This document shows, piece after piece, positions 1 through 64,000 of a stretch of 64,000 nt of DNA. How positions within the stretch are numbered: position 1 is the stretch's first letter; every line of letters begins with the position of its first letter. The stretch comes from Candidatus Cloacimonadota bacterium. GTDB taxonomy: Bacteria; Cloacimonadota; Cloacimonadia; Cloacimonadales; Cloacimonadaceae. The notes under the pieces are model-generated. The model saw only the letters and a program-made list of their open reading frames with translations, was not told where the DNA came from and did no database searches. The stretch is taken from positions 31 to 64,030 of the forward strand of contig JAHDQK010000042.1 in assembly GCA_018433885.1 (NCBI GenBank), written 5' to 3'. A program made the position numbers and the translations under genes.

Positions 1-81
1 CTTTTCCATGATTAGCTCCTGTGTATTGATAGAGCCATAATCATAGATCTAACTAATTTGTCAAGAATTATTTAGATAAAC

Positions 82-3000
82 TTATTGTCCATTTTTACGT
101 GCAATGGTCTTAGTATTGTTTCTGATTGTTATGTTTGATGAGTCGTTGTTTAAAAGAGTTAAACCAATCGCTGCTTGGTAGTGTGAGTAAATCGCATTAG
201 GATTATCGTTATTTTTGAAGGTGTTATTAATAATCTCGACGTTTGTAGCGTCGAGGCATGTTACACAACTGGTGTAACCTGCCTGTATCTGCTTGTTATT
301 ACTAAAAAAATTGTTCTTAATTGTATATCTCCCCTTACCTCTTACATGGATCGCAGAAGCACTACTCGCCATATTGTCATGAAATCGGGATGACTCAATG
401 ATAGAATGGTTTATCGGATTATTGGAAGATAAACATACAGCGCCTATAGAATCACTTCCAGTTCCAAGTTGATGTCCATAATTATCGTAGAAATCGCAAT
501 CAATAATGTGAATTGGAACGTAGGACTCTAAACCTGTCGGGAGTTTATCACTCCCTGGTATAATGTAACAATCGCCGCAGTTACGAATTGTACAGTGTTC
601 CATTGTAACATGGCCGATATTACCTGAAAGGTATACACCGCCCCCCCCCTCGTTATCGGTATCTTCAAAGATTATGTTCTTTATGGTAAGCTCGTCGAGG
701 ATATCACTGTATAAGTTCCATACTTTCAAAGCGTGTCCACGCTCATTCGAGTGTATCACGACATTCCCAATGCCTTCCAGAGTAAAGTTCTGGAAGTAAT
801 CACCCAGACCAAGTACCAATACTCGCTCACGATATGTACCCTGGTTAACTACGATGTGAGGGATATTCAAACTCATGGAAACGTCAAAGGCATTTGATAT
901 TGTATGACATACACCGGAAGACAGATCTTTATCAACAAACACAATCTGTTGTGGGGCAGTCAAGTCTATATATCCAATATCTGCATTACCTATGATATCT
1001 ATTACAGCGCTAACTACCTTTTCATAATATATCGCGTCGGCATGTTTGATCTCATAGGCACAAGTATTAACATAATAGTTATCAAATTGAAATGACCCTG
1101 ATGCGTTTGTGCTTAACTCAAATACATCTCCAGAGGACAAATTAGTAACGATTATGGGTTGATTAGCCAAGGGTTGATTATTGGAGCGTAAGACACCTGT
1201 AATGTGACCAACGATTCTCTCTTCGTTATTATCCGTTAAACTACTTCTGATCCATTGAGCACATTGGGGGCTCAATATTGTATGAGGACTTGCATCACTG
1301 GGAATAAAGTATTCATCAAATGGCGTTCGGATTTCTCCAGAGATAGCTGAACCATAGGGTGTGAACTGAGTTTGGGAAGGCTCCGCGAAGTCTCGATTAG
1401 TCATGCACAAACTGGATATAACAGGAATGATTGGCAGATCATAATTTACATTGAAATGAATCTTTAGCTTGTCAGAATTGATGATCCAACTAAGCACATC
1501 TTCCAAAACACTGTTATGCCAAGAGTCAGGAAATACCTTTTGTTTATAATGAAACTCGGTTGGAAAGTATGATGCGGGGCACTTGTCGTACCATTTACTA
1601 TGAATTTCGTCAAGAGTATAACTGCCTGGGAATCCTAGTATTTTCCACTTTATCCTTAAACTTGCAAAGTGACCGTTATCCTCAATATTACCAACAGGCT
1701 GGGCTGAGCCAAAAGCAACGGCATACTTCCTGATGTTGTTTTGCTTCCAGGGGAAGCCTGACTTGTAGTCAAGTTCTTCATTATATGAACCAGAATTGTA
1801 GTAATCCACATCTTGGTTAACGTGCATTACATTGCGCGCTTCGCATGGATTCAAAAAATCGAATACGTCTTTGTATTCATTGGACCCATCAAAGAAAGTG
1901 TAGGTTGTTGACTCGGCTGTTACATTGTTGCGTACTAGTTGTCGGGCTATGGGCGAGTCAATTAACACATCAAATGTTTCGAGTAAACTCTCTACTTGAT
2001 CTTCAATCCCAGGTTCATGATCAACAATAGTGTCAATAAAGTCGACAATATGATTTTGCACATTCTCGTTGATCACGAAACCTCGATGTGGTGAATCCAC
2101 AGTTAAGAGAAGATTGCTACCGTGGGCAAATGCACCTTGGTCCTCTGCGCTGGCAAGGGCGATTCTCGCCAATACCCCCCCCATGGAATAACCGATCACT
2201 TTAATAGGTTGACATCCGAAACCACCATATTCTCCAGCTTCATCATGCTTGTTCCTTATTTCGGTCAATGCAGATAGCACGAGGCCTGCATTCTCATATA
2301 GGCTTGTCTGGGATTTTTCAAATGTCAGGAAGTAGAGATCGAAGCCATTGTCCAACAGGCTCTTGTAAAAGACAGGATTTAATCCGACGATACTTGATAT
2401 ATTGTTTGAATTATGAAAGTTGAAACCTTCTACAATTAACACAGGTTTCTTCGTAGATCCACTCACATGACTCTGATAATGCGTCAGTTTACCAATGTGC
2501 TCTGTACTATTTGAGGCAACACTTACCGATTCAGTATATGGGAAAATCCCCAGATCGTATTGAATTTCATGTTCTGGTTCTTCAGTGTACGTGGTGCCTG
2601 ATGGGTAGTATGTCTTAATCGTAACGAGATAGTTACTCACAGTGGAAGCATATTGATGGCTTACATTATTTACTGCGGAGCTATTTACATAATGCGTACT
2701 GCTGGTATAATCACCCCATTGAATCACAATCTTATTATTCACTGGGTAGCCACCTAAAGCAATAGTTACTTTCGTAAAGTATGTTACCTGGACTTTCTCT
2801 GGAAACAAAGAAAAGTCGATTGTTGGTAGGTCGTAATCAGCAGCTATAATGGCAGTGTCATCAAATGCATATTGGTTACCATGTGTAGGATCTGGGTCCC
2901 TTAAAGTGACAAATTCTGGAATGTTGCTAAGTACGTTATCTCTGATCTCGGCGGCTGTAGCAAGCAGTATCTTACCTGACACTAGAACCAAAAATACAAG

Positions 3001-3096
3001 AACAATTCTGAAAAGAATGCTCCCGCTCCCAGTCTTTAGCGGGCTGCAATCATTGGTTGCCACCTTTGTAAGGGGGGCTTGATGCGTTTTGATCAT
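82..3096 (-). CDS. Large membrane-anchored or secreted multidomain protein: lipase/esterase-like alpha/beta-hydrolase domain, CarboxypepD_reg-like domain, C-terminal right-handed parallel beta-helix repeats
   Basis: 1004-aa ORF. It has an N-terminal hydrophobic anchor (ILFRIVLVFLVLVSGKILLATAA) and a GxSxG nucleophile elbow (VIGYSMGGVLARIALA). GHITGVLRSNNQPLANQPIIVTNLSSGDVFELSTNASGSFQF resembles a carboxypeptidase-regulatory-like fold. The C-terminal third has N/D-rich beta-helix-type repeats (IIFEDTDNEGGGGVYLSGN, RFHDNMASSASAIHV, IINNTFKNNDNPN). No T9SS tail is present. Confidence 0.6.
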   Translation of the reverse strand: MIKTHQAPLTKVATNDCSPLKTGSGSILFRIVLVFLVLVSGKILLATAAEIRDNVLSNIPEFVTLRDPDPTHGNQYAFDDTAIIAADYDLPTIDFSLFPEKVQVTYFTKVTIALGGYPVNNKIVIQWGDYTSSTHYVNSSAVNNVSHQYASTVSNYLVTIKTYYPSGTTYTEEPEHEIQYDLGIFPYTESVSVASNSTEHIGKLTHYQSHVSGSTKKPVLIVEGFNFHNSNNISSIVGLNPVFYKSLLDNGFDLYFLTFEKSQTSLYENAGLVLSALTEIRNKHDEAGEYGGFGCQPIKVIGYSMGGVLARIALASAEDQGAFAHGSNLLLTVDSPHRGFVINENVQNHIVDFIDTIVDHEPGIEDQVESLLETFDVLIDSPIARQLVRNNVTAESTTYTFFDGSNEYKDVFDFLNPCEARNVMHVNQDVDYYNSGSYNEELDYKSGFPWKQNNIRKYAVAFGSAQPVGNIEDNGHFASLRIKWKILGFPGSYTLDEIHSKWYDKCPASYFPTEFHYKQKVFPDSWHNSVLEDVLSWIINSDKLKIHFNVNYDLPIIPVISSLCMTNRDFAEPSQTQFTPYGSAISGEIRTPFDEYFIPSDASPHTILSPQCAQWIRSSLTDNNEERIVGHITGVLRSNNQPLANQPIIVTNLSSGDVFELSTNASGSFQFDNYYVNTCAYEIKHADAIYYEKVVSAVIDIIGNADIGYIDLTAPQQIVFVDKDLSSGVCHTISNAFDVSMSLNIPHIVVNQGTYRERVLVLGLGDYFQNFTLEGIGNVVIHSNERGHALKVWNLYSDILDELTIKNIIFEDTDNEGGGGVYLSGNIGHVTMEHCTIRNCGDCYIIPGSDKLPTGLESYVPIHIIDCDFYDNYGHQLGTGSDSIGAVCLSSNNPINHSIIESSRFHDNMASSASAIHVRGKGRYTIKNNFFSNNKQIQAGYTSCVTCLDATNVEIINNTFKNNDNPNAIYSHYQAAIGLTLLNNDSSNITIRNNTKTIARKNGQ

Positions 3097-3232
3097 GGTT
3101 CGATCTCCTTTTTTATTTTTGCCCGCATATCACGGCGTTTTAGTAAGAGAATTATCCATCAATCATCTTCAATTCAGCAAGCAACACAAAATGTTCCAGT
3201 TTGCAGGTTCAGGTCTGAGCTGTGTATTTCCG

Positions 3233-3261
3233 ATTATTTTTAAGTGACCTGTGCTTGTCAA
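3233..3261 (-). promoter_or_regulatory. Sigma70-like promoter candidate for the 1004-aa gene
   Basis: The minus strand reads TTGACA, a 17-nt spacer, then AATAAT, about 140 nt upstream of the ATG at 3096. This is a motif match only. Confidence 0.35.
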
Positions 3262-3352
3262 GAGATATCTTGCTATGCGCATATAATATTTGAATATTTC
3301 TATTGTGGCACTTTCAGTCCATCGACGCAGAAAGCATTCTGGACAAACATAT

Positions 3353-3380
3353 ATGCCCGTCCATGTTTCAGGACGGGCAT
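3353..3380 (-). terminator. Hairpin terminator candidate downstream of aor
   Basis: ATGCCCGTCC-ATGTTTCA-GGACGGGCAT forms a perfect 10-bp stem about 25 nt after the aor stop. On the minus strand it is followed by a moderately U-rich stretch (AUAUGUUUGU). Confidence 0.5.
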
Positions 3381-3405
3381 CACTTATGTCATAGATCTAT
3401 TAATG

Positions 3406-5538
3406 CTATAAGAATCTTTTCACCACGTCGAGAACTTCCGGTAGATCCATGCCGATGCTCTTAAGGTGCTCCAAAGTAGGTACGCCATCTTTGGTCCAGC
3501 CTTTGCGCTCGTAAACCGCATCTACCAGTTGTTGATACTGATCTTCACGATACTTGCGGGTGATATCCATCTTTTCGGCAACGGATTTACCCTCAGGATC
3601 CACACCAATCTTATCTTTCAGCAAGTTATCGTAGCGATCCTGTCTGGAAAGATATTCTTCTTCGGTAACAGGGCCAACTGCGCGATAGGGAGGAATGTCG
3701 TCGATACGGCGTCCCCCGCCCATTCTCATGCAAAAGACTTTCTGGAAGTTGTAAACACGTTCGCTTTGGCGAATCAGTTCATGTTTATCCATCGGTTTGC
3801 CGGTGATGGCTTTGTAGATATCCACATAGTTTTGAACGTGCTCGGGCACTTTAGCCGGTTCATCGGTCTGGGCATTATTTGCTGGTTCGATGTCGTTCCA
3901 GGGCAGTTTGCACAGTCCTTGCAAGCCAAACCAAGTACGGAACATCGGGAAATAGTGCAAAGCTTCGGCTTTGTCCTTGAAGGTAGGAATGTGGTTGTTC
4001 ACCATATCCATGAAGATAAGCCACGCTTCATCGTGTTGAGGACCCTTGAGCGCCAGAGTGTATCCGCCCTGTTGCGCGAGGGATTCTTTGCTCATGTATT
4101 GTGAATATTCCAAGCCTTTGGCTTCCATGCCGATATCTTGCAGGAATTGGGGATCGGCGCCAAATTCTTCGGCAAAGATTTTTTTCATGCGGCGCACGCC
4201 TTGTCCTACTATTACGCCAAAGCCTTCTCCCTTTGCCATTTGATGCAGAAGTTCCAAAGCTGCGTCGGTGTTTCCCCAGCTTAGATCCAAGCCGCCAGTG
4301 CGTTCCTTGTTCAAAATACCGTTTTCGTAGCACTCCATCACAAACGCCACGCTGGTGCCAAATGATATCGTATCCACGCCATAGGTATCGCAGTAAAAAT
4401 TGATTTCCACTACGTCTTTGGGATCCCAAGCACAGATGTTTGAGCCGCAACCAGCAGCAGTTTCATATTCAGGACCGTCCACACAGACCGGCTGACCTTT
4501 GTAAGGCCCGGTGCGGGGTTTGAAATGATCCACCGCCTTGCAACAGGAAAGCGAACAGCCATACCAGCAGCCATCTGCCATGCCTTGGGTGAAAAGCTTA
4601 GTGAATTCACGAGAGTGCAGGCTTTCTGCTTCCGGCATCTGACCATATTTGAAGTTGCGAATGGGGAGAAGATCGTAGTCGTTCATAATCTCCATCAAGT
4701 GCGCGGTTCCTACCTGGTGCATCCGGCATTGATCGGCATCGCCGGCTTCGATTTCTTTGTGGAGTTTCAGCCCTGTCTTCTGAAGGGTGGGCAAATCCAC
4801 CGGGTTGTTGGTATCCACTTTGAGGCCGGAATACTTCACCACGAGGGCTTTGATGCCTTTATCGCGAAAAACGGTTCCGGTGCCACCGCGACCAGCTTGT
4901 TTCAAGCGAGCCACTTTGCGGCGTTTATCCCAAAACGAGAAATTCAAGCAGGTGATGAGAACGTTGTTTGCCGCTTCTCCGCTGGAAACCACGGATACAA
5001 ACTGTTCTTTACCCTCGCCGTCGGCAAATTCCTTGATCAGTTCTTCTGCCAGAATGTGGCTATTGATTCTCTCATCCGGGGCAGTCATGATCTTCACGAC
5101 ACCACTATCGCCATCGATATATACGATTACATCCTCTTCTGCCTTGCCTTGAAGCTCCAGAGCATCGAATCCGGCAAATTTGGTATAGGGACCAAAATGG
5201 CCGCCAACGTTGCAATCCACCGGAATCCCGGTAAGAGGGGAGATTGTGGTAACGATGGACTTGCCGCTGCCGGGGTATGATGTATTGCCACAAAGAGGTC
5301 CGAATGAAATACAGATCTCGTTTTCGGGATCGTTCCATTTGGTATTGTCTTTTACGCCATGCCACATCAGGTAAAGGTCAAAGCCCTTGCCACCCACGAA
5401 TTTATCGATCATCATGTCCGTTACGGGCTTCTCTTTGATCTCTTTGGAGCCGACGTTTACATAGAGGGTTCTGCGATTATAACCCTTAACTACAGGTTTC
5501 AGGGTATAATTGTATTCTGCTAAAACTTTGCGATTCAT
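3406..5538 (-). CDS. aor: Aldehyde:ferredoxin oxidoreductase family (tungstopterin enzyme)
   Basis: The 710-aa ORF has typical AOR N-terminal and C-terminal domain sequence (KGYNRRTLYVNVG, GGKGFDLYLMW, CNVGGHFGP, GTGTVFRDKGIKALVV, CYGCSLSCC, GPEYET). An AAGGAG RBS lies upstream, and a polyferredoxin gene lies immediately upstream in the same operon. Confidence 0.9.
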   Translation of the reverse strand: MNRKVLAEYNYTLKPVVKGYNRRTLYVNVGSKEIKEKPVTDMMIDKFVGGKGFDLYLMWHGVKDNTKWNDPENEICISFGPLCGNTSYPGSGKSIVTTISPLTGIPVDCNVGGHFGPYTKFAGFDALELQGKAEEDVIVYIDGDSGVVKIMTAPDERINSHILAEELIKEFADGEGKEQFVSVVSSGEAANNVLITCLNFSFWDKRRKVARLKQAGRGGTGTVFRDKGIKALVVKYSGLKVDTNNPVDLPTLQKTGLKLHKEIEAGDADQCRMHQVGTAHLMEIMNDYDLLPIRNFKYGQMPEAESLHSREFTKLFTQGMADGCWYGCSLSCCKAVDHFKPRTGPYKGQPVCVDGPEYETAAGCGSNICAWDPKDVVEINFYCDTYGVDTISFGTSVAFVMECYENGILNKERTGGLDLSWGNTDAALELLHQMAKGEGFGVIVGQGVRRMKKIFAEEFGADPQFLQDIGMEAKGLEYSQYMSKESLAQQGGYTLALKGPQHDEAWLIFMDMVNNHIPTFKDKAEALHYFPMFRTWFGLQGLCKLPWNDIEPANNAQTDEPAKVPEHVQNYVDIYKAITGKPMDKHELIRQSERVYNFQKVFCMRMGGGRRIDDIPPYRAVGPVTEEEYLSRQDRYDNLLKDKIGVDPEGKSVAEKMDITRKYREDQYQQLVDAVYERKGWTKDGVPTLEHLKSIGMDLPEVLDVVKRFL

Positions 5539-5548
5539 TATCTTCTCC

Positions 5549-5932
5549 TTATAGCTCAGCTATTTCCAAGGCATCCGCCGGGCAGGTCTTCACACACGCT
5601 CCACAGGCAATACATTTGAAGGGATTATGTTTGCCAAATGCGGTACGCATGGAATCTGTGGGGCAAACCGCCACACACATCAGGCATCCGATGCATAAAC
5701 TCTTGGAGATCATCACCACGCCTTGTTTGTTGACCGTGATCGCGCAAGTGGGACACGCGGCTACGCAGGTTTGACACTGGTTGCACACGTTCATCTGAGT
5801 GGGTTGAGTCTGATCGTGAATCTGGATGCAGGATAAATCCGCATTATCTTCTTTGAAATAGAGGCTGGAACAAGTGCTCTCGCATACATGGCAAGAGATG
5901 CACTTCTCCGGATAAGTCTTCAACACTTTCAT
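5549..5932 (-). CDS. 4Fe-4S polyferredoxin (four CxxCxxCxxxC motifs)
   Basis: The 127-aa ORF contains CISCHVCESTC, CNQCQTCVAACP, CIGCLMCVAVCP and CIACGACVKTCP. An AGGAG RBS is present. It ends 10 nt before the aor start. Confidence 0.85.
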   Translation of the reverse strand: MKVLKTYPEKCISCHVCESTCSSLYFKEDNADLSCIQIHDQTQPTQMNVCNQCQTCVAACPTCAITVNKQGVVMISKSLCIGCLMCVAVCPTDSMRTAFGKHNPFKCIACGACVKTCPADALEIAEL

Positions 5933-6089
5933 CGCCTTTTACTCCTGTTTGTTATTGTATTTTCACTCTGGCGTCAATTTTGTCTGTAGCAGTATTTAGG
6001 TCAACCCAAATCTTTCTTTCGTGAAATTTCCGGATTCTTGCATTCCTTTTCATTCTGACCCGAAACCAGAATAAATTTGACACGATCCA

Positions 6090-6106
6090 GCATTTTTCAA
6101 AAATGC
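6090..6106. promoter_or_regulatory. 17-bp perfect palindrome (candidate operator) in the divergent ferredoxin/aor versus FG-GAP intergenic region
   Basis: GCATTTTT-C-AAAAATGC lies about 25 nt upstream of the ATG at 6131. No cognate regulator can be assigned. Confidence 0.3.
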
Positions 6107-6130
6107 ATATTGTAAGAAAGGAGTACTATT

Positions 6131-7090
6131 ATGCGCAGGATTTGTTTGAGTTTAATCTTGGTCGCCAGTGTCTTTATCCTCTCGGCGCAAGGCTGGGAAA
6201 TGGATAACTTTTATTTTAACCCTTCAGGTATCCCCAGCATGCCCTTCGCACAGATACTCTTTAACGATATTGATAACGATGAAGATTACGATATCTGGCT
6301 GGGTAATAGCACCCGTCCGCCGATCTTCTTGGAAAACAACGGTAGTGCCACTAATCCATCTTATACATTGGGGTATGACTATCTGGAGATGATGCTTATT
6401 GATTATTCAGATATGGCGGTCTCGGTGGATTTGGATGGAGATGGGATCCTTGACCTAGTTACTGGGGGACCCTATGGGGTTTATTTCTGGAAATGCATAG
6501 ACCCGGATACCGGTACATATACCCTGCAATCGGGTATGTTCGAGGATGTAGTTACCGGGTACTACCCGATTCCTGACCTGGCGGATATCGACGGGGATGG
6601 AGATCTGGATGTGCTAAGCGGAACCCAGATGGGAAATATCAAGTATTTCCGGAACGAAGGTTCCATCTACCATCCCATTTGGCAAGAGGATAACTCTTTT
6701 TTCTCGGTAATAAACCAAACTGTTTTCTCTTCCGTGACTGCGGGAGAAATAAATGGAGACGGCTTGCCGGATGTGATAATCGGCGATCTTTCCGGGAACA
6801 TCTATTTATATCGGAACTTGGGGACATCTCTGCAACTGAGTCCTTTCTTCTTTACCGGCTTGAACTTTGGACCTTGGTCCTGCCCGCGATTGGTGGACAT
6901 GGACATGGATGGAGATCTTGATCTGGTAGTGGGCGGTGTAATTGGCACATTGGCGTATCTGGAAAATACTGGCGATGCGCTAAGCCCGAACTGGATCCTG
7001 GTGAATGGCTTTTTTGACGGGATAAATGTGGGTTATCATGCTTCACCAAGTTTTGCTGATCTGGATGAAGACGGTGATCTGGGATGGTAG
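6131..7090 (+). CDS. Secreted FG-GAP/VCBS repeat protein, apparently 3'-truncated
   Basis: The 319-aa ORF has a signal peptide (LSLILVASVFILSAQG). It has repeated Ca-binding-like FG-GAP motifs (DLDGDGILDLVTGG, DIDGDGDLDVLSG, EINGDGLPDVIIGD, DMDMDGDLDLVVGG) and ends abruptly at DLDEDGDLGW-stop. Confidence 0.75.
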   Translation: MRRICLSLILVASVFILSAQGWEMDNFYFNPSGIPSMPFAQILFNDIDNDEDYDIWLGNSTRPPIFLENNGSATNPSYTLGYDYLEMMLIDYSDMAVSVDLDGDGILDLVTGGPYGVYFWKCIDPDTGTYTLQSGMFEDVVTGYYPIPDLADIDGDGDLDVLSGTQMGNIKYFRNEGSIYHPIWQEDNSFFSVINQTVFSSVTAGEINGDGLPDVIIGDLSGNIYLYRNLGTSLQLSPFFFTGLNFGPWSCPRLVDMDMDGDLDLVVGGVIGTLAYLENTGDALSPNWILVNGFFDGINVGYHASPSFADLDEDGDLGW

Positions 7091-7187
7091 AGACGCTTCC
7101 GGCAAACTGCAAAGCTCCGGCGTCTATCTGTATAAACTGAGCGTGAATGGAAAAGGCTTTGTGGGAAAGATGATCATGCTTAAATAA
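7077..7187 (+). pseudogene. Out-of-frame remnant of a T9SS C-terminal sorting domain (distal half only)
   Basis: A frame shifted by +1 relative to the FG-GAP ORF reads IWDGRDASGKLQSSGVYLYKLSVNGKGFVGKMIMLK-stop. This is the classic distal half of a T9SS/FlgD-Ig-like tail. An intrinsic terminator follows it. Confidence 0.7.
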
Positions 7188-7206
7188 GATACCTTATATA
7201 ATCAAA

Positions 7207-7232
7207 GGGCGGGGTAGCTCCCGCCCATTTTT
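7207..7232 (+). terminator. Rho-independent terminator after the stranded T9SS tail
   Basis: A GGGCGGG(G)-TAGC-(T)CCCGCCC hairpin is followed by ATTTTTA. Confidence 0.7.
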
Positions 7233-7317
7233 ACAGGAATAATCTCGGTCAGATCATCCGCTATTGCGAAATAGTCAGAAGGGAATGGCTTTATCAAGTA
7301 TCAATCTTGAACACATA

Positions 7318-9177
7318 TCACTTGAGGTCTATTAGTTCGTAGATCTTTACCGCTTTGTTCTTGCCCTTCACTTTAACTTCGTCCAAGTAACGCACTTCCA
7401 CGTGGTCTTTCACCTGTTCCAGCGTAAACTCGCTGATGATGATGTGTTTTTCTGTAGTGAACTCTTTGTTTATGCTTTCCAGGCGCGCACCCAGGTTGAT
7501 GGTATCCCCGATGGCAGTGTAGTCGAAGATCTGCTCACTACCCAGATTTCCCACCACCGCCTGTCCTGTGTTTACTCCAATGCCGATCTCGAAGATCTCC
7601 TTGCCTTCCGCCTGCCATTTCTCCTGTAATTCCCTCATCTTTGCGCGCATCTCAAGCGCTACCTTACAGGCACTTAAGGCATGGTTTTCCAAAGGAACGG
7701 GAGTGCCAAACAGCGCCATGATCTCGTCTCCTACAAATTTATCCAAGATGCCGTTGTTTTCCACGATTATCGTCACCATCGCCGTGAGATATTCTTTTAG
7801 GATGTTCACGGTCTCCTGGGGGCTGTGGTTTTCGGAGTACGTGGTAAAAGAGCGGATATCCGAAAACAAGACCGATATTTCTTGCAATGAGCCGCCATAA
7901 CTCAGCTTTTTGGGGTTCTTCAGTAACTCGTTTACCAGTTCGGGTGCCATATACTGTTGAAATGCATGACGGATAAATCGCTTTTCTTTCAAAGAATCCA
8001 AATAGTGGCAGATCAGGCTTCCCACATATACCATCAGCAAAGCCAATGCCGTCTGCACGATGGGGATTATCAGGCTGTGGCTGCGGAAAAGATACAAGGC
8101 AAGGTAGTATTGCAGAGCGATCAGGACTATGGTACCGAGCGCGGTAAGCTGGGGCTTCAGTTTGGAGAAAACAAACCACAAGCCCAAAAGCAGTGCCAAT
8201 TCACAGATAAGATACAACCAGGGATCAAATCCGTATAGATAATCTCCCCGCATTACCATCTCGATGAAATTGGCGTGTATCTCTACTCCGGGAGTCCACT
8301 CTCCCCCAAACGGGGTGGGAAATTTATCGTGCAGTTCATCTATGGTTGCTCCGATCAGCACAATTTTATCCCGCAATACTCCGGATTCCACGATTTCGTA
8401 GAACTCGTCGAACTCGATCCCCTGATAACCAGGCATGGCGATGGTGCTATCGTCCAACACACTGGCATAGGATATCTGAGGAAAGGATCCCGCAGGACCG
8501 TAATAGTTTATCAAGGCTTTGTTTGCGCTATAGATGGGAACCTTGTGAGGTGCCACTGCCAAGTGCTGTCCCTCGATCCTGAGATGCGCATCCCAGTCCG
8601 GTTGATATACCCTGCTATTGGCAAGCGCGGCTACTCCGATGCTGAAATGAGCTTTATTGTCCATTTCCTCATAGAGGCTGTACTTGCGGATGGCGTTATC
8701 CACATCAGAATTCATGTTCACGATGCCCCAGGGGGTTTGCTTGCCCAATATCGGGGCTATGGGTGTAACAAGCTGGTCTGGATCCTGGTGAGTCTTGCCA
8801 TGCAGGACCTTCCCGGCAAAGATCACGTTTCCGTAACGTTCGGCAGTTTCCGCGAGAATCGAATCCGCTTGGGGATAGCGGGAGCTTTCGGTGAACTCCA
8901 CGTCAAACACGATGAGCCGGGCACCTGCCAAGCTGAGGTTCTCAATAAGTTTGGCGTGATATTCCCGGGGGAATGGCCAAGTGGTGTCCAACGCACTGAA
9001 GCTGGCGTCGTCGATAGCGATCACCACCACGTCTTCGCTGATGTCGCGGACTCCGCGTAGCCGGAAAAGGCTATCCTGAGCTTTGTATTCCAAAGAATCT
9101 ATTGAAGGAAACAGAAAGAGGATTTTAAGAAGAATCAGGATCAATATGGGAATAACGAATTGACGGATGCGGATCAC
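7318..9177 (-). CDS. CHASE2-domain membrane sensor fused to a class III adenylate/guanylate cyclase
   Basis: The 619-aa ORF starts at GTG. It has an N-terminal TM segment, CHASE2 signatures (VVVIAIDDASFSAL, TWPFPREYHAKLIENLSLAGARLIVFDVEF) and three TM helices. The cyclase core has all catalytic positions: LFSDIRSFT, FVGDEIMALFG, IGDTINLGARLE. Confidence 0.9.
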   Translation of the reverse strand: MIRIRQFVIPILILILLKILFLFPSIDSLEYKAQDSLFRLRGVRDISEDVVVIAIDDASFSALDTTWPFPREYHAKLIENLSLAGARLIVFDVEFTESSRYPQADSILAETAERYGNVIFAGKVLHGKTHQDPDQLVTPIAPILGKQTPWGIVNMNSDVDNAIRKYSLYEEMDNKAHFSIGVAALANSRVYQPDWDAHLRIEGQHLAVAPHKVPIYSANKALINYYGPAGSFPQISYASVLDDSTIAMPGYQGIEFDEFYEIVESGVLRDKIVLIGATIDELHDKFPTPFGGEWTPGVEIHANFIEMVMRGDYLYGFDPWLYLICELALLLGLWFVFSKLKPQLTALGTIVLIALQYYLALYLFRSHSLIIPIVQTALALLMVYVGSLICHYLDSLKEKRFIRHAFQQYMAPELVNELLKNPKKLSYGGSLQEISVLFSDIRSFTTYSENHSPQETVNILKEYLTAMVTIIVENNGILDKFVGDEIMALFGTPVPLENHALSACKVALEMRAKMRELQEKWQAEGKEIFEIGIGVNTGQAVVGNLGSEQIFDYTAIGDTINLGARLESINKEFTTEKHIIISEFTLEQVKDHVEVRYLDEVKVKGKNKAVKIYELIDLK

Positions 9178-9191
9178 AATAAACTCCTGTC

Positions 9192-9228
9192 AAAAAAGCC
9201 CGAAGCGTGGTTTTTCGCCACGCTCCGG
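9192..9228 (-). terminator. Rho-independent terminator between the OM-barrel gene and the CHASE2 cyclase gene
   Basis: The minus strand reads CCGGAGCGTGG-CGAAAAA-CCACGCTTCGG followed by GCTTTTTT. It lies 14 nt after the OMP stop. Confidence 0.7.
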
Positions 9229-9241
9229 AATGTACTTAGGT

Positions 9242-11653
9242 TTAGAACCTTTGGGTAAGGCTCAGTCTGAAGGTCGTGGCATCATAATCTAGGGCACTGT
9301 TAAGATCATTACTGTAGCTCTTGATCCCCATATCCGCGGCGACGGTCATATTGCGGATCGGGTAGCTTTCTAAACCTAGATTGAAGTAGTTGTATTTCTG
9401 AGGATCATTATCCCCAGACAGTTTGGTATTTCGATAGGAGATATAGGGTTTTATGCGATCCTGCCACAGCGAGTAATCAGCCTTCAAGAAAATGCTGCTG
9501 TTTTTGTACTCTTTGGTAGCCATTTCGTCCTTGTTTGTGCCGGTTGTATATGATATCTGGGTGCGGAGTGGTAGCATGGAATAGCGGTTGCTCATGGTAA
9601 AAGCTATCCCGTTATTTGTGTTATCCGAGAGTTTGCTATAGCTTGTTTCACCTGCGGGAAGGTGCTCACTTTCGCTTAAGCCCATCCGGTAACTGATATC
9701 CAATTGAGTGGGCACATAGGGGATCTGCACGATGTTGTAACCTATGCCGAAGCTCATATTTTGCGCATTACGTTGGTAAGGCGCAAAGCTGTCGTCGGCG
9801 ATCTCTTCGTTTGCCTTGTTTTCTCCGCTGTTGTCGTTGAACGATGCCTTCAGATATGGCATATTCGGAACACGAAGGATCATCTGGGCGAAGATAGTCT
9901 GGTAAGTATTAGTTTCGCTTTTATGCCCCATCAGGTTGTCTTCGGTAAAGTTCACCCCTCCGCTCAGGAAGAGTAATCTGCCGAAGTTGAACTGATCTGT
10001 GATCGATATCACTCTGGTATCATTCAACTGACCATTGATCCCCAGAGCATTAAAGGCACTGCCGGTTTCGTAGTACTGAGCACTAAGGAAGTTCTTCATG
10101 ATCAACATTCTTACGTAGGCAGTCCAAGCCAGATTTGCCCTGCCGGGCATAAAGGGCTCCATATTGCGATTGATCACGAAGAGATCAGCATGATCCGAGG
10201 GATCTATCGGCGAACCTCCGAGTTCCACATCGAGACCATATTCTTCAAGATCTTCGGCGGTCAGAGCACCGGGAATCGTATTGTTGTTCAGCATGCTGCC
10301 TGCGATCTCCGCACCCATTACAAAGTTCTGGCTGGGGATGTTGATCTGAGTATCAAAACTCAGCACTGCGTTATCCCGCGCCATCGAAGTATACACGTAA
10401 TCCAATGAATCGGCTTTGCTGCTTTCTCTTTCGTAGCGGTAATACTCTTCATCCAAAGAACTGATGATGTCACGATGACGAGAGCCGGTGATTCCGAAAC
10501 TGAAGCCGTCTTCCCTGCCAAACTGCACTCTTGCGCCAATGGCTTCCTGTTTGAAGGTTCCGCTGGCACGAGTTCCCAGAGTTGTATCTGCCTCGATCTG
10601 CGTCTTACGCATGGATTCCCCGTGCGCCCAAGTGAGAGAAAGGAATCTGGTATGGAACTTCCCGTAGAGTCCGCGAATGTTCTTTCCAGATAGAGTATAG
10701 GAGGAAAGATGGGGGGAGTAATCTCCCAGAAACAGGTCTAAAACAGGGACTTGCAAGCCGAAGGTAAAGCGGTTCACGGGCTGTTTGTTGCTATCTTCCA
10801 AGCTGGATACCAGAAGGTTGGTCTGCATATCCAGGATGCCGTAATTGGCATAAAGATCAGCCCAGGCGCTATAATCGTTTTCTGTATTGCCAAACGCTAA
10901 TTCTTCATCGGAAACACTGTAGATATTGCTGGCGAAGTTCACCGATCCGCGATATGTGAAGGGTAGTGCCGGTCCGCGGGTTCCGGGAGTGATTTGGGTG
11001 CTCCAGGTATCCGAATACACATCCGCACCCTTCACTTTTGCCGTTACCATTGCCTTGCGATCGCCTTCTTGGGGACGGTCTTCGCGATACATCAACACAG
11101 AGCCGCTGAACTCCGTACGCTTGGTTACATCTTTATCTCCCACCCAGACGCGAATGCTTTGGGGATCGATATCTTCTGCTAAAGCCAGGTAGCTGACCGC
11201 CAACACATATCCATCATCGGCGGAGATAGTTTCTTCATCGCTGAGAAGTACAAATCCTTGGTTCAGAGTACCCAAGGGAGCATTTAAACGTAATTTATAT
11301 AAGGGACTGAGTCCATCTTCTGCCGGCATATACTCGGAGCCGCCGGTACTTAGTACAAACTCGAAGCGATATTCCACATCGTTGGTGCTAACCGCCACTC
11401 GGGGGATGAATCCTTTCCAGTACAAAGAATTAGGATCATCCTGCCGCATTGCCTCGCTTTGCCAGACGCTCACGCCTGCCAGACGATATTGCAGGTTAAC
11501 CGAGGAGACAAGCTCCTGCCCCTGAACCATTTCCAGGAGCAATTCCACGTCTTTGCCAGGCACGAAGGTTTCGGGACTCACATGAATCGCACTTACGGCG
11601 AAGAGAGTGAACAGGGCGCAGGAAAAGATCAGGCTGAGGATCAAGCGTTTCAT
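9242..11653 (-). CDS. Large outer-membrane beta-barrel protein of unknown family with an N-terminal soluble (Ig-like?) region
   Basis: The ORF is taken from the internal ATG (MKRLILSLIFSCALFTLFAVSA signal peptide), which is preceded by AAGGAG. The C-terminal 550 aa or so show alternating amphipathic strands rich in Y/G/S/N. The terminal residues are ...LSLTQRF (aromatic C-terminus typical of OMPs). No family could be recognised by eye. Confidence 0.55.
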   Translation of the reverse strand: MKRLILSLIFSCALFTLFAVSAIHVSPETFVPGKDVELLLEMVQGQELVSSVNLQYRLAGVSVWQSEAMRQDDPNSLYWKGFIPRVAVSTNDVEYRFEFVLSTGGSEYMPAEDGLSPLYKLRLNAPLGTLNQGFVLLSDEETISADDGYVLAVSYLALAEDIDPQSIRVWVGDKDVTKRTEFSGSVLMYREDRPQEGDRKAMVTAKVKGADVYSDTWSTQITPGTRGPALPFTYRGSVNFASNIYSVSDEELAFGNTENDYSAWADLYANYGILDMQTNLLVSSLEDSNKQPVNRFTFGLQVPVLDLFLGDYSPHLSSYTLSGKNIRGLYGKFHTRFLSLTWAHGESMRKTQIEADTTLGTRASGTFKQEAIGARVQFGREDGFSFGITGSRHRDIISSLDEEYYRYERESSKADSLDYVYTSMARDNAVLSFDTQINIPSQNFVMGAEIAGSMLNNNTIPGALTAEDLEEYGLDVELGGSPIDPSDHADLFVINRNMEPFMPGRANLAWTAYVRMLIMKNFLSAQYYETGSAFNALGINGQLNDTRVISITDQFNFGRLLFLSGGVNFTEDNLMGHKSETNTYQTIFAQMILRVPNMPYLKASFNDNSGENKANEEIADDSFAPYQRNAQNMSFGIGYNIVQIPYVPTQLDISYRMGLSESEHLPAGETSYSKLSDNTNNGIAFTMSNRYSMLPLRTQISYTTGTNKDEMATKEYKNSSIFLKADYSLWQDRIKPYISYRNTKLSGDNDPQKYNYFNLGLESYPIRNMTVAADMGIKSYSNDLNSALDYDATTFRLSLTQRF

Positions 11654-11669
11654 ATCTGTTCTCCTTCTC

Positions 11670-12344
11670 TTAATAGGTAATATCAATGTATTTGAGTTTG
11701 CCATTGCTATCCAACATCGGGATGCGAATGTTATTGATCTCCTTCACGCGGGAGGATTCCAATTCTGCTTTTTCGATCTCACTGGTATCTTCGTAAGTAC
11801 TTTCACGAACTTCCACGACTCCATCCTGATTTACCGTGGCAGTACTGCCTTTGGGTACGCTTTTTACCTCGTCGGTTGCCAGCACCCGCACTTCCACTTC
11901 ACCATCTGTAACGATAAAGGTACTTAGCCCTTCATCACTTACTTTCGTGAGGAACTCGGTGCCTTTCACGGAAGCCACCGTGGTAGGGGTTTGCACCGTG
12001 AATGCTCCGGTTCCCTTCTTCACCTGAGTCAGGACACTGCCTTTGTTCACATTTACTCTTTTACTTAGGGAAGTACCTTCCTGGCTGGCATTGATCGTCA
12101 CCACGGAATTTGAGAACATCTTGATCATCGATGAAGCGTCCACATATTTATAAGCGGCGAAACTTTCGGGACCGGTACGCAATACGTCGCGGTTCATCAA
12201 GAGTTCGCCATTTTTGAATTTTACGGACTTTCGGGCGCGTTCCAGCTCCACCTTGCCTTTACTGGCGGAAAGCATCGCCACGCTATCTGCCAGAAGCAGG
12301 GTGCTTAGCACAAGGATCAGAGTTAATAGCATTATCTTTTTCAT
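11670..12344 (-). CDS. FecR-domain periplasmic protein
   Basis: The start is taken at MKKIMLLTLILVLSTLLLA (signal peptide, AAGGAG RBS). The FecR-like core is SASKGKVELERARKSVKFKNGELLMNRDVLRTGPESFAAYKYVDASSMIKMFSNSVVTI. Its stop lies 16 nt before the OMP start. Confidence 0.7.
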   Translation of the reverse strand: MKKIMLLTLILVLSTLLLADSVAMLSASKGKVELERARKSVKFKNGELLMNRDVLRTGPESFAAYKYVDASSMIKMFSNSVVTINASQEGTSLSKRVNVNKGSVLTQVKKGTGAFTVQTPTTVASVKGTEFLTKVSDEGLSTFIVTDGEVEVRVLATDEVKSVPKGSTATVNQDGVVEVRESTYEDTSEIEKAELESSRVKEINNIRIPMLDSNGKLKYIDITY

Positions 12345-12354
12345 TTCTGTCTCC

Positions 12355-13446
12355 TTATTCCATGATATCCACATGCAGTTCTTTACCTACCAAGTTTCCC
12401 AAGATGTTTACCGCATCCTGTCCCCAGTAGCTTTTGCCATTGAATATTACTTCGCCGGTGGGAGTATAACCTTGGCTGAAGATATTGGTAAGCATGCTGT
12501 TGCCCAGCATTTTGAGCAGGATCTGCACATCCTCCGGACTAGTTTCGCCTCCCTCATCCATCATATAGCGGAATACGAACCAATTGCTTTCCAGCTTGGG
12601 AGAATTTCCGGTGTTTCGACCTAAGTGGATGTTATCCTGATTATAGAGGTCGGAATAGACCATCCACGCATAATAGTAACCGTTGTTAAGTGGCAGATAC
12701 TGCGAGAATCCGCTCTCTTCGGGGCCGGAACTGTGATAGACTTCCACTCCGGTGCTCTTGACCGTGGAAAGCCGGGGAGGATTATTGGGAGGAAACTCCC
12801 GGATCACCAGCCGTTGATCGTTGAACCCGGTGTTTACTGCGTTCCAGAAGAAGCTTACCGGCAGATGCCCGATCACGGGAACCTGACGTCCGATCAAAGC
12901 TCCGGGTCCTGTGAGATATATCCCGCCGGCATTACGGATGCGAATGGTGAAGATACTTGGCTCCTGCCACGTGGTGGAACCATCCGGTCTCAGAGACACC
13001 TTCAATTGCAGGATGCCATCGGGAAAATAGCCGGATAGCACTGCATCCTTCAGAGTGGGGTATTTATCCACCATATCCGAGATATTGAAGTCAAGCTCTT
13101 CTTCCACGAAATAGTTGCTGGCATCGCTGGAAATTAAATCCCGATTAGTGAGGTTCAGAACCTGGTTGGGCGCCAGTGCCTGGGCTGTTCTAAACCGGGC
13201 TTTTCCTTCTTCTAGGATCTGGATGCCGTTCCAAGTAATCACCACCTGCATCTGTACAAATTGTTCCACATTGTCGTTTGTGAGGATCGCATTGGTTAAG
13301 ATGGGTTGGGTGGCGGAATTATAGGGGTCGAAGCTGAATGTGCTGATCTGGTTCACATCAATCCCCGAGGGGGTAAAAACCAAGGACAGTGCATTCAAGC
13401 TAAAACACATCAGTAGCAAAGAAATGAATAGAATTGTCGTTTTCAT
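12355..13446 (-). CDS. Secreted hypothetical protein (no recognisable domain)
   Basis: The 363-aa ORF has a signal peptide (MKTTILFISLLLMCFSLNA) and a GGAGG RBS. Its stop overlaps the RBS of the FecR-like gene. It starts 10 nt after the ddl stop. Confidence 0.6.
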   Translation of the reverse strand: MKTTILFISLLLMCFSLNALSLVFTPSGIDVNQISTFSFDPYNSATQPILTNAILTNDNVEQFVQMQVVITWNGIQILEEGKARFRTAQALAPNQVLNLTNRDLISSDASNYFVEEELDFNISDMVDKYPTLKDAVLSGYFPDGILQLKVSLRPDGSTTWQEPSIFTIRIRNAGGIYLTGPGALIGRQVPVIGHLPVSFFWNAVNTGFNDQRLVIREFPPNNPPRLSTVKSTGVEVYHSSGPEESGFSQYLPLNNGYYYAWMVYSDLYNQDNIHLGRNTGNSPKLESNWFVFRYMMDEGGETSPEDVQILLKMLGNSMLTNIFSQGYTPTGEVIFNGKSYWGQDAVNILGNLVGKELHVDIME

Positions 13447-13456
13447 TGTACCTCCA

Positions 13457-14395
13457 TTAGTTTGGCACAGAACTTCTTATTATGTTTTGCAGCAGGTCGC
13501 AAAAGCTGAGTCCCGCTGCCTTGGCTGCCATGGGAGTAAGGCTTAATGGCGTCATTCCCGGCAGGGTATTTACTTCCAAAAAGTATAGTCTATCTTCATT
13601 CAATCTAAAATCCACTCTGCCATACACAGTACATCCCAATGCCCAAAATGAACGTTCTGCGTAGAGTTGTACAAGTTGCGCGATGGATTCGTGAATCGGA
13701 GCCGGAGCCAGATACTCCGTCTTCCCTTTAGTGTATTTATTCTGATAATCATACCAACCGGCTTTGGGGCGAATCTCCACCACCGGCAAGGCTTTTCCAT
13801 CCAGAATGCTTACCGTAAGCTCCCTTCCGGGGATGTATTCTTCCAAGAGAACCGTATTGCAATAGCGGAAAGCATCGGCAACGGCGGGCTTAAGTTCTTC
13901 TAAAGTATGCACCAGATGTATGCCCACGGAGCTACCGGCATCGTTTGGCTTTACGATGAGAGGCAAGCCCAAGCTTTCTGTGAAAGCTGCGTAATCCCTG
14001 CTATCGCGATAATCTTCCAGAAGGTTTGCTCGCAGCAGGATGTGTTTTGCCACAGGCACTCCTTCTTGTTCAACGATTAACTTGCTGATATATTTATCCA
14101 TCGCCAGCGCGGAAGCTTTGGCATTGCTGCCGGTAAAGGGCACGCCAGCAAGTTGCAGAGCCGCTTGAAGTTCACCGTTTTCTCCGCTACCCCCATGCAG
14201 CCCATTGAAGACAAGGGCGGGATCTTCTGCCCGGATGGCTTCCAGCAAATCGGCTAATTGAGGGTAATCCTGAGGATCCAGTTCCCGCACGATAAAACCA
14301 AGCGTATTTAGAGCTCCGGCGATCTCGGTGCCGCTCACCAAAGATATCTCCCGCTCGGGAGAATTCCCCCCTTTTAGGACAACGATCGTTTTCAT
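13457..14395 (-). CDS. ddl: D-alanine--D-alanine ligase
   Basis: The 312-aa ORF has ATP-grasp Ddl signatures (GGNSPEREISLVSG, FNGLHGGSGENGELQA, LPLIVKPNDAGSSVG, GRVDFRL, LEVNTLPGMT). Confidence 0.9.
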   Translation of the reverse strand: MKTIVVLKGGNSPEREISLVSGTEIAGALNTLGFIVRELDPQDYPQLADLLEAIRAEDPALVFNGLHGGSGENGELQAALQLAGVPFTGSNAKASALAMDKYISKLIVEQEGVPVAKHILLRANLLEDYRDSRDYAAFTESLGLPLIVKPNDAGSSVGIHLVHTLEELKPAVADAFRYCNTVLLEEYIPGRELTVSILDGKALPVVEIRPKAGWYDYQNKYTKGKTEYLAPAPIHESIAQLVQLYAERSFWALGCTVYGRVDFRLNEDRLYFLEVNTLPGMTPLSLTPMAAKAAGLSFCDLLQNIIRSSVPN

Positions 14396-14404
14396 TTACC
14401 TCTC

Positions 14405-15319
14405 TTAAAGTCTAATCTGATAAAAATGCTTGAGTTCCAAGCCCAGTGCCGCTTTGAAGCGGGCTACTTCCTGGACGTTTGCACCACAATAATCAAATAT
14501 CTCGCTTCCTGCGGGCAGACATTTCAGCAGACTCAGGCTATGAAACGTAGCCGCGCCTTTCTTCAATGCGTCTTCCGCGGTCGCCTGAAACAAAGTATAA
14601 GCTACCCTTCCACCGTCGTGAAGTAGAATATTGGAGCTCACTCGCCGGTCTTCCCATACAACGTTGAATTGTTTCAACAATCCGACTGAGAAAAGTTTTT
14701 CCAGAAAACTTTGCAAGGCAGAATAGCTGACTCCCAATTTGTGGTTTTTACGCTGATCAAGGTCGCTCTGAAGCCGGATGAAGACTTCGGAATCGAAGCG
14801 CTCTTCCAAGACCATCCCCAGTTTTTGGGCTGTGCGAAGTTTCTTGCGTTCATCTGCCAAGGGTTGAATCTCGTCCACCACACGCATCCGGAAGGTATAG
14901 AGCGGCGCGGTTTTAAAACCGTTCCAGGTAAAGCTCCGAACATCCTCGTTATCCGGGTTCAAGCGCAGATGCAGCCTGCGATAGCGTCCTGCCAGAAAGC
15001 GGGCAGTCTCTGCGCAAACTGCGCAGGTATCCAGCAACTTGCGGGCTGGATGCACATTATCTTCGTAAGCGAAAGAGAAGCCCTGATAATATGCCCCCAC
15101 AGGCGCAACAATGCCCTTGATCCCCATTTTACTTCGCTCATACAGCGGCAGGATGGAAAATAGCTCTTCGCCCTTAAATACTTGCAATTGCAAGGGGTTT
15201 ACGTTGTGTAGGGTAGCGATCGCTTCCATGAACGCAGGGTTGTGCCAAAATCCATATTGCGCACCTATCCTGTGCGCCTGCCCCTCCCGCACGTCAATAA
15301 GTTTCAGTGAATAAGTCAT
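14405..15319 (-). CDS. FemAB-like / GNAT (BioF2-like) acyltransferase family protein (tentative)
   Basis: The 304-aa ORF has overall architecture and motifs that resemble Acetyltransf_6/FemAB-like proteins. It sits between a receiver gene (4-nt overlap) and ddl (9-nt gap). The assignment is by recollection of the family only. Confidence 0.4.
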   Translation of the reverse strand: MTYSLKLIDVREGQAHRIGAQYGFWHNPAFMEAIATLHNVNPLQLQVFKGEELFSILPLYERSKMGIKGIVAPVGAYYQGFSFAYEDNVHPARKLLDTCAVCAETARFLAGRYRRLHLRLNPDNEDVRSFTWNGFKTAPLYTFRMRVVDEIQPLADERKKLRTAQKLGMVLEERFDSEVFIRLQSDLDQRKNHKLGVSYSALQSFLEKLFSVGLLKQFNVVWEDRRVSSNILLHDGGRVAYTLFQATAEDALKKGAATFHSLSLLKCLPAGSEIFDYCGANVQEVARFKAALGLELKHFYQIRL

Positions 15320-15678
15320 GGTGCTAATTTTTGCTTTATCGCAGCAGTTAACTCGCTTAATTGAAATGGTTTGATGATGTAGTCCGAGGCTCCTTCCACC
15401 ATGGCTTTATAGGCGCTGTCGATGGTGGGATAGCCTGTCATGATCAAACAAAAGATCTCGGAATCCTGCTCCATTATTTTCTGCATAAGTTCCAAGCCGT
15501 TCATTCCCGGCATTACCAGATCTATCAAAGCGAGGCTATAGATTCCCGGCCGAAATAGCTTCAACGCGGCATCGGCATCCTCTGCGCTATCAACGGTATA
15601 ACCATTTAGCTGCAGGCTTTCGCCAATAACCTCTCTCAGCAACCGGTCGTCGTCCACAAGAAGAATCCTGGCTTGCAT
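15316..15678 (-). CDS. Stand-alone response-regulator receiver (CheY-like)
   Basis: The 120-aa ORF has ILLVDDDRLL, the phosphoacceptor context LALIDLVMPGMNG, LIMTGY and IIKPF. There is no output domain. Confidence 0.9.
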   Translation of the reverse strand: MQARILLVDDDRLLREVIGESLQLNGYTVDSAEDADAALKLFRPGIYSLALIDLVMPGMNGLELMQKIMEQDSEIFCLIMTGYPTIDSAYKAMVEGASDYIIKPFQLSELTAAIKQKLAP

Positions 15679-15815
15679 ATCGGCTTCCTCGCTTTTTTTT
15701 TATTTACCTGTTGAGGCATGATACACAAGTTCGATTAATAGTCAATGAAAAAAAAGCGGCAGAATTACAAAAACCTGTTTTAGTAGCATAAAATATGGAA
15801 AAAGGAATATTTATA

Positions 15816-15844
15816 TTGACGAGAAAAGCAGTGTTGCGATAATT
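15816..15844 (+). promoter_or_regulatory. Sigma70-like promoter candidate for the cold-shock gene
   Basis: TTGACG, a 17-nt spacer, then ATAATT, ending about 27 nt upstream of the ATG at 15872. Confidence 0.45.
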
Positions 15845-15871
15845 GACATACACGATACGAAAGAGGTTCTT

Positions 15872-16084
15872 ATGAAAGGAAAAGTGAAGTGGTTTAACAA
15901 AAATAAAGGATACGGCTTTATTCTTACAGACGACAATAAAGAGTACTTTGTACACTGGAAATCCATTGTAACCAATTCCCCCAGGGAATTAAAAGTACTG
16001 GAACAAGATGAAGATGTTACCTTTGACCTGATGGAAACCGAAAAAGGCATCCAGGCGATTAATATCATCAGGACTAACATTTAG
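15872..16084 (+). CDS. csp: Cold-shock protein (CspA family)
   Basis: The 70-aa ORF has MKGKVKWFNKNKGYGFI (RNP1) and FVHWKSI (RNP2-like). Confidence 0.95.
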   Translation: MKGKVKWFNKNKGYGFILTDDNKEYFVHWKSIVTNSPRELKVLEQDEDVTFDLMETEKGIQAINIIRTNI

Positions 16085-16252
16085 TTGCCAAACCTTGCAC
16101 CCTGAAAATTTGGGGAGATACGCAATAGAATCATTGGCTCATGATCGGCAGGCAAGCTTGATGTTTCCTGTTACCCAAAAGCTATAGTTGCAAACCGATC
16201 TGTGTGAAACTAGCCGGATTCTAAATGCATATCTCCCCATTAATCTTCTCTA

Positions 16253-17920
16253 ATGCATTTCCTGCCGATTAACAAACAAGATCTCAACGCTCGAAACTGG
16301 AGCGAACTGGACATCATCCTCATCAATGGCGATGCCTATATCGATCACCCTTCTTTCGGGGCTGCCATAATCGCCAGAAGCCTTGAAGCTGCCGGTTTCC
16401 GGGTTGGCATCATTTCCCAACCGGACTGGAGAAAGGATGAGGACTTCCTCGCCTTGGGCAAGCCGCGTCTCTTCTTCGGCATTACTTCCGGAAACATGGA
16501 TTCCATGGTGAATCACTACACCGCCCAACGCCGCTTGCGTTCAGACGATGCCTATAGCCCCGGCGGACAAAGCGGCAGACGCCCAGACCGCGCCGTAATG
16601 ATCTACGCCAACATCCTGCAAAGATTATTTAAGGGAGTTCCCATCGTAATCGGGGGCATCGAAGCCTCCCTGAGACGCCTCGCTCATTACGACTATTGGC
16701 AGGATAAAATCCGCAACAGCATCCTTTCCGACAGCAAAGCGGAGCTTTTGATCTATGGCATGGCAGAACGGACGATCGTTGACCTGGCGCGCAGATTGGA
16801 TAATGGCGAAAGCATCCTGGAGATCAAAGATCTTCCCTCCAGTGTCTGCTATGTATCCCAGCCCGGAAAACCTCTTCTCCCCAACGCCGAGGATTGCCGG
16901 GATAAAGCTACATTTCACCGGATGAACCGGATGTTTTACGAACTCTTTCCCACCCAAGCCCTTTACCAGATAAACGGTGGCAGATGGCTAAAGCACAATC
17001 CGCCCGCGCCTCCCCTATCTTGCGAGGAACTGGATAACATATTCGCTCTACCGTTTATGAACGCCCCACATCCGGTTTACCAGGGTCAAACCTTTCCCGC
17101 CTGGGAACAAATCAAGAATAGCATCACCTCCCATCGCGGTTGTTATGGCGGTTGTAATTTCTGCGCGATAGCGGTGCATCAAGGACGCAAGATACAATCC
17201 CGCAGTGCATATTCTATCGTGAAGGAAGCACGGCGCATCAAAGGATCCATCAGTGATGTGGGCGGACCCAGCGCAAACATGTATCAAAGCACCTGCAAAC
17301 TGGGATTTCCGGATAGCTGCCCGCGTCGCTCTTGTGCGTTTCCTCAGATTTGCCCCAATCTGCAATTGGATCACGATGCCCAGATCCGCTTGTTGGACGA
17401 GATTTCCCGCCTTCCCAACGTGAAGCACGTATTCGTAGCCAGCGGAATTCGCCACGACTTGGCACTCGGCAATAAACGCTACATCAGCGAAATCGCCAGA
17501 AAGTACACTGGCGGCAGGCTAAAACTGGCTCCGGAACACAGTTCTCCAAAAGTCCTGCGGCTGATGGGCAAGCCTCCCATAGAGCGGTTTGAAGCCTTTT
17601 CCAAAGAGTACTTCGAAGAAGTGCGAAAAGCAGGCATCAAACGCCAGATCATCCCCTACATCATCATCGGCCATCCGGGAACCACCATGGAAGATGCCAT
17701 TGCCCTCAAGCACTGGCTGGATGCCCACAATATCCAGGTGGAGCAAGTTCAGGAATTTACCCCCACTCCCATGACGATAAGTACCTGCATGTATTACACA
17801 GGCTTGGATTTTGAAACCGGTGAACCCATCCACATTCCATCCCCGGGGGAGATTCGTAAACAAAAAGAGCTGATCGTGAAAACCACTGCCGGCAAGCCCA
17901 AGCGTAAGCACCGACAATAG
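16253..17920 (+). CDS. ygiQ: YgiQ-family radical SAM protein (UPF0313)
   Basis: The 555-aa ORF has the characteristic N-terminus (LDIILINGDAYIDHPSFGAAIIARSLEAAGFRVGIISQPDW) and the radical SAM cluster CYGGCNFC. Confidence 0.85.
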   Translation: MHFLPINKQDLNARNWSELDIILINGDAYIDHPSFGAAIIARSLEAAGFRVGIISQPDWRKDEDFLALGKPRLFFGITSGNMDSMVNHYTAQRRLRSDDAYSPGGQSGRRPDRAVMIYANILQRLFKGVPIVIGGIEASLRRLAHYDYWQDKIRNSILSDSKAELLIYGMAERTIVDLARRLDNGESILEIKDLPSSVCYVSQPGKPLLPNAEDCRDKATFHRMNRMFYELFPTQALYQINGGRWLKHNPPAPPLSCEELDNIFALPFMNAPHPVYQGQTFPAWEQIKNSITSHRGCYGGCNFCAIAVHQGRKIQSRSAYSIVKEARRIKGSISDVGGPSANMYQSTCKLGFPDSCPRRSCAFPQICPNLQLDHDAQIRLLDEISRLPNVKHVFVASGIRHDLALGNKRYISEIARKYTGGRLKLAPEHSSPKVLRLMGKPPIERFEAFSKEYFEEVRKAGIKRQIIPYIIIGHPGTTMEDAIALKHWLDAHNIQVEQVQEFTPTPMTISTCMYYTGLDFETGEPIHIPSPGEIRKQKELIVKTTAGKPKRKHRQ

Positions 17921-18105
17921 AAAACTACCCCTTGATGACCAAGCCCATAACCCGGGCAACATAGCACAACCCGGCTGCATATCCGCTACTTACACCCATT
18001 TCTCAAAGGAGTTGCCAAGCCGTCTTGTAGCAGTGGATACTGCACATTCACCCCATGGCGACCTGTTCGGGCAATGGGGATGATGATGGGCTTGTTCCTG
18101 CGATC

Positions 18106-18146
18106 AACGTCAATCTGAAGTTCCATTATTCGGGGATTTTGAATCC
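18106..18146 (+). repeat. Left 41-nt direct repeat bracketing structured element copy 1
   Basis: AACGTCAATCTGAAGTTCCATTATTCGGGGATTTTGAATCC. By hand alignment, about 33 of 41 positions are identical to 18361-18401, which lies 255 nt away. Confidence 0.7.
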
Positions 18147-18205
18147 TCTGACTCAGAACCCGGGATCCATTTTTACAAACAATGTAATAAAAGGCACATT
18201 CACAA

Positions 18206-18353
18206 ATATCGGATGTATTGGTTTTTGCACATGCAATACCATTGCCTTGTGTCGCCCGCGAGGGGCTCTTAACTTTTTATACCGGACTACGAGGGGCTTC
18301 GCTACGCTAAGCACCCTCGCTATGAACGGTGTCGCCCCTGGTGGGGCTTTTTT
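18206..18353 (+). repeat. Structured GC-hairpin repeat element, copy 1 (candidate small RNA or MITE-like element)
   Basis: Modules in order: ATATCGG..TATT; GTGTCGCCC-GCGA-GGGGCT hairpin; ACGAGGGGCT..CGCTACGC..GCACCCTCGCTAT long hairpin; GGTGTCGCCCC-TGGT-GGGGC hairpin plus T6. The same modules occur in the same order on the opposite strand at 40627-40739. Confidence 0.7.
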
Positions 18354-18360
18354 ATATGTT

Positions 18361-18401
18361 CGCGTTAATCTGAAGTTCCATCATTCGGAGGTTCGGAATC
18401 C
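18361..18401 (+). repeat. Right 41-nt direct repeat bracketing structured element copy 1
   Basis: CGCGTTAATCTGAAGTTCCATCATTCGGAGGTTCGGAATCC. See 18106-18146. Confidence 0.7.
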
Positions 18402-18467
18402 GCATGTATGGCTTGGGTTATGCTTCCTGCTTGACAGAATCATCTCTTCTACAATCCTTGCACTCAT

Positions 18468-18543
18468 ACAGGGGTGCTGAAGATAACTTCGGCTGAGATC
18501 ATACCCTTCGAACCTGATCCGGATAATACCGGCGCCAAGGAAG
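18468..18543 (+). promoter_or_regulatory. TPP (THI-box) riboswitch
   Basis: ACAGGGGTGCTGAAGATAACTTCGGCTGAGATCATACCCTTCGAACCTGATCCGGATAATACCGGCGCCAAGGAAG matches the conserved THI-element blocks (GGGGTGC, GCTGAGA, ACCC, AACCTGATCyGGwTAATACCrGCG, AGGAAG). It lies 78 nt upstream of thi4. Confidence 0.9.
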
Positions 18544-18621
18544 TAGAAACCCACAAACCTCCTGCTCCATTTCGAGGATTGTCTCAAAAAACCCCTGATT
18601 TTAAAAAGATAAGGGGAAGTC

Positions 18622-19407
18622 ATGGAGCTTCAAATCTCATCCGCAATCGTCTCCGATTGGTTTACCAAGTTTCAGGATCATCTGCAAAGCGACGTAGTAA
18701 TCGTAGGCGGAGGTCCCTCCGGCTTGCTTTGCGCGGCAGAACTGGCATCCAGAAACGTAAAAACAACTCTCATCGAAAGTAAACTCGCCCCTGGGGGCGG
18801 AATGTGGGGCGGGGCAATGCTTTTCAATAGCATCGCAATCCAGGAATCTGCCATTCACATTCTGGATCGCTATCGGATTCACTACAAAGCAAAAGGAGCG
18901 GGGCTTTATACAGCAGATGCCGCTGAAGCCACAGCCTCGCTGATCTATCATGCAGCGCACAATGGTGCGGCAATCTTCACCGGAATCTGCATGGAAGATG
19001 TATTGGTAAAAGAAGATCGCGTCTCTGGAGTGGTGGTAAACTGGAATCCCGTGAAACGCTTGGATATGCACGTGGATCCAATCTCCATAGTAGCAGATCG
19101 GATTCTGGACGCCACCGGGCATCCCTGTGAAGTGGTGAAAGTACTCTGTAACAAAAACCCTGTAAGCTTGAAGACTCCAGGGGCGATGTTGCAAAGCGAG
19201 CGTTCCATGAATGCCGAGGCTGGGGAGCGTGCCACGGTAGAACATACCGGAGAGATTTATCCCGGATTATGGGTTTCCGGAATGGCTGCTTGCGGTGTAA
19301 GCGGGAGTAACCGGATGGGACCGATCTTCGGCGGAATGTTGCTTTCCGGGATGAAAGCCGCAGACCTGCTCTATGCTTCAATGGCAGGAGAAGAACCCCG
19401 TGGATGA
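18622..19407 (+). CDS. thi4: Thi4-type thiazole synthase (ADP-thiazole synthase family)
   Basis: The 261-aa ORF has VVIVGGGPSGLLCAAELA (FAD/NAD fold), APGGGMWGGAMLF and DATGHPCEVV, typical of the Thi4 family. It is the first gene after the TPP riboswitch. Confidence 0.85.
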   Translation: MELQISSAIVSDWFTKFQDHLQSDVVIVGGGPSGLLCAAELASRNVKTTLIESKLAPGGGMWGGAMLFNSIAIQESAIHILDRYRIHYKAKGAGLYTADAAEATASLIYHAAHNGAAIFTGICMEDVLVKEDRVSGVVVNWNPVKRLDMHVDPISIVADRILDATGHPCEVVKVLCNKNPVSLKTPGAMLQSERSMNAEAGERATVEHTGEIYPGLWVSGMAACGVSGSNRMGPIFGGMLLSGMKAADLLYASMAGEEPRG

Positions 19408-20050
19408 TTTTGGCTTGTATGTAGTAATGACAAAACCCGAATTGGGTTACCGCAGATTTACCGAGATCTGCGTGGAGGAAGAAGTGCCGATAATCCAGCT
19501 TCGAGATAAAAGCATGCCGAACCTGGACCTGGTTCTTTTGGCAAAGGAGCTGAAGGGAATCACCAGCAATACAAACACCCATTTCTTCGTGAACGACAGG
19601 GTGGATCACGCGATTCTCGCCGACGCCGATGGTGTGCACTTGGGACCCCAGGATGTCTCTTGGCAAGAAGCTCGCAGATTGTTACCGAAGCAAAAGCTGA
19701 TCGGAGTATCCACCCACAGTATAGCCGAGGCTGAGTTATTGATCCGGCAAATCTCGGAGCCGGGCAATCCCAAAGCTCCGGACTATATGAGTTTTGGCCC
19801 CATTTATCCCACAGTAGCAAAGAAGATTCCTGACCCTCCCGTGGGAACAGAGCAATTGGCGCGGATAATGGTAATTGCCCCGCTCCCGGTAGTCGCGATC
19901 GGTGGATTGTTTCCCCATAACATTTCGGAAGTATTTCAGGCAGGAGCCAGAAACATCGCCATGATCAGACACTTGGGGAATTCTGTGTGCCCGGGTGAGT
20001 TACGAGAAAAGATACAACAACTAAAACAAATCATAAGGAGCAAGAAATGA
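19373..20050 (+). CDS. thiE: Thiamine-phosphate synthase
   Basis: ThiE motifs are present (FGLYVVMT, IIQLRDK, FFVNDRVD, ADGVHLGPQD, IGVSTHS, YMSFGPIYPT, VVAIGG). The start is uncertain: either the ATG at 19373 or the in-frame GTG at 19400. Both overlap the end of thi4. Confidence 0.85.
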   Translation: MLQWQEKNPVDDFGLYVVMTKPELGYRRFTEICVEEEVPIIQLRDKSMPNLDLVLLAKELKGITSNTNTHFFVNDRVDHAILADADGVHLGPQDVSWQEARRLLPKQKLIGVSTHSIAEAELLIRQISEPGNPKAPDYMSFGPIYPTVAKKIPDPPVGTEQLARIMVIAPLPVVAIGGLFPHNISEVFQAGARNIAMIRHLGNSVCPGELREKIQQLKQIIRSKK

Positions 20051-21327
20051 CCCAATTACAAATGGCAATCCAAGGTATAGCCAGCCCGGAAATCCTCGCT
20101 GTAGCGGAAAGCGAAAACATTGATCCCCAAAAACTTATGAAACTAATTGCAAACGGCGAAGTGGTGATCCCCCACAATAGGAACAGAAACGCGGTACCCA
20201 CTGGCATCGGTAGCCAAACCAGCACCAAGGTTAATGCCAACATCGGGACTTCCGATATTATGTGCAATCTAGAGCTCGAGATAGCGAAAATCCGCATCTG
20301 TGAAGAGTACGGTGCGCACAGCGTGATGGATCTTTCCACCGGAGGAGATCTGGATAGCATCCGCAAAATAATGTTGGAAGAAAGCAGGCTGATCCTGGGA
20401 ACTGTGCCCATCTATGCGGTGGCATCCAAGCTAGATCGACAAGGGAAAAGCATCCTGGATTTCAGCCCGGAAATGCTATTTACAGAAATTGAGCGTCAAG
20501 CCGAACAGGGAGTGGATTTTATGACGGTGCACGCCGGGATCACAAAATGGAGCTTGCAAGCACATGATATGAGAGATCGGCTTCTGGGAATCGTGAGCAG
20601 AGGAGGCTCGCTGTTGAAGCGCTGGATGCTAAGCACTAAAGAAGAGAATCCTTTATACCAATACTACGACAAGCTCTTGGATATCTGCGAGCACCACGAT
20701 GTTACCCTCAGCTTGGGTGATGGATTCCGTCCGGGAGCCATCCACGACGCTACCGATGCCACCCAGATATCCGAATTGATTGTATTGGGAGAGCTAGTGA
20801 AACGCGCCACCGCCAGGGGCGTTCAGGTGATGGTGGAGGGTCCGGGACACGTTCCTTATCAGGATATCGCCGCCAACGTACAATTGGAAAAAAGCCTGTG
20901 CCACAAAGCTCCATTCTATGTATTGGGACCGCTTCCCACAGATTTTGCCGGAGCTTATGATCATATCACCGGTGCAATTGGAGGAGCTCTTGCCGCGGCT
21001 TCGGGAGCAGATTTTTTGTGTTATGTGACCCCGGCTGAACACCTGTGCCTGCCGGATCTGGAGGATGTAAAACAAGGCATTATCGCTTCCAGAATCGCCG
21101 CGCATATTGCGGATATCGCCAAAGGTTTGCCAAATGCCACCGCCGTGGACGATAAAATCGCCAAAGCCAGACGCGAAATGGATTGGGAAACGGTGTTTCG
21201 CTACAGTGTGGACCCTAAGCTTGCCCGCCAGCGGAAAAGCGAAACATCCAGCGATTTAAGTGATCGGTGTAGCATGTGTGGAAACCTCTGCGCCATCAAA
21301 ACAGACAAGGAAAATACGCTTGATTAG
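20047..21327 (+). CDS. thiC: Phosphomethylpyrimidine synthase (short anaerobe-type ThiC)
   Basis: The 426-aa ORF has NANIGTS, DLSTGG, TVPIY, DFMTVHAG, VSRGG, LSLGDGFRPG, VMVEGPGH, YVLGPL, the C-terminal CSMCGNLC cluster motif, and a 4-nt overlap with thiE. Confidence 0.95.
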   Translation: MTQLQMAIQGIASPEILAVAESENIDPQKLMKLIANGEVVIPHNRNRNAVPTGIGSQTSTKVNANIGTSDIMCNLELEIAKIRICEEYGAHSVMDLSTGGDLDSIRKIMLEESRLILGTVPIYAVASKLDRQGKSILDFSPEMLFTEIERQAEQGVDFMTVHAGITKWSLQAHDMRDRLLGIVSRGGSLLKRWMLSTKEENPLYQYYDKLLDICEHHDVTLSLGDGFRPGAIHDATDATQISELIVLGELVKRATARGVQVMVEGPGHVPYQDIAANVQLEKSLCHKAPFYVLGPLPTDFAGAYDHITGAIGGALAAASGADFLCYVTPAEHLCLPDLEDVKQGIIASRIAAHIADIAKGLPNATAVDDKIAKARREMDWETVFRYSVDPKLARQRKSETSSDLSDRCSMCGNLCAIKTDKENTLD

Positions 21328-22063
21328 AAAGCGACTTGCGATAATCGGCGCCATCGACAGTAGCGGTGGCGCCGGGATCAATCAGGATATCCGGGTGGCA
21401 AGCCGCTTTGGCTTTCAACCGGAAATATGCCTTACCGCTACCACTCTGCAAGACGAACAGGGAGTAAGTGCCATCTACCCCATCCCTCCCTCTGAGTTTG
21501 AGCAAAATCTGATTCACCTGTTTAAAAACCAGCAACTTCGGTATATCAAGATCGGAGCATTATGCAGCGATTCCCAGATTCTTTGCCTGACCAGCTATCT
21601 TAAACAAAATCCGCAACTCAGCATCGTGCTGGACCCGGTGATTAAGCCAAGCCTGGGAAACAGCTTCATGCAAGAAAAGGATATCATCAGCTTGAAGGAA
21701 CTGCTTTCCACGTGCGACTATGTAACCCCAAACCTACCGGAGCTGGAACAGCTTTGCGGCATTGAAGTATCCAGTTTTCAGGAAGCGGTCCTTGCCGCTC
21801 AAAGCCTTAACCGAAAATATGGCGTGGATGTGTTGCTCAAGGGTGGTCATGGGGAAAGATATGGGAATCTGGAAGCGTACATTTGTGCGGAAAGAGTTAA
21901 TGTTTCGGCATTCACGCGGCGGAGCTGGAACTATATGCATGGTACAGGATGCGCTTTTGCTACTGCCTTTTGTTGCCTTATCGCCCAAGACTGGTCACCG
22001 GAAGTGGCTTTTACGTCAGCTTCGAACTGGGTGCGGGAGTTCTTTGATGAGCTTAACGACTAA
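21260..22063 (+). CDS. thiD: Hydroxymethylpyrimidine/phosphomethylpyrimidine kinase
   Basis: LAIIGAIDSSGGAGINQD and the C-terminal GTGCAFATA are typical of ThiD. The true start is probably the in-frame TTG at about 21320, which overlaps the thiC stop, rather than the ATG at 21260. Confidence 0.85.
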   Translation: MIGVACVETSAPSKQTRKIRLIRKRLAIIGAIDSSGGAGINQDIRVASRFGFQPEICLTATTLQDEQGVSAIYPIPPSEFEQNLIHLFKNQQLRYIKIGALCSDSQILCLTSYLKQNPQLSIVLDPVIKPSLGNSFMQEKDIISLKELLSTCDYVTPNLPELEQLCGIEVSSFQEAVLAAQSLNRKYGVDVLLKGGHGERYGNLEAYICAERVNVSAFTRRSWNYMHGTGCAFATAFCCLIAQDWSPEVAFTSASNWVREFFDELND

Positions 22064-22077
22064 ATCTGTATCCCGGC

Positions 22078-22106
22078 ACAGTTAGAAAATATTGTAATCT
22101 AACTGT
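22078..22106 (+). terminator. Hairpin after thiD (9-bp stem, no U-tract); weak terminator or processing-site candidate
   Basis: ACAGTTAGA-AAATATTGTAA-TCTAACTGT, 15 nt after the thiD stop. Confidence 0.3.
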
Positions 22107-22228
22107 AGCTGGAAAAGGGTTGTAACTAATGGCGTGTAGTTTCGTGGTAGATTCTCGGTAAAAAGCGGTCAAGCGGAATTTTGTCTTGACAAAAATAGCG
22201 GCATTTCCAGATTGACAACACAGCATGT

Positions 22229-22316
22229 GCTGAAGTGGTGAAATTGGTATACACGCTAGTTTCAGGGACTAGTGAGCAATACGCTCATGGGGGTTCGAGT
22301 CCCCCCTTCAGCACCA
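22229..22316 (+). tRNA. tRNA-Leu(CAG), CCA encoded
   Basis: Acceptor GCTGAAG/CTTCAGC. Anticodon stem-loop CTAGT-TTCAGGG-ACTAG. Long variable arm TGAGCAATACGCTCA. T-loop GGGGGTTCGAGTCCCCC. 3' ACCA. Confidence 0.9.
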
Positions 22317-22468
22317 TTTTTGTATCCGGATGATTTCTTGAATTTGATGAGAATCCCCTGAGCTTCCAATAGCAACACTAGAAGAATTAAGAAGGCAATT
22401 CAACAAAAAGATTGACGCCAAGCGGCATGTACCTTTTATTTGATCCACCAAGCAAGAAGGAGTATGCC

Positions 22469-22987
22469 ATGCAAGATTATCGCACTATCATCGAACGTCT
22501 TAATCTCCTGCCCCATCCTGAAGGCGGGTATTATCGCCGGCATTGGCAATCCGACATCGAAGCGGAAGCAAAAGACAGCCAGGGACGAATCATCCATCCC
22601 ATCCGTAGCATCGGCTCCTCAATATTGTATTTACTGCCTTCCCACGAAGTAAGCGCTTGGCACCGGGTTTCATGCGACGAGATGTGGCATTTCTATGCAG
22701 GCAGCAGTCTTAGAATCCTCACCCTTTCCAGTAACAACGAGCTGGGAGAGTTTGTCCTGGGCAACCGTCTGGAACTCTCCGAAATGCCGCAGATCATCAT
22801 CCCTCGTTCCACCTGGTTCTGCGCGGAAGTGATGAATGCGGATTCCTATACTTTTTGTGGATGTACATTATGGCCATCATTCAGCTATGCGGATTTTGAT
22901 CTGGCAGATCGCGAAATGCTGATCCAGAGCTTTCCTCATCATCGCACAGTAATCGAAAGAATATTCGAGAAATCCAACAAGTTTTAA
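22469..22987 (+). CDS. Cupin-fold protein (DUF985 family-like)
   Basis: The start is taken at MQDYRTIIERLNLLPHPEGGYYRRHWQS, preceded by GAAGGAG. The LxPHPEGGYY motif is typical of DUF985 cupins. Confidence 0.65.
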   Translation: MQDYRTIIERLNLLPHPEGGYYRRHWQSDIEAEAKDSQGRIIHPIRSIGSSILYLLPSHEVSAWHRVSCDEMWHFYAGSSLRILTLSSNNELGEFVLGNRLELSEMPQIIIPRSTWFCAEVMNADSYTFCGCTLWPSFSYADFDLADREMLIQSFPHHRTVIERIFEKSNKF

Positions 22988-22997
22988 CGGAGAACGA

Positions 22998-24335
22998 ATG
23001 CAGAAAAAAATCTTTGTATTGGATACGAACGTATTGATTCACAATCCCCGAGCGCTGTTTGCCTTCGAAGACAATCGGGTAGTGATCCCCATCGTGGTAA
23101 TAGAAGAAATCGATCAGTTCAAGAAGGGTCTGGATGAAAAAAGCCGTAATGCCAGACAAATCGGACGTTATCTGGACGACCTGAGAAAAAGTGGGAAGCT
23201 TCAGGAAGGAGTTCCCACCGATCAGGGAGGAGTAATCCAAGTAACAGTGAACCGGGAAGTTGCCGACGCCGCATCCAAGCTGATCTTCATGGATCGCAAC
23301 GACAACCTGATAATCGGTACTGCGCTATATTTTCAGGAAAAGTATCCCAAATCCCAGGTAATCTTGGTTTCCAAGGACGTAAACGTACGTATAAAAGCAG
23401 ACACAGTGGGCATTCACGCGGAGAACTTTGAGAACGATACCATAAACTTTGATGAATTCTATACCGGCTGGACTCACGAGGAGCTGGCGATTGACCTATT
23501 GGACAAACTTAAAAGTAGCCAGTATATAAACAATCCTTTCGAAAACCTGTATCCCAACCAATTTGTGAGGATTACGTCCCAGGGCGATCCGGAAAACATC
23601 CAAACCCTGCGCTTTAACAAGGATCATAACAAGCTTTATAAACTCAGCCATTATCAGGGACAGGATGTTTTCGGAATCACTGCCAGAAATTTCGAGCAGG
23701 AAATGGCACTGGATCTTTTGCTGGATGACGATATCAAACTGGTAAGCCTCTCTGGAAAAGCCGGTACCGGGAAGACACTCTTGGCTATCGCAGCCGGATT
23801 GAGCAAGGTAGTGGATGAAGAACGCTATACCCGCTTGGTCGTTTCACGTCCAATCTCCCCATTGGGCAAAGACTTAGGCTATCTTCCAGGGAATAAAGCA
23901 GAGAAGTTTAACCCATGGATGCAACCAATCTACGACAATATGGATATCCTGCTATCTCTCCACGACGAAAAAAACGATAACCCCAGAAACAAAAAGAAAG
24001 CTTCGATCGAGGACTATATGGACTATGGCTTCTTGGAGTTGGAACCACTCACCTACATTCGCGGCCGCAGTTTGCCAGACCAGTACATCATCATAGATGA
24101 AGCTCAGAACCTTAGCCCCCACGAGATGAAAACCATCATCACCAGAGCCGGAAAAAACACCAAGATCGTGTTGACCGGAGATCCCTACCAGATCGATATC
24201 CCCTATCTGGATGCGATCAGCAACGGGCTTTCGGTAGCGGTGGAAAAACTGAAAGGAGAGACCATGGTGGGGCACATGACGCTTGAAAAAGGCGAACGCT
24301 CGGCACTGGCTGATCTCGCTGCCCGCTATTTCTGA
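22998..24335 (+). CDS. PIN-domain plus PhoH-like ATPase (YlaK family)
   Basis: The 445-aa ORF has an N-terminal PIN (FVLDTNVLIHNP...VVIPIVVIEEID). It has a Walker A (LSGKAGTGKTLLA) and a Walker B-like motif (YIIIDEAQNL). Confidence 0.85.
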   Translation: MQKKIFVLDTNVLIHNPRALFAFEDNRVVIPIVVIEEIDQFKKGLDEKSRNARQIGRYLDDLRKSGKLQEGVPTDQGGVIQVTVNREVADAASKLIFMDRNDNLIIGTALYFQEKYPKSQVILVSKDVNVRIKADTVGIHAENFENDTINFDEFYTGWTHEELAIDLLDKLKSSQYINNPFENLYPNQFVRITSQGDPENIQTLRFNKDHNKLYKLSHYQGQDVFGITARNFEQEMALDLLLDDDIKLVSLSGKAGTGKTLLAIAAGLSKVVDEERYTRLVVSRPISPLGKDLGYLPGNKAEKFNPWMQPIYDNMDILLSLHDEKNDNPRNKKKASIEDYMDYGFLELEPLTYIRGRSLPDQYIIIDEAQNLSPHEMKTIITRAGKNTKIVLTGDPYQIDIPYLDAISNGLSVAVEKLKGETMVGHMTLEKGERSALADLAARYF

Positions 24336-26221
24336 TGCAACACACTATACATGAACGAAGTTGGGTCGAAATCGACCTGGCAGCCTTTCGCCAAAACCTG
24401 GTGTTCTTAAAGAGTTTTTTACAGCCCGGACAGGATTTCCTACAGATTGTAAAAGCTGATGCTTATGGCCACGGAGCCAAAGAGATAGCCGAAGCGGCTC
24501 TGGCGGAAGGAGCGGTGTATCTGGGGGTGGCAAACTCCGAGGAAGGTAAGCTACTGAGGATACAAGGCATCGATGCGAGGATCTTGATCCTGTCTCCCAG
24601 TTTGCCGGAAGAGATCGATGAAATCATCAAATACGATCTTGATCCAGCAGTTTCGGACATTGTTTTTGCAAAAACTCTGGCAGAAAGCGCCCGGATCGCT
24701 GAAACCGACGTGCGCATTCACCTCAAGATCGATACCGGAATGCATCGGAGCGGTATCCGTCTGGAAGATGCTCTGAACCTGTATCATGAGGTTTCTGGCT
24801 TGCGCAACCTGGTGGTAGAAGGAGTATTCAGCCATTTTAGCTCCGCGGAGAGCGATTCCATTTTCAGCTCCTTGCAGGAGGAGCAATTTGTTGCCTTGAT
24901 CGCTAAACTGCCTGAGAAACCACGCTATATACATCTCTCCAACAGTGCTGGAACTATTGGGGGATTTGGAAAGATCTGCAATCTTGCCAGATTTGGTATT
25001 TTCAGTTTCGGGGTGGATACCATTGGTGGATATTCCGCTCGCCTTGCTCCGGTGATGAGCTTCAAATCTACATTAAGCCAGGTAAAAACCGTTTTGGCAG
25101 GAGAAAGCGTAGGTTACAATCGGGACTGGCGTGCCCCTAAAGATGGAAAGTATGGCATCCTCCCCATCGGTTATGCTGATGGCTACGATTTCCTGCTTTC
25201 AAACAAAGGCAAAGTGCTGGTACAAAACAATATCTGCCAAGTTATCGGCAGGGTGTCCATGGATATGATTACCATCGATCTCAGTGAAGTGCCCAATGCC
25301 AGAGTAGGAGACATCGTAACGCTCCTGGGAGCAAATGAACCTGAACTGAGAGCAGAGGCCTTGGCAGGGATCTATCAAGGATCCGCTTACGAGCTTTTGT
25401 GCCAGGTTGGACGGCGGGCAAGACGCTATTATAAGAGCCGGGATCATATCCTGCACAGTGCTCCAATCGCTCGGCGGGATTTCATCGCAGCAGATTTTGG
25501 TAATAGCAAATTGAACCAGATCATTAGCAGCGCTCTGGCAAAGAGGCTGGAGAGTGCCGAGATCGGGGATTTGATCTACAAAGAGATTCTGAGAAGCTTC
25601 TTCTTCAATAAAGACCGCGATGTTCACTATCGCCGTTCATTTGCTCATGAGATCAGCTTCAGCACTATGAATAACGCAGCATTTTATCAGGCAAAAACTC
25701 GCCTCAGTTATCTCAAGATATTGGGAAACAATTATTTCGTAGTTGCATGCGCTACTTCCGACGAGAGCCTGAGACGCTACTTTATGCGAACTGATGTGGA
25801 ATACCGTTGGCTTCTGGACGCTGCTCTGGATCCGGGATCCGAACACTTCAAGGTGGATTCGGTGAGGATAAACGGATTTGAGCTGTTTACGCAGATGAAC
25901 CTAAGCGAAGACTCTCTGGAAATCCGTTGCTCACATCCAAAGTTGGACGCTCTGATTGGTACGGAGGTAGAGTTTGAGATATCTACCACCACACTTTACC
26001 CCAAGAACAGCCACCAGCTTTCCGTCTTTATCAGCGAGCTTACTCAGGGTGTGCAAATAACCTTCGGATTCCCCGAAGAGCTGAGCCGTGTGGAGCCGGT
26101 CAGAATATTCTCCGGGCAGGAGAAAAACCCGCCTATCATCCGCGAAGAGAACCGCATCACCCTGAAAACCGAAGCTTCGGAATGGGTGTTTCCCCTCTCG
26201 GGGGTCGTCTTTACTTACTAG
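24335..26221 (+). CDS. alr: Alanine racemase fused to an uncharacterised C-terminal domain of about 260 aa
   Basis: Residues 1 to about 367 are a complete Alr (PLP-lysine context VKADAYGHG, GESVGYNRDW, ends GRRARRYY). Residues from about 370 to 628 have no motif I recognise. The start overlaps the PhoH-like stop (ATGA-type overlap). Confidence 0.85.
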   Translation: MQHTIHERSWVEIDLAAFRQNLVFLKSFLQPGQDFLQIVKADAYGHGAKEIAEAALAEGAVYLGVANSEEGKLLRIQGIDARILILSPSLPEEIDEIIKYDLDPAVSDIVFAKTLAESARIAETDVRIHLKIDTGMHRSGIRLEDALNLYHEVSGLRNLVVEGVFSHFSSAESDSIFSSLQEEQFVALIAKLPEKPRYIHLSNSAGTIGGFGKICNLARFGIFSFGVDTIGGYSARLAPVMSFKSTLSQVKTVLAGESVGYNRDWRAPKDGKYGILPIGYADGYDFLLSNKGKVLVQNNICQVIGRVSMDMITIDLSEVPNARVGDIVTLLGANEPELRAEALAGIYQGSAYELLCQVGRRARRYYKSRDHILHSAPIARRDFIAADFGNSKLNQIISSALAKRLESAEIGDLIYKEILRSFFFNKDRDVHYRRSFAHEISFSTMNNAAFYQAKTRLSYLKILGNNYFVVACATSDESLRRYFMRTDVEYRWLLDAALDPGSEHFKVDSVRINGFELFTQMNLSEDSLEIRCSHPKLDALIGTEVEFEISTTTLYPKNSHQLSVFISELTQGVQITFGFPEELSRVEPVRIFSGQEKNPPIIREENRITLKTEASEWVFPLSGVVFTY

Positions 26222-28137
26222 TCTTCCAGAAAACCCGGATGCTTGTAGTCTATCACCAGTAGCGTAATGTCATCCTTGTGGCTTGAACCTCTGGCAAAGT
26301 GATGAACACTTTCAAGGATCATGGTGGCAGTAGTTTCCGGATTGGGGGCGGGTAACTTGCGGAGAATCTCCTCCAAGCCGGTAAAGCCCAAAAACTCCTC
26401 ATCCACATTCATCGCCTCCGTCACTCCGTCAGTGTAAAGGATCAGCTCGTCGCCGATGGTTAAATCCAGTTCATCGTAACCAATGTTCAGATTCTCGAAT
26501 ACACCCAGAGCAGTGGCATGAGTCTCGCCATATTTGGTGAAACTGCGATCCATCTTACGGATGTAAAGCGGTACATGACCGCAGTTTGAGAATTGCAGTT
26601 TGCCAGTCTTCAGATCGATGATCCCCAAGAGAGCCGTAACGAAGTTGCTTTCGATATTATTACGGCAAAGGAAGCTGTTCAGTTCTTTCAGTAGTTCATT
26701 GCTGCTTTTTACGTGGGGCGCGATAGAAGGTAAAAGGGTGGCTGCCATGGTCATCGCCATCGCCGCAACGATGCCTTTGCCCAAAACATCTGCGATCACA
26801 AAGCAAAAATGATCCTCGTCGATCATAAAATAATCGTAGAGATCTCCTCCGATATCCCCCGCGGGCTCCAGTATCCCATAAGCACGTAGCTCTTTAACGC
26901 CACAAGGGTGCTTGGTATTGGAAGGAACCAGCTTGGTCTGAATCTCGCTGGCAAAGATCACATCCCCCCGGATCTGGTTCTTCTCTTCAGTAGTTATCCT
27001 AAGGTTTTTGATGTATTCCTTTAGCGAAGCCTGCATTGAGATGAAGGAGTTTGAAAGTGTGGCAATTTCGTGGGATTTATTAGATTCTGGAATCTGCACG
27101 TCAAAATCCCCCCCGCCAATTCGATCCGCTGCCAAGGCAAGGCGTTTAAGAGGCCGCGAAACATTCAATACCCGTGCATAGATGATTATTGCCACAAAGA
27201 AGAAAATCAATACAGATGCTACAGTCTGGATCATCAGGATGGCATAAACATCCCGCATCAGATAATCTTCATCTACTGCCACTCCCACCGACCAGTGGTT
27301 ACTTAACAGAGGTTGATAGTAAACCCAGGATCTCCCAAATGGTGATTTTCCGTTGATCTTGAGATGTCCTTGTTCGCCTGAAATCATTGCGTATCCCAGC
27401 TTCTCAAGGCTCGGTTCGGAGTACTCTTGTTTCAAGCTGAATAGCGTGTGATTCATTACCAGATCCATGTCTCTGTGTGCCACCAAAGTTCCAGTTGTAC
27501 TTACCAGGAAACTGGAACCTACTTTAAAATAGCTACTTCCGGCGATCAGTTCCTGCAGATAACTAAGTCGGATATCAAAGCGCAGAAGACCTGTTCTCAC
27601 TCCGGTTTCAAACACGGGCAGGCTATAGGATATTATCAATTCACCTAGCCCGTCCGTATCTACCCAGGGTTCTGTCCAAAAAGGTTCTTCGGTAATAAAT
27701 GGAATCTGAAACCAATCCGCATACTGATAGCTGTGCCCGGGGACCTCCCGCTCCGTAAGTTTGTGCCGCACGGTGAACATCACAAGGGGAGGCTTGCCCT
27801 CCGTAGCCTTGTCTGCGATACAAATCGAGTGGATTTGGGGGTTCTCCATCAGAATTTCTCTTAAGAATCCGGCGCGCTCGTCGTCTGTAAGAGAGTAATC
27901 CGAAAACACAGAACGCGAAATCCGGGCTATGCTTTCCACCCGGAATAAAATACCATCGATGAGATAGATCCGCTCATGAGCAAGATGCCGCATATTATCT
28001 AACTGGTTATCCAGCATGATATCATGATACAGGCTACGCGTCACCAGGATCGAAGCCAAAAAAATGATCAACATAAAAGCGAAGACAAAAGAGATCAATT
28101 GATAGGCGATAGTCCGGTCTTCACTTCTGTGCGCCAT
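26218..28137 (-). CDS. Membrane sensor phosphatase: periplasmic (Cache-like?) domain, HAMP, PP2C/SpoIIE domain
   Basis: The start is taken at MAHRSEDR (GAGGAG RBS). There are two TM segments flanking a region of about 280 aa. A HAMP-like segment follows (RPLKRLALAADRIGGGDFDVQIPE...). The PP2C/SpoIIE motifs are GGDLYDYF, FVIADVLGKG, NCGHVP and LILYTDGVTE. Confidence 0.8.
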   Translation of the reverse strand: MAHRSEDRTIAYQLISFVFAFMLIIFLASILVTRSLYHDIMLDNQLDNMRHLAHERIYLIDGILFRVESIARISRSVFSDYSLTDDERAGFLREILMENPQIHSICIADKATEGKPPLVMFTVRHKLTEREVPGHSYQYADWFQIPFITEEPFWTEPWVDTDGLGELIISYSLPVFETGVRTGLLRFDIRLSYLQELIAGSSYFKVGSSFLVSTTGTLVAHRDMDLVMNHTLFSLKQEYSEPSLEKLGYAMISGEQGHLKINGKSPFGRSWVYYQPLLSNHWSVGVAVDEDYLMRDVYAILMIQTVASVLIFFFVAIIIYARVLNVSRPLKRLALAADRIGGGDFDVQIPESNKSHEIATLSNSFISMQASLKEYIKNLRITTEEKNQIRGDVIFASEIQTKLVPSNTKHPCGVKELRAYGILEPAGDIGGDLYDYFMIDEDHFCFVIADVLGKGIVAAMAMTMAATLLPSIAPHVKSSNELLKELNSFLCRNNIESNFVTALLGIIDLKTGKLQFSNCGHVPLYIRKMDRSFTKYGETHATALGVFENLNIGYDELDLTIGDELILYTDGVTEAMNVDEEFLGFTGLEEILRKLPAPNPETTATMILESVHHFARGSSHKDDITLLVIDYKHPGFLED

Positions 28138-29149
28138 TAGGGCAAAACTCCTCGAATGGTATATCACGTGTAAAATTGTAGTATTCCGTCATCAGTTTTA
28201 TAGCATTCTGATAGTCTGTTTTTTTCAGCTTCCCCAAATCACCCGCGATAGGCATTATTACTTCCTTCATCTTGTCCAACATCCATCTCTGATGCGCGCG
28301 GTTTGCTCTGATGTTATCTTGCTGCATGCGTTTCACTACTTCGTCTATCGCTTCTTCGGGGTGACTAAAGGCATATAGCCAGCCATCCATAGTGGCATCT
28401 ACAAACGCTTTACATTCATTAGGATGGAGACTATAGAACTCTTTACTCACATAAAAACCCTCGTCCGGTATCTGATAGCCAAGTTCCGAGAGATCCGCCA
28501 CAAAGAGGTCTTCCTCCTTTATCCCCGCTTGAAGTAACTGGTGATATTCATTGTACCGCATGACGTTAACTACATCCACCACATTCTGCGTGAAGAGGTT
28601 TATCGACCCGTCAATCGGAACTATCTCCATGGGAATCTTGCTTCCCTTCAGGAAGATGTCTGTAATCAGATACGAACCGCTGCGCCATTCCCCCAGCTTC
28701 TTGCCCTTGAAGTCATTTAAGGAGTTTATCCCCCGGGAACGTTTACCAACCAGTAATATAGCGTTCTTTTGGTTGATCTGGCCGATATTGGTAATCCAAG
28801 TGCTGTCCCGCAGAACGTCTATGGCTCTCAGGAGGTCCAGATGCACAACATCCGAAGTCCCACTCTTAAGACTATCAATGGCGTCTTGCGCTTGCAACAG
28901 ACCTTGTATCTCTACATCCAGACCATATTGTTCGTAAATGCCCCTGCTCTCTGCCATATAAATGCCGGCAAACTGAGCTTGTGCTTGCCATTTGGGACGG
29001 TATCGGATACGAAAGAGATCTTGATGAACTCCGGATTTCCCTGCGCGGATATGTCCATCATCAAGACGCGACCGATCAGGCTTGCAGGAAACAAGCAACA
29101 CTACAGATAGAACAACCACCGCCATCAAGCACTGTCGAAACGGCTTCAT
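28121..29149 (-). CDS. Periplasmic substrate-binding protein, NMT1/THI5-like (NitT/TauT-type)
   Basis: The 342-aa ORF has a lipoprotein-like signal (VVLSVVLLVSCKPD). The overall pattern (RIRYRPKWQAQAQFAGIYMAESRGIYEQYGLDVEI) resembles the NMT1-like SBP fold. Its 3' end overlaps the PP2C sensor start by 17 nt. Confidence 0.6.
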   Translation of the reverse strand: MKPFRQCLMAVVVLSVVLLVSCKPDRSRLDDGHIRAGKSGVHQDLFRIRYRPKWQAQAQFAGIYMAESRGIYEQYGLDVEIQGLLQAQDAIDSLKSGTSDVVHLDLLRAIDVLRDSTWITNIGQINQKNAILLVGKRSRGINSLNDFKGKKLGEWRSGSYLITDIFLKGSKIPMEIVPIDGSINLFTQNVVDVVNVMRYNEYHQLLQAGIKEEDLFVADLSELGYQIPDEGFYVSKEFYSLHPNECKAFVDATMDGWLYAFSHPEEAIDEVVKRMQQDNIRANRAHQRWMLDKMKEVIMPIAGDLGKLKKTDYQNAIKLMTEYYNFTRDIPFEEFCPNGAQK

Positions 29150-29334
29150 GCTCTTTACTCCGGGGTTTGTTGGCTTTACCAGGTTACACTATCAAACGAT
29201 AGCATCAAAGACGGTCAGCAAGGTTACAAGGATCCATTACATTAGGATTACTGGAACACTTGTTACAGTATTCCCGCTTATTCAATTTTAGCAAGGAGAA
29301 ATATATCCCGACACCTATAGATTGTGGAAGGACG

Positions 29335-30432
29335 TCAACTCTGACTCGGCGTCCAATGCTCCATAACCTTGCTAACTCCATATGCTACAGGAAGTTTACC
29401 CTGTGATACCCGCTCTCTGATTTGTGGAATTATTTCGATATTGCGTAGATCAGTATAGAAATAATGAAGTACTGCCTCCTGCAACATATCTTCAAACCAA
29501 GCGGAAGTTTGTCCCCGGCGCCGCTCTTCAAATGCCCCACTCTCTTTGGTGGTAGCACAAAACGCTAGGATTGTCTGCCAGATATCCGGGATGCCCTGCC
29601 CGGTTCTGGAAGAGCATATCTGAGCCTTGGTATCCCAAGCCCTGGTTGCGTGCCGGATATAGTGCAGAGCGTTATTATACTCCCTAGCGGCGATTTTTGC
29701 TCGCTCTACATTGTTGCCATCCGCTTTATTCACCACGATCAGATCCGCCAATTCCATGATACCCTTCTTTATGCCCTGCAGTTCATCTCCGGCTCCCGTG
29801 ATCTGCATCAATAAGAAGAAATCCACCATAGAGCGGACGGTTATTTCGCTTTGACCTACGCCCACAGTTTCGATCAGGATCACATCGTAACCGGCAGCTT
29901 CACAGAGGATAATGGTTTCTCTGGTTTTTCGAGCCACCCCCCCCAAAACCCCGGAGGAAGGAGAAGGGCGGATGAAGCTCATTTCATGGCGGGAAAGCTC
30001 TTCCATGCGCGTTTTATCTCCCAGAATACTGCCTTTGGATATGCTGGATGAAGGGTCAATCGCCAAGACTGCCACTTTCTTTCCCAGTGAGATAAGATAC
30101 AGCCCAAAACGTTCGATGAAACTGCTTTTCCCTACTCCCGGAACTCCTGTAATGCCGATTCTGACGGAGTTTCCGGAATGCGGCAGGAGCCTTTGAAGGA
30201 GCTCCTGCGCAATCCCGAAATGTTTGTTTGAGTTACTTTCCACCAATGTAATCGCACGGGAAAGCAGAGTGCGGTTTCCCGCCCGGATTCCTGCTTCGAG
30301 TTCATCCGGATCCCATGTTTTGGTCGCGCGGTTAACCTTTGGTGAAGTCTGAGGTGTGGCTCCCGGAACCACCGAGCTGGCAAATGCAGCCGAGGCACCA
30401 TCTGGAGCCCACTCCGGCTTTCGTTTATCCAT
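29335..30432 (-). CDS. meaB: Methylmalonyl-CoA mutase-associated GTPase (MeaB/ArgK)
   Basis: The 365-aa ORF has the P-loop [15 protein letters not shown], plus [14 protein letters not shown] and VVNKAD. It overlaps the mutB stop. Confidence 0.9.
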
Positions 30433-32566
30433 GCTGTCCCAAAAGTTGTTCCATCATTTTGGTGGCGGCTGTGGGCAAATGGGTTCCGGGGCCGAAGATC
30501 GCGGCAGCGCCATGCTGATAGAGATACTCATAATCCGCCTGAGGAATCACACCACCCACGATTATCATGATATCTTCACGATCCAGCTTTTTCAGCTCTT
30601 CCACCAATTGTGGCAACAGCGTCTTGTGTCCGGCTGCCAGTGAACTCATCCCGATGATATGCACGTCGTTTTCCACTGCCTGTCTGGCTGTTTCTTCCGG
30701 AGTTTGGAACAGCGGTCCCATATCCACGTCAAAGCCCATATCAGCATAGGCGGTGGCTACCACCTTTGCCCCGCGATCGTGGCCATCCTGCCCCATTTTT
30801 GCGATCAGGATGCGGGGACGGCGCCCTTCTTGTTCGGCAAATTGATCGGTGAGCTGCCTTACTTTCTCGATATCATCCATATTTGCGTACTCGCTGCTAT
30901 AAACGTTGCTGATCAGTTTGATTTCTGCCTGATGCCTGCCAAAAATCTGTTCCATTGCGCTGGAAATCTCGCCCAAGGAAGCTCTGGCACGGGCTGCGTC
31001 AATTGCAAGTTCCAGCAGATTTCCATCCTTGGATTCCGCGGCTTTGGTAATCGCATTCAAGCAAGCTTTCACCTTGTTTTCATCTCTGTTTTTTCGTAGC
31101 TCTGCCAAGCGTGCCAATTGCGCGGTACGCACTGCGGAGTTATCTACTTCCAGGGTCTCGATGGGATCTTCCTTTTCTAGGCGATACTTGTTCACGCCCA
31201 CGATGGTATCCGCCCCGCTGTCGATCTTTGCCTGTCTGCGGGCGGCGGCTTCCTCGATGCGCATTTTGGGAAGCCCGGTTTGGATGGCTTGTGCCATACC
31301 TCCCAGGTTTTCCACTTCCATGATATGCGCCCATGCCTTGTGCATCAGTTCATGGGTGAGGCTTTCCACATAATAGGAACCTGCCCAAGGATCGATTACT
31401 TTGCATACCCCGGTTTCGTGCTGAAGATACAGTTGCGTATTGCGTGCGATCCTAGCGGAGAAATCCGTAGGCAAGGCAATTGCTTCATCCAAAGAGTTTG
31501 TATGCAAGCTTTGTGTGTGTCCCATCGTCGCGGCAAGAGCTTCGATGCAGGTGCGGGCTACATTGTTGAAGGGATCTTGCTCTGTAAGGCTCCAGCCGGA
31601 GGTCTGAGAGTGAGTTCTCAGCGCCATGGATTTAGGATTTTTGGGATTGAAGCCTTGGATGATCTTGGCCCAGAGCATTCTGGCACTGCGTAGTTTGGCG
31701 ATTTCCATGAAATAATTCATACCCTCTGCCCAGAAGAATGAAAGGCGAGGAGCAAAGACATCGATATCGATGCCGGCAGCAATCCCTGTGCGGGCATATT
31801 CCAACCCGTCTGCCAAGGTATATGCCATTTCCAAATCCGCTGTTGCACCCGCTTCGTGCATGTGGTAGCCGGATATGCTAATACTATTGAATTTCGGCAT
31901 CTTGCGAGACGTATAACTGAAGATATCCGCGATGATCCTCATGGAAGCTTCCGGCGGATAGATATAGGTGTTCCGCACCATATACTCTTTCAGGATGTCG
32001 TTTTGAATGGTGCCGTTGAGCTGTTCTGGTTTTACTCCCTGTTCCTCGGCTGCCACAATATAAAATGCCATGATTGGGATTACAGCCCCATTCATGGTCA
32101 TGGATACACTCATCTGATCCAGAGGTATTTTGTCGAACAGAATCTTCATATCCAAGATGCTATCCACTGCCACGCCGGCTTTGCCCACATCTCCGATCAC
32201 GCGCGGATGATCCGAATCGTAGCCCCGGTGAGTGGCAAGATCAAACGCGATGGAGAGTCCCTTCTGCCCCATCGCCAGGTTTCTGCGATAAAAGGCATTG
32301 GATTCCTCGGCGGTGGAAAATCCCGCATATTGGCGGATAGTCCATGGCCGTTGAACATACATGCTGAGATACGGTCCGCGAAGATAGGGAGCGATCCCGC
32401 TCAGGTAATCCAGATGTTCCAGTTGTTCGAGATCAGCTTTCGTATATAGAGGTTTTACTCCGATCTGCTCGTTGGTTTGCCATATCTTTTGGGGCGTTTC
32501 CTGCCCGGAAGTCTGTGCCACAGCTGCCCTAAAATCAGGTTTGAGTGTGCTAAAATCGGGTTTCAT
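30425..32566 (-). CDS. mutB: Methylmalonyl-CoA mutase large (alpha) subunit with B12-binding domain
   Basis: The 713-aa ORF has [24 protein letters not shown] and the B12 ligand motif [13 protein letters not shown]. Confidence 0.95.
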
Positions 32567-34449
32567 CGGATCACCTCCAGTTTCATTGCCAGGTCTTTCA
32601 GGGTTTCGTAAGCGTTTGCGCGGATGTGGATAAATATGTCGATGCCGCTAGCTTGGTATTCCTCGATTTTATCCGTTGGATACCCTGCTAAAATCATGGT
32701 GGCAGGCTTCAAACCAGAGCAAAGGGGTGCTACAAGCTCCACATAATTTGCGTCTGTGCTACAAATGCAATAGGCATCCACATCGGCAGCTTTGGCGGCG
32801 GCGATCGCTTCTTCCGGAGAGATAAAGCTCTGTTCACTCATCACTTGGAAACCTGCCATCTGGAAAAATCCACTGCTGAAATCAGCCCGCGCTTTAAAGT
32901 CTGAAACCTCTCCCATATTCAAGAGCATGATCTTGGGGGATTTCTCGCTGATTGCCGCGCGCAATTCCTCTACCTTCATCACCGCTCTGCGCTTGGGCAA
33001 AGGACCCTTTTCTAGGCTAACCGGCTTAGTTGAGAGATCCACCTTGGGGATTTGGGAAACTTCGAATGCCTCATCCAGGGGATTGGCATACATATTTACC
33101 CCTACAAACACGTCTTTGCGTTTATGAACAGCATCCATTCTCGCCTTAGCTACGGATTCCGTCATTTCGTGGATAAGCCCGGCTCTCAGAGCGCGAACCA
33201 TGCCTCCGGCTTTTTCCAGTTCTTGCATAATGCTCCAAGCTAGTTCCGCTAGTTGAGCGGTGAGACTTTCGATATAGTAGCAGCCACCGGCAGGATCTAT
33301 CACTTTAGCAAAATGGGATTCTTCCGCTAGGATCAGCTGTTGATTCCTTGCGATTCTGCGGGCAAAGGCATTATCTGGCTTTACCAGAGAATCAAAGGGA
33401 TCGGTCTCCAAGCTATCCACGCCCCCAATCACTCCCGAAAAGCTCTCTGTAGTTGTCCGCAGCATATTCACATAGAGGTCGTAGGTTGTTTTATTGAAAC
33501 TGGCAGTTTTACCGTGGATCCATATTTTTTGGGATTCCTCGCTACCGCCGAAGGCCTTGATCATTTCTGCCCAGAGCAGGCGGAAGGCACGGATTTTGGC
33601 AATTTCCATGAAGAAATTGGATCCCAGAGAGAGTTGCACGGCAAACAGCGGAGCGATGGTATCGATATCCATTCCGCTTTGCATCATGCCTTGGATATAG
33701 CCTATCGCAGTAGATAGCACAAACGCAAGCTCCTGAGTTCCAGAAGCTCCACTGGCTTCATAGATCGTACCATCAACGATGAAACAGCGCATCTTCGGAG
33801 CTCTCTGTGACCGTTCGATCACTGCATCGGATACTTTTTGCCACAAATCACTTAGGGGCATATCAAAATACCCCTTGCGGGCAAGTTCGCCGGTTGGATC
33901 AAATCCGATGAAACCTTCCAGATCCCTCAGTGATTCTTTTTTCGCGCTAAGATATGTGTCCAACAGAGCAAACAAGCCGATATCATCGATATCTGTCTGA
34001 ATATACAGCGGAGCCGCCTTGAGGTCGATGCCATCCAATACCCTAGCGATGTCTTTCTCTGTTTTCAGTTCTATTCCTAGAGGATTATCCGCTCGTTTGA
34101 GTTTGAGATTCACCATGCTCAGCCCCCTCATCAGTTCTTCCTTGAGGGTTGCATTAAGTGCTTTTAAATCTGGGTTTAGCTGGGCTTGAGCGATCTTCCA
34201 GCCTTGTTCTATAAAGCGTTTGGGATCGTTGCCCCGCACATAAGGAGGCGTTCCCGGCATACTTGAGCAATGTCCCAGACCGGCGATATCCTCTTTGCGA
34301 TATATCGGTTCCAGAGTGATCCCTTCGTAGGTGCGGGTGCGCATTACTTTATCGTAATCTGCGCCTTTCAGCGAGTCTGTTACTTGTTTCTTCCATTCAT
34401 CCCAGTCGGGAAAGGCAAATGTGTCTTTGAGATTCACTTTTGTATCCAC
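32563..34449 (-). CDS. mutA: Methylmalonyl-CoA mutase small (beta) subunit
   Basis: The 628-aa ORF has a mutase fold, but its C-terminal Rossmann-like domain lacks the DxHxxG cobalamin ligand. It has a 4-nt overlap with mutB. Confidence 0.8.
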
Positions 34450-34467
34450 TTGGCTGAACTCCTTGGA

Positions 34468-35754
34468 TTATTCTTTGATTAAAGCTTGAACCGGTTTCAT
34501 GCCGGTGGCACTGCGATTTTCGATCGCGGAAAGGATTGCTCCCCCACCGGTAAAGAAGTAGTACTGGGGATTGTTTTGAGCCAAAGCGAAGGTTCCCGGC
34601 AGGTAGGTGCCAAAATCCTGGATCGTATCCCCTCCCCCAAAGAGCTTTACCGCTTTGATATTCTCATCGATCAGGCTATACATCGCCATGCTTCCTTCCG
34701 GGAAGAGCGTGGTGAAGCCCATCACCGCGTTCACGAAAATCGTGCCCGCGCCATTGAAGATCTGCTTGATTTCCGGCATTTTGAACACATCCGGATCGGC
34801 ATCGAGGATATAACCGATGGGCTCGCTTTGATCCCAATCCTTCAGATCTGAGATCTGGTATGCATCCCAATTGTCGTCGTTGCGTTCTTGCAGACTTTGG
34901 CACAGCACCACCGAGGGCAATTCCACTATTTTTTGGATGTTTTCCTGGCTATCCTCGATGAACTTACGAGCAGCATCCACGTCTTCCTGGGAGAGCCCCG
35001 AGACGTTGATATCGTACTTCGCAGCCAGATAGGCGTTGTAGATCACGCCACCCAAGACCAAATGATCCGCAATCTCCAAAAGAGCGGCAAGGGGTCCGAT
35101 CTTGGTATCAAACTTACTACCCGCCACCACTGCCACCAATGGGCGTTTGGGAGCAAATACTTTATCCAGGCTAGCAATCTCTTTTTGCATCAACAACCCG
35201 GCAAAGGAAGGCAAATACTTGGTAATGTGATATGTGCTGGCATGCGGCTGCCAACTGCCAAAAGCATCGTTAATATATACATCCGCATATCCTGCCAGAT
35301 TCTTGGCAAACACATCCGCCCGCTCGTCCTTGGCTTCTTCGCCTTTGAACCACCGAGTATTGGGCAGATACACAAAATCGCATTCTCCATGTTTCAGCCT
35401 TGCAATGCTTTCGCCCAGAGGACCAAGCTCGGCAATGCCAAAGCCGTCCGAAGCCTTTAGTTCCGGGATCAGTCCTCTGAGTTGAAGCTTTTGGGAAAGA
35501 TACTCCACGATTGGCTCTACCCCCTCCAGTTCCGAGATATTGATCTGCCCGGTAGTTTTGTCGTAGGGGCGTCCCACATGGCTCATCAGAACCGGCAGAC
35601 CACCCTTTTTAAATATATGAAGTAAAGTAGGGATCGTAGCATCTATACGCATCGGATCCTTTATCTTGCCCTTTTTCACCACATTGTGGTCAAGGCGTAC
35701 TAGCACAACTTTTCCGAATAGATCAGCTTCCATCATGCCGGGTATGTAACTCAT
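34468..35754 (-). CDS. pgk: Phosphoglycerate kinase family protein (somewhat divergent, 428 aa)
   Basis: PGK blocks are present: VLVRLDHNV, MRIDATIPTL, VLMSHVGRP, VAGSKFDTKIGPL, LVLGGVIYN, FGGGDTIQDF. It is the first gene of the mutase operon (18-nt gap to mutA). Confidence 0.7.
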   Translation of the reverse strand: MSYIPGMMEADLFGKVVLVRLDHNVVKKGKIKDPMRIDATIPTLLHIFKKGGLPVLMSHVGRPYDKTTGQINISELEGVEPIVEYLSQKLQLRGLIPELKASDGFGIAELGPLGESIARLKHGECDFVYLPNTRWFKGEEAKDERADVFAKNLAGYADVYINDAFGSWQPHASTYHITKYLPSFAGLLMQKEIASLDKVFAPKRPLVAVVAGSKFDTKIGPLAALLEIADHLVLGGVIYNAYLAAKYDINVSGLSQEDVDAARKFIEDSQENIQKIVELPSVVLCQSLQERNDDNWDAYQISDLKDWDQSEPIGYILDADPDVFKMPEIKQIFNGAGTIFVNAVMGFTTLFPEGSMAMYSLIDENIKAVKLFGGGDTIQDFGTYLPGTFALAQNNPQYYFFTGGGAILSAIENRSATGMKPVQALIKE

Positions 35755-35914
35755 TTTTTATACTCCATGCTGCTTATTTTGTCAGTTTTGCTATAAGAGT
35801 TTCATGCTTAAAAGATTTAGCATTACGTCAAGTACTTTTTCCCGCGATCAAATTACTTGACACCCACTCCCCGCAGCATTTCATGAAACAAAAATCTTGA
35901 ACAGGACGATACCC

Positions 35915-36508
35915 ATGAATAGACTAGCAGTTATCCTGATCCTTCTGCTGGGCGTAGCTGGCATCTTTGCGCAAAGCCCACGCGAAATGTATCCCCCATC
36001 CTACATTTCTTTTGAGATCGAACAGCTTACTTTTGACCTCAGCGATAGTCTGATGGTCTTCGATGGGCTGTTTACCTTCTCAAACCTTAGCGCTCTGCCA
36101 GAAATCGAGGATATCTACTTCCCCATTCTGGTTGATAATGAGCAAGCCTACTTCGATAGCCTGTCCGTGATATGGACCAGTTCAGGATATCCCTTGCGAA
36201 CCATCAAGCAAAAAGGGGGATTCTGGTTTACTCTCGAAATGCCGGATCGCAGCATGGAAACAGTGCGCATCCGCTATCAACAGAAGCTGCTCCACAAACA
36301 GGCAAAATACATCGTCACCACCGCCAATAGCTGGGCAAAAGCCCTGGTTTACGCCAGCTACGAAGTCCGCCTCCCAGAGGGGAAGAAAGTGATCCACTAT
36401 CCTTTCGATACACCCAAAGAAGCAACCCTGGCAGAAGGTAAACAGGTGATGAGTTGGGAGTTCCACGATTTTGTGCCCCAGCGGGATCTGTTCATACAGT
36501 GGGAATAA
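35915..36508 (+). CDS. Secreted hypothetical protein
   Basis: The start is taken at the ATG giving MNRLAVILILLLGVAGIFAQ (signal peptide). No recognisable domain. Confidence 0.5.
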   Translation: MNRLAVILILLLGVAGIFAQSPREMYPPSYISFEIEQLTFDLSDSLMVFDGLFTFSNLSALPEIEDIYFPILVDNEQAYFDSLSVIWTSSGYPLRTIKQKGGFWFTLEMPDRSMETVRIRYQQKLLHKQAKYIVTTANSWAKALVYASYEVRLPEGKKVIHYPFDTPKEATLAEGKQVMSWEFHDFVPQRDLFIQWE

Positions 36509-36869
36509 TAGCATAGTATAAACCCTCATCCACTATATTGTAGCTTATTACATATTCTCTCCTGTTTACTGTAGCTCCTTATCTAACAGAGGCAGTAGAG
36601 TTAATCCTCAGAGTAGTACAATCTATAGTTCCGTTTCTGGTGCACTTTTATATTCCACCTACTACGAGATGGATACATCGATGGATGTGATGCTTTGGCT
36701 GCCCAGGAAAAGGTCTATCCCTTAAACGATGCACTGGAAGTTTCCAGTAAGAGATCCAGCATTTGGTTCACCAGTTCGGGAAGGGGTAAAGACCTCGTCA
36801 CTGCTCATATTTGCCAAGCATGATACACACATCGGGATTGTAGCTTTGATTCACAAGCATAGCTACTCC

Positions 36870-36950
36870 GTGGACACACCATCCTGGGGAGTGAGTGTAG
36901 ACACGCCATCCTGGTGTGTGAGTGTAGAAGCTTCATCTTGAAGCTTTGTT
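36870..36950 (+). repeat. 27-nt tandem repeat, three units, each able to form a short hairpin
   Basis: GTGGACACACCATCCTGGGGAGTGAGT / GTAGACACGCCATCCTGGTGTGTGAGT / GTAGAAGCTTCATCTTGAAGCTTTG. Unit 3 keeps the spacing and the stem-loop geometry with a different stem sequence. Confidence 0.65.
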
Positions 36951-36956
36951 TTTTTT
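36927..36956 (+). terminator. Canonical Rho-independent terminator (last repeat unit plus T8)
   Basis: (G)AAGCTTCA-TCT-TGAAGCTT(T) forms an 8-9-bp stem followed by G and T8. No annotated gene ends here. Confidence 0.6.
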
Positions 36957-37060
36957 AAACGGCAAGATGCCGTTTCCACACTGGTTTCCATACTGGGTTC
37001 CATTCTGTTGTTTTTCTTTAACTGCGGGACGCCGTTGCTACCTTTGATTCAAGCATAAGC

Positions 37061-37192
37061 ATGAGCCAAGTCCAGATAATGCGCTGGGGGATAATCCCTT
37101 TCCGGGCTGGGAATATAAACTTCTTCTCCGTGATCCGAGATGAAGGAGAAGAGTCTCAAGCTCACTGTGTAATCTACGGATATCTTCAATAA
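37061..37192 (+). pseudogene. Possible relic of an SRAP (SOS response-associated peptidase, YedK/HMCES-like) gene
   Basis: A 43-codon ORF reads MSQVQIMRWGIIPFRAGN..., containing the hallmark SRAP motif RWG[LI]IP. An N-terminal-like TGC GGG (..NCG..) lies about 40 nt upstream in another frame. The rest is not alignable by eye. Confidence 0.3.
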
Positions 37193-37432
37193 TCTGTTTC
37201 TTCAATGCTCACAGCCAGATTTATCTTTTTCACATCAGAAGCACAGTGGATATCTGTCAACCACAATTTCTGTCTCATCCTTGCGTCATCCTGATCCTCG
37301 ATTCCTCCGATTTGAAGTTTAGGTGATGGATCTAATTTTTTTTAAGGTTTGTACTCATATATTCGTATCCCTTTGGAAATGCTCGCCTAACTGCGAAAGC
37401 TCAAGTGAACCCCAGCCGGGCAACATTTGTGT

Positions 37433-37446
37433 TGACAATATTGTCA
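37433..37446. promoter_or_regulatory. 14-bp perfect palindrome overlapping a TTGACA box upstream of the REC/PPDK_N gene (candidate operator)
   Basis: TGACAAT-ATTGTCA lies about 55 nt upstream of the ATG at 37499. Confidence 0.3.
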
Positions 37447-37498
37447 CGATTTTCACGTTCGAAAATGCTAAACAATCCGGTAATGAGAGGTGTGGATC

Positions 37499-40465
37499 AT
37501 GAAGATGGAAGAATTGAATTACTATTACAATAAATTCAAGTTTGGAGAGGATATATTTCATCAACTGATGCAGAATCGAGTGCGGGAAATCCTTTTGGTA
37601 TCTACATTTTACGATGCTTTTATCTTCGAACAGGATGGCAGGCTTTCGGAACAAATATTTGGGGAGTATCGCCAGCTAAATCTATCCACAGCCCCCAGAA
37701 TCACTTCCGTTCCCACCGGCGAAGAAGCCCTACAGAAGCTTAAAGAACACAATTTCGACCTCGTGATCACCATGATGCGCATCGGGGAAATGGGACCTTT
37801 TGAGCTGGCAAGGAAAGTAAAAGAACAACGCCCGGGGATTACTGTTTTACTGCTTCTTAATGTAGCTTCCGATTACACAATCTGGGAAAACCACCTTGAA
37901 GATAGAGTCTACATCGACAATGTATTTTTGTGGAATGGAGATACCAAGCTGTTCTTGGCGATGGTCAAAAACGTGGAAGACAACATGAACGCCGAGTTCG
38001 ATACCAGCCACGGTCTAGTAAGGGTGATCCTCCTTGTAGAAGATTCTGTGCATTATTACTCCATGTTTCTACCCTCGTTGTATTCTGTTATCATGAAGCA
38101 AACTCAAAGGCTCATCGAAGAAGAGGTGAGTGACATCAACAAGCACCTGCGCATGAGGATTCGCCCCAAAGTCTTGATGGCTCACGATTTTGAGGAAGCA
38201 ATCCAGCTCTATGATAAATATAAGGATTTCATGCTATGCGTGATCTCGGACGTTCGCTACAAGGTAAATGGCGAGGTGGATCCTGAAGCAGGAATCAAAT
38301 TGATCCGGCATATCATGTCCAAAAACAGCGACCTGCCCATGATCCTGCAATCCTCGGAAGGGCATAACGAAGAAGTAGCGCGGAAACTGGGGGTGCATTT
38401 TTTGAACAAGAACTCCAAGCGTCTCTTCAAAGACCTGCGAGAATACATGGTCTATAGTCTCGGTTTCGGCAATTTCATCTTCCGCAGCCCGGAGGGAGAT
38501 ATCTTGGATCAAGCTGCCAACATTGCGGATTTTGAAGAGAAAATCCTTAAGATTCCCGTGGATTCACTGGAGTTTCATAGCCGCTTCAACCACTTTTCGA
38601 ACTGGTTAATCGCCCACGGAGAAGTTCAGATAGCAAAAAAGATCCGCCCGATGAAGATCGAAGATTTTGAATCCCCAGACGAGTTGAGAAGGTTTTTGTA
38701 CCATGTCTTCCGTACCGTGCGCATCGAAAAAAACCGGGGGAAGATCATCAATTTTGATGCGGTTTCACTTTCCGAAATGAACCAGATCATCAGACTCACG
38801 GAAGGTTCCCTGGGCGGAAAGGGCAGAGGCCTGGCTTTTCTGAACGCTCTGCTTTGTACCATGGAATATGAAAAGAAGTTCGAAAACACCGCCATCTCGC
38901 TACCCTCCACCGCCATCATCGGAACTAACGAGTTTGATCTGTTTTTGGAAATCAACGGAATCACGGAAAAAGTACAGGGTTTGAGCGATACAGAGATCGA
39001 CGCTCTGTTCATCGAGGGCGAGCTCTCGGATTCCCTCATCTCGCGCTTGGAGATATATCTGGATCATGTGAATTACCCAATTGCGGTGCGCTCTTCCAGC
39101 CTGCTGGAGGATTCTCAGGCGCAACCTCTGGCGGGAGTTTACCGCACCTTCATGCTACCCAATAACCACCCAGAGCGGGATCATCGTCTTCGCCAATTGA
39201 TGAACGCGATCAAGCTGGTCTTTGCCAGCGTATTTCTATCCGATGCCAGGAACTTCTTGGATTCGCTTAACTTCAAGGCGGAAGAAGAAAAGATGGCGGT
39301 TATTATCCAAGAAATCGTCGGCTGCCTCAAAGGGGATCATTATTACTATCCCCATATCTCCGGAGTGGCACAAAGTTACAATTTCTATCCCACATCCCAC
39401 ATGGAGCACGCGGATGGCATCGCAAACATCGCCCTCGGCTTGGGCAAAGCCGTAGTGGAAGGTAAACTCAACTATCGCTTCTGTCCCAAATATCCGGATA
39501 TCGATATCCTCCCCCCGGAAGAAATGATGCGCAATTCGCAAAAAGACTTCTATGGCTTAAACCTTGCCAACAACGATTTTGACCTTACCAAAGGAGAAGA
39601 AATCACACTCTCTAAACTCAACCTTGCCGATGCCGACAAACACGGCAGCTTGCGCTATCTGGCTTCGATCTGGGATTATGAGAATTTCCGGCTGACGGAC
39701 AACCTACAGGAACGCGGGATGAAGGTTCTCACCTTTTCCAGCATCCTGAAATACAATTACTTCCCCTTGGCGAAGATCGTGGGAGAACTCCTCGAAATGG
39801 GCGAAATCGCTTTGGGTATTCCGGTCGAGATCGAATTTGCCGTGAATCTTGAACACGAGAAAAGCCACGCCAAGAAACCCACCTTCTACATCCTCCAGAT
39901 CCGCCCCCTCTCCGTGAGCAAGGATGCCTACCATATCGATGCCGCCAGACTGGATAAAAATGACCTGCTGATGTACACTGAACACGGCATGGGCAACGGA
40001 GTAATCGATGAACTAAGAGACGTTATCTATCTTGATCCTAAGCGTTTTGACAAGACTATGACCCCACAAATGCAAGAGGAAATTCATAGATTCAACTTAA
40101 AATTTGAAAACCAGAACAAGCACTACATCCTTATCGGACCAGGAAGATGGGGCTCCCGAGATAAATTCTTGGGCATCCCGGTTCGCTGGCCCCAGATCAA
40201 TCGCGCTAAAGTAATATTGGAAACCGGATTGCCGGATTTTATCGTGGAATCCAGCCAGGGAACGCATTTCTTCCACAACTTGGTGGCTATGAACGTGGGC
40301 TACTTCACAATACCCTATACTTCCGCCACAGACTTCGTGGATATGGATTGGCTGATTCGGCAACCCGCCGTTGAGCGGGGTGATTTCTTTGTGCACGTGG
40401 AGTTTGAACGGCCATTGATGGTAAGAATGGATGGCAAAACCGGGCTCGCAGTAATCCATAAATAA
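37499..40465 (+). CDS. Pseudo-receiver, then receiver, then PEP/pyruvate-binding (PPDK_N-type ATP-grasp) domain protein
   Basis: The first REC-like domain lacks the acidic pocket (LLVSTFYD) and has M in place of the phosphoacceptor (FDLVITMMRIGEMGP). The second REC has LLVEDS, LCVISDVRY, ILQSSE and FLNK. The C-terminal half has PPDK_N motifs (GGKGRGLAFL, IAVRSSSLLEDSQAQPLAGVYRTF). No phosphohistidine swivel or PEP-utiliser domain is visible. Confidence 0.75.
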   Translation: MKMEELNYYYNKFKFGEDIFHQLMQNRVREILLVSTFYDAFIFEQDGRLSEQIFGEYRQLNLSTAPRITSVPTGEEALQKLKEHNFDLVITMMRIGEMGPFELARKVKEQRPGITVLLLLNVASDYTIWENHLEDRVYIDNVFLWNGDTKLFLAMVKNVEDNMNAEFDTSHGLVRVILLVEDSVHYYSMFLPSLYSVIMKQTQRLIEEEVSDINKHLRMRIRPKVLMAHDFEEAIQLYDKYKDFMLCVISDVRYKVNGEVDPEAGIKLIRHIMSKNSDLPMILQSSEGHNEEVARKLGVHFLNKNSKRLFKDLREYMVYSLGFGNFIFRSPEGDILDQAANIADFEEKILKIPVDSLEFHSRFNHFSNWLIAHGEVQIAKKIRPMKIEDFESPDELRRFLYHVFRTVRIEKNRGKIINFDAVSLSEMNQIIRLTEGSLGGKGRGLAFLNALLCTMEYEKKFENTAISLPSTAIIGTNEFDLFLEINGITEKVQGLSDTEIDALFIEGELSDSLISRLEIYLDHVNYPIAVRSSSLLEDSQAQPLAGVYRTFMLPNNHPERDHRLRQLMNAIKLVFASVFLSDARNFLDSLNFKAEEEKMAVIIQEIVGCLKGDHYYYPHISGVAQSYNFYPTSHMEHADGIANIALGLGKAVVEGKLNYRFCPKYPDIDILPPEEMMRNSQKDFYGLNLANNDFDLTKGEEITLSKLNLADADKHGSLRYLASIWDYENFRLTDNLQERGMKVLTFSSILKYNYFPLAKIVGELLEMGEIALGIPVEIEFAVNLEHEKSHAKKPTFYILQIRPLSVSKDAYHIDAARLDKNDLLMYTEHGMGNGVIDELRDVIYLDPKRFDKTMTPQMQEEIHRFNLKFENQNKHYILIGPGRWGSRDKFLGIPVRWPQINRAKVILETGLPDFIVESSQGTHFFHNLVAMNVGYFTIPYTSATDFVDMDWLIRQPAVERGDFFVHVEFERPLMVRMDGKTGLAVIHK

Positions 40466-40510
40466 CCGGAATCCATGTTACAAGCGATGTAATAAATTGC
40501 ATTTCATATT

Positions 40511-40527
40511 TATCGGATGGATTAGGT
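40511..40527. repeat. Left direct repeat bracketing structured element copy 2
   Basis: TATCGGATGGATTAGGT. 15 of 17 positions are identical to 40775-40791, which lies 264 nt away. Confidence 0.55.
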
Positions 40528-40626
40528 TGTGGTTTATTGTGCTAGATGCCATCCCATTGTTTTGTGTCGCTATACAACATCACATTGACGCCCTATTAAA
40601 TATAATCGCGGCAGAATGCCACACCG

Positions 40627-40739
40627 AAAAAAAGCCCCAACGGGGCGACACCGATTATAGCGAGGGTGCGTAGCGTAGCCCCTCGTTCATTGCCCCCACC
40701 ACCCCCAAAGCCCTTCATGGGCGATACAAATACCGATAT
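40627..40739 (-). repeat. Structured GC-hairpin repeat element, copy 2 (inverted relative to copy 1)
   Basis: The minus strand reads ATATCGGTATTTGTATCGCCC-ATGA-AGGGCT ... ACGAGGGGCTACGCTACGCACCCTCGCTATAATCGGTGTCGCCCC-GTT-GGGGC plus T7. The stems are conserved with copy 1. The differences fall in loops and linkers. Confidence 0.7.
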
Positions 40740-40774
40740 CCATTTTTTAAACAACGTATCAATTGGTAAACACA

Positions 40775-40791
40775 TATCAGATGGATTGGGT
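40775..40791. repeat. Right direct repeat bracketing structured element copy 2
   Basis: TATCAGATGGATTGGGT. See 40511-40527. Confidence 0.55.
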
Positions 40792-40894
40792 ATAATAGAT
40801 TTCCCCTAAGATTCAACAAAAATAGCCTCGATTTAGGAACAAATATTGCATACCACTTATACAGGCCGCAAACAAGGCGACCAAAGGAGATATC

Positions 40895-41905
40895 GTGAAA
40901 AAAATTGTTGCTTTGTTACTTGTTTTGATGGCAACCTGCCTCATTGCCAATCCCATCGATCCGTCCGTGATCCAACAGCTATATTTCGATGGCAACGATG
41001 ATCTGATAATCCAGTTTGGAGATCAGGCAGCATGGTTGGCTGGATCCGAGGTAAGCATCCACTGTGGAGGCCAGAGTTTGGATTACCTTTTGCAGGAAGG
41101 GGAATATCCCTTGGAGATCAACCTCAGTGAATTACTCCCGGAAATTTCCGTAAACCGGGATTCCGGTAGCCTTACTCTGGAGACGGATATCATATATTTA
41201 GCAGAATTCGTCAATTGGGGCAACACAGAGGATTGCGATGTTTCTCCTCTCCAGAATTCTGAATCCATCTACCAATATCTGCAGGTAGTCCATGGTGAAT
41301 GGGAAGATTACACGTTAAAAACATGGGCAAAAAGTCCAGACCCCGCCATGGTGGAATATTACCATTGTGATGCGGGTTTTGAGCTTAGTATCGGGGTACG
41401 CAATCTGCAGCATGAACCGCTGGCGAACATACCAGTTTATTATCAGGATTTTTCCTCATTGATCGGCTACACAGATCAAAATGGCTCGCTGAATGTGTGT
41501 CTCCCCGCGCGCCGCACCAGGATCCGGGTCTATCATCCCGAAAGCCCCGCAACCCCGGTGTATGATCAAAGCTTCATGGGCGAACCTTATGGACTGAGTA
41601 TGCATACCGTGGTGATGGATTACACCGGGATAGATGATCCGCAAAACATCCTTGCCCCTGCCGCTTTGAACCTAAGCCCCAGCCTGATCCACCCTGGTGA
41701 AAGCATCTTGGTGGAGTATGGCAAGGAAAGCCCCAATGTATTTACCCTGGAGCTTTATGACATAAAGGGAAGATACATTAGCAGTTACGACTATCGGGAA
41801 GCCATGCGATTCACGCCCCCCGCTCTGGGGAGTGGTATGTATTTTCTGCGCCTCAAGGACGGCGAGAGAGCCTTGGACACCAAGAAGTTCATCCTGCTGA
41901 AGTAA
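40895..41905 (+). CDS. Secreted protein with T9SS C-terminal sorting domain
   Basis: The ORF has a GTG start with an AAAGGAGA RBS and a signal peptide (MKKIVALLLVLMATCLIA). The C-terminus is LNLSPSLIHPGESILVEY...FTLELYDIKGRYISS...GSGMYFLRLKDGERALDTKKFILLK (T9SS type A tail). Confidence 0.75.
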   Translation: MKKIVALLLVLMATCLIANPIDPSVIQQLYFDGNDDLIIQFGDQAAWLAGSEVSIHCGGQSLDYLLQEGEYPLEINLSELLPEISVNRDSGSLTLETDIIYLAEFVNWGNTEDCDVSPLQNSESIYQYLQVVHGEWEDYTLKTWAKSPDPAMVEYYHCDAGFELSIGVRNLQHEPLANIPVYYQDFSSLIGYTDQNGSLNVCLPARRTRIRVYHPESPATPVYDQSFMGEPYGLSMHTVVMDYTGIDDPQNILAPAALNLSPSLIHPGESILVEYGKESPNVFTLELYDIKGRYISSYDYREAMRFTPPALGSGMYFLRLKDGERALDTKKFILLK

Positions 41906-41915
41906 CGCTGGTGTT

Positions 41916-41933
41916 ATCCCTTCCGGAAGGGAT
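41916..41933 (+). terminator. 18-nt perfect palindrome after the T9SS-cargo gene (weak terminator candidate, no U-tract)
   Basis: ATCCCTTCC-GGAAGGGAT, 11 nt after the stop. Confidence 0.3.
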
Positions 41934-42093
41934 TGGGGATCTTGATTATAAGCCTTGCCGCCTCCCCATCCCCATCGCCCGATAAAGCTGCTCAGCCGCT
42001 TTGATGCAGTGGGCACTGCATCGACACGGCTTCGCGACTGCTTCGATGGATGGGGATGGACATTGCTTACCTTTTACACAATTGGGAGAATGC

Positions 42094-42118
42094 AAAACGC
42101 CGCCCGGGAGCAGGCGGC
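42094..42118 (-). terminator. Rho-independent terminator candidate for trpS
   Basis: The minus strand reads GCCGCC-TGCTCCCG-GGCGGC followed by GTTTTG, about 40 nt after the trpS stop. Confidence 0.55.
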
Positions 42119-42158
42119 AATTGATATAGATGGTGTTTCTTCAGCTACTTAGCACTGT

Positions 42159-43154
42159 TTAGTTCATACCGATGATATCTCGTAGCATATTTATCTTGGC
42201 GGCTGCCAAGGGTCTGGCTTTTTCTGCGCCTTCTTTTAGTACTTGATGGATATAATCTTGGTTTTCCATCAGCTCTTCATAGCGTTTGCGATATGGAGTA
42301 AGCACTTCGTTCATACGTTCAAAGAGCTCCTGTTTGGCATGCCCCCAACCCATACCTCCAGCCAGATACCGCTCTCTGATATCCGCAATCTGAGTTTCGT
42401 TCGCAAAGCATTTGTAAAGCGAAAACACGCTGCAGGTATCCGGATCTTTGGGTTCTTCCACACCTTGGGAATTGGTCACGATCTTCATAATCAGCTTACG
42501 GAGCTGCTTTTCCCCAGCGAAGAGGGGGATGATATTGCCATAGCTTTTGCTCATCTTTCGGCCATCCAGCCCCACCACGGTTTTACTGGTCTCATGCGCC
42601 AGAGCCTGAGGTAGCTTGATGACATCTGTCTGATAGGTATGATTGAAGCTTTGAGCTATATCCACTGCCATTTCCACGTGTTGGAACTGATCGTTCCCCA
42701 CCGGAACCAGGTCGGTATCAAAAAGCAGAATATCCGCCGCCATCAGCACGGGGTAGGTAAATAGCCCCATATTCACTCCGTCGTCGGGATCTCTTCCGGC
42801 TTCGTTGTTGTTTTGTAGCATCGCTTTGTAGGCGTGGGCACGGTTCATGAGCCCCTTGGGCGTAAACGCCAGCAAGATGGTGAGCAATTCGAAAGTCTCG
42901 GGGATCGCGCTCTGGCGGTAGAAGAGCGTTCTTTCGGGATCCAATCCACAAGCCAGCCAAGCTGCGGCGATCTCCACGGTCATCGTTCGTATCGCCTCGG
43001 GATCTTTGGTGCTGTTCAAAGCATGATAATCCGCGATAAAATAGCGGGCTTCGCAGGTTTTACTTAGTTCCAGCGCGGGTTGAATCGCGCCCAGGAAGTT
43101 TCCGATATGGGGAATTCCGGTAGGTTTGATGCCGGTCAAAGCTATTTTACTCAT
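42159..43154 (-). CDS. trpS: Tryptophan--tRNA ligase
   Basis: The start is taken at MSKIALTGIKPTG. The HIGH-type motif is GIPHIGNFLG, the KMSKS motif is RKMSKSYGN, and the size (about 330 aa) is typical of TrpRS. Confidence 0.9.
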   Translation of the reverse strand: MSKIALTGIKPTGIPHIGNFLGAIQPALELSKTCEARYFIADYHALNSTKDPEAIRTMTVEIAAAWLACGLDPERTLFYRQSAIPETFELLTILLAFTPKGLMNRAHAYKAMLQNNNEAGRDPDDGVNMGLFTYPVLMAADILLFDTDLVPVGNDQFQHVEMAVDIAQSFNHTYQTDVIKLPQALAHETSKTVVGLDGRKMSKSYGNIIPLFAGEKQLRKLIMKIVTNSQGVEEPKDPDTCSVFSLYKCFANETQIADIRERYLAGGMGWGHAKQELFERMNEVLTPYRKRYEELMENQDYIHQVLKEGAEKARPLAAAKINMLRDIIGMN

Positions 43155-43164
43155 GTCTTTATCC

Positions 43165-44478
43165 TTAAGTATCTGCGTCTGTAATTGCTTGGCAGGAAAG
43201 CTCATCTGCAAGAGCGTCCACTATCTCCACTTCCGTAAGTACTGGGTTATCCGGCTGGAGACCATCCACATAGGCAATGCCATCCACATCCGGTGCCTGA
43301 AACCACAAACGCCCGTACCAGGAGTTCATTTCTTCTGCATAACCTTCCACCAGAAACTGGTGCCGCGTGCCTACCATGGCTTGCATTTTACGTTCTCTCA
43401 GCTCCAGAAAGCTGGCTTCAAACTCGTTTTTTAGCTGTTCCACAAAAGCGAAGTCAAAATCCCCCACGCCGCTTTCGCTCTGCATTTCTTTTTCGGGAGA
43501 ATAGCCAAATACACCCACATAGAGGATGTCCACCTCGTCCAGAAACTTCAGGATCATGTCTCTATCCGCTTTACTTTCGGTGGGATAACCCAACATCAGG
43601 GTGGTGCGAAATACGCTTTGGGGAATCTCGCGGCGAATGTGCAGAAACAGTTCTTTTAGCTCCTGATAAGATTTTTGGCGGTTCATTTGTTTGATGATGC
43701 GGTCGCTCACATGCTGGATCGGTATCTCGAAATAGGGTAAGAGTTTAGGGAATCTGTGCCAGAGCGAAGTCCACTCCGGTTCAAAGTGGTCCGGATGCAT
43801 GTACATGATGCGAATCCAATCGTAACCGGGGATCTCGTGCAACTTTTCGATCAATTCCGGAAGTGCCTTTCTGCCATAGAGATCCGTGCCATAAAGGCAG
43901 CTATCCTGGGCGATCAGCACCAGCTCCCTGCCCCTGGGGGCAAGGCGCCGGGCTTCTTCCACCAGCTTTTCGATAGGTTCGGAGACCAGTTTGCCGCGGA
44001 TGGAAGGGATCATGCAATAGCTGCAATAGTTTTCACAACCGTCGGAGATGCGGAGATAGGCAAAAAGTCCATCTTGATCCAGCATTTCACGTCCTTCAAG
44101 ATCCACTACCCGGGGCTTTATCCCCTTGGGTAAAACATATCGCAAGAGATACTTTTCGAACGCGGCAAAATCCTTTAGCGCAATCCATTTGTTCACTTCC
44201 GGAAATAGCTCCTGAAACTCAGCGAGTGCGCGGTTCATCACGCAGCCTGTTACCACCACCCGGGTCTTTTTGGGATTTATGCTATCGATGATCTCAGAAA
44301 GCACTTCGTCGAGCTCTCCCAAGGAAGCCGCAAGGAAGGCGCAGGTGTTCACTAGAACAACATCTGCGTCTTCCACATAAACGGCTTCGCTAAAGCCATA
44401 GGATTTTAGGATGTGCACAAAATGCTCGCTATCTACGAGGTTTTTTGCGCATCCCAGGCTTTCCAGGTAGTATCTCAT
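43165..44478 (-). CDS. rimO: Ribosomal protein S12 methylthiotransferase
   Basis: The 437-aa ORF has MRYYLESLGCAKNLVDSE (MTTase N-domain), a radical SAM CENYCSYC motif and a C-terminal TRAM-like region. Confidence 0.85.
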   Translation of the reverse strand: MRYYLESLGCAKNLVDSEHFVHILKSYGFSEAVYVEDADVVLVNTCAFLAASLGELDEVLSEIIDSINPKKTRVVVTGCVMNRALAEFQELFPEVNKWIALKDFAAFEKYLLRYVLPKGIKPRVVDLEGREMLDQDGLFAYLRISDGCENYCSYCMIPSIRGKLVSEPIEKLVEEARRLAPRGRELVLIAQDSCLYGTDLYGRKALPELIEKLHEIPGYDWIRIMYMHPDHFEPEWTSLWHRFPKLLPYFEIPIQHVSDRIIKQMNRQKSYQELKELFLHIRREIPQSVFRTTLMLGYPTESKADRDMILKFLDEVDILYVGVFGYSPEKEMQSESGVGDFDFAFVEQLKNEFEASFLELRERKMQAMVGTRHQFLVEGYAEEMNSWYGRLWFQAPDVDGIAYVDGLQPDNPVLTEVEIVDALADELSCQAITDADT

Positions 44479-45728
44479 TATTTAAGCAGGTGAATAAATA
44501 GTCCGCTACGCAGTTTGGGTTCAAACCAAGTGGATTTCGGAGGCATGATCTCACCAGCATCAGCAATGCCGATCAGTTCGTCCATTGAGGTGGGATACAT
44601 CGCGAAAGCGACCTTTTCCCTGCCGCTATCCACGCGTTTCACCAATTCGCCAAGACCGCGGATACCGCCCACGAAATCGATGCGTTTGTCTGTGCGGGGG
44701 TCTTCAATGCCCAGGATGGGGTGCAGAAGATTCTTTTGCAGAATCGATACATCCAGGTTTTCCACCACATCCTGCTCGTTCCAAGTTCCCGCTTTGGGGC
44801 TTATAAAGTACCATTTGCCATCGATATACATGCTCATCTGATGCAGTTTGGAAGGGTTAAACGCGGCTCCGGTGGGGATCTCTTCCACGTTCCATTTTTC
44901 CGAGACTTTGGCGAAGAACTCTGCAACCGTGTTGCCCTTCAGATCTTTTACGACCCGGTTGTAATCGAATATCTTGAGCTGGTTATCCGGGAAGATAACG
45001 GTCATGAAGAAATTGAATTCTTCTTCCCCGGTGAAGTTTGGATACTGTTCCCGGCGCAGAAGCCCCACCTTGGCAGCGCTGGCGGTGCGGTGATGACCAT
45101 CGGCTACATACAGATAGCGAAGCCCGGCAAAAGCTTCTTCGATCGCCTTGATATCCTTCGGGTCATCCATCAACCACAGGCTGTGGCCAATGCCATCGTC
45201 CGAAACAAAGTCGTAGATGGCTTTGGTGGATTTGCATACGTTTTCCACAACAGTGTCGATAGTATCTTGATGACGATAGGTGAAAAACACGGGTGAAGGG
45301 TGGGCATCGCAAGTATCAACGTGGCGGATGCGGTCAGCTTCTTTGTCGGCACGGGTAAGCTCGTGTTTCTTGATCGTGCCGTCCATGTATTCGTCCACCG
45401 AACTCAGACCCACAAGGCCATATTGGGATCTGCCGTCCATGGTCTGACGATAAATGTAGAACATCGGTTTGTCGTCTTGGATCATATGGCCGTCGCTGAT
45501 GTATTTGTAAAGGTTTTCTTTGGCTTTGGCATATACTTTGGGATCATACAGATCGGTGCCTTCGGGAAGATCCACTTCCGGTTTTTCCACATGAATGAAG
45601 CTAAGAGGGTGTTTTGCCACTTCCACGCGGGCTTCATCGGAATCCATCACATCATAAGGTAGGGATGCGATTTGCGCTGCTTTCTCCGGAACCGGACGTA
45701 CAGCCTTGAAAGGTTTGAATGTTGCCAT
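44478..45728 (-). CDS. DUF1015 family protein
   Basis: The 416-aa ORF has the N-terminus MATFKPFKAVRPVPEKAAQIASLPYDVM and an ADGHHR motif typical of DUF1015. Its stop overlaps the rimO start (TAATG). Confidence 0.75.
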   Translation of the reverse strand: MATFKPFKAVRPVPEKAAQIASLPYDVMDSDEARVEVAKHPLSFIHVEKPEVDLPEGTDLYDPKVYAKAKENLYKYISDGHMIQDDKPMFYIYRQTMDGRSQYGLVGLSSVDEYMDGTIKKHELTRADKEADRIRHVDTCDAHPSPVFFTYRHQDTIDTVVENVCKSTKAIYDFVSDDGIGHSLWLMDDPKDIKAIEEAFAGLRYLYVADGHHRTASAAKVGLLRREQYPNFTGEEEFNFFMTVIFPDNQLKIFDYNRVVKDLKGNTVAEFFAKVSEKWNVEEIPTGAAFNPSKLHQMSMYIDGKWYFISPKAGTWNEQDVVENLDVSILQKNLLHPILGIEDPRTDKRIDFVGGIRGLGELVKRVDSGREKVAFAMYPTSMDELIGIADAGEIMPPKSTWFEPKLRSGLFIHLLK

Positions 45729-45784
45729 TTCTGATACCTCTTTTTTTTATATTTAATATGTTTATTGGTTTGGGGTTTTGCCTG

Positions 45785-47056
45785 TCAGGCGAAATAATGG
45801 GATAATGTGGAGATTATGTCCAGATGATCCTTCACGCCGGAGGTCTCCCGCACGGAGTGCATCGCCCACATCGGGTTTCCGATATCCACGGTGTGGATGC
45901 CCAGATTCGCGGCAACCACGGGTCCCACCGTGCTGCCACAAGGCATGTCGCTACGTACAAGGAATTCTTGATGGGCTACCTTGGCTTGTTCACATAGCTG
46001 GATAAAACGCAGGCTGCTATCCGAAGTGCTGGCATAACGCAGATTTGTGTTGCGTTTGATAACTGTACCCCGGTTCATTTTGGGGCTGTAGTCGGGATCA
46101 TACTTTTCCGGGTAGGAAGGGTGGTAAGCATGCGCCATATCGGCAGAAATCATGAACGAATTGCGCAAGGCGCGATAGAAATCCTCTCGGCTGCCCTTTC
46201 TACTTATCACTATTCGTTCCAAGAGCTCGGAAAGCAACGACGAAAATGCGCCTTGGGGACTTTGGCTGCCCACTTCCTCATGATCATAGAATACCGCGAT
46301 AGAGGTCTGTTTCGGCTTCTCAGAAGTGATTATTGCCTGTAAAATCGCGTGAGTCATCGCCAGATTATCCAGCCTGCCGCTGATAATCATATCCTGTTCG
46401 ATCCCCAAAAGCGAAGCCGCTTGCAGATCATACAGATACAGATCCATCTCGATGATGTCCTGTTCTTTTATCTTCAGTTCATTGGCTAAAAGGGCATTCA
46501 AGGGGTTGTCCGTGTGCGGATTAACGCCCAGGATGGCTTGTAAATGGTTCTGTTTGTTATATTCAAAGCCTTTGTTGATCTCCCGGTTCATGTGGATGGC
46601 AGCGTTGGGGATCACGGCGATGGGCTTGCGGATATCCACTATCCGGCTTTCGAAGCCCTTTTTGCCCTTGATGATAACTCTTCCGGAGATGCCAAGTTCA
46701 CGATCCAACCAGGTGTGGATGATGGGACCGCCATATACTTCCACTCCCACTCTGCATACATCCTGAACGCATTTCACGCTCTGGGGCTTTAGTTTCAGAC
46801 CAGGGCTGTCGATGTGGCTGGAAGCCATATTAAACCCGGTTTCAGCAATATTGCCGGTACCTATCACGAAGGCGATGATCGCCGTATCCATGCGGCGTAT
46901 GTAGTACTTGCCACCTTTGGTGAGCGCAAATTTATCCTGCTCTGCAATCTCGATAAATCCTGCCGCATCCAGTCGCGCTGAGATTTGCTGGCTGGCTGGG
47001 AATCGGGAGTTCCCATTATCAAGAAAGTTCAGAAAGTCTTTGATGTATTTATGCAT
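45785..47056 (-). CDS. M18-family (aspartyl) aminopeptidase
   Basis: The 423-aa ORF has SHIDSPGLKLKP, FYDHEEVGS, ISADMAHAYHP, and GIHTVDIGNPMWAMHS near the C-terminus. Confidence 0.85.
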   Translation of the reverse strand: MHKYIKDFLNFLDNGNSRFPASQQISARLDAAGFIEIAEQDKFALTKGGKYYIRRMDTAIIAFVIGTGNIAETGFNMASSHIDSPGLKLKPQSVKCVQDVCRVGVEVYGGPIIHTWLDRELGISGRVIIKGKKGFESRIVDIRKPIAVIPNAAIHMNREINKGFEYNKQNHLQAILGVNPHTDNPLNALLANELKIKEQDIIEMDLYLYDLQAASLLGIEQDMIISGRLDNLAMTHAILQAIITSEKPKQTSIAVFYDHEEVGSQSPQGAFSSLLSELLERIVISRKGSREDFYRALRNSFMISADMAHAYHPSYPEKYDPDYSPKMNRGTVIKRNTNLRYASTSDSSLRFIQLCEQAKVAHQEFLVRSDMPCGSTVGPVVAANLGIHTVDIGNPMWAMHSVRETSGVKDHLDIISTLSHYFA

Positions 47057-47110
47057 TTCTAACTCCGTAAGTTACTCGTATGATCCATTCTTTTTAGGTG
47101 CCGGGAAATG

Positions 47111-47752
47111 TCAAGGCAGATCCGGGATCTGCAATTCGGATACCCGCCAATAATCCCCGCCGAAGAAACTTGCCATATCGATCAATTGCCTGTCGCCGAT
47201 TCTTTTATAGATGAACACATCCGGTGCTCCAGCTGCCAGATACACCCTCCTCACCAGCTCCGTGCAATAAAGCTTGTCTGGGGTATCCAGATCAAAACCG
47301 TGGTCAAAAGGAAGCTTGCTAGCAAGCAACACCCGGCTCTCATGGGTGATCCGCTGCCGATTCACTCCGAAAGCGGGCTTTACGTGGAGCACCTCGTTAT
47401 CTTTCGCGTTTTTCACGAAACTTTGTAGAGGCTCCGAGCGAATGCCGTCCTCATCGGAGATCTGACCTGAGATGCTGTGGATAAGCTCCCAATTCCCCCC
47501 GTTTCTTACCAATACACCACAATGAGACATCCCTCTCCCTTCCGGGAAAGCACGGACGATCATGCTGGAAACAATGGAATTGCCCCGCCTTAACAAGATG
47601 TCCCCTTCCTCGAAAGCAAGGCTATCCACAAGGCAAAAAGAAGCTTCCACTTCTGATAAAGCAGAAGCTCTCCCCCCAAGGGAAGAGCTTGCTATCGTGA
47701 ATATGGCTAACGCGCCCAATAGAGCGGGAAAAAGCTTATTTCTGAAGGTCAT
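47111..47752 (-). CDS. YiiX-like permuted papain-fold (NlpC/P60 superfamily) protein
   Basis: A signal peptide is present. GDILLRRGNSIVSSMI....SHCGVLV and the downstream LYCTELV cysteine occur in the permuted order. Confidence 0.6.
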   Translation of the reverse strand: MTFRNKLFPALLGALAIFTIASSSLGGRASALSEVEASFCLVDSLAFEEGDILLRRGNSIVSSMIVRAFPEGRGMSHCGVLVRNGGNWELIHSISGQISDEDGIRSEPLQSFVKNAKDNEVLHVKPAFGVNRQRITHESRVLLASKLPFDHGFDLDTPDKLYCTELVRRVYLAAGAPDVFIYKRIGDRQLIDMASFFGGDYWRVSELQIPDLP

Positions 47753-48128
47753 TCTTCACAAAGTGAACCTTCCAATCTCCATCGATCTTGCGCATCTGTA
47801 GCTCGTGACTTTCTTTAGAATCAGGATTCGTGGTATCCCACTGTTCATATACTACCACAGCGTTGTCACCTTCCACCTTGGTCTCTATCACTTTGTACTT
47901 TGTGTTTTTCATCTCTGCGAGTTGTTGTTCGTCGGCATTTTCTGCAAACGATTGGATCAGCGATAGTAACTGCTGCCCTTCCTCGGTGGAGATTTCTTTA
48001 GCCGCTTCAAAATCTTGGTTCTCCAAAGCTTTGAAGAAGGCGTTGGCTGCTGTTTCCGGTTTGGGTTGGCAGGCTGAGAGCCCGATCAGTGCGACGAGGA
48101 TGACAAGCAATATGCTTAGCTTAGTCAT
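47736..48128 (-). CDS. Small lipoprotein (DUF4878-like)
   Basis: The start is taken at MTKLSILLVILVALIGLSAC (lipobox) with an AAGGAG RBS. ANAFFKALENQDFEAAKEIST resembles DUF4878. Confidence 0.5.
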   Translation of the reverse strand: MTKLSILLVILVALIGLSACQPKPETAANAFFKALENQDFEAAKEISTEEGQQLLSLIQSFAENADEQQLAEMKNTKYKVIETKVEGDNAVVVYEQWDTTNPDSKESHELQMRKIDGDWKVHFVKNDLQK

Positions 48129-48181
48129 GTGAACTCCTTTCTTTTTTGGTGAAGCCACAGTAATCCCCAAAGCAATATGTG

Positions 48182-50089
48182 TCAATCGTTTTCCCGCTTC
48201 TTCCTGCTTGGTTTTGCCTTTTTTGTGGCATCAAATCCACCCTTCTTACCAAAAGCCGGCTTGGAGGTCTTGCTGTAGTCCTTTTTCTTGCCTTCGTAAG
48301 GAGTCTTACTGTATTCTCTCTTCTTGCCTTCGTAAGGAGCTTTGCTATATTCTCTCTTCTTGCCTTCGTAAGGAGCTTTGCTATATTCTCTCTTCTTCCC
48401 TTCGTAAGGGGTCTTGCTGTATTCTCTATTCTTGCCTTCGTAAGGTGGTTTGCCGTCCCAAGATTGCTTGCGGGCTTTATCTCCTGCTGGGGCAACCGTA
48501 GCCAGCACTTTGTGCTCTTTGTAGGCTGTGAGGTTGAAGGATTTCAGAAGGTCTTGCTCGTAACGGGAATCCAGATCTACCAAGGAGTAATCTCCAAAAA
48601 TGTCGATTCTGCCTATTTCGATGCCCCTGCCCACACGCAAACTGTTTATATACTTCATTAGATCGCGCTTGGTGAGACCTTCGGAATGGCCTATGTTCAA
48701 GCGGAATGTGCTGAATGTATAGCCGCTCTTGTCCTTCTTCTCTTTCTTGGTTTCGTTCTGCGTCAGGTTATCCAAATCCGGAATATCCTTATAATAGTTC
48801 AGGAAACGATTAAACTCAACCGCCACAAAACGCTCGATCAGTTCCTCACGGGTCATCCAGCTCAGTTTCTTATATACATTGCCCATAAAGGATTGCATCT
48901 CTTCACCGTTTACTTCCACTTTTTCCACGGTGTCGATAAAATGGAAAAGCTGCTTCTCGCAGATCTCTCTGCCTCCGGGAACCTTCTGCCATACTATTGG
49001 ACGTCCCAGACGCTTCTCCACAGCCTTGAGGGCGCTGATCTCCTTGCTGTGCATGATGGTGATGGAGATCCCGCTCTTCCCCGCTCTACCGGTTCTTCCG
49101 GAGCGATGGATATAGACATCCGGATCCACTGGCACCTGATAGTTGATGATGTGGGTGAGGTCATCCACATCCAGACCACGGGCTGCAACGTCTGTGGCGA
49201 TCAATAGCGGGACAAAGCGGCTACGAAACCGGCTCATCACCAATTCCCGCTGGCCTTGGGAGAGATCCCCATGCAAAGCATCGGCGTTGTAACCATCCTG
49301 TTGCAGTTTGTCGGCGATCTCTTGCGTCTCTCTGCGAGTTTTACAAAACACGATCCCGTATATCTTGGGGCTCATATCCGCAATACGCTTCAACGCCAGA
49401 TACTTGTCTTTTGCTTGAACTTTATAGAAGAAGTGTTGAATGTTCTCTGCACCTTTGTTTTCGTTACCCACGCTAAGTCTTTCCGGTTCATGCATGAAGG
49501 TGGCAGCCAGCTGCTCGACGTCCTTGGGCATGGTAGCGGAGAACAGCATTGTCTGTCTGGATTCCGGGATATGGCCCATTATCTCAAATAGTTCATCCTT
49601 GAACCCCATGTTCAGCATTTCATCCGCTTCGTCCAGAACAAGGCGCGAAACATGATCCAATTTCAGCGCGCCCTGACGAATCATATCGTTGACTCTGCCG
49701 GGAGTTCCCACTACTATGTGGATACCGGTTCTCAGGCTTTCTTTTTGTCGCTGGATGGAAGCTCCGCCGTAGATGGCGGTGACGCGGATCCGGGTCATGT
49801 ATTTGGCGTAAGACTCCAAGTCCTTGGTGATCTGCATACAAAGTTCCCGGGTCGGGCACAAAATGATGCTTTGTACATTGCTATTTTCTATGTCTGTTCC
49901 TGCAAGTAGCGGAAAGCCGAAAGCTGCTGTTTTCCCAGTTCCTGTTTGTGCAAGGGCAACAAGATCCCGGGTGTTTTCCATCAACCATGGAATAACAAGA
50001 TCCTGGATCGGGGTTAAAGTTTCGTATCCGAGCTGGGTAGCGGCTCTGATGATGGGCTCCGGAAGGGTGATATCAGTGAATTTTGTCAA
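48182..50089 (-). CDS. DEAD-box RNA helicase (DeaD/CsdA-like) with DbpA-type RNA-binding domain and repetitive basic tail
   Basis: The 635-aa ORF has a Q-motif, AQTGTGKT, PTRELC, the DEAD box (VLDEADEM), SAT, HRSGRTGRAG, and a C-terminal repeat PYEGKKREYSK x5. Confidence 0.9.
   Translation of the reverse strand: MTKFTDITLPEPIIRAATQLGYETLTPIQDLVIPWLMENTRDLVALAQTGTGKTAAFGFPLLAGTDIENSNVQSIILCPTRELCMQITKDLESYAKYMTRIRVTAIYGGASIQRQKESLRTGIHIVVGTPGRVNDMIRQGALKLDHVSRLVLDEADEMLNMGFKDELFEIMGHIPESRQTMLFSATMPKDVEQLAATFMHEPERLSVGNENKGAENIQHFFYKVQAKDKYLALKRIADMSPKIYGIVFCKTRRETQEIADKLQQDGYNADALHGDLSQGQRELVMSRFRSRFVPLLIATDVAARGLDVDDLTHIINYQVPVDPDVYIHRSGRTGRAGKSGISITIMHSKEISALKAVEKRLGRPIVWQKVPGGREICEKQLFHFIDTVEKVEVNGEEMQSFMGNVYKKLSWMTREELIERFVAVEFNRFLNYYKDIPDLDNLTQNETKKEKKDKSGYTFSTFRLNIGHSEGLTKRDLMKYINSLRVGRGIEIGRIDIFGDYSLVDLDSRYEQDLLKSFNLTAYKEHKVLATVAPAGDKARKQSWDGKPPYEGKNREYSKTPYEGKKREYSKAPYEGKKREYSKAPYEGKKREYSKTPYEGKKKDYSKTSKPAFGKKGGFDATKKAKPSRKKREND
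48266..48445 (-). repeat. Five tandem 36-nt (12-codon) in-frame repeats in the helicase tail
   Basis: PYEGKNREYSKT / PYEGKKREYSKA x2 / PYEGKKREYSKT / PYEGKKKDYSKT. The two middle units are identical at the DNA level. Confidence 0.9.
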
Positions 50090-50334
50090 GTTTGAGGGTC
50101 CTTTATTGTTTTATATTCCGCCAACATTCCTAATGGGCTGATTTTGTAAAGAATTAGTTTTACGATCTCCCCCAGAGTGGCGTTTCTACATCCAGAACCC
50201 GGAAGACAAGCTGAAGTGTTATAGGTGTCTGATCGGTGAAGAACATACTAAGTAGCGGCTGGAAATGATGCACCGGATCTTAGGTAAAGCTACCCAAGAT
50301 ATATATTCAGAGGATGTTACGCTTCGGATTAGGT

Positions 50335-51018
50335 TTATATGCCCTTCATCACGAGGTGTTCCCACGGTTTTTTAAGGGTATAACTCATCACAATGCGTTG
50401 TTTGCCTCCCAAACCTTCCGGAACCAGATCTTTATATTCGTCCAAAACAAGGTACTTTGTGAAGATCAGATCGTGCATTGCCGCGGCTTCACTCACCATA
50501 CGGATTCCCTCTTCTACAAGAGCTTGATTGGTAAGCTCCATCAAGTTCGTGTTGCAGATGAGTTCGCTAACTTTTAGTTTGGAAGCGGCTTCCAGCATCT
50601 GGATCATCACGCTGATCTCCTCCGGGTTGCTGGTGAAGGGGCGGGACGTGTTTACCACCAATTGCAGGTGATATCTCCGCTTGTTGATGGGATCAAGAAA
50701 TCTACCAAGAGTTCGGCATCCGGCGGGATCCCCACCCACATCCAGAATCACTGTGCGCTGATAATCTTCGATAGCACCTAAAATCCGGGGAGAAATCATC
50801 GGCAAATCCGCATGAGAAAACTGCCCTTCGGGGGCGATCACTTCGATACCCTGTGTGGCGAACTCCTCCCGAACGTCCCGAGTTCTAAAATAGGGGTTTA
50901 CCACGTCCATATCAGCCAATGAAACCTCTTTCCCCTCCGCCTTTATACTGCGCGCCAGATGAATGCTGTATTCGCTTTTCCCACTGCCATATGCACCGAT
51001 TACTATGTATAGTTTCAT
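50335..51018 (-). CDS. P-loop NTPase of the MinD/CooC-like (SIMIBI) type, function unknown
   Basis: The 227-aa ORF has Walker A IVIGAYGSGKSEY at the extreme N-terminus and a DVGGD switch-like motif. It has a 4-nt overlap with the upstream HAD gene. Confidence 0.45.
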   Translation of the reverse strand: MKLYIVIGAYGSGKSEYSIHLARSIKAEGKEVSLADMDVVNPYFRTRDVREEFATQGIEVIAPEGQFSHADLPMISPRILGAIEDYQRTVILDVGGDPAGCRTLGRFLDPINKRRYHLQLVVNTSRPFTSNPEEISVMIQMLEAASKLKVSELICNTNLMELTNQALVEEGIRMVSEAAAMHDLIFTKYLVLDEYKDLVPEGLGGKQRIVMSYTLKKPWEHLVMKGI

Positions 51019-51686
51019 AAATCTTTCTTATACCTTTGGATTTCCCTTAGAATCTCCGAATAATCCATACAGAAGGCATCCGCCGCAGCCTTGATCTGCT
51101 CGTGTTGGCGAACGCTATCCCCATCGTATATCGCCAAGGCAAGCATCCCGGCTGCTTTAGCCGCTTGCACCCCACTGAGAGTATCTTCGATGGCAAGGCA
51201 ATCTCCCGGTTCCACATTCAAGCCCCGGGCACAGTGCAGGAAGAGATCGGGGAATGGCTTTCCCATCAGATGCATATCTCCTGAGCTGATGTGCTCAAAC
51301 ATATGCCAAACCATGTTGTTGCGTAGGGATTTTTCCGCCAGTTCATAAGAATTGCTGGTAGCCAGGCCCAGCTTGAGCCCAGCCCGGCTGATGCGCTCCA
51401 GGATATCCTGTGCCCCGTTTTTGAGAGGAACCGAGCTAGCGTAGTGCTCCGCCACCATGTTTGTCCAGGTCTGCATGATTTCTTCGGTGGATTCATTTAA
51501 GCCAAAGCGTTCTTTGAAATAGCTCGCCGTCTGGATAAAACTATTGCCTTGAGGGAGATGATCAAAGAGGTCTTCGGGCACGGCTATACCCCGGGAGGTG
51601 AGGAACTCTTCGTCCACCATCCGCCACAAACCCATGGAGTCTATCAGGGTGCCGTCAAGATCGAATATTATCGCTTTTATCGTCAT
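51015..51686 (-). CDS. HAD-superfamily hydrolase (beta-phosphoglucomutase-like subfamily IA)
   Basis: The 223-aa ORF has motif I IIFDLDGTLIDS at residues 7-18, LATSNS, and GKPFPD...EDTLSG. Confidence 0.85.
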   Translation of the reverse strand: MTIKAIIFDLDGTLIDSMGLWRMVDEEFLTSRGIAVPEDLFDHLPQGNSFIQTASYFKERFGLNESTEEIMQTWTNMVAEHYASSVPLKNGAQDILERISRAGLKLGLATSNSYELAEKSLRNNMVWHMFEHISSGDMHLMGKPFPDLFLHCARGLNVEPGDCLAIEDTLSGVQAAKAAGMLALAIYDGDSVRQHEQIKAAADAFCMDYSEILREIQRYKKDL

Positions 51687-51693
51687 AAAAAAA

Positions 51694-51768
<75 letters not shown>

Positions 51769-51774
51769 TGAAAC

Positions 51775-51861
51775 TGGTACCAGAGGCCGGACTTGAACCG
51801 GCACGGGCTTGCACCCGAGGGATTTTAAGTCCCTTGTGTCTACCTGTTCCACCACTCCGGC
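51775..51861 (-). tRNA. tRNA-Leu(UAA), CCA encoded
   Basis: The minus strand reads GCCGGAGTGGTGGAACAGGTAGACAC..AGGGACTTAAAATCCCT..long variable arm..GCCGGTTCAAGTCCGGCCTCTGGTACCA. The acceptor stem has two G-U pairs. Confidence 0.85.
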
Positions 51862-51913
51862 ACGGACTAAGATACCCAGAGATACCTAATATATTAATGA
51901 GTTAGTATATGAT

Positions 51914-51987
<74 letters not shown>

Positions 51988-51996
51988 TCAAAAACC

Positions 51997-52071
<75 letters not shown>

Positions 52072-52167
52072 TCGCTATTGTGAAAAACCAAAAACTACGG
52101 GCGGGGATTTTTGTCAACATATTTCGCAGACAAATGGGCAAAACCCTTGCCTATTGTGATCCACCAT

Positions 52168-55100
52168 TTATTCAGCTTTCTGTTCGCCTCTCTCATCAGA
52201 CATCCCAAGTTCCTTTTTGGCAAGCCCGATGTTCTCCTCGAGATGGCTGCACCAAGGGTGATCCTTCCCATGGATTTCATGCAGGATATTCAGAGCATTG
52301 CAACATATCTCCAGCCCGCTATGAGGATCACCGGCGATGGTTTTTAGCTTGCCGATGCTGCTCAAACACAATGCCATCCAGGGATGTTTCTCACCCAGGC
52401 TTTCCTGCCAAGCTTCCCGCACTTCGAGCATCAGCTCCATAGCCTTTTCGTAATCCTCGTTATCAATGCAGACTTGCGCGATATTGAACTGAGTCAACAT
52501 GGTATCCGGATGCTTGGGTCCCAGGCCTTCCTTGCCCAGACGCAGCGACTTGTAGTTATACTCCATCCCTTCCTCGGTGAAACCCAGCTCCATATAGGTG
52601 CGGGCGGCATTGGCATACATGATGGATCTGGCAAGATAGTTCGCTTCCTGCATGGTTTCATATATCTGCATCGCACGATCGATATACACTTTAGCCTGTT
52701 CGTGCTTATTGATATCGCTATTTAGGGAAGCCAGATTTATCAGAGTGTTCGCCACCACTTCGTGAGAATCGCCAAAGTGATCTTCCCTTAGTTTCAGCGC
52801 TTTGTGATACACCTCCAAAGCCTTTTCGAAATCTGCTTTGGCTTGATAGCACTCGCCCATATTGCAATAACAGGTTGCGATGAAGTACACTTTGGCATCC
52901 TTGTTATTCTGCATGATATTCAACGCTCGTTGCAGATCCTCCAAAGCGCCATCATAATCCCCGATCCCTTTTTTGACACTGGCAATGTTGCCCAGACACG
53001 ATGATTGTGCCAGAGACTCTTCTCCCTCCGCGCTGATGTAGATTTTCTCCGCTTGTCGGAGATAACCCATGGCGAGATCGTATTTTCCAAAGCCATGAAA
53101 GAGCAGAGCTATCTCCATCAGATGATCTGCCACCTTCTTCTCTTCGCCTCCGATTTGTTTGAGGATTTCCACGGCTTTATTCAGATAGTTCAGGCTCTCT
53201 GTTTCCTGAAACAACTCCCGTGCCCAAGTACCTGCTAAAGCGTAGAAATGGGCAGATTCTTTGAGCTTACCCGCCTGTTCAAATTGTCTCGCGATTTCCG
53301 CATACTTACTGCAATCGTCCTTCCAATAATCCACCATGATTTCTGCGGCGATCCCATGTAGCTTCTGGAGGTGTTTTCTCAATTGCATACCATATACGGT
53401 ATCCCGCAGAAGACCGTGACTGAAGCTATAGCTAACCTCATTCAGCATGTTCCATAGCCGGATCTTGCATCCATTCTCCAGGATTTCGCACGGATTTGCC
53501 AATTCTCCGCTGAAGGCTTGAGAACGTTGCAATAGCTCTTGCAATACTTCCGCGGTGAATTCGTTGCCCAAAACACTGGCTGCTTGCACCGCTTCTTTCA
53601 TGCTTTTATCCAGACGGTCGATCCTGGCGGTCAGCATGGCGTTTATCCCAGAGGACAGCTTGATTCCGGTATCTTTGATATACATGAGACCGTCGATTGG
53701 TTCCAGCATATCGTTCACCACCAGATATTCGCAGATTTGCTCTACATGCAGCAGATTCCCCAATGTCCTTTCCTGCAAGCTCATTGCCAAAGATTCCGAA
53801 ACTCTGCACTTCAGCAAACGGGAGGCAAAATCCTTGATCTGCGCTACGTCCCACTGCCCCAAACGGATTGACTTAGCGGATTCAGTTCCGTCCAGAGTAT
53901 GAAGGCTACCGTCGTCGTTGTAGCGCGCACTGCATATTATCTGGATGTTATAGGTGCGTAGCACAACGAGCATCCGTTGCAGGATCAGCCGGGAATCATG
54001 ATCCAGCCATTGAATATCCTCTATCAACAGGATTGTGGGTTGATATAAAGCATAGAATCCAAACAAATTGATGATCGCATCACTGATCGCGGATGATTTT
54101 TGAGCCGGGCCGAGTTCCCGGAACAATGAGCCCTCCCAATCTAGGGAGATTAACCCCGCCAAGACCGATTCCATCCTGTTCAGTTCCTGAATCTGCCCCT
54201 CATCCAGATGCCCGGATATCTTCTGGACCATAGCCTGATACTTCCTTCGGAAGTTCTGTCGGCGTTGTTCTACTGAGCCGGATTTTAATCCATTAAACTG
54301 TTTTTTGATAAAAAACACAAAGGGATGAAGCGAACTTTTGAGGATTCCATCACACTGCAACGTAAACCGTTGACATCCTTTGGCAAAGAGGTTGCCGTAC
54401 TCATACAGCAATCTGCTTTTCCCCGTACCGGGATCCCCATACACATAGTTCAGGGTCAATCCAGTGTTCTTGCGGATGCCCGGTTTGCTCCGCAAGAGGC
54501 TTTTTATCTCCCGCTCCCTTCCCATAAAAGGGCTGAGATATTGGGAAGCGATATCCTCTCGAATACATTCGAACTTGAAGCACGGCACCGGTTTCGCAAA
54601 GCCCTTTATCGTCTGCAAACCCTTCTCGGAATACACCAAATTCACGCTCTGGACACTAATTAACGATTCCTCAAAACAGACCTCGCCCCAATCCCCCAAC
54701 ATCACCAGACGTGCGGCAAGATTCACGGATAATCCCATCGCGGTATATTCACAACCCAATGGGCTACCCACAAAACCCGCATAGGTAAGACCCATACTCA
54801 TACCGATACGGATTTGCTTACCATATCTGGTCTTGATCTCATTAACAAAGCGAAAGGAACGTTGCACGATATCCTCGTAGCCCTTGGGGGCACCAAACAG
54901 CACCAGAACCATCAGACCATGAGAGCTATTGAACACTTTATTCAGATACGCTCCGTACTTCCGGGTCAAACCAATCAAGCCCGAGAGTTCCTCCGCGTTC
55001 TGCTTTTTGAGATTGATAAACACCGATACAACTTCACGAAATTCACCCTCTACCCCATGGATAAGTTCCTGTGCCACAAATTCTTTCTGACTCAAACGGC

Positions 55101-55713
55101 ACTTGGGAAGCCTTCCCGGAGGTACAGGCTCTAATATCTCCCTGATATTGGAAACACCTGGGGCTTGTTCGCTGAGAACCAGCCTTTCCCGCTCCGACTT
55201 GGTAAGATTTCGGGTGGCTACCAAAATTTGATTGGATTCCGCAGATTCTTGCAAAACAATCGCATTGTGGATCGCTGCACCGCTGAACCAATATAGGTGA
55301 CGATGGGGATTGGGAAGTATCTGCCAACTCACGTTTCCGCGGGAAATTCCAATGCGGGAGGATAATATCGCCAAAGGACCGAATTTCAATAAGTCCCGAA
55401 TCCTGCCCGCGGCGCTGATACAATTGAGAGCCGTATCATCATCTGATATGGGAAAGATAGCAATGAAGGCATCCCCGGCAAACCGGCTTACAAAACCTCC
55501 GTGCTTCAGGATCGTTTCAAGCGCGGGGGAAAAAACGCTATTGATAATGTCTGAAAGCTGTTCTACTTTCCTAGATCCCTCTTTCATGAGGCTGCTGGAT
55601 AACAAACTAAAATCCCGAAGATCCACATGCATCACCCATGCCTTGAATTTTCCTGCATAATCTCCAGCACGGTCTTTTCTGAGGATAAACTCCGGCACCA
55701 TCCGTCTGATCAT
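52168..55713 (-). CDS. Tandem class III cyclase-homology domains, P-loop STAND-type ATPase, TPR repeat array
   Basis: 1181-aa ORF. CHD1 (about aa 25-190) has the metal aspartates (VMHVDLRDFS, FAGDAFIAIF) but lacks the NxxxR arginine. CHD2 (about aa 225-375) lacks both aspartates (VFINLKK, SSHGLMVLVLFG) but keeps VNLAARL. The Walker A is VYGDPGTGKSRLL (about aa 425). The C-terminal 450 aa or so are TPR-like (repeated A..Y..A....G....A...Y..AL patterns). Confidence 0.8.
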   Translation of the reverse strand: MIRRMVPEFILRKDRAGDYAGKFKAWVMHVDLRDFSLLSSSLMKEGSRKVEQLSDIINSVFSPALETILKHGGFVSRFAGDAFIAIFPISDDDTALNCISAAGRIRDLLKFGPLAILSSRIGISRGNVSWQILPNPHRHLYWFSGAAIHNAIVLQESAESNQILVATRNLTKSERERLVLSEQAPGVSNIREILEPVPPGRLPKCRLSQKEFVAQELIHGVEGEFREVVSVFINLKKQNAEELSGLIGLTRKYGAYLNKVFNSSHGLMVLVLFGAPKGYEDIVQRSFRFVNEIKTRYGKQIRIGMSMGLTYAGFVGSPLGCEYTAMGLSVNLAARLVMLGDWGEVCFEESLISVQSVNLVYSEKGLQTIKGFAKPVPCFKFECIREDIASQYLSPFMGREREIKSLLRSKPGIRKNTGLTLNYVYGDPGTGKSRLLYEYGNLFAKGCQRFTLQCDGILKSSLHPFVFFIKKQFNGLKSGSVEQRRQNFRRKYQAMVQKISGHLDEGQIQELNRMESVLAGLISLDWEGSLFRELGPAQKSSAISDAIINLFGFYALYQPTILLIEDIQWLDHDSRLILQRMLVVLRTYNIQIICSARYNDDGSLHTLDGTESAKSIRLGQWDVAQIKDFASRLLKCRVSESLAMSLQERTLGNLLHVEQICEYLVVNDMLEPIDGLMYIKDTGIKLSSGINAMLTARIDRLDKSMKEAVQAASVLGNEFTAEVLQELLQRSQAFSGELANPCEILENGCKIRLWNMLNEVSYSFSHGLLRDTVYGMQLRKHLQKLHGIAAEIMVDYWKDDCSKYAEIARQFEQAGKLKESAHFYALAGTWARELFQETESLNYLNKAVEILKQIGGEEKKVADHLMEIALLFHGFGKYDLAMGYLRQAEKIYISAEGEESLAQSSCLGNIASVKKGIGDYDGALEDLQRALNIMQNNKDAKVYFIATCYCNMGECYQAKADFEKALEVYHKALKLREDHFGDSHEVVANTLINLASLNSDINKHEQAKVYIDRAMQIYETMQEANYLARSIMYANAARTYMELGFTEEGMEYNYKSLRLGKEGLGPKHPDTMLTQFNIAQVCIDNEDYEKAMELMLEVREAWQESLGEKHPWMALCLSSIGKLKTIAGDPHSGLEICCNALNILHEIHGKDHPWCSHLEENIGLAKKELGMSDERGEQKAE

Positions 55714-56123
55714 ATATCTACTCCCTAAGCATCAAAGAATATAACTAGGAAGCAGATTTTATCTTTCTTGAAAATGGTCAAGCAATAAATTACAGCCCCA
55801 GTGTAAAAACAACTAAAATTCCTCTGACTTAGTTGCGCGCCCTAGCTTCCCCATTGATCAAAGCATTCGCCATGGGGCGTTTCAGCAATCTTCACTGCTT
55901 AATCACACCATGGAGATTGCTTGGATGAATGGGCTGGATACAAAGATCATGACTGTTTGTAAATGCCAAGCGAATTTCTTTTGCTGAACATCGATGGCAT
56001 CGAAGAGAGCGAAAGCCAGCTACTTTCCGAGTTTACTGAAGGATAACGCCGCTCCCACAGATGCTTACTGAGATTATGGGGCAATTGCGCGATATTTGAA
56101 CAATATAGATAGCTTCTTGCCTA

Positions 56124-56660
56124 TCACTTAGTGGAAAACACCTCCGCACTAAACCTGAATAGTTCGGATTCCGGATCCCTTAGAGCACCGGCAGGGAGTC
56201 CCGCTTTATTTTCCAGATGCTTCAGGAATTGTGGGACATCCCAGTTCCACTCCACCGCAACCTGGGGCAAGAGCAATCCGCTCCCTTCAGGGTGGTCAAC
56301 ATACAGTCCGTCGCGTCCGATCTGAATCTCCGATGGATCATCTACCGGGATCATCTCACTAAGGATGGATATCTCCACCTGCAGATCCGGTAATTCGGAT
56401 TTGGAGACAGGCGGAAATCTGGGATCCCGGAACGCGGCTGCCACAGCCATCTCTTTCACGGATTCCACTATTGATTTGTAAGGCAAGATGTAGCCGATGC
56501 AGCCCCGCAGAGCTCCATCGATGTGCAGGCTTACAAATATCCCCCGTTTCACCTGATAAGCCTCATCTTCAGGCGCGGGGCAGGGAGAGCCGACCAAATT
56601 GTTTCGAATCACTGCCATCGCGTAATCCAGAAGACATTGTTTTTGTGTGGAATTTAACAT
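56124..56660 (-). CDS. AMMECR1-domain protein (AmmeMemoRadiSam system protein A-like)
   Basis: The 178-aa ORF has GIFVSLHIDGALRGCIGYI, DPRFPPV and LLPQVA, all typical of AMMECR1. Confidence 0.85.
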   Translation of the reverse strand: MLNSTQKQCLLDYAMAVIRNNLVGSPCPAPEDEAYQVKRGIFVSLHIDGALRGCIGYILPYKSIVESVKEMAVAAAFRDPRFPPVSKSELPDLQVEISILSEMIPVDDPSEIQIGRDGLYVDHPEGSGLLLPQVAVEWNWDVPQFLKHLENKAGLPAGALRDPESELFRFSAEVFSTK

Positions 56661-56669
56661 CTGAACTCC

Positions 56670-57488
56670 TTATACAAAGATTCTCGCAGCCAGATACCCC
56701 ACCACCTGGTTGTTCATCCCCGAGACTCTGCCGGAATGAGTGTATTGGATGACTCGCACTTTGGCAAGGCTATAATGCCCCGCCAGTTCAAGCATGGTCA
56801 TGATCCCTCCGATCCCACACGCTTCAAGTTTGCCCATCATGGCACCCTTCCACAATCCCTCGGAATCCAGATTTGTTACATGACGGATCACCTGGGCATC
56901 CATCTGTTCCGCTTTTTCAGCTCCATGATAGTGCGAAAGATCGCTGGAAACCACGATCAAGATCCTCTTGCTGGATTTATAGACCGTTTCGTAGAGTAAA
57001 TCGGAAAGCCGTTTAGCAACCTGCGGAATTTGGTTGCCTATCATCACGGGGCATATCAACGCTTGGGGAAAGAAGTGTTTGATCAATGGCAATTGGATTT
57101 CCAGAGAATGCTCCATCGCATGATAATCCAGATCCAAGTTCTGTTCCGCATAAGCACTAAGCCTGCGATACAGCTCACTATCCAACTGCAGGTTTCCCAT
57201 CGGACACTCATACTCTGTGAAGGGGGAAACAGAGAAATCGAAGTGACTTCCCTGATGCGACGGATGCAAAACGATCACGCTATCGATGGTCTCGTGAGCT
57301 ACACTCGCCATGCCCAATGCCGCGCACTGCCCGGAATAAATGTATCCCGCATGAGGCAGCAAGAGACTTATACAACGCTCGTTTACGGGAGTAGGAACTT
57401 TGTCCTTTATCCAAGCCTCAATCTGGCTTTGAATCTGGCCAGCGAAACGGGGATAGAAGGTTCCGGCATGCAATGCTTTGCGAATCAT
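56670..57488 (-). CDS. Memo-like protein (AmmeMemoRadiSam system protein B-like)
   Basis: The 272-aa ORF has AGTFYP near the N-terminus, LLPHAGYIYSG, VLHPSH, SSDLSHY and HSLEIQLP. Confidence 0.85.
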   Translation of the reverse strand: MIRKALHAGTFYPRFAGQIQSQIEAWIKDKVPTPVNERCISLLLPHAGYIYSGQCAALGMASVAHETIDSVIVLHPSHQGSHFDFSVSPFTEYECPMGNLQLDSELYRRLSAYAEQNLDLDYHAMEHSLEIQLPLIKHFFPQALICPVMIGNQIPQVAKRLSDLLYETVYKSSKRILIVVSSDLSHYHGAEKAEQMDAQVIRHVTNLDSEGLWKGAMMGKLEACGIGGIMTMLELAGHYSLAKVRVIQYTHSGRVSGMNNQVVGYLAARIFV

Positions 57489-58360
57489 CTGTTTGCCTCC
57501 TCGGTGCCAGCATTGAATAAAATCAGATAATCTGCCCTATGCTCCATTGACAGCGGCAGTATCGGGTTCTCGAGATCCTCGGTGGGATGTGGACTCAGGA
57601 CGGCAATCTTTAGGTTCGGCATCATTTTTTGTAACCGGGAAACCGTTCCCAGACGATTGCGACTGTGAAAATCTCCGTTGTAGTGGATAACTTTTGTGCC
57701 GGGTGATCTCTTTAGAAAATCTGCAATGCTTTCTGCCATAGTATCGTCCTTTATGCATTGTGCTCGATAGTAGTTTTCGAGATCCTTGTCACTGAACTCG
57801 TGTCCCCCCATCCTGATGGTTTCTACAAACTCGTTGCGGTAATCATCATCAGGTGCGGAGAGCTTCCGCGCGATTAACTTCCGCTCATCTTCCGGGAGAT
57901 TATCCACAAACTCCCAACCCTCACGGGCAACTCTGGTGGCATATTCCCGCGGGACATTTGCCGCAATTACTTCCAGTCTTCTTTGTTTCGCCAAGTTAAT
58001 CAGCGGAAGGTAGTCTTCATAATTAGTCCATGCGCGGCTTTGTTTTAGAAATTCCGATTCCGATAAGTTTTCTGCAAGATATTGATCCACAATGGGCTGC
58101 ACATCCCGCTCCCACATTTCGAAAGATAGCGCGAGGTTCGGGAAGAGATCTACTAAAACGTGGCTAAACTCCTCCTGAAGCTTGTGCAATGCTTCAATAT
58201 CGTGTAGTTCTCCAAACATTATCACATCATACGTGGCAAGTTCTTTTGCCACAGCTTTGGTATCCGGCATCAGTTCAGTTTTAGTGTCCACGAATCGCGT
58301 CTGTGCAAAAGCGCAAGACATCATAATAGCAAGAACACTCATCACTAGTACTTTCTTCAT
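57485..58360 (-). CDS. ChaN-family (Tiki/erythromycin-esterase-like superfamily) lipoprotein
   Basis: The 291-aa ORF has a signal peptide and DVIMFGELHD (the GExH motif of the ChaN haem-binding family). It has 4-nt overlaps with both neighbours. Confidence 0.6.
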   Translation of the reverse strand: MKKVLVMSVLAIMMSCAFAQTRFVDTKTELMPDTKAVAKELATYDVIMFGELHDIEALHKLQEEFSHVLVDLFPNLALSFEMWERDVQPIVDQYLAENLSESEFLKQSRAWTNYEDYLPLINLAKQRRLEVIAANVPREYATRVAREGWEFVDNLPEDERKLIARKLSAPDDDYRNEFVETIRMGGHEFSDKDLENYYRAQCIKDDTMAESIADFLKRSPGTKVIHYNGDFHSRNRLGTVSRLQKMMPNLKIAVLSPHPTEDLENPILPLSMEHRADYLILFNAGTEEANR

Positions 58361-58962
58361 ATATCCTCCGTTTGAAAATCTAACCTACCCAATGCTTTGT
58401 AGCCATCTAGAAATTCCCGGAAACCCTCACTCTGGTTTTGCGGAACGCGGACACTCATCCTTACCCCCTCCGCATAATCCACCTCAATCTCCATCGCTCC
58501 GATCGTGACCATCTGGTGCCTAAGCGTTGCCAGAAACGAGTAATCACACATAAGCGAATAGTAAATGTAGCTCTGATACTCCAGAAGTATTGCCAGAGCA
58601 ATCGCTTCGGTGGTGGCTTGGGTATAGGCGTCGATCAAGCCCTTCACGCCCAGCTTGATGCCCCCGTAATATCTGGTAACAATTGCCAAAACACCAGATA
58701 AGTCGTTTCTTAAGAGGCTGTTCAGGATTGGCTTTCCGGCGGTGCCTCCGGGCTCCCCAGCATCAGAATAGTATTGAATCTCGGCATCGTAACCCAATAC
58801 GTAGGCATAACAATTGTGAGTAGCGTTTGAGTATTCTGCCTGATGCTTCCTCAGTGCGTTCTGAGCCTCTTCCGCGCTCTCTACCCGATACAGGAAGGCG
58901 ATGAATTCGCTGCGCAGGATCTTGATCCCGTGTTGCACATCATCCTTGATGGTATATTTCAT
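58357..58962 (-). CDS. yigZ: YigZ / IMPACT-family (UPF0029) protein
   Basis: The start is taken at MKYTIKDDVQ, an ATG overlapping the umuC stop as TAATG with AAGGTG upstream. The conserved NATHNCYAYVLG motif is present. Confidence 0.8.
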   Translation of the reverse strand: MKYTIKDDVQHGIKILRSEFIAFLYRVESAEEAQNALRKHQAEYSNATHNCYAYVLGYDAEIQYYSDAGEPGGTAGKPILNSLLRNDLSGVLAIVTRYYGGIKLGVKGLIDAYTQATTEAIALAILLEYQSYIYYSLMCDYSFLATLRHQMVTIGAMEIEVDYAEGVRMSVRVPQNQSEGFREFLDGYKALGRLDFQTEDI

Positions 58963-60251
58963 TACTTCACCTTGGGCAGATCCTTCCAGGATGTGGTGTA
59001 TTTGGGGCTCAAGCGAGCGCGTTTCATCTGCCAATCCTGCCTTACTCCATTACTGGCGTAGCTTACGGTGTCTCTGCCAAAACTTCGGTTAAGTTTATCC
59101 ACTGCCCGCATTAATCTTACCCGATGATCGTCCAGATAGCTGTGTTCCATGATGCTGAGTTGTACGTCCTGCTCGTTGGAGATATCCGCCAACATCACCC
59201 CGGCTTTCTTATATTCAAACCCGGGTAACCACAATTCTGCAAGTAAATTAAGAGCTTCCCTGATCATATCAGGTGTATAGGCAGTAGGGGGAAACAGAGT
59301 CGTGGATAGAGAATTGTTGTATTGGGGTCCTTCCTTGAACCTGTTTGTGGAGAGAAACACCATCAGGTGGCCTGCCACGCTTTTCTGCTGCCTCAGCTTT
59401 TCTGCTGCTCTGGTTACATATGTCGATACCGCTTCCTGCAATTCATCCAGGCTTTCTACTTGCTTGCCAAAGGATCTGGAGTTTACGATGCTCTTCTTCG
59501 CCGAAGGAGCTTCATCCATATCCAGACACGAAAAGCCCCTTAATTCTAGTACAGTTTTGTGACCCACGGTAGTCATATAATGGTCGATAAACTTCTCGTC
59601 TGCATCCCGAAGTTGAAGCGCGTTCTCTATCCTGTTTTGTTTTAAAAACTTCTCGTATTGTCGCCCGATTCCCCATATCTCACCTACCGGCAAGCGGCAT
59701 AGAGCCTCCTTCGTTCTTGCTTCATCCAGTAAACTTAAAGCGCCGCGAAAGGCGGGAATCTTCTTGGCATGATGGTTCGCGACCTTTGCCAGGGTCTTGC
59801 TCCGAGAAATACCTACGGATACTGGGATTCCGGTCCAGCGATACACCGTTCGTTTCAGGTTCCTGCCCCATTCCTCCCAGTTACTCTCGCGAATCCCGGT
59901 GAGATTCAAAAAAGCCTCGTCGATGGAATATATCTCTACATCAGGAGAGAACCTGCTCAATACGTTCATTACTCTGGCACTCATGTCACCATAAAGAGCG
60001 TAGTTTGAGGATAACAATACACCATTTTGCTTGCGGATCTGAGCTTCATGTTTGAACCCCGGTGCGCCCATTGGGATTTTCATGGCTTTGATCTCGTTGC
60101 TACGGGAAACGATGCAACCGTCGTTGTTCGAAAGCACAGCTACCGGTACGCCCTGCAACCGGGGATTGAACACCCGCTCGCAGGATACATAAAAGTTGTT
60201 GCAATCTACCAGAGCAACTATCTGTTTATCCGATAATCCTGTACTATCCAT
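58962..60251 (-). CDS. umuC: Y-family DNA polymerase, UmuC-like (no umuD partner in the window)
   Basis: The 429-aa ORF has VALVDCNNFYVSCERVFNPRLQGVPVAVLSNNDGCIVSRSNEIKA, YSIDEAFL and a GAGGAG RBS. Confidence 0.8.
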   Translation of the reverse strand: MDSTGLSDKQIVALVDCNNFYVSCERVFNPRLQGVPVAVLSNNDGCIVSRSNEIKAMKIPMGAPGFKHEAQIRKQNGVLLSSNYALYGDMSARVMNVLSRFSPDVEIYSIDEAFLNLTGIRESNWEEWGRNLKRTVYRWTGIPVSVGISRSKTLAKVANHHAKKIPAFRGALSLLDEARTKEALCRLPVGEIWGIGRQYEKFLKQNRIENALQLRDADEKFIDHYMTTVGHKTVLELRGFSCLDMDEAPSAKKSIVNSRSFGKQVESLDELQEAVSTYVTRAAEKLRQQKSVAGHLMVFLSTNRFKEGPQYNNSLSTTLFPPTAYTPDMIREALNLLAELWLPGFEYKKAGVMLADISNEQDVQLSIMEHSYLDDHRVRLMRAVDKLNRSFGRDTVSYASNGVRQDWQMKRARLSPKYTTSWKDLPKVK

Positions 60252-60649
60252 TATTCTCCTCGTGGGTCACGTAAATCTGAAAGCGAAACTTTGTCAAGCC
60301 ATGCTGTTTGTGATTCTGTGCACAAATTTCCACAAGTCCCTACATATTGGATTTTGCTCCCCGGTTGTATCTTGACCTGAGAATGCCTACCGCAAACCCT
60401 AGTTGTTATACCATACAGCGCACATCCCTAAAGGCTCCAAATGGTACGCTTCCCAAAAAATCCCAGGGCATATCGCAGCAGAATCTCCTGAAAGAGATGC
60501 CATCTTGACCCAATAATGCTTGACGAAAATTGCCCCTTACAATCCATTATCCAAAGATTACAAAAAAATGGAAGCGCAATGATAAACATAAATCATTATC
60601 AGTTACTGCCAAACTTTAGCAATGAAGGTAACCGGATGCGGGAGTTTTC

Positions 60650-61606
60650 GTGAACAACGCTCATACCGTCGTCACAGCCTGCGATCATAGGTTTGTGTGG
60701 GGAGCAATGCTGTTGGGTCTATCCATGCGTTATCATGGAATGCAGTGTCAATACCATATCTTGGGTTACGATCTTCCTCCTGAGGATATCCATTGTCTGC
60801 AAAGCATTCCCGGAACCAAAGTGTTTCCCACCCATAAAACCGATACCCGTAGCGTTTGTACCCAGAAACCAATGGCAATCAACACCGCCGATACTCCCAT
60901 AATAGTCTGGATGGATGCCGATTGCGTCGTAAGCGGAAATCTGGAGAAGTTCTTTGTCTGCCCCGAAAACAAGTTGCAGATCCGGCAACGCGAAAAACCA
61001 GAAAACTATACTGTGTATCGCAATTTCTACGATCGCTCAGACCACCTTGGCGAAATCCCCGGAAAAGTTCTGACACAATGGCAAAAGGATGTATCTGATC
61101 TCACTAAATCCAGAATCAGAACCGTGTTTCAAACTAATTGCTTTGTTCTGTGTGAAGAACATCTGCCTTTCATCGAACTCTGGAAATCTCAGATGTTGAA
61201 AGTGATCCCAGCAGACACCAAAGGGGTTTATAGCAAAAACAGCATTGCCTATTCGATGACGGATGAATCGGTTATCAATTCGCTGTTTGCCTTTTCTTCA
61301 CAAGCTCCCCAGACGGCTGAGTATATGATGGATAAAGATCCTTCCGCTACCTGTATCCATTTTGGTTTGAATCCCAAACCCTGGCAACACTGGACTTTAA
61401 CGGCTCTGAAACATTACGATTACCTTCAGTCTCTGATCCTTTGGGGGAGAGCGGAAAGAATTGAATTACCGCAATTATCAAGCTCGCTTCTGCCAGTTAA
61501 TCGCTGGAAAGAACAACAAAGAGCCCTGCTTTTGGATTCACTTAAGTCTTTGCGGTTCAAGCTTTCCAGTCATGCGAGGGAATTTTTTCGACACTTACCA
61601 ATCTAG
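60650..61606 (+). CDS. Nucleotide-diphospho-sugar transferase, GT8-like (tentative)
   Basis: The 318-aa ORF has a GTG start. The N-terminal VVTACDHRFVWGAMLL and the DxD-like WMDADCVV resemble GT8-type glycosyltransferases. The gene is AT-rich. The assignment is weak. Confidence 0.4.
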   Translation: MNNAHTVVTACDHRFVWGAMLLGLSMRYHGMQCQYHILGYDLPPEDIHCLQSIPGTKVFPTHKTDTRSVCTQKPMAINTADTPIIVWMDADCVVSGNLEKFFVCPENKLQIRQREKPENYTVYRNFYDRSDHLGEIPGKVLTQWQKDVSDLTKSRIRTVFQTNCFVLCEEHLPFIELWKSQMLKVIPADTKGVYSKNSIAYSMTDESVINSLFAFSSQAPQTAEYMMDKDPSATCIHFGLNPKPWQHWTLTALKHYDYLQSLILWGRAERIELPQLSSSLLPVNRWKEQQRALLLDSLKSLRFKLSSHAREFFRHLPI

Positions 61607-61697
61607 TCAATTGCAAAATTGAAAATTGTCCTTGCCAAATTCGTTGACCTCATTATCATGTAGCCATTAACTATAGTATGCACAGAGGTAATGAGAT

Positions 61698-63671
61698 ATG
61701 AAACAAAGCATCAAGATAATTACGATACTCCTTGCGTTGCTCTTCACGCTATCCGCTTGCTCGGAAAAAGAAGACGATAGCTTCGTTCCAGTTACGGAAC
61801 TTACGATCTCTCCAGATTTCAACTGGCAAACCAGTAGCCAAGTAGAAGTGGAAGTAAGCTTACTAACAAACAACTCTGCTCCTGTAAGTGGAGTTGTCTT
61901 CGAAATATTCAGTTCGGAACCCTCCGCACTTAGCACTCCCTTGGCAAAAGGGATCACTCTCTCTGATGGTAAATATCAGAGTTTCTTGAATCTTCCAAAT
62001 GCCCTGAAGAAGATCTGGATCCGTGGCTATATGGGTGTTCATGAAGTTGTCATCAATAATAACCGAGCTGTTTTGAATCTGGGCGGGGCAATGCCCAAAT
62101 CTGCCCTTAGTGGGGATTTTAAAGCACCAAACTCCAAAGCATGGAGTTTCCTCCCCGGCTTTACCTTCAATTCCCAGGGCAGACCTTCACCGATGACAAA
62201 CGTGCCTCTCGAGGCAGATTTCATTACCCGTTTGAACTCCACTCTTCCAGAAAGCTCTCCCTTGCCCACCACACATCCTCAATATATGAACACCTCCAAT
62301 CAAGTAAACCTCAAGATCGACCAACCTACTGAAGTGTGGCTTACTTTTGTAAATGAAGGTGCCGATTATCTGAACTCGTTGGGATTCTATACATATTCCA
62401 CCGGTATGCCCCCCGCTACCACCAGCGATATCGACACCAGGACCATCGTGATGCCAAATGCCTCACTGGCAGGCAGTGGTGGAGAAATGCAAGCGGGAGA
62501 TACGGTGTATCTGGGGCTTTTTGATCCCGGCATCACAATGGGGTGGTTTCTTGTAGCCAATGGTTACAAGGGCAATGGCACAAACGTAAGCACAACAGCC
62601 CCCGTATATTATTCCGACGTACATCTGAATCCAGAATCAACTCCGGAGAAGAAGAAACACAGCATCTTGGTTTACGATCATACCTCTCAAAGGCTCGTTG
62701 TGGGTTTTGAAGATCTCCCCCGCATGAGTGGTAGCGACGACGACTTCAACGACCTCGTCTTCTTCCTCACCGTCAACCCAATTGAAGCAGCGGATATCGG
62801 CGGCATTCCCCCGATGGACAACCCCGAAGATACCGACGGTGACGGGGTGAGCGATGATTACGACGATTATCCCGCTGATCCTGAACTAGCGTTTAACAAC
62901 TACACATTCGGACCCGGCAATTGGGGTAGCTTGGTCTTTGAAGATCTGTGGCCCGACCGCGGAGACTACGATTTCAATGATATGGTGGTGGATTACAACT
63001 ATAATCAGATTACCCAACCCGGAAACCGAGTGAAGAAAGTAGAGATGAACTTCAAACTCCGAGCCATCGGTGCCCGTAAAGCCAATGGCTTTGCCGTCCA
63101 GACTCCGTTCGCCAGTTCAAACATCACCATGCTTACCGCCAGCCACCCTGCGCTCTTCGAGCACGAGACAGATGGTAGCACGGCCGTGATGAGGTTCTTC
63201 AACAGTACCTACGATCTTATTCCGCAGGTTCCTAACAGTTTCATCAATACAGAGCAGAGTATGCCATTCCACGAGCCGGCTTTGTTCTCTGTTCACTTCC
63301 GCTTGATAAATCCCATAAACATAATCAACGTGAATCCCACTCCTCCTTACAATCCATTCATCTTCGTGGATGGCATCCGCTCCAAAGAAGTACATCTACC
63401 AGGTTATCCCCCAACTTCCAGAATGGATACCAGCCTTTTTGGCACCGGTGACGATATTAGTTCAGAAGGTAACTGGTACAAAACAGCGGATAATCTGCCA
63501 TGGGCGGTGAACATCCCCGAAAGCTGGGATTACCCTGTGGAAAAGGCTCAGATATCCCGGGCTTATTCCAAATTCAAACACTGGGCACAAAGCTCTGGTG
63601 CTTCCTATCCGGATTGGTATAAAGACCTTCCGGGCTACAGGAACCCGAATTACTTCTACCTTACCCCCTGA
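61698..63671 (+). CDS. LruC-domain lipoprotein with thrombospondin type-3-like Ca-binding repeat
   Basis: The 657-aa ORF has a lipobox (LFTLSAC). It also has DDDFNDLVFF, DTDGDGVSDDYDDYPADP, WGSLVFEDLWPDRGDYDFNDMVVDY and PWAVNIPE, all typical of LruC/DUF4842 proteins. Confidence 0.75.
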   Translation: MKQSIKIITILLALLFTLSACSEKEDDSFVPVTELTISPDFNWQTSSQVEVEVSLLTNNSAPVSGVVFEIFSSEPSALSTPLAKGITLSDGKYQSFLNLPNALKKIWIRGYMGVHEVVINNNRAVLNLGGAMPKSALSGDFKAPNSKAWSFLPGFTFNSQGRPSPMTNVPLEADFITRLNSTLPESSPLPTTHPQYMNTSNQVNLKIDQPTEVWLTFVNEGADYLNSLGFYTYSTGMPPATTSDIDTRTIVMPNASLAGSGGEMQAGDTVYLGLFDPGITMGWFLVANGYKGNGTNVSTTAPVYYSDVHLNPESTPEKKKHSILVYDHTSQRLVVGFEDLPRMSGSDDDFNDLVFFLTVNPIEAADIGGIPPMDNPEDTDGDGVSDDYDDYPADPELAFNNYTFGPGNWGSLVFEDLWPDRGDYDFNDMVVDYNYNQITQPGNRVKKVEMNFKLRAIGARKANGFAVQTPFASSNITMLTASHPALFEHETDGSTAVMRFFNSTYDLIPQVPNSFINTEQSMPFHEPALFSVHFRLINPINIINVNPTPPYNPFIFVDGIRSKEVHLPGYPPTSRMDTSLFGTGDDISSEGNWYKTADNLPWAVNIPESWDYPVEKAQISRAYSKFKHWAQSSGASYPDWYKDLPGYRNPNYFYLTP

Positions 63672-63698
63672 TAATTACCCCATCAACAACATCCATAA

Positions 63699-63738
63699 GC
63701 GTCCGTTGTTCTCCCTCGTCAACGGACGCTACCTTTTT
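63699..63738 (+). terminator. Rho-independent terminator between convergent LruC and pirin genes
   Basis: GCGTCCGTTG, an 11-nt loop, then CAACGGACGC (a perfect 10-bp stem), followed by TACCTTTTT. Confidence 0.7.
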
Positions 63739-63742
63739 ATCC

Positions 63743-64000
63743 TTAACTTTGTGTAGGGCTAACCTTGATGAAAGTTCCCGCTTCCAGTTCCTTGAACGCC
63801 AAACGTATTTCTTCTTTGGTGTTCATCACGATGGGACCCCGCCAGGATATCGGTTCGTTGAGAGGTTTTCCAGAAAGAAAGAGCATGCGAAATCCCTCTG
63901 CGCCGCTTTTAATGGATATCTCATCACCGTCCTCAAATAGCACCAAGTCCCGGTTACCCAAATCCCTACCATCAACGTGCGCGGATCCCTGATATGCATA
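63743..64000 (-). CDS. Pirin-family protein, C-terminal part (5' end lies beyond the window)
   Basis: ...GKPLNEPISWRGPIVMNTKEEIRLAFKELEAGTF is the conserved pirin C-terminal motif. The reading frame stays open to the window edge. Confidence 0.7.
   Translation of the reverse strand, partial: YAYQGSAHVDGRDLGNRDLVLFEDGDEISIKSGAEGFRMLFLSGKPLNEPISWRGPIVMNTKEEIRLAFKELEAGTFIKVSPTQS

Follow-up and report, generated by a model that had tools for sequence, protein, structure and literature searches.

A conserved FecR, outer-membrane barrel and CHASE2 cyclase gene cassette in Cloacimonadota as a candidate envelope-spanning signalling system

In Sinorhizobium meliloti, NsrA is genetically required for an external protein signal, the ribosomal protein uL2, to raise cAMP, and it acts genetically for CyaK, CyaD1 and CyaD2 (PMC7529298, PMC13001267). 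On pSymB, NsrA is encoded as one polypeptide of 1219 aa that combines a FecR domain (residues 85–179), TPR repeats and a β-barrel, and its stop codon overlaps the beginning of cyaK, the gene for a protein with CHASE2 and cyclase domains. In Campylobacterota, CHASE2 cyclases cluster with a FecR-domain outer-membrane component, and the two have been proposed to act in one pathway and to have spread horizontally as a cluster (PMC9239204); by the text of that paper, the cluster also encodes a phosphodiesterase along with a TPR protein and appears to be of the fused, NsrA-like type. The 'BiofilmReg' operon of Burkholderia and Pseudomonas brings together a LysM-FecR protein, a CHASE2 histidine kinase and a response regulator (PMC5192318). 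FecR(-TPR) proteins encoded directly upstream of CHASE2 cyclases were also found on Methylocystis and Paracoccus plasmids, and a TpsB barrel directly downstream of a CHASE2 cyclase in Azospirillum. The BiofilmReg operon supports FecR–CHASE2 as a recurrent functional pair.

The locus described here lies in a window of 64,000 nucleotides (the whole stretch of DNA analysed) from a Candidatus Cloacimonadota bacterium. ORF listing placed four co-oriented genes on the minus strand, encoding in order a protein termed unk363, a FecR-domain protein, a barrel protein and a CHASE2 cyclase (Table 1). The stop codon of unk363 is overlapped by the RBS of the FecR gene, as seen in TAAGGAGACAGAAATG, and only 16 nt separate the FecR stop from the barrel ATG, which is preceded by GAGAAGGAG. 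Longer mechanical ORFs (234 and 820 aa) were rejected as upstream extensions, with no RBS for either. Hydropathy analysis gave one N-terminal hydrophobic segment each for unk363, the FecR protein and the barrel, followed by a lipobox in none of the three.

Table 1. Features of the cassette and its upstream neighbours, numbered from the first nucleotide of the window
Feature	Positions	Strand	Length or residues	Basis or remark
Best sigma70-like site of the region	15745-15718			just upstream of the response regulator gene
REC-only response regulator (RR)	15316-15678	-		ORF, Pfam; upstream of cassette
unk304	14405-15319	-		ORF; upstream of cassette
D-Ala-D-Ala ligase (Ddl)	13457-14395	-		ORF, Pfam; upstream of cassette
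unk363	12355-13446	-	363 aa	ORF; first gene of core cassette
FecR-domain protein	11670-12344	-	224 aa	RBS-supported ATG at 12344; Pfam FecR
FecR domain (PF04773)	11892-12188		aa 53-151	Pfam
C-terminal β-hairpin motif of FecR protein	11673-11729		aa 206-224	IxIPxLDxxGxxKYIxIxY
Barrel protein	9242-11653	-	803 aa	ATG at 11653; AF2 model
Two Ig-like sandwiches of barrel protein	10979-11596		aa ~20-225	AF2 model
β-Barrel of barrel protein	9245-10960		aa 232-803	AF2 model
Terminator-like hairpin and T-run	9191-9229	-		between barrel and cyclase genes
CHASE2 cyclase	7318-9177	-	619 aa	GTG start at 9177, AGGAG before it; Pfam
CHASE2 domain (PF05226)	8185-9135		aa 15-331	Pfam
Guanylate_cyc domain (PF00211)	7339-7890		aa 430-613	Pfam

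For the last gene product, Pfam returned CHASE2 (E 2e-52, 178.8 bits against a cutoff of 26.3) and Guanylate_cyc (E 2e-26). One hydrophobic segment (aa 1–31) and three more within aa ~319–400 bracket the CHASE2 domain, so that the predicted topology has CHASE2 in the periplasm and the cyclase domain in the cytoplasm. Alignment gave Cya2 (2w01) and CyaB (3r5g) as the nearest solved cyclase domains. Residues D440, K480, D484, T554, N561 and R565, which we take to be the two metal-binding Asp, the substrate-specifying Lys and Thr and the transition-state Asn and Arg, are all present and are conserved in 96–99 of 99 cassette cyclases. Judged by these residues, the protein is a catalytically intact class IIIb adenylate cyclase; the output domain of the cassettes was without exception a cyclase that carries Lys/Thr and the full catalytic set.

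The FecR domain (E 4e-11) follows the only hydrophobic segment of its protein, an N-terminal signal-like sequence (aa 1–28), and neither an anti-sigma N-domain nor a TM anchor was found in the 224 residues, which also contain no Cys; the protein is predicted to be periplasmic. Its C-terminal β-hairpin motif is conserved across lineages. The AF2 model of the barrel protein (mean pLDDT 86.4, pTM 0.61) has a signal peptide, two Ig-like sandwiches predicted to be periplasmic and a plug-less barrel of 26 strands ending in ...QRF, and a C-terminal Phe was present in 104 of ~125 homologues. Its family spans 2097 representative clusters at E ≤ 1e-3. The unk363 model (pLDDT 80.5) shows two tandem Ig/FN3-like β-sandwiches and a small C-terminal α/β domain; this protein has one Cys, and a Calditrichia counterpart is homologous along its full length (hhalign 96.7%). 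No family match to either unk363 or the barrel was obtained in Pfam or NCBIfam, by which measure unk363 belongs to an unannotated family and the cassette includes two of them.

These results agree with the sequence-only reading of the locus, which had described three exported, tightly coupled proteins (ORFs, RBS overlap, 16-nt gap, N-terminal segments), an outer-membrane barrel of about 800 aa (model, strand count, C-terminal Phe) and a CHASE2-domain class III cyclase with a periplasmic sensor (Pfam, hydropathy). It had placed the 363-aa protein and the barrel in no recognisable family, as found here, and a terminator between the barrel and cyclase genes, where a hairpin and T-run are present. 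The HMM check that it proposed matched all three domains (PF05226, PF04773, PF00211) in the expected proteins.

As in NsrA–CyaK, the CHASE2 cyclase gene is immediately preceded by, and coupled to, coding sequence for a FecR domain and for a large outer-membrane β-barrel, and the cyclases are homologous (~28% identity, E 1e-59). The two FecR domains could also be aligned (22% identity, E 2e-9), but comparison of the barrel profile with the NsrA barrel detected no sequence homology (hhalign probability 0.1). Because barrel homology went undetected, the likeness is architectural rather than orthologous, although setting a profile against one sequence has little sensitivity for barrels and may have missed distant homology. 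NsrA fuses FecR and barrel, whereas in the cassette they are separate, translationally coupled genes; the cassette has no TPR repeats, has an extra tandem-Ig protein and Ig-like N-domains on its barrel, and is hosted by uncultured FCB-group anaerobes rather than rhizobia. Compared with the Campylobacterota cluster, it lacks both phosphodiesterase and TPR protein but includes the tandem-Ig protein, and its barrel is of another kind. With BiofilmReg it shares a periplasmic FecR-domain protein gene adjoining a CHASE2 sensor gene, although that operon has a histidine kinase as its output, LysM in its FecR protein and no gene for an outer-membrane barrel.

Gene-neighbourhood statistics were drawn from loci of Cloacimonadota, KSB1, Marinimicrobia and unlabelled metagenome contigs. 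The CHASE2 cyclase gene directly follows the barrel gene in 107 of 113 assessable loci, counted without de-replication and with the metagenome sample drawn by one peptide pattern; the four-gene arrangement thus recurs far beyond chance. A FecR gene precedes the barrel at every assessable locus (125/125) and a unk363 homologue lies upstream of FecR in 118/120. The complete order was kept in 56/59 Cloacimonadota and 51/54 other loci, with barrel identity down to 26–30%. In loci from beyond Cloacimonadota, barrel and cyclase genes are often separated by just 12–15 nt. By these neighbourhoods the cassette stays together in more than 100 genomes of several phyla, and the co-occurrence of the FecR/barrel/unknown trio with CHASE2 proteins across genomes, on which the sequence-only reading turned, was upheld.

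Between the barrel and cyclase genes of the window, the intrinsic-terminator-like hairpin has a stem (9229–9199) of 12 bp with 8 G-C pairs and the tail CTTTTTTGAC. Only ~14 nt, holding the RBS, lie between it and the cyclase start, and since promoter space is absent there, any cyclase transcript must read through the hairpin. Among Cloacimonadota, 48/56 loci have a hairpin of ≤ −12 kcal/mol no more than 90 nt from the barrel stop, whereas shuffled controls gave 15/56; half of the hairpins (24 of the 48) carry T-rich tails. Loci from other phyla showed no enrichment (28/51 against 30/51 shuffled). For the hairpin of Cloacimonadota we infer an attenuator role, in which it probably keeps the cyclase at a lower level than the abundant envelope subunits.

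The reading that we favour, and hold to be reasonably probable, is that the four genes form an envelope-spanning signalling cassette with cAMP output. A relay from outer membrane through periplasm and inner membrane to a second messenger had been proposed from the DNA; co-occurrence, domains and predicted topology support it, but NsrA–CyaK provides a precedent, and the relay is less novel than claimed. Against it, no cAMP receptor gene was found among the window genes scanned.

It is less likely that the trio is primarily a non-sensory outer-membrane machine, such as an MtrB-like sheath that holds the FecR-domain and tandem-Ig proteins across the membrane, or an usher-like or surface-display device. 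The cyclase would then only monitor or co-regulate it, reporting for instance assembly state or envelope stress, and would receive no external signal by way of the trio. MtrB (6r2q_B), a sheath of 26 strands and, like the cassette barrel, without a plug, was the best PDB fold match of the barrel. The genes of MtrCAB are ordered mtrC-mtrA-mtrB, and the cassette order of surface protein, periplasmic protein and barrel resembles this. The TM-scores were, however, modest (TMq 0.41, TMt 0.49), reflecting barrel size, and on these models the resemblance may be one of size alone. MtrB is a protein-sheathing conduit rather than a receptor, a point that counts against a relay. An MtrB-type porin–cytochrome sheath was itself rejected: strand count and fold match fit, but no CXXCH was found in any cassette protein and Cys is almost absent; the partners carry no haem-binding motifs, and the barrel has no sequence similarity to MtrB.

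Ushers (FimD/PapC) also matched the barrel, as did TBDTs, as generic large barrels; the PDB fold matches of unk363 were generic Ig/FN3 only, with PapD/FimC among the weak ones. A chaperone–usher system (PF00577 etc., PapD-like chaperone) was rejected, as usher, plug and chaperone had no Pfam match and the usher/PapD fold matches were low-TM and generic. Likewise, no Pfam, NCBIfam or fold match placed the barrel or the 363-aa protein among porins, TonB-dependent proteins, ushers or polysaccharide exporters, so that the relay reading survived the test of an unrelated pathway. Trios with no adjacent CHASE2 gene occur in 6/113 loci and additionally at P0100 and L136, Calditrichia being included, and show that the trio can exist without a linked cyclase; they leave signalling possible, because NsrA also serves unlinked cyclases. 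Against a non-sensory machine, the 95% linkage to a fixed cyclase type favours a dedicated signalling role, signal relay is a known function of FecR domains, and NsrA is a direct precedent.

That trio and cyclase adjoin through inherited synteny, with no functional link, is highly improbable. Within Cloacimonadota the whole block of RR, unk304, Ddl, trio and cyclase is indeed syntenic, with its upstream genes tightly packed (one 4-nt overlap, other gaps ~9–10 nt), Ddl is a housekeeping gene, and in the window a terminator parts the cyclase from the trio. RR, unk304 and Ddl possibly share an operon with the cassette but are outside its core: this upstream synteny was absent in KSB1, Marinimicrobia, Calditrichia and the other loci examined. 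The same four genes lie together despite wholly different flanks in KSB1 (L072), Marinimicrobia (L135) and many metagenome contigs (e.g. the unlabelled L071 and L075), where precomputed Pfam labels agree, and at least 18 flank-context classes were distinguished. The short gaps outside Cloacimonadota indicate co-transcription, the hairpin-to-cyclase interval is too short for a promoter, and FecR and CHASE2 are linked independently in Proteobacteria (the loci described above; PMC9239204, PMC5192318). The neighbourhood statistics across phyla go most of the way to refuting inherited synteny.

Classical FecR cell-surface signalling, in which a TonB-dependent transducer, a FecR anti-sigma factor and an ECF sigma factor act together, has next to no probability and is refuted: a FecR domain does adjoin a large outer-membrane barrel, TonB-dependent receptors are among the fold matches and the proposed outside-in relay logic is that of FecA–FecR–FecI, but the signal peptide of the FecR protein leads straight to its periplasmic domain, no sigma70_r2/r4 gene occurs in the neighbourhood (ORFs, Pfam), the barrel has 26 strands and Ig-like N-domains, Plug, TonB_dep_Rec and STN matches are missing from the cassette and its neighbours, and a nucleotide cyclase provides the output. 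That no ECF sigma factor or TonB-type partner is encoded had been noted from the DNA, and ORFs, Pfam and hydropathy confirm the absence of an ECF sigma factor, an anti-sigma N-domain and a TonB-dependent transducer.

In the envelope-spanning relay that we favour, the barrel would sit in the outer membrane with its surface loops outward and its Ig-like N-domains hanging into the periplasm, where the FecR-domain protein would serve as a soluble adaptor; the tandem-Ig protein would be the third of the exported subunits. In the inner membrane, the fourth protein would present CHASE2 on the periplasmic side and its class IIIb adenylate cyclase in the cytoplasm. An extracellular or envelope cue would bring the barrel complex into another state, the FecR protein, possibly via its conserved C-terminal β-hairpin, would hand this change to CHASE2, and the change would cross the three-helix transmembrane bundle to switch the dimeric cyclase on or off. 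The physical contacts, the outside-in direction, the ligand and the role of unk363 in this scheme are what we infer. In Cloacimonadota, where one strand holds all seven closely packed genes from RR through cyclase, the hairpin would tune the cyclase downward. So read, the cassette would be a split variant of the NsrA–CyaK concept, itself already known, with two unannotated protein families.

The region between 7318 and 13446 of the window encodes a cassette of four minus-strand genes, for unk363, a FecR-domain protein, an outer-membrane barrel and a CHASE2 cyclase; the first three are referred to here as the trio. The sequence-only reading had described three tightly coupled exported proteins followed by a terminator and a CHASE2 cyclase, and every element of that description was borne out by ORFs, RBS positions, hairpin, Pfam and hydropathy. 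The start of the FecR-domain gene was put at 12344 because a GGAG box before this ATG, in the sequence TAAGGAGACAGAAATG, overlaps the stop of the unk363 gene; the barrel ATG lies 16 nt past the FecR-gene stop. By hydropathy, each trio protein carries one N-terminal signal-like hydrophobic segment, and in the cyclase the CHASE2 domain is bracketed by 1 + 3 membrane segments. Neither unk363 nor the 803-aa barrel had any match in Pfam or NCBIfam.

Features of the cassette, of the rest of the window and of compared loci (handles beginning with L denote compared loci; positions without a handle refer to the window)
Feature	Position	Strand	Description
unk363 gene	13446-12355	minus	363 aa; first in cassette
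FecR-domain gene	12344-11670	minus	224 aa; ATG at 12344 preferred over mechanical ORF start 12374
Barrel gene	11653-9242	minus	803 aa; ATG preceded by GAGAAGGAG
Hairpin	9229-9199	minus	12 bp, 8 G-C pairs, then CTTTTTTGAC
CHASE2 cyclase gene	9177-7318	minus	619 aa; AGGAG box and GTG start immediately after hairpin/CTTTTTTGAC
FecR domain	aa 53-151 of 224-aa protein		Pfam E 4e-11
CHASE2 domain	aa 15-331 of 619-aa protein		Pfam E 2e-52
Guanylate_cyc domain	aa 430-613 of 619-aa protein		Pfam E 2e-26
REC-only response regulator, 304-aa unk304 and D-Ala-D-Ala ligase (Ddl)	13457-15678	minus	packed immediately upstream of cassette
Sigma70-like site	15745-15718		best promoter-like site of region, upstream of response-regulator gene
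FG-GAP/VCBS-repeat protein gene	6131-7090	plus	exported; convergent with cyclase gene
Palindrome	7207-7226		perfect, G+C-rich, GGGCGGG...CCCGCCC, between FG-GAP/VCBS and cyclase genes; terminator score on both strands
STAND-type protein	52168-55713	minus	1181 aa; weak partial PF00211 match (E 5e-6), AAA_16 domain, TPR repeats
ORF	82-3096	minus	1004 aa; no Pfam match at E <= 1e-5
Alanine racemase	24335-26221	plus	628 aa in total; unexplained ~260-aa C-terminal extension
Sensor phosphatase	26218-28167	minus	dCache-HAMP-SpoIIE (PP2C)
Receiver-like protein	37490-40465	plus	991 aa; receiver-like domain and PPDK_N (PEP-utilising) domain
REC + PglZ (PorX-like) response regulator	L071:9622-11193, L072:9182-10750, L076:14625-16232, L135:8521-10095		3' of cassette in KSB1-like and Marinimicrobia loci
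FecR-domain protein	L136:86-1684		Marinimicrobia; 532 aa, upstream of barrel
PycTM protein	L070:3543-4151		S. meliloti pSymB, beside nsrA; Pycsar effector-like
Patatin-like phospholipase gene	L137:215-2041		Paracoccus pAMI5; cNMP-binding

Word-indexed searches with the barrel, unk363 or the FecR protein gave matches nearly all from Cloacimonadota (for the barrel, almost all Candidatus Cloacimonadota and one Calditrichia match), and the wider family was seen only by exhaustive profile search, which returned 2097 representative clusters of the barrel family at E <= 1e-3 and 458 at <= 1e-30. Its named members belong to Cloacimonadota, Calditrichia, candidate division KSB1 and Marinimicrobia/Neomarinimicrobiota, all of the FCB group; by its word-indexed barrel matches, the window itself comes from a Cloacimonadota genome. 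Gene neighbourhoods were compared in three sets of loci: 68 in Cloacimonadota species representatives of GTDB, 59 in metagenomes, belonging to a KSB1-centred branch of the barrel family, and 8 found from individual proteins. The metagenome loci are a biased sample, drawn with a single peptide pattern from a KSB1-centred alignment, which was used instead of a 52-sequence cross-phylum barrel alignment too diverse for a locus scan.

Using family profiles built from the loci, and counting over L001-L134 (with L135 and L136 apart; the loci were not de-replicated and the majority carry no taxonomic labels), a FecR gene was found upstream of the barrel gene in 66/66 Cloacimonadota and 59/59 other loci, and a member of the unk363 family in 66/66 and 52/54, respectively. 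These counts make the trio an obligate unit. A CHASE2 gene lay immediately 3' of the barrel gene on the same strand in 56 of 59 Cloacimonadota loci and 51 of 54 others, so that the sequence-only interpretation survives the co-occurrence test that came with it. This linkage of trio and cyclase, at about 95%, is not explained by inherited synteny. The flanking genes vary, falling into at least 18 context classes by flank clustering, a rough figure given that single-linkage clustering over-merges loci through common domain families. The order unknown-FecR-barrel-CHASE2+Guanylate_cyc was also present in the precomputed Pfam labels of L071, L072 (KSB1), L075 and L135 (Marinimicrobia).

The trio occurs without an adjacent CHASE2 gene in L001 and L074 (both Calditrichia), L073 (an unlabelled metagenome contig), L033, L058, L061, L136 and the contig of the homologous protein P0100. 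All three proteins of the Calditrichia trio are homologous to those of the window: the barrel is 22% identical, the FecR protein 24% over its full length, and unk391 matches the unk363 profile with 96.7% probability. The locus L136 has neither a separate unk363-like gene call nor a CHASE2 gene after the barrel, and its long FecR-domain protein may combine in one chain what the first two genes of the cassette encode separately. The REC-PglZ gene was rejected as a fifth cassette component, being found in only 3/33 assessable metagenome loci and in L135; its adjacency is probably lineage synteny. In the KSB1-like and Marinimicrobia loci it is followed by genes for TsaE, a TsaD-family (PF00814) protein, a GNAT acetyltransferase and AccD.

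The AlphaFold2 model of the barrel (mean pLDDT 86.4) contains two Ig-like beta-sandwich domains at residues ~20-225, followed by 26 antiparallel strands from residue 232 to 803. The last three residues are QRF, and a C-terminal Phe, as expected of an outer-membrane protein, is present in 104 of about 125 homologues. An even strand number would place both barrel termini in the periplasm, which the Ig-like domains of the model should therefore face. The best PDB match was MtrB (6r2q_B, TM 0.41/0.49), which forms the 26-strand sheath in the Mtr complex of Shewanella, followed at lower TM-scores by TonB-dependent receptors and FimD/PapC ushers; these matches reflect the large size of the barrel. 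No plug, STN or usher domain was detected with Pfam, nor was homology to NsrA, the S. meliloti outer-membrane FecR protein, found by profile comparison. The first Ig-like domain (profile ~21-122) recurs as 18-19 tandem repeats in the giant proteins P0206 (3051 aa) and P0249 (4022 aa), which marks it as a mobile, adhesin-type module.

The model of unk363 (pLDDT 80.5) comprises two tandem Ig/FN3-like sandwiches and a small C-terminal helical/strand domain. A fold search gave generic Ig/FN3 matches only, and no function could be assigned for this reason. Kinship between the unk363 and barrel families was discarded, as the family comparison aligned signal peptides only. The FecR-domain protein has neither a cytoplasmic anti-sigma domain nor a membrane anchor. 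Its C-terminal motif is kept in all lineages, in the form IRIPVLDxxGxxKYIEIxY in Cloacimonadota and IEIEFxDxxGxxKxLxIxY elsewhere, and resembles a beta-hairpin for docking; in 68/125 homologues it ends with an aromatic residue (Y, F or W). The family PF24045 (DUF7354/MtxA_N) matches some FecR partners in other phyla and not the window protein, and was set aside; a literature search for MtxA together with FecR found nothing.

The cyclase domain aligns with P. aeruginosa CyaB and Synechocystis Cya2. Residues D440, D484, K480, T554, N561 and R565 are each retained by 96-99 of the 99 cassette cyclases; we take D440/D484 to bind metal, K480/T554 to be the ATP-specifying pair of subclass IIIb and N561/R565 to act on the transition state. 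These residues predict that the cassette cyclase is active as an adenylate cyclase. A scan of the window genes, all but a few short ORFs, detected neither a CRP gene nor a cNMP-binding one. The STAND-type protein is a second cyclase-like signalling protein of the window.

Genes of the response regulator-unk304-Ddl block either overlap (by 4 nt) or lie ~9-10 nt apart, and unk304 had no Pfam match. The block is syntenic throughout Cloacimonadota and missing in the loci of other phyla. The proximity of a cell-wall gene (Ddl) to a FecR/CHASE2 module is reminiscent of Burkholderia, in which CHASE2 kinases have a LysM-FecR partner. From the response regulator to the cyclase, intergenic gaps are at most ~10 nt except for the 64-nt barrel-cyclase gap containing the hairpin, and in the window promoter-sized space is absent between hairpin and cyclase RBS. 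With strong hairpins defined by a cut-off of -12 kcal/mol, which 27% of the shuffled Cloacimonadota sequences pass as well, one lies at most 90 nt from the barrel stop in 48/56 Cloacimonadota loci versus 15/56 shuffled controls. A T-rich tail follows it in 24 Cloacimonadota loci, and stem sequences vary among species. The enrichment in Cloacimonadota is real but not absolute; it was not found in other phyla (28/51 loci versus 30/51 shuffled), where the genes are nearly contiguous and the barrel-cyclase gap is typically 12-15 nt. This is most simply read as a single long operon in which the hairpin would act as a leaky terminator or stabilise a 3' end, so that envelope subunits would be made in large excess over the cyclase.

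Among known systems, NsrA-CyaK of S. meliloti comes closest. Rebuilt from pSymB DNA, NsrA has 1219 aa, with a FecR domain at aa 85-179, TPR repeats at about aa 400-606 and then a C-terminal region; its barrel has been assigned to aa 600-1200 (PMC7529298). The NsrA stop overlaps the start of cyaK, whose product combines CHASE2 with Guanylate_cyc. Further alphaproteobacterial plasmids vary this arrangement. On a Methylocystis plasmid the gene for an NsrA-like 1221-aa FecR-TPR protein overlaps a cyclase gene, on a Paracoccus plasmid separate TPR and FecR proteins precede the cyclase, and on an Azospirillum plasmid a ShlB/FhaC-type barrel gene directly follows it. Cyclic-nucleotide effector-type genes adjoin two of these proteobacterial loci, namely PycTM beside nsrA and the cNMP-binding patatin gene beside the Paracoccus TPR-FecR-cyclase genes. 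Published cases include a Campylobacterota cluster of CHASE2 cyclase, phosphodiesterase, FecR-domain outer-membrane protein and TPR (PMC9239204), and a LysM-FecR protein adjoining a CHASE2 histidine kinase in Burkholderia and P. aeruginosa (PMC5192318); the S. meliloti FecR-domain protein SMc02177 is a reported target of the cAMP-dependent regulator Clr (PMC5498481). Across the proteobacterial and Campylobacterota cases, the pairing of FecR with CHASE2 is a recurrent theme, and an outer-membrane barrel is often part of it.

In contrast to NsrA, the cassette carries its FecR domain and barrel on separate proteins, lacks TPR, has a barrel of a different, unannotated family (26 strands, Ig-like N-domains) and includes the tandem-Ig protein as an invariant extra subunit. 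With two unannotated protein families among its parts, the cassette represents a distinct split variant of wide conservation; it is not categorically new, since NsrA-CyaK and the published FecR/CHASE2 clusters came first.

That the four cassette genes are functionally linked is very likely. On grounds of conservation, topology and analogy, we moderately favour a model in which a cue from outside or from the envelope would be sensed by the barrel complex and passed on by the FecR-domain protein to CHASE2, which would in turn modulate the adenylate cyclase. The trio could instead be a trans-outer-membrane machine with another primary job, which the cyclase only monitors; the resemblance of the barrel to MtrB and the loci with the trio only speak for this alternative, which we judge rather unlikely. 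More doubtful still is an MtrCAB-like trans-outer-membrane assembly, with the FecR protein either docked beneath the 26-strand barrel or threaded into it, and in contact with a surface tandem-Ig receptor, so that surface binding would be mechanically coupled via a continuous protein chain to the CHASE2 cyclase. If true, the envelope would be spanned by a signalling machine that depends on neither TonB nor a sigma factor, and the CHASE2 'ligand' would be a partner protein, the FecR domain, not a small molecule. Pure synteny of trio and cyclase is effectively excluded, as is classical FecR signalling: the anti-sigma domain, ECF sigma factor and TonB-dependent transducer of FecA-FecR-FecI are all missing from the cassette.

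CHASE2 is among the commonest bacterial extracytoplasmic sensor domains, and NsrA-CyaK is, to our knowledge, the only CHASE2 system with functional data, its 1219-aa fusion being hard to dissect. The cassette divides NsrA-CyaK logic into small separate subunits, and its presence in >100 genomes (called species-level, with metagenome loci not de-replicated) of at least four FCB-group phyla provides deep alignments for co-evolution and multimer modelling. Its output is the same, apparently catalytically intact, type of adenylate cyclase throughout. Two sizeable unannotated families are defined, that of the tandem-Ig protein and that of the 26-strand barrel with its Ig-like N-domains, which numbers about 2100 representative clusters. 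Taken with the proteobacterial cases, the cassette supports the general proposal that CHASE2 domains have FecR domains as their natural partners in the periplasm. Cloacimonadota, KSB1 and Marinimicrobia are abundant uncultured anaerobes of digesters and sediments, in which signalling is, as far as we know, essentially unstudied; the cassette points to cAMP signalling in these phyla and makes the activation of CHASE2 domains more tractable to study.

Follow-up and report, generated by a model that had tools for sequence, protein, structure and literature searches.

The structured element between ygiQ and the thiamine (TPP) riboswitch is very likely one copy of a REP/BIME-like, nonautonomous DNA repeat family of Cloacimonadota that would be acted on by a Y1 transposase. 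It is of a known kind, a local variant of the REP/RAYT-like selfish repeats rather than a new RNA gene; its distinguishing features are a two-hairpin unit, the head-to-tail arrays of this unit, and a partner enzyme resembling TnpA-Y1 subclass 1.2. The basic unit comprises, in order, a small GC hairpin (S) whose foot is TGTC, ~20 to 25 nt of spacer, a long imperfect hairpin (H2), a CTA(T/A) tag, and a second S hairpin.

The genome analyzed belongs to the Cloacimonadota and consists of 2.42 Mb in 91 contigs, with 47.8% G+C. The window, that is, the whole stretch of DNA under analysis, is 64,000 nt long (C37:31-64030); contig C37 coordinates minus 30 equal window positions. The original prediction described three GC hairpins and a T tract in the spacer between ygiQ and the riboswitch, bracketed by 41-nt direct repeats. 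Inspection of the sequence bore out the hairpins S1, H2, and S2 as well as the T6 tract, and profile searches confirmed the location (Table 1); a Thi4-type thiazole synthase gene (TIGR00292) lies 3' of the riboswitch. The arms of H2, CGAGGGG...CCCTCG, contain one bulged A and two conserved mismatches, and H2 is the most conserved module of the locus. The S1-type pattern GTGTCGCCC-N5-GGGCT occurs 36 times in the genome.

Table 1. Features of the ygiQ-thi4 locus and of the second copy (window positions).
Feature	Position	Strand	Evidence or copy number
YgiQ gene	16253-17920		TIGR03904, 735 bits
R0, 90-nt long-palindrome repeat	17992-18085	.	BLAST copy-number profile climbs to 20-37 exactly there
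M4, upstream copy	18106-18148	+	First direct repeat of the original prediction; 18108-18146 by repeat search
M5 module, contains the 'ATATCGG box' (TATCGGATGTATTGGTT at 18207-18223)	18149-18225	+	3-7 genome copies
S1, small TGTC-tagged GC hairpin, GTGTCGCCC-GCGAG-GGGCT, GCCC/GGGC stem	18249-18267	+	~23 copies
H2, long imperfect hairpin CGAGGGGCTTCGCTACGCTAAGCACCCTCG (18290-18319), then CTAT tag	18290-18323	+	~34 copies
S2, small TGTC-tagged GC hairpin, GGTGTCGCCCC-TGGT-GGGGC (GCCCC-TGGT-GGGGC)	18328-18347	+	~29 copies
T6 tract directly 3' of S2	18348-18353	+	
M4, downstream copy	18355-18401	+	Second direct repeat of the original prediction; ~12-13 copies
thi4 promoter (TTGACAGAAT...TACAAT) with TPP riboswitch context	18432-18559	+	Unique sequence just past the mosaic
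TPP riboswitch	18460-18559	+	RF00059, 62 bits
Copy 2, S1-H2-S2-T7 with M4-like tail	40603-40730	-	Sequence, alignment, nhmmer 96.3 bits

The copy-number profile showed that repeated sequence fills all of 17992-18401 as a mosaic with sharp outer edges, BLAST coverage falling to 0 from 18402. The direct repeats exist (18108-18146 and 18363-18401 in our repeat search; 39 nt, 85% identity, 255 nt apart), but they do not bracket the element as had been proposed: the repeated sequence, M4, follows S2 in about a dozen other copies (including those on C8, C10, C12, C21, C66, C82, C84, and C88) and sometimes stands alone. M4 is thus the next module of the mosaic, neither a target duplication nor an element end. 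M4 and M5 together align to C21:21416-21550 with 74% identity over 138 nt. The 'ATATCGG box' is part of the low-copy M5 module, whose sequence TATCGGATGGATTGGGT has 20 genome matches at ≤3 mismatches, compared with 6 in a reversed-genome control. R0, which abuts the S-H2-S element within the same mosaic, represents a separate and more abundant family: nhmmer placed it at 118 distinct genome positions, each matched on both strands, and it lies within 500 nt of 23 of the 34 S-H2-S units.

The element is one of many in this genome. A BLAST search with the 65-nt H2-S2 core returned 41 matches, and iterated nhmmer returned 58, ~25 of them near full length; these numbers are far beyond chance and dispose of the possibility that only two copies exist. 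An H2-S profile yielded 34 clear units, at ~45 to 58 intergenic places in the 2.42-Mb genome. By a crude gene map, every copy is intergenic and many lie between convergent genes. Module content varies between copies, and a few units form inverted pairs (on C62, C54, C14, and C79). Pairwise identity among the copies averages 59%, with nearest neighbors mostly at 65 to 79% and a single pair at 93%; the hairpins are preserved across these copies, and the linkers between them are variable. Several copies lie at contig ends, which suggests that the repeats break assembly; repeats that break MAG assemblies in this way could also serve as strain markers.

The inverted second copy reported in the original prediction is real. 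It runs on the minus strand from ~40730 to 40603, between a REC/PPDK_N-like gene (37490-40465) and a gene encoding a 336-amino-acid protein (40895-41905), and it keeps the module order of copy 1 but lacks 5 nt at the H2 apex and differs in its loops. The 17-nt repeats around copy 2 are more copies of the 'ATATCGG box' sequence.

Comparison of orthologous spacers showed that the element is absent from relatives at both loci. Four relatives have ygiQ, the promoter, the TPP riboswitch, and thi4 in the same order, with a ygiQ-to-riboswitch gap of only ~70 to 140 nt, compared with ~540 nt here, and the 17992-18401 stretch is missing from all four spacers; the repeat mosaic explains why the spacer is ~400 nt longer in this genome. 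In a five-genome alignment, similarity resumes only at the TTGACA...TACAAT promoter and the riboswitch, the mosaic upstream being confined to this genome. Because the relatives' spacers are too diverged and share nothing until the thi4 promoter, neither insertion boundaries nor a target-site duplication can be defined. At the copy 2 locus, no element match was found in sequence spanning ±1.5 kb around the ortholog of the left-hand gene from 11 relatives; copy 2 therefore also appears to be lineage specific.

Within the genus, 12 of 24 genomes carry the element, as does one other genus of the family; it was not found in any of 16 genomes representing other families of the order. When we scanned 185,579 species genomes (one per species) for the H2 pattern, matches came almost exclusively from Cloacimonadota MAGs. 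There were also a few isolated matches in unrelated genomes, and one matching contig in an Eubacteriales bin had been co-assembled with an element-rich Cloacimonadota MAG.

The link to a transposase comes from relatives. We searched the genus for Y1 transposases (PF01797) and scanned their flanks with the element profile. In G004, the closest relative by YgiQ identity (86 to 87%), whose H2 type is the same as this genome's, a gene encoding a 146-amino-acid Y1 protein has a reverse-complement S-H2-S unit on one side and an S-H2-S unit on the other (locus L156). The same inverted two-sided layout is found in G005 (L159), with an H2 stem of CCCGGGG/CCCCGGG, and in G012, G007, and G024, with further H2 stem types; it was likewise seen at L167, L168, L043, and most of L206 to L235. 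S-H2-S units are thus physically associated with the Y1 gene. A Y1 homolog (E ≤ 1e-25) is present in 59 of 232 Cloacimonadota genomes, mostly once or twice per genome, with three or four in a few. By eye, 26 of 31 fetched loci have units on both sides of the Y1 gene; wherever sequence was readable on the two flanks, the units were two-sided and inverted. A strict script, which disallowed bulges and did not correct for masked sequence or for loci cut off by contig ends, found units on both sides at 16 of these 31 loci, on one side at 9, and on neither side at 6; that is, on at least one side at 25.

The units of relatives are also dispersed. The closed 2.2-Mb genome G043, from the same family, has a single Y1 gene and at least 94 units dispersed around the chromosome, many of them in head-to-tail arrays with a period of ~100 nt. 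Across relatives, the arrays are head-to-tail with periods of ~77 to 100 nt. We considered whether arrays with a 77-nt period (for example, L108 and L073) might be CRISPR arrays and rejected this identification: the apparent spacers between H2 copies are repeated S hairpins and linkers.

As for the identity of the enzyme, the Y1 proteins of this clade are IS200-like, 146 to 152 amino acids long, with a DHVH HUH motif, a WQ motif, and the tyrosine motif Y---Q--HH. They align with ISDra2 TnpA, with both the HUH motif and the tyrosine in register; the aligned position, F in 2xo6 and Y in 2xm3, is that of the catalytic tyrosine. Judged by sequence, the enzyme of the relatives looks intact. Three clade proteins scored 63.7, 55.5, and 52.5 bits against the IS200/IS605 family transposase model NF033573 (cutoff, 55), and clade proteins scored 21 to 24 bits against the RAYT model NF047646, far from its cutoff of 80. 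TnpA-Y1 subclass 1.2 has been described as comprising low-copy proteins of ~148 amino acids with DH[IV]H, WQ, and Y---Q--HH motifs, near IS200 TnpA (Quentin et al. 2018, PMC6006769). The Cloacimonadota proteins match this subclass by the published motif signature alone, in an alignment against the published table. The subclass was reported to lack an associated REP-like structure and to occur mostly in Cyanobacteria and Bacteroidetes (PMC6006769); the partner enzyme bears the signature of a Y1 subclass reported without associated repeats.

The H2 stems of different genomes have changed in a compensated manner. To avoid circularity, we chose the loci for this comparison by protein homology only and used the conserved loop motif TTYCGCTNCGCTNCA as the sole anchor. 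Over the seven positions flanking this motif on either side, 87% of cells pair, compared with 45% and 26% after shifting an arm by one and two positions, and pairing ends at position 8 (3 of 36). At three stem positions the Watson-Crick pair itself varies, with two or three types represented. Only 7 of 252 cells hold a G.T pair, so that the covariation is almost purely Watson-Crick. The 7-bp stem varies between genomes, with at least 10 fully compensated types; what stays constant is the loop edges, the 3' CTA(T/A) tag (CTA follows H2 in 28 of 36), and the TGTC-tagged small hairpin, whose foot is TGAC in some relatives. H2 also has a short variant, reduced to the stem with a TTCACA-like loop. 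Among units of the CGAGGGG type, an inner pair alternates between C-G and T-A (50 versus 65, with 6 exceptions), and two mismatches, T.C and C.T, are kept in >92% of units. Folded as DNA, the bottom strand, on which (T/A)TAG precedes the hairpin, is 1.5 to 1.7 kcal/mol better than the top strand for three consensus types; this predicted advantage is a weak hint at the active strand.

No cognate Y1 gene or remnant was detected in this genome's assembly by tblastn with four clade members (best E = 0.19). The genome has only two PF01797 genes, C9:185-1108 and C88:56208-56759, and both are RAYT-like, with NH.H and YI.NNP motifs and NF047646 scores of 74 and 67 bits, below the cutoff. We considered these two genes as partners of the element and rejected them: they are flanked instead by unrelated REPs, ATAGGCGGTTCGGCGACCGCCTGTACA and GGGCGAACCGCAGTTCGCCCCTAC. 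A scan of public metagenomes for the cognate enzyme returned only relatives at 33 to 44% identity, none resembling this genome's partner; one metagenomic locus, L269, carries the Cloacimonadota hairpin type. Since the assembly has no cognate gene and the copies are diverged, the copies here most likely form an orphan, decaying population, or else the Y1 gene is missing from the bin. A repeat-flanked gene could easily be lost from a MAG; a RAYT-like gene of this genome lies on a 1.1-kb contig.

By analogy with IS608 and ISDra2 TnpA and with E. coli TnpA-REP (PMC3333891, PMC2817692, and PMC6006769), the Y1 enzyme would recognize the hairpins while the DNA is single stranded, and would cut and rejoin beside them, at or near the conserved tag; units could thereby be copied or moved into intergenic DNA, building head-to-tail arrays. 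The putative link between enzyme and hairpins derives from their adjacency and their co-variation, and the action of the enzyme on the hairpins, the strand used, the cut site, and the mode of spread are all inferred from these systems.

The closest parallels are the REP/RAYT (TnpA-REP) systems, such as E. coli yafM with BIME-2 and those of Pseudomonas and Stenotrophomonas (Nunvar 2010, PMC2817692; Ton-Hoang 2012, PMC3333891; Bertels & Rainey 2011, PMC3116915). Like these, the Cloacimonadota family consists of short, extragenic, multicopy imperfect palindromes that are often clustered: H2 is 30 nt and S is 14 to 19 nt, as fits the size of a REP (~20 to 40 nt), and all copies are intergenic. In both, a low-copy Y1/HUH gene lies between inverted copies of its own repeat, the hairpin sequence is clade specific with palindromy kept by compensatory change, and repeat populations also occur in genomes without the enzyme. 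The REPtron arrangement, with inverted repeats on both sides of a Y1 gene, is found in relatives but not in this genome. The system differs from REP/RAYT in three respects. The protein is not a class 2 RAYT, having Y---Q--HH where RAYT has Y...NP; the units lack the GT[AG]G head of classical REPs and instead have CTA(T/A) 3' of H2, which on the opposite strand becomes (T/A)TAG on the 5' side of the hairpin; and the unit combines two kinds of hairpin, S and H2, arranged head-to-tail, with S1, H2, and S2 all in one orientation and not alternating as in BIMEs.

IS200/IS605 elements such as IS608 and ISDra2 share with the Cloacimonadota system a homologous transposase, imperfect DNA hairpins beside the gene, and an expected single-strand mechanism. 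However, in IS200/IS605 elements the left- and right-end hairpins share one strand and the whole element is multicopy. In the Cloacimonadota system the flanking units are inverted, a genome has one or two copies of the gene, and the hairpin units alone are multicopy. The S hairpin with its unpaired TGTC foot recalls the CGTC-tagged REPs, in which CGTC is often TGTC and which were reported from FCB-group phyla without a dedicated transposase (Di Nocera et al. 2013, PMC3733652). In the CGTC families described there, stems measure 8 to 9 bp and open with A-T pairs, and a CCA tail forms the end (PMC3733652), whereas the S stem is 4 to 5 bp of pure GC and is always accompanied by H2. In contrast to TnpA-Y1 subclass 1.2 as published (PMC6006769), the Cloacimonadota members, assigned by motif signature only, are regularly flanked by dispersed hairpin units. 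Our literature search found no paper connecting Cloacimonadota, Cloacimonetes, or Cloacimonas with REP or RAYT. The description of the element as undescribed holds for the family and not for the kind of element, since REPs and BIMEs with Y1 transposases are well known; what is added is a phylum-wide hairpin-repeat system in the little-studied Cloacimonadota.

We tentatively suggest, as a proposal that could well turn out either way, that TnpA-Y1 subclass 1.2 is a REPtron-type enzyme, paired throughout Cloacimonadota with the H2 and S unit and amplifying that unit into head-to-tail arrays. The pairing of this subclass with repeats may extend beyond Cloacimonadota, as at 48 of 59 metagenomic loci encoding a protein with this signature, one flank matches the other in inverted orientation. 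If the proposal is true, the numerous natural pairs of an enzyme and a hairpin with compensated stem would offer a ready series for studying how such enzymes read DNA.

The original prediction had left open whether the element is a structured RNA or a hairpin-dependent mobile element, and the evidence favors the latter: the element is multicopy, absent from relatives' spacers, and placed beside a Y1 gene. An RNA family, whether of small RNAs or of cis-acting 3'-UTR elements, with S2 and the U tract as its own terminator, is very unlikely. The plus-strand RNA fold is more stable than those of shuffled sequences (-63.6 kcal/mol, z = -3.4), S2 with T6 fits the terminator pattern, and a T run follows S2 in most full copies here, but this T run is not conserved in relatives, nor are the linkers between hairpins. 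(We regard the long-range S1:S2 pairing in the minimum-energy RNA fold as a by-product of two near-identical, self-complementary hairpins; it is absent from the DNA fold.) Maintenance of stems by compensatory change would suit an RNA, yet the near absence of G.T pairs and the slightly better DNA fold of the opposite strand do not, and the unit flanks the transposase gene in both orientations. Between co-directional genes, units lie in sense five times and antisense four times, and their orientation is unbiased both to the majority gene strand (16 versus 12) and to GC skew (13 versus 14), the small sample from a 91-contig genome making this a weak test. IS200/IS605-type elements are often biased in orientation, and the lack of a bias here, which would have been a sign of lagging-strand targeting, speaks against the Y1 reading. 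Rfam offers no family that explains the element: searched with Rfam 15 at gathering score, the whole window gave only the TPP riboswitch and tRNAs, and 17900-18480 gave no match even at E ≤ 1. One candidate for a new structured RNA is thereby removed from the ygiQ-thi4 locus.

The hairpins might also have been selected by the host as terminators or mRNA-stabilizing structures and owe their spread to recombination or gene conversion instead of a transposase, in which case their position beside Y1 genes would be secondary; REPs elsewhere in bacteria have been reported to affect termination and mRNA stability (PMC3733652). Copies do lie downstream of genes, often between convergent ones, and copy 1 follows ygiQ in the sense orientation and precedes the thi4 promoter with a terminator-like end. 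We nevertheless regard this explanation as unlikely. The S2 stem is just 5 bp, unit orientation is unbiased, and relatives have no unit at either locus, so the host does not need one there; moreover, without the enzyme it is difficult to account for both the tight, phylum-wide, two-sided, inverted link to a single Y1 clade and the matching stem types. A classical MITE derived from a DDE-type IS, in which the 41-nt repeats would be terminal sequences or a duplicated target, would explain a ~255-nt unit between direct repeats that is multicopy and intergenic. It is extremely unlikely: the repeat search gave no terminal inverted repeats, the 41-nt sequence is one of the dispersed modules, occurring beside S2 elsewhere and sometimes alone, module content differs among copies, and the associated gene encodes a Y1 and not a DDE transposase. 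A Y1-driven, REP-like repeat thus remains our preferred reading of the element. At copy 1, a pattern scan flagged S2 and T6 as terminator-like (18334-18347 plus TTTTTT), in the same sense as ygiQ and 430 nt downstream of it; plausibly, they could help to end ygiQ transcription ahead of the thi4 promoter.

In the closed genome of the same family (G043), at least 94 of the units formed by two small TGTC-tagged GC hairpins (S1 and S2) around a long hairpin (H2) are dispersed over the chromosome. At least seven units follow the gene for the HUH transposase of the Y1 class head to tail, even though this gene is interrupted by an in-frame TAA. Within the genus of the present genome, we found at least four further Y1 clades with the Y---Q--HH motif (L151-L179), and their flanking hairpin repeats differ from clade to clade (for example, GTCCCATCGGGACGACAG, GGCGGCTGCTTTAGCTGCCG, and GCGACGGGTTTAAACCCGGCG).

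Contigs from soil, sediment, and other public metagenomes (L248-L327) encode Y1 proteins that share the signature WQ.GY / Q.EHH. Upstream and downstream flanks matched in inverted orientation in 48 of the 59 testable loci, often over 45 to 66 nt at 88 to 98% identity, and in direct orientation in 24 of the 59. Judging from these sequences, this Y1 subclass may be repeat-flanked well outside Cloacimonadota. Apart from these loci, a 3.9-kb contig carrying three units (L076, CAZANH010000245.1) bears the bin label "Eubacteriales"; it is probably mis-binned, because it shares co-assembly SRP067234 with a Cloacimonadota MAG in which the element is abundant.

When positions 18249-18353 were folded as RNA, the minimum-energy structure paired S1 with S2, enclosing H2, and neither folded on itself; in the DNA fold, S1 and S2 remain local hairpins. 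The long-range pairing predicted for RNA probably arises only because S1 and S2 are self-complementary and nearly identical to each other. Downstream of the element, alignment of five genomes of the genus showed that the thi4 promoter is kept in all five and that nothing 5′ of it is conserved among them.

Coordinates of the Y1 genes, repeats, and promoter discussed here
Feature	Location	Strand	Remarks
Y1 gene and following units	G043:C1:682935-684052		Closed genome, same family
R0 copy	Window 17992-18085		~90-nt palindrome
R0 copy	Window 41968-42057		~90-nt palindrome
thi4 promoter, TTGACAGAAT-N-TACAAT	Window 18432-18459		Immediately 5′ of TPP riboswitch
RAYT-like Y1 gene	This genome, C9:185-1108	−	NF047646, 74 bits, under cut-off
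RAYT-like Y1 gene	This genome, C88:56208-56759	−	NF047646, 67 bits, under cut-off
Tandem array	This genome, C88:~56085-56210		5 units, period ~31 nt

This genome also carries two Y1 genes like those of the REP-associated (RAYT) class, with motifs NH.H and YI.NNP; each of the two genes has a distinct type of REP at its flanks. Contig C9 is 1.1 kb long and has repeats at its bounds.

R0 is a family of long palindromes of ~90 nt, distinct from the hairpin units. A profile search placed it at 118 sites genome-wide, with a consensus resembling CCCCATTGCC-CGAAGCAGTCGCCATGCCGTCTTGATGCAGTG...CACTGCATCAAGACGGCATGGCGACTGCTTCG-GGCAATGGGG. The same profile matches every copy on both strands despite a similarity among copies of only ~70%, as fits a palindrome within each copy. 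BLAST with a single window copy as query found no R0 outside this genome, and we found no partner gene for it. R0 lies within 500 nt of 23 of the 34 hairpin units.
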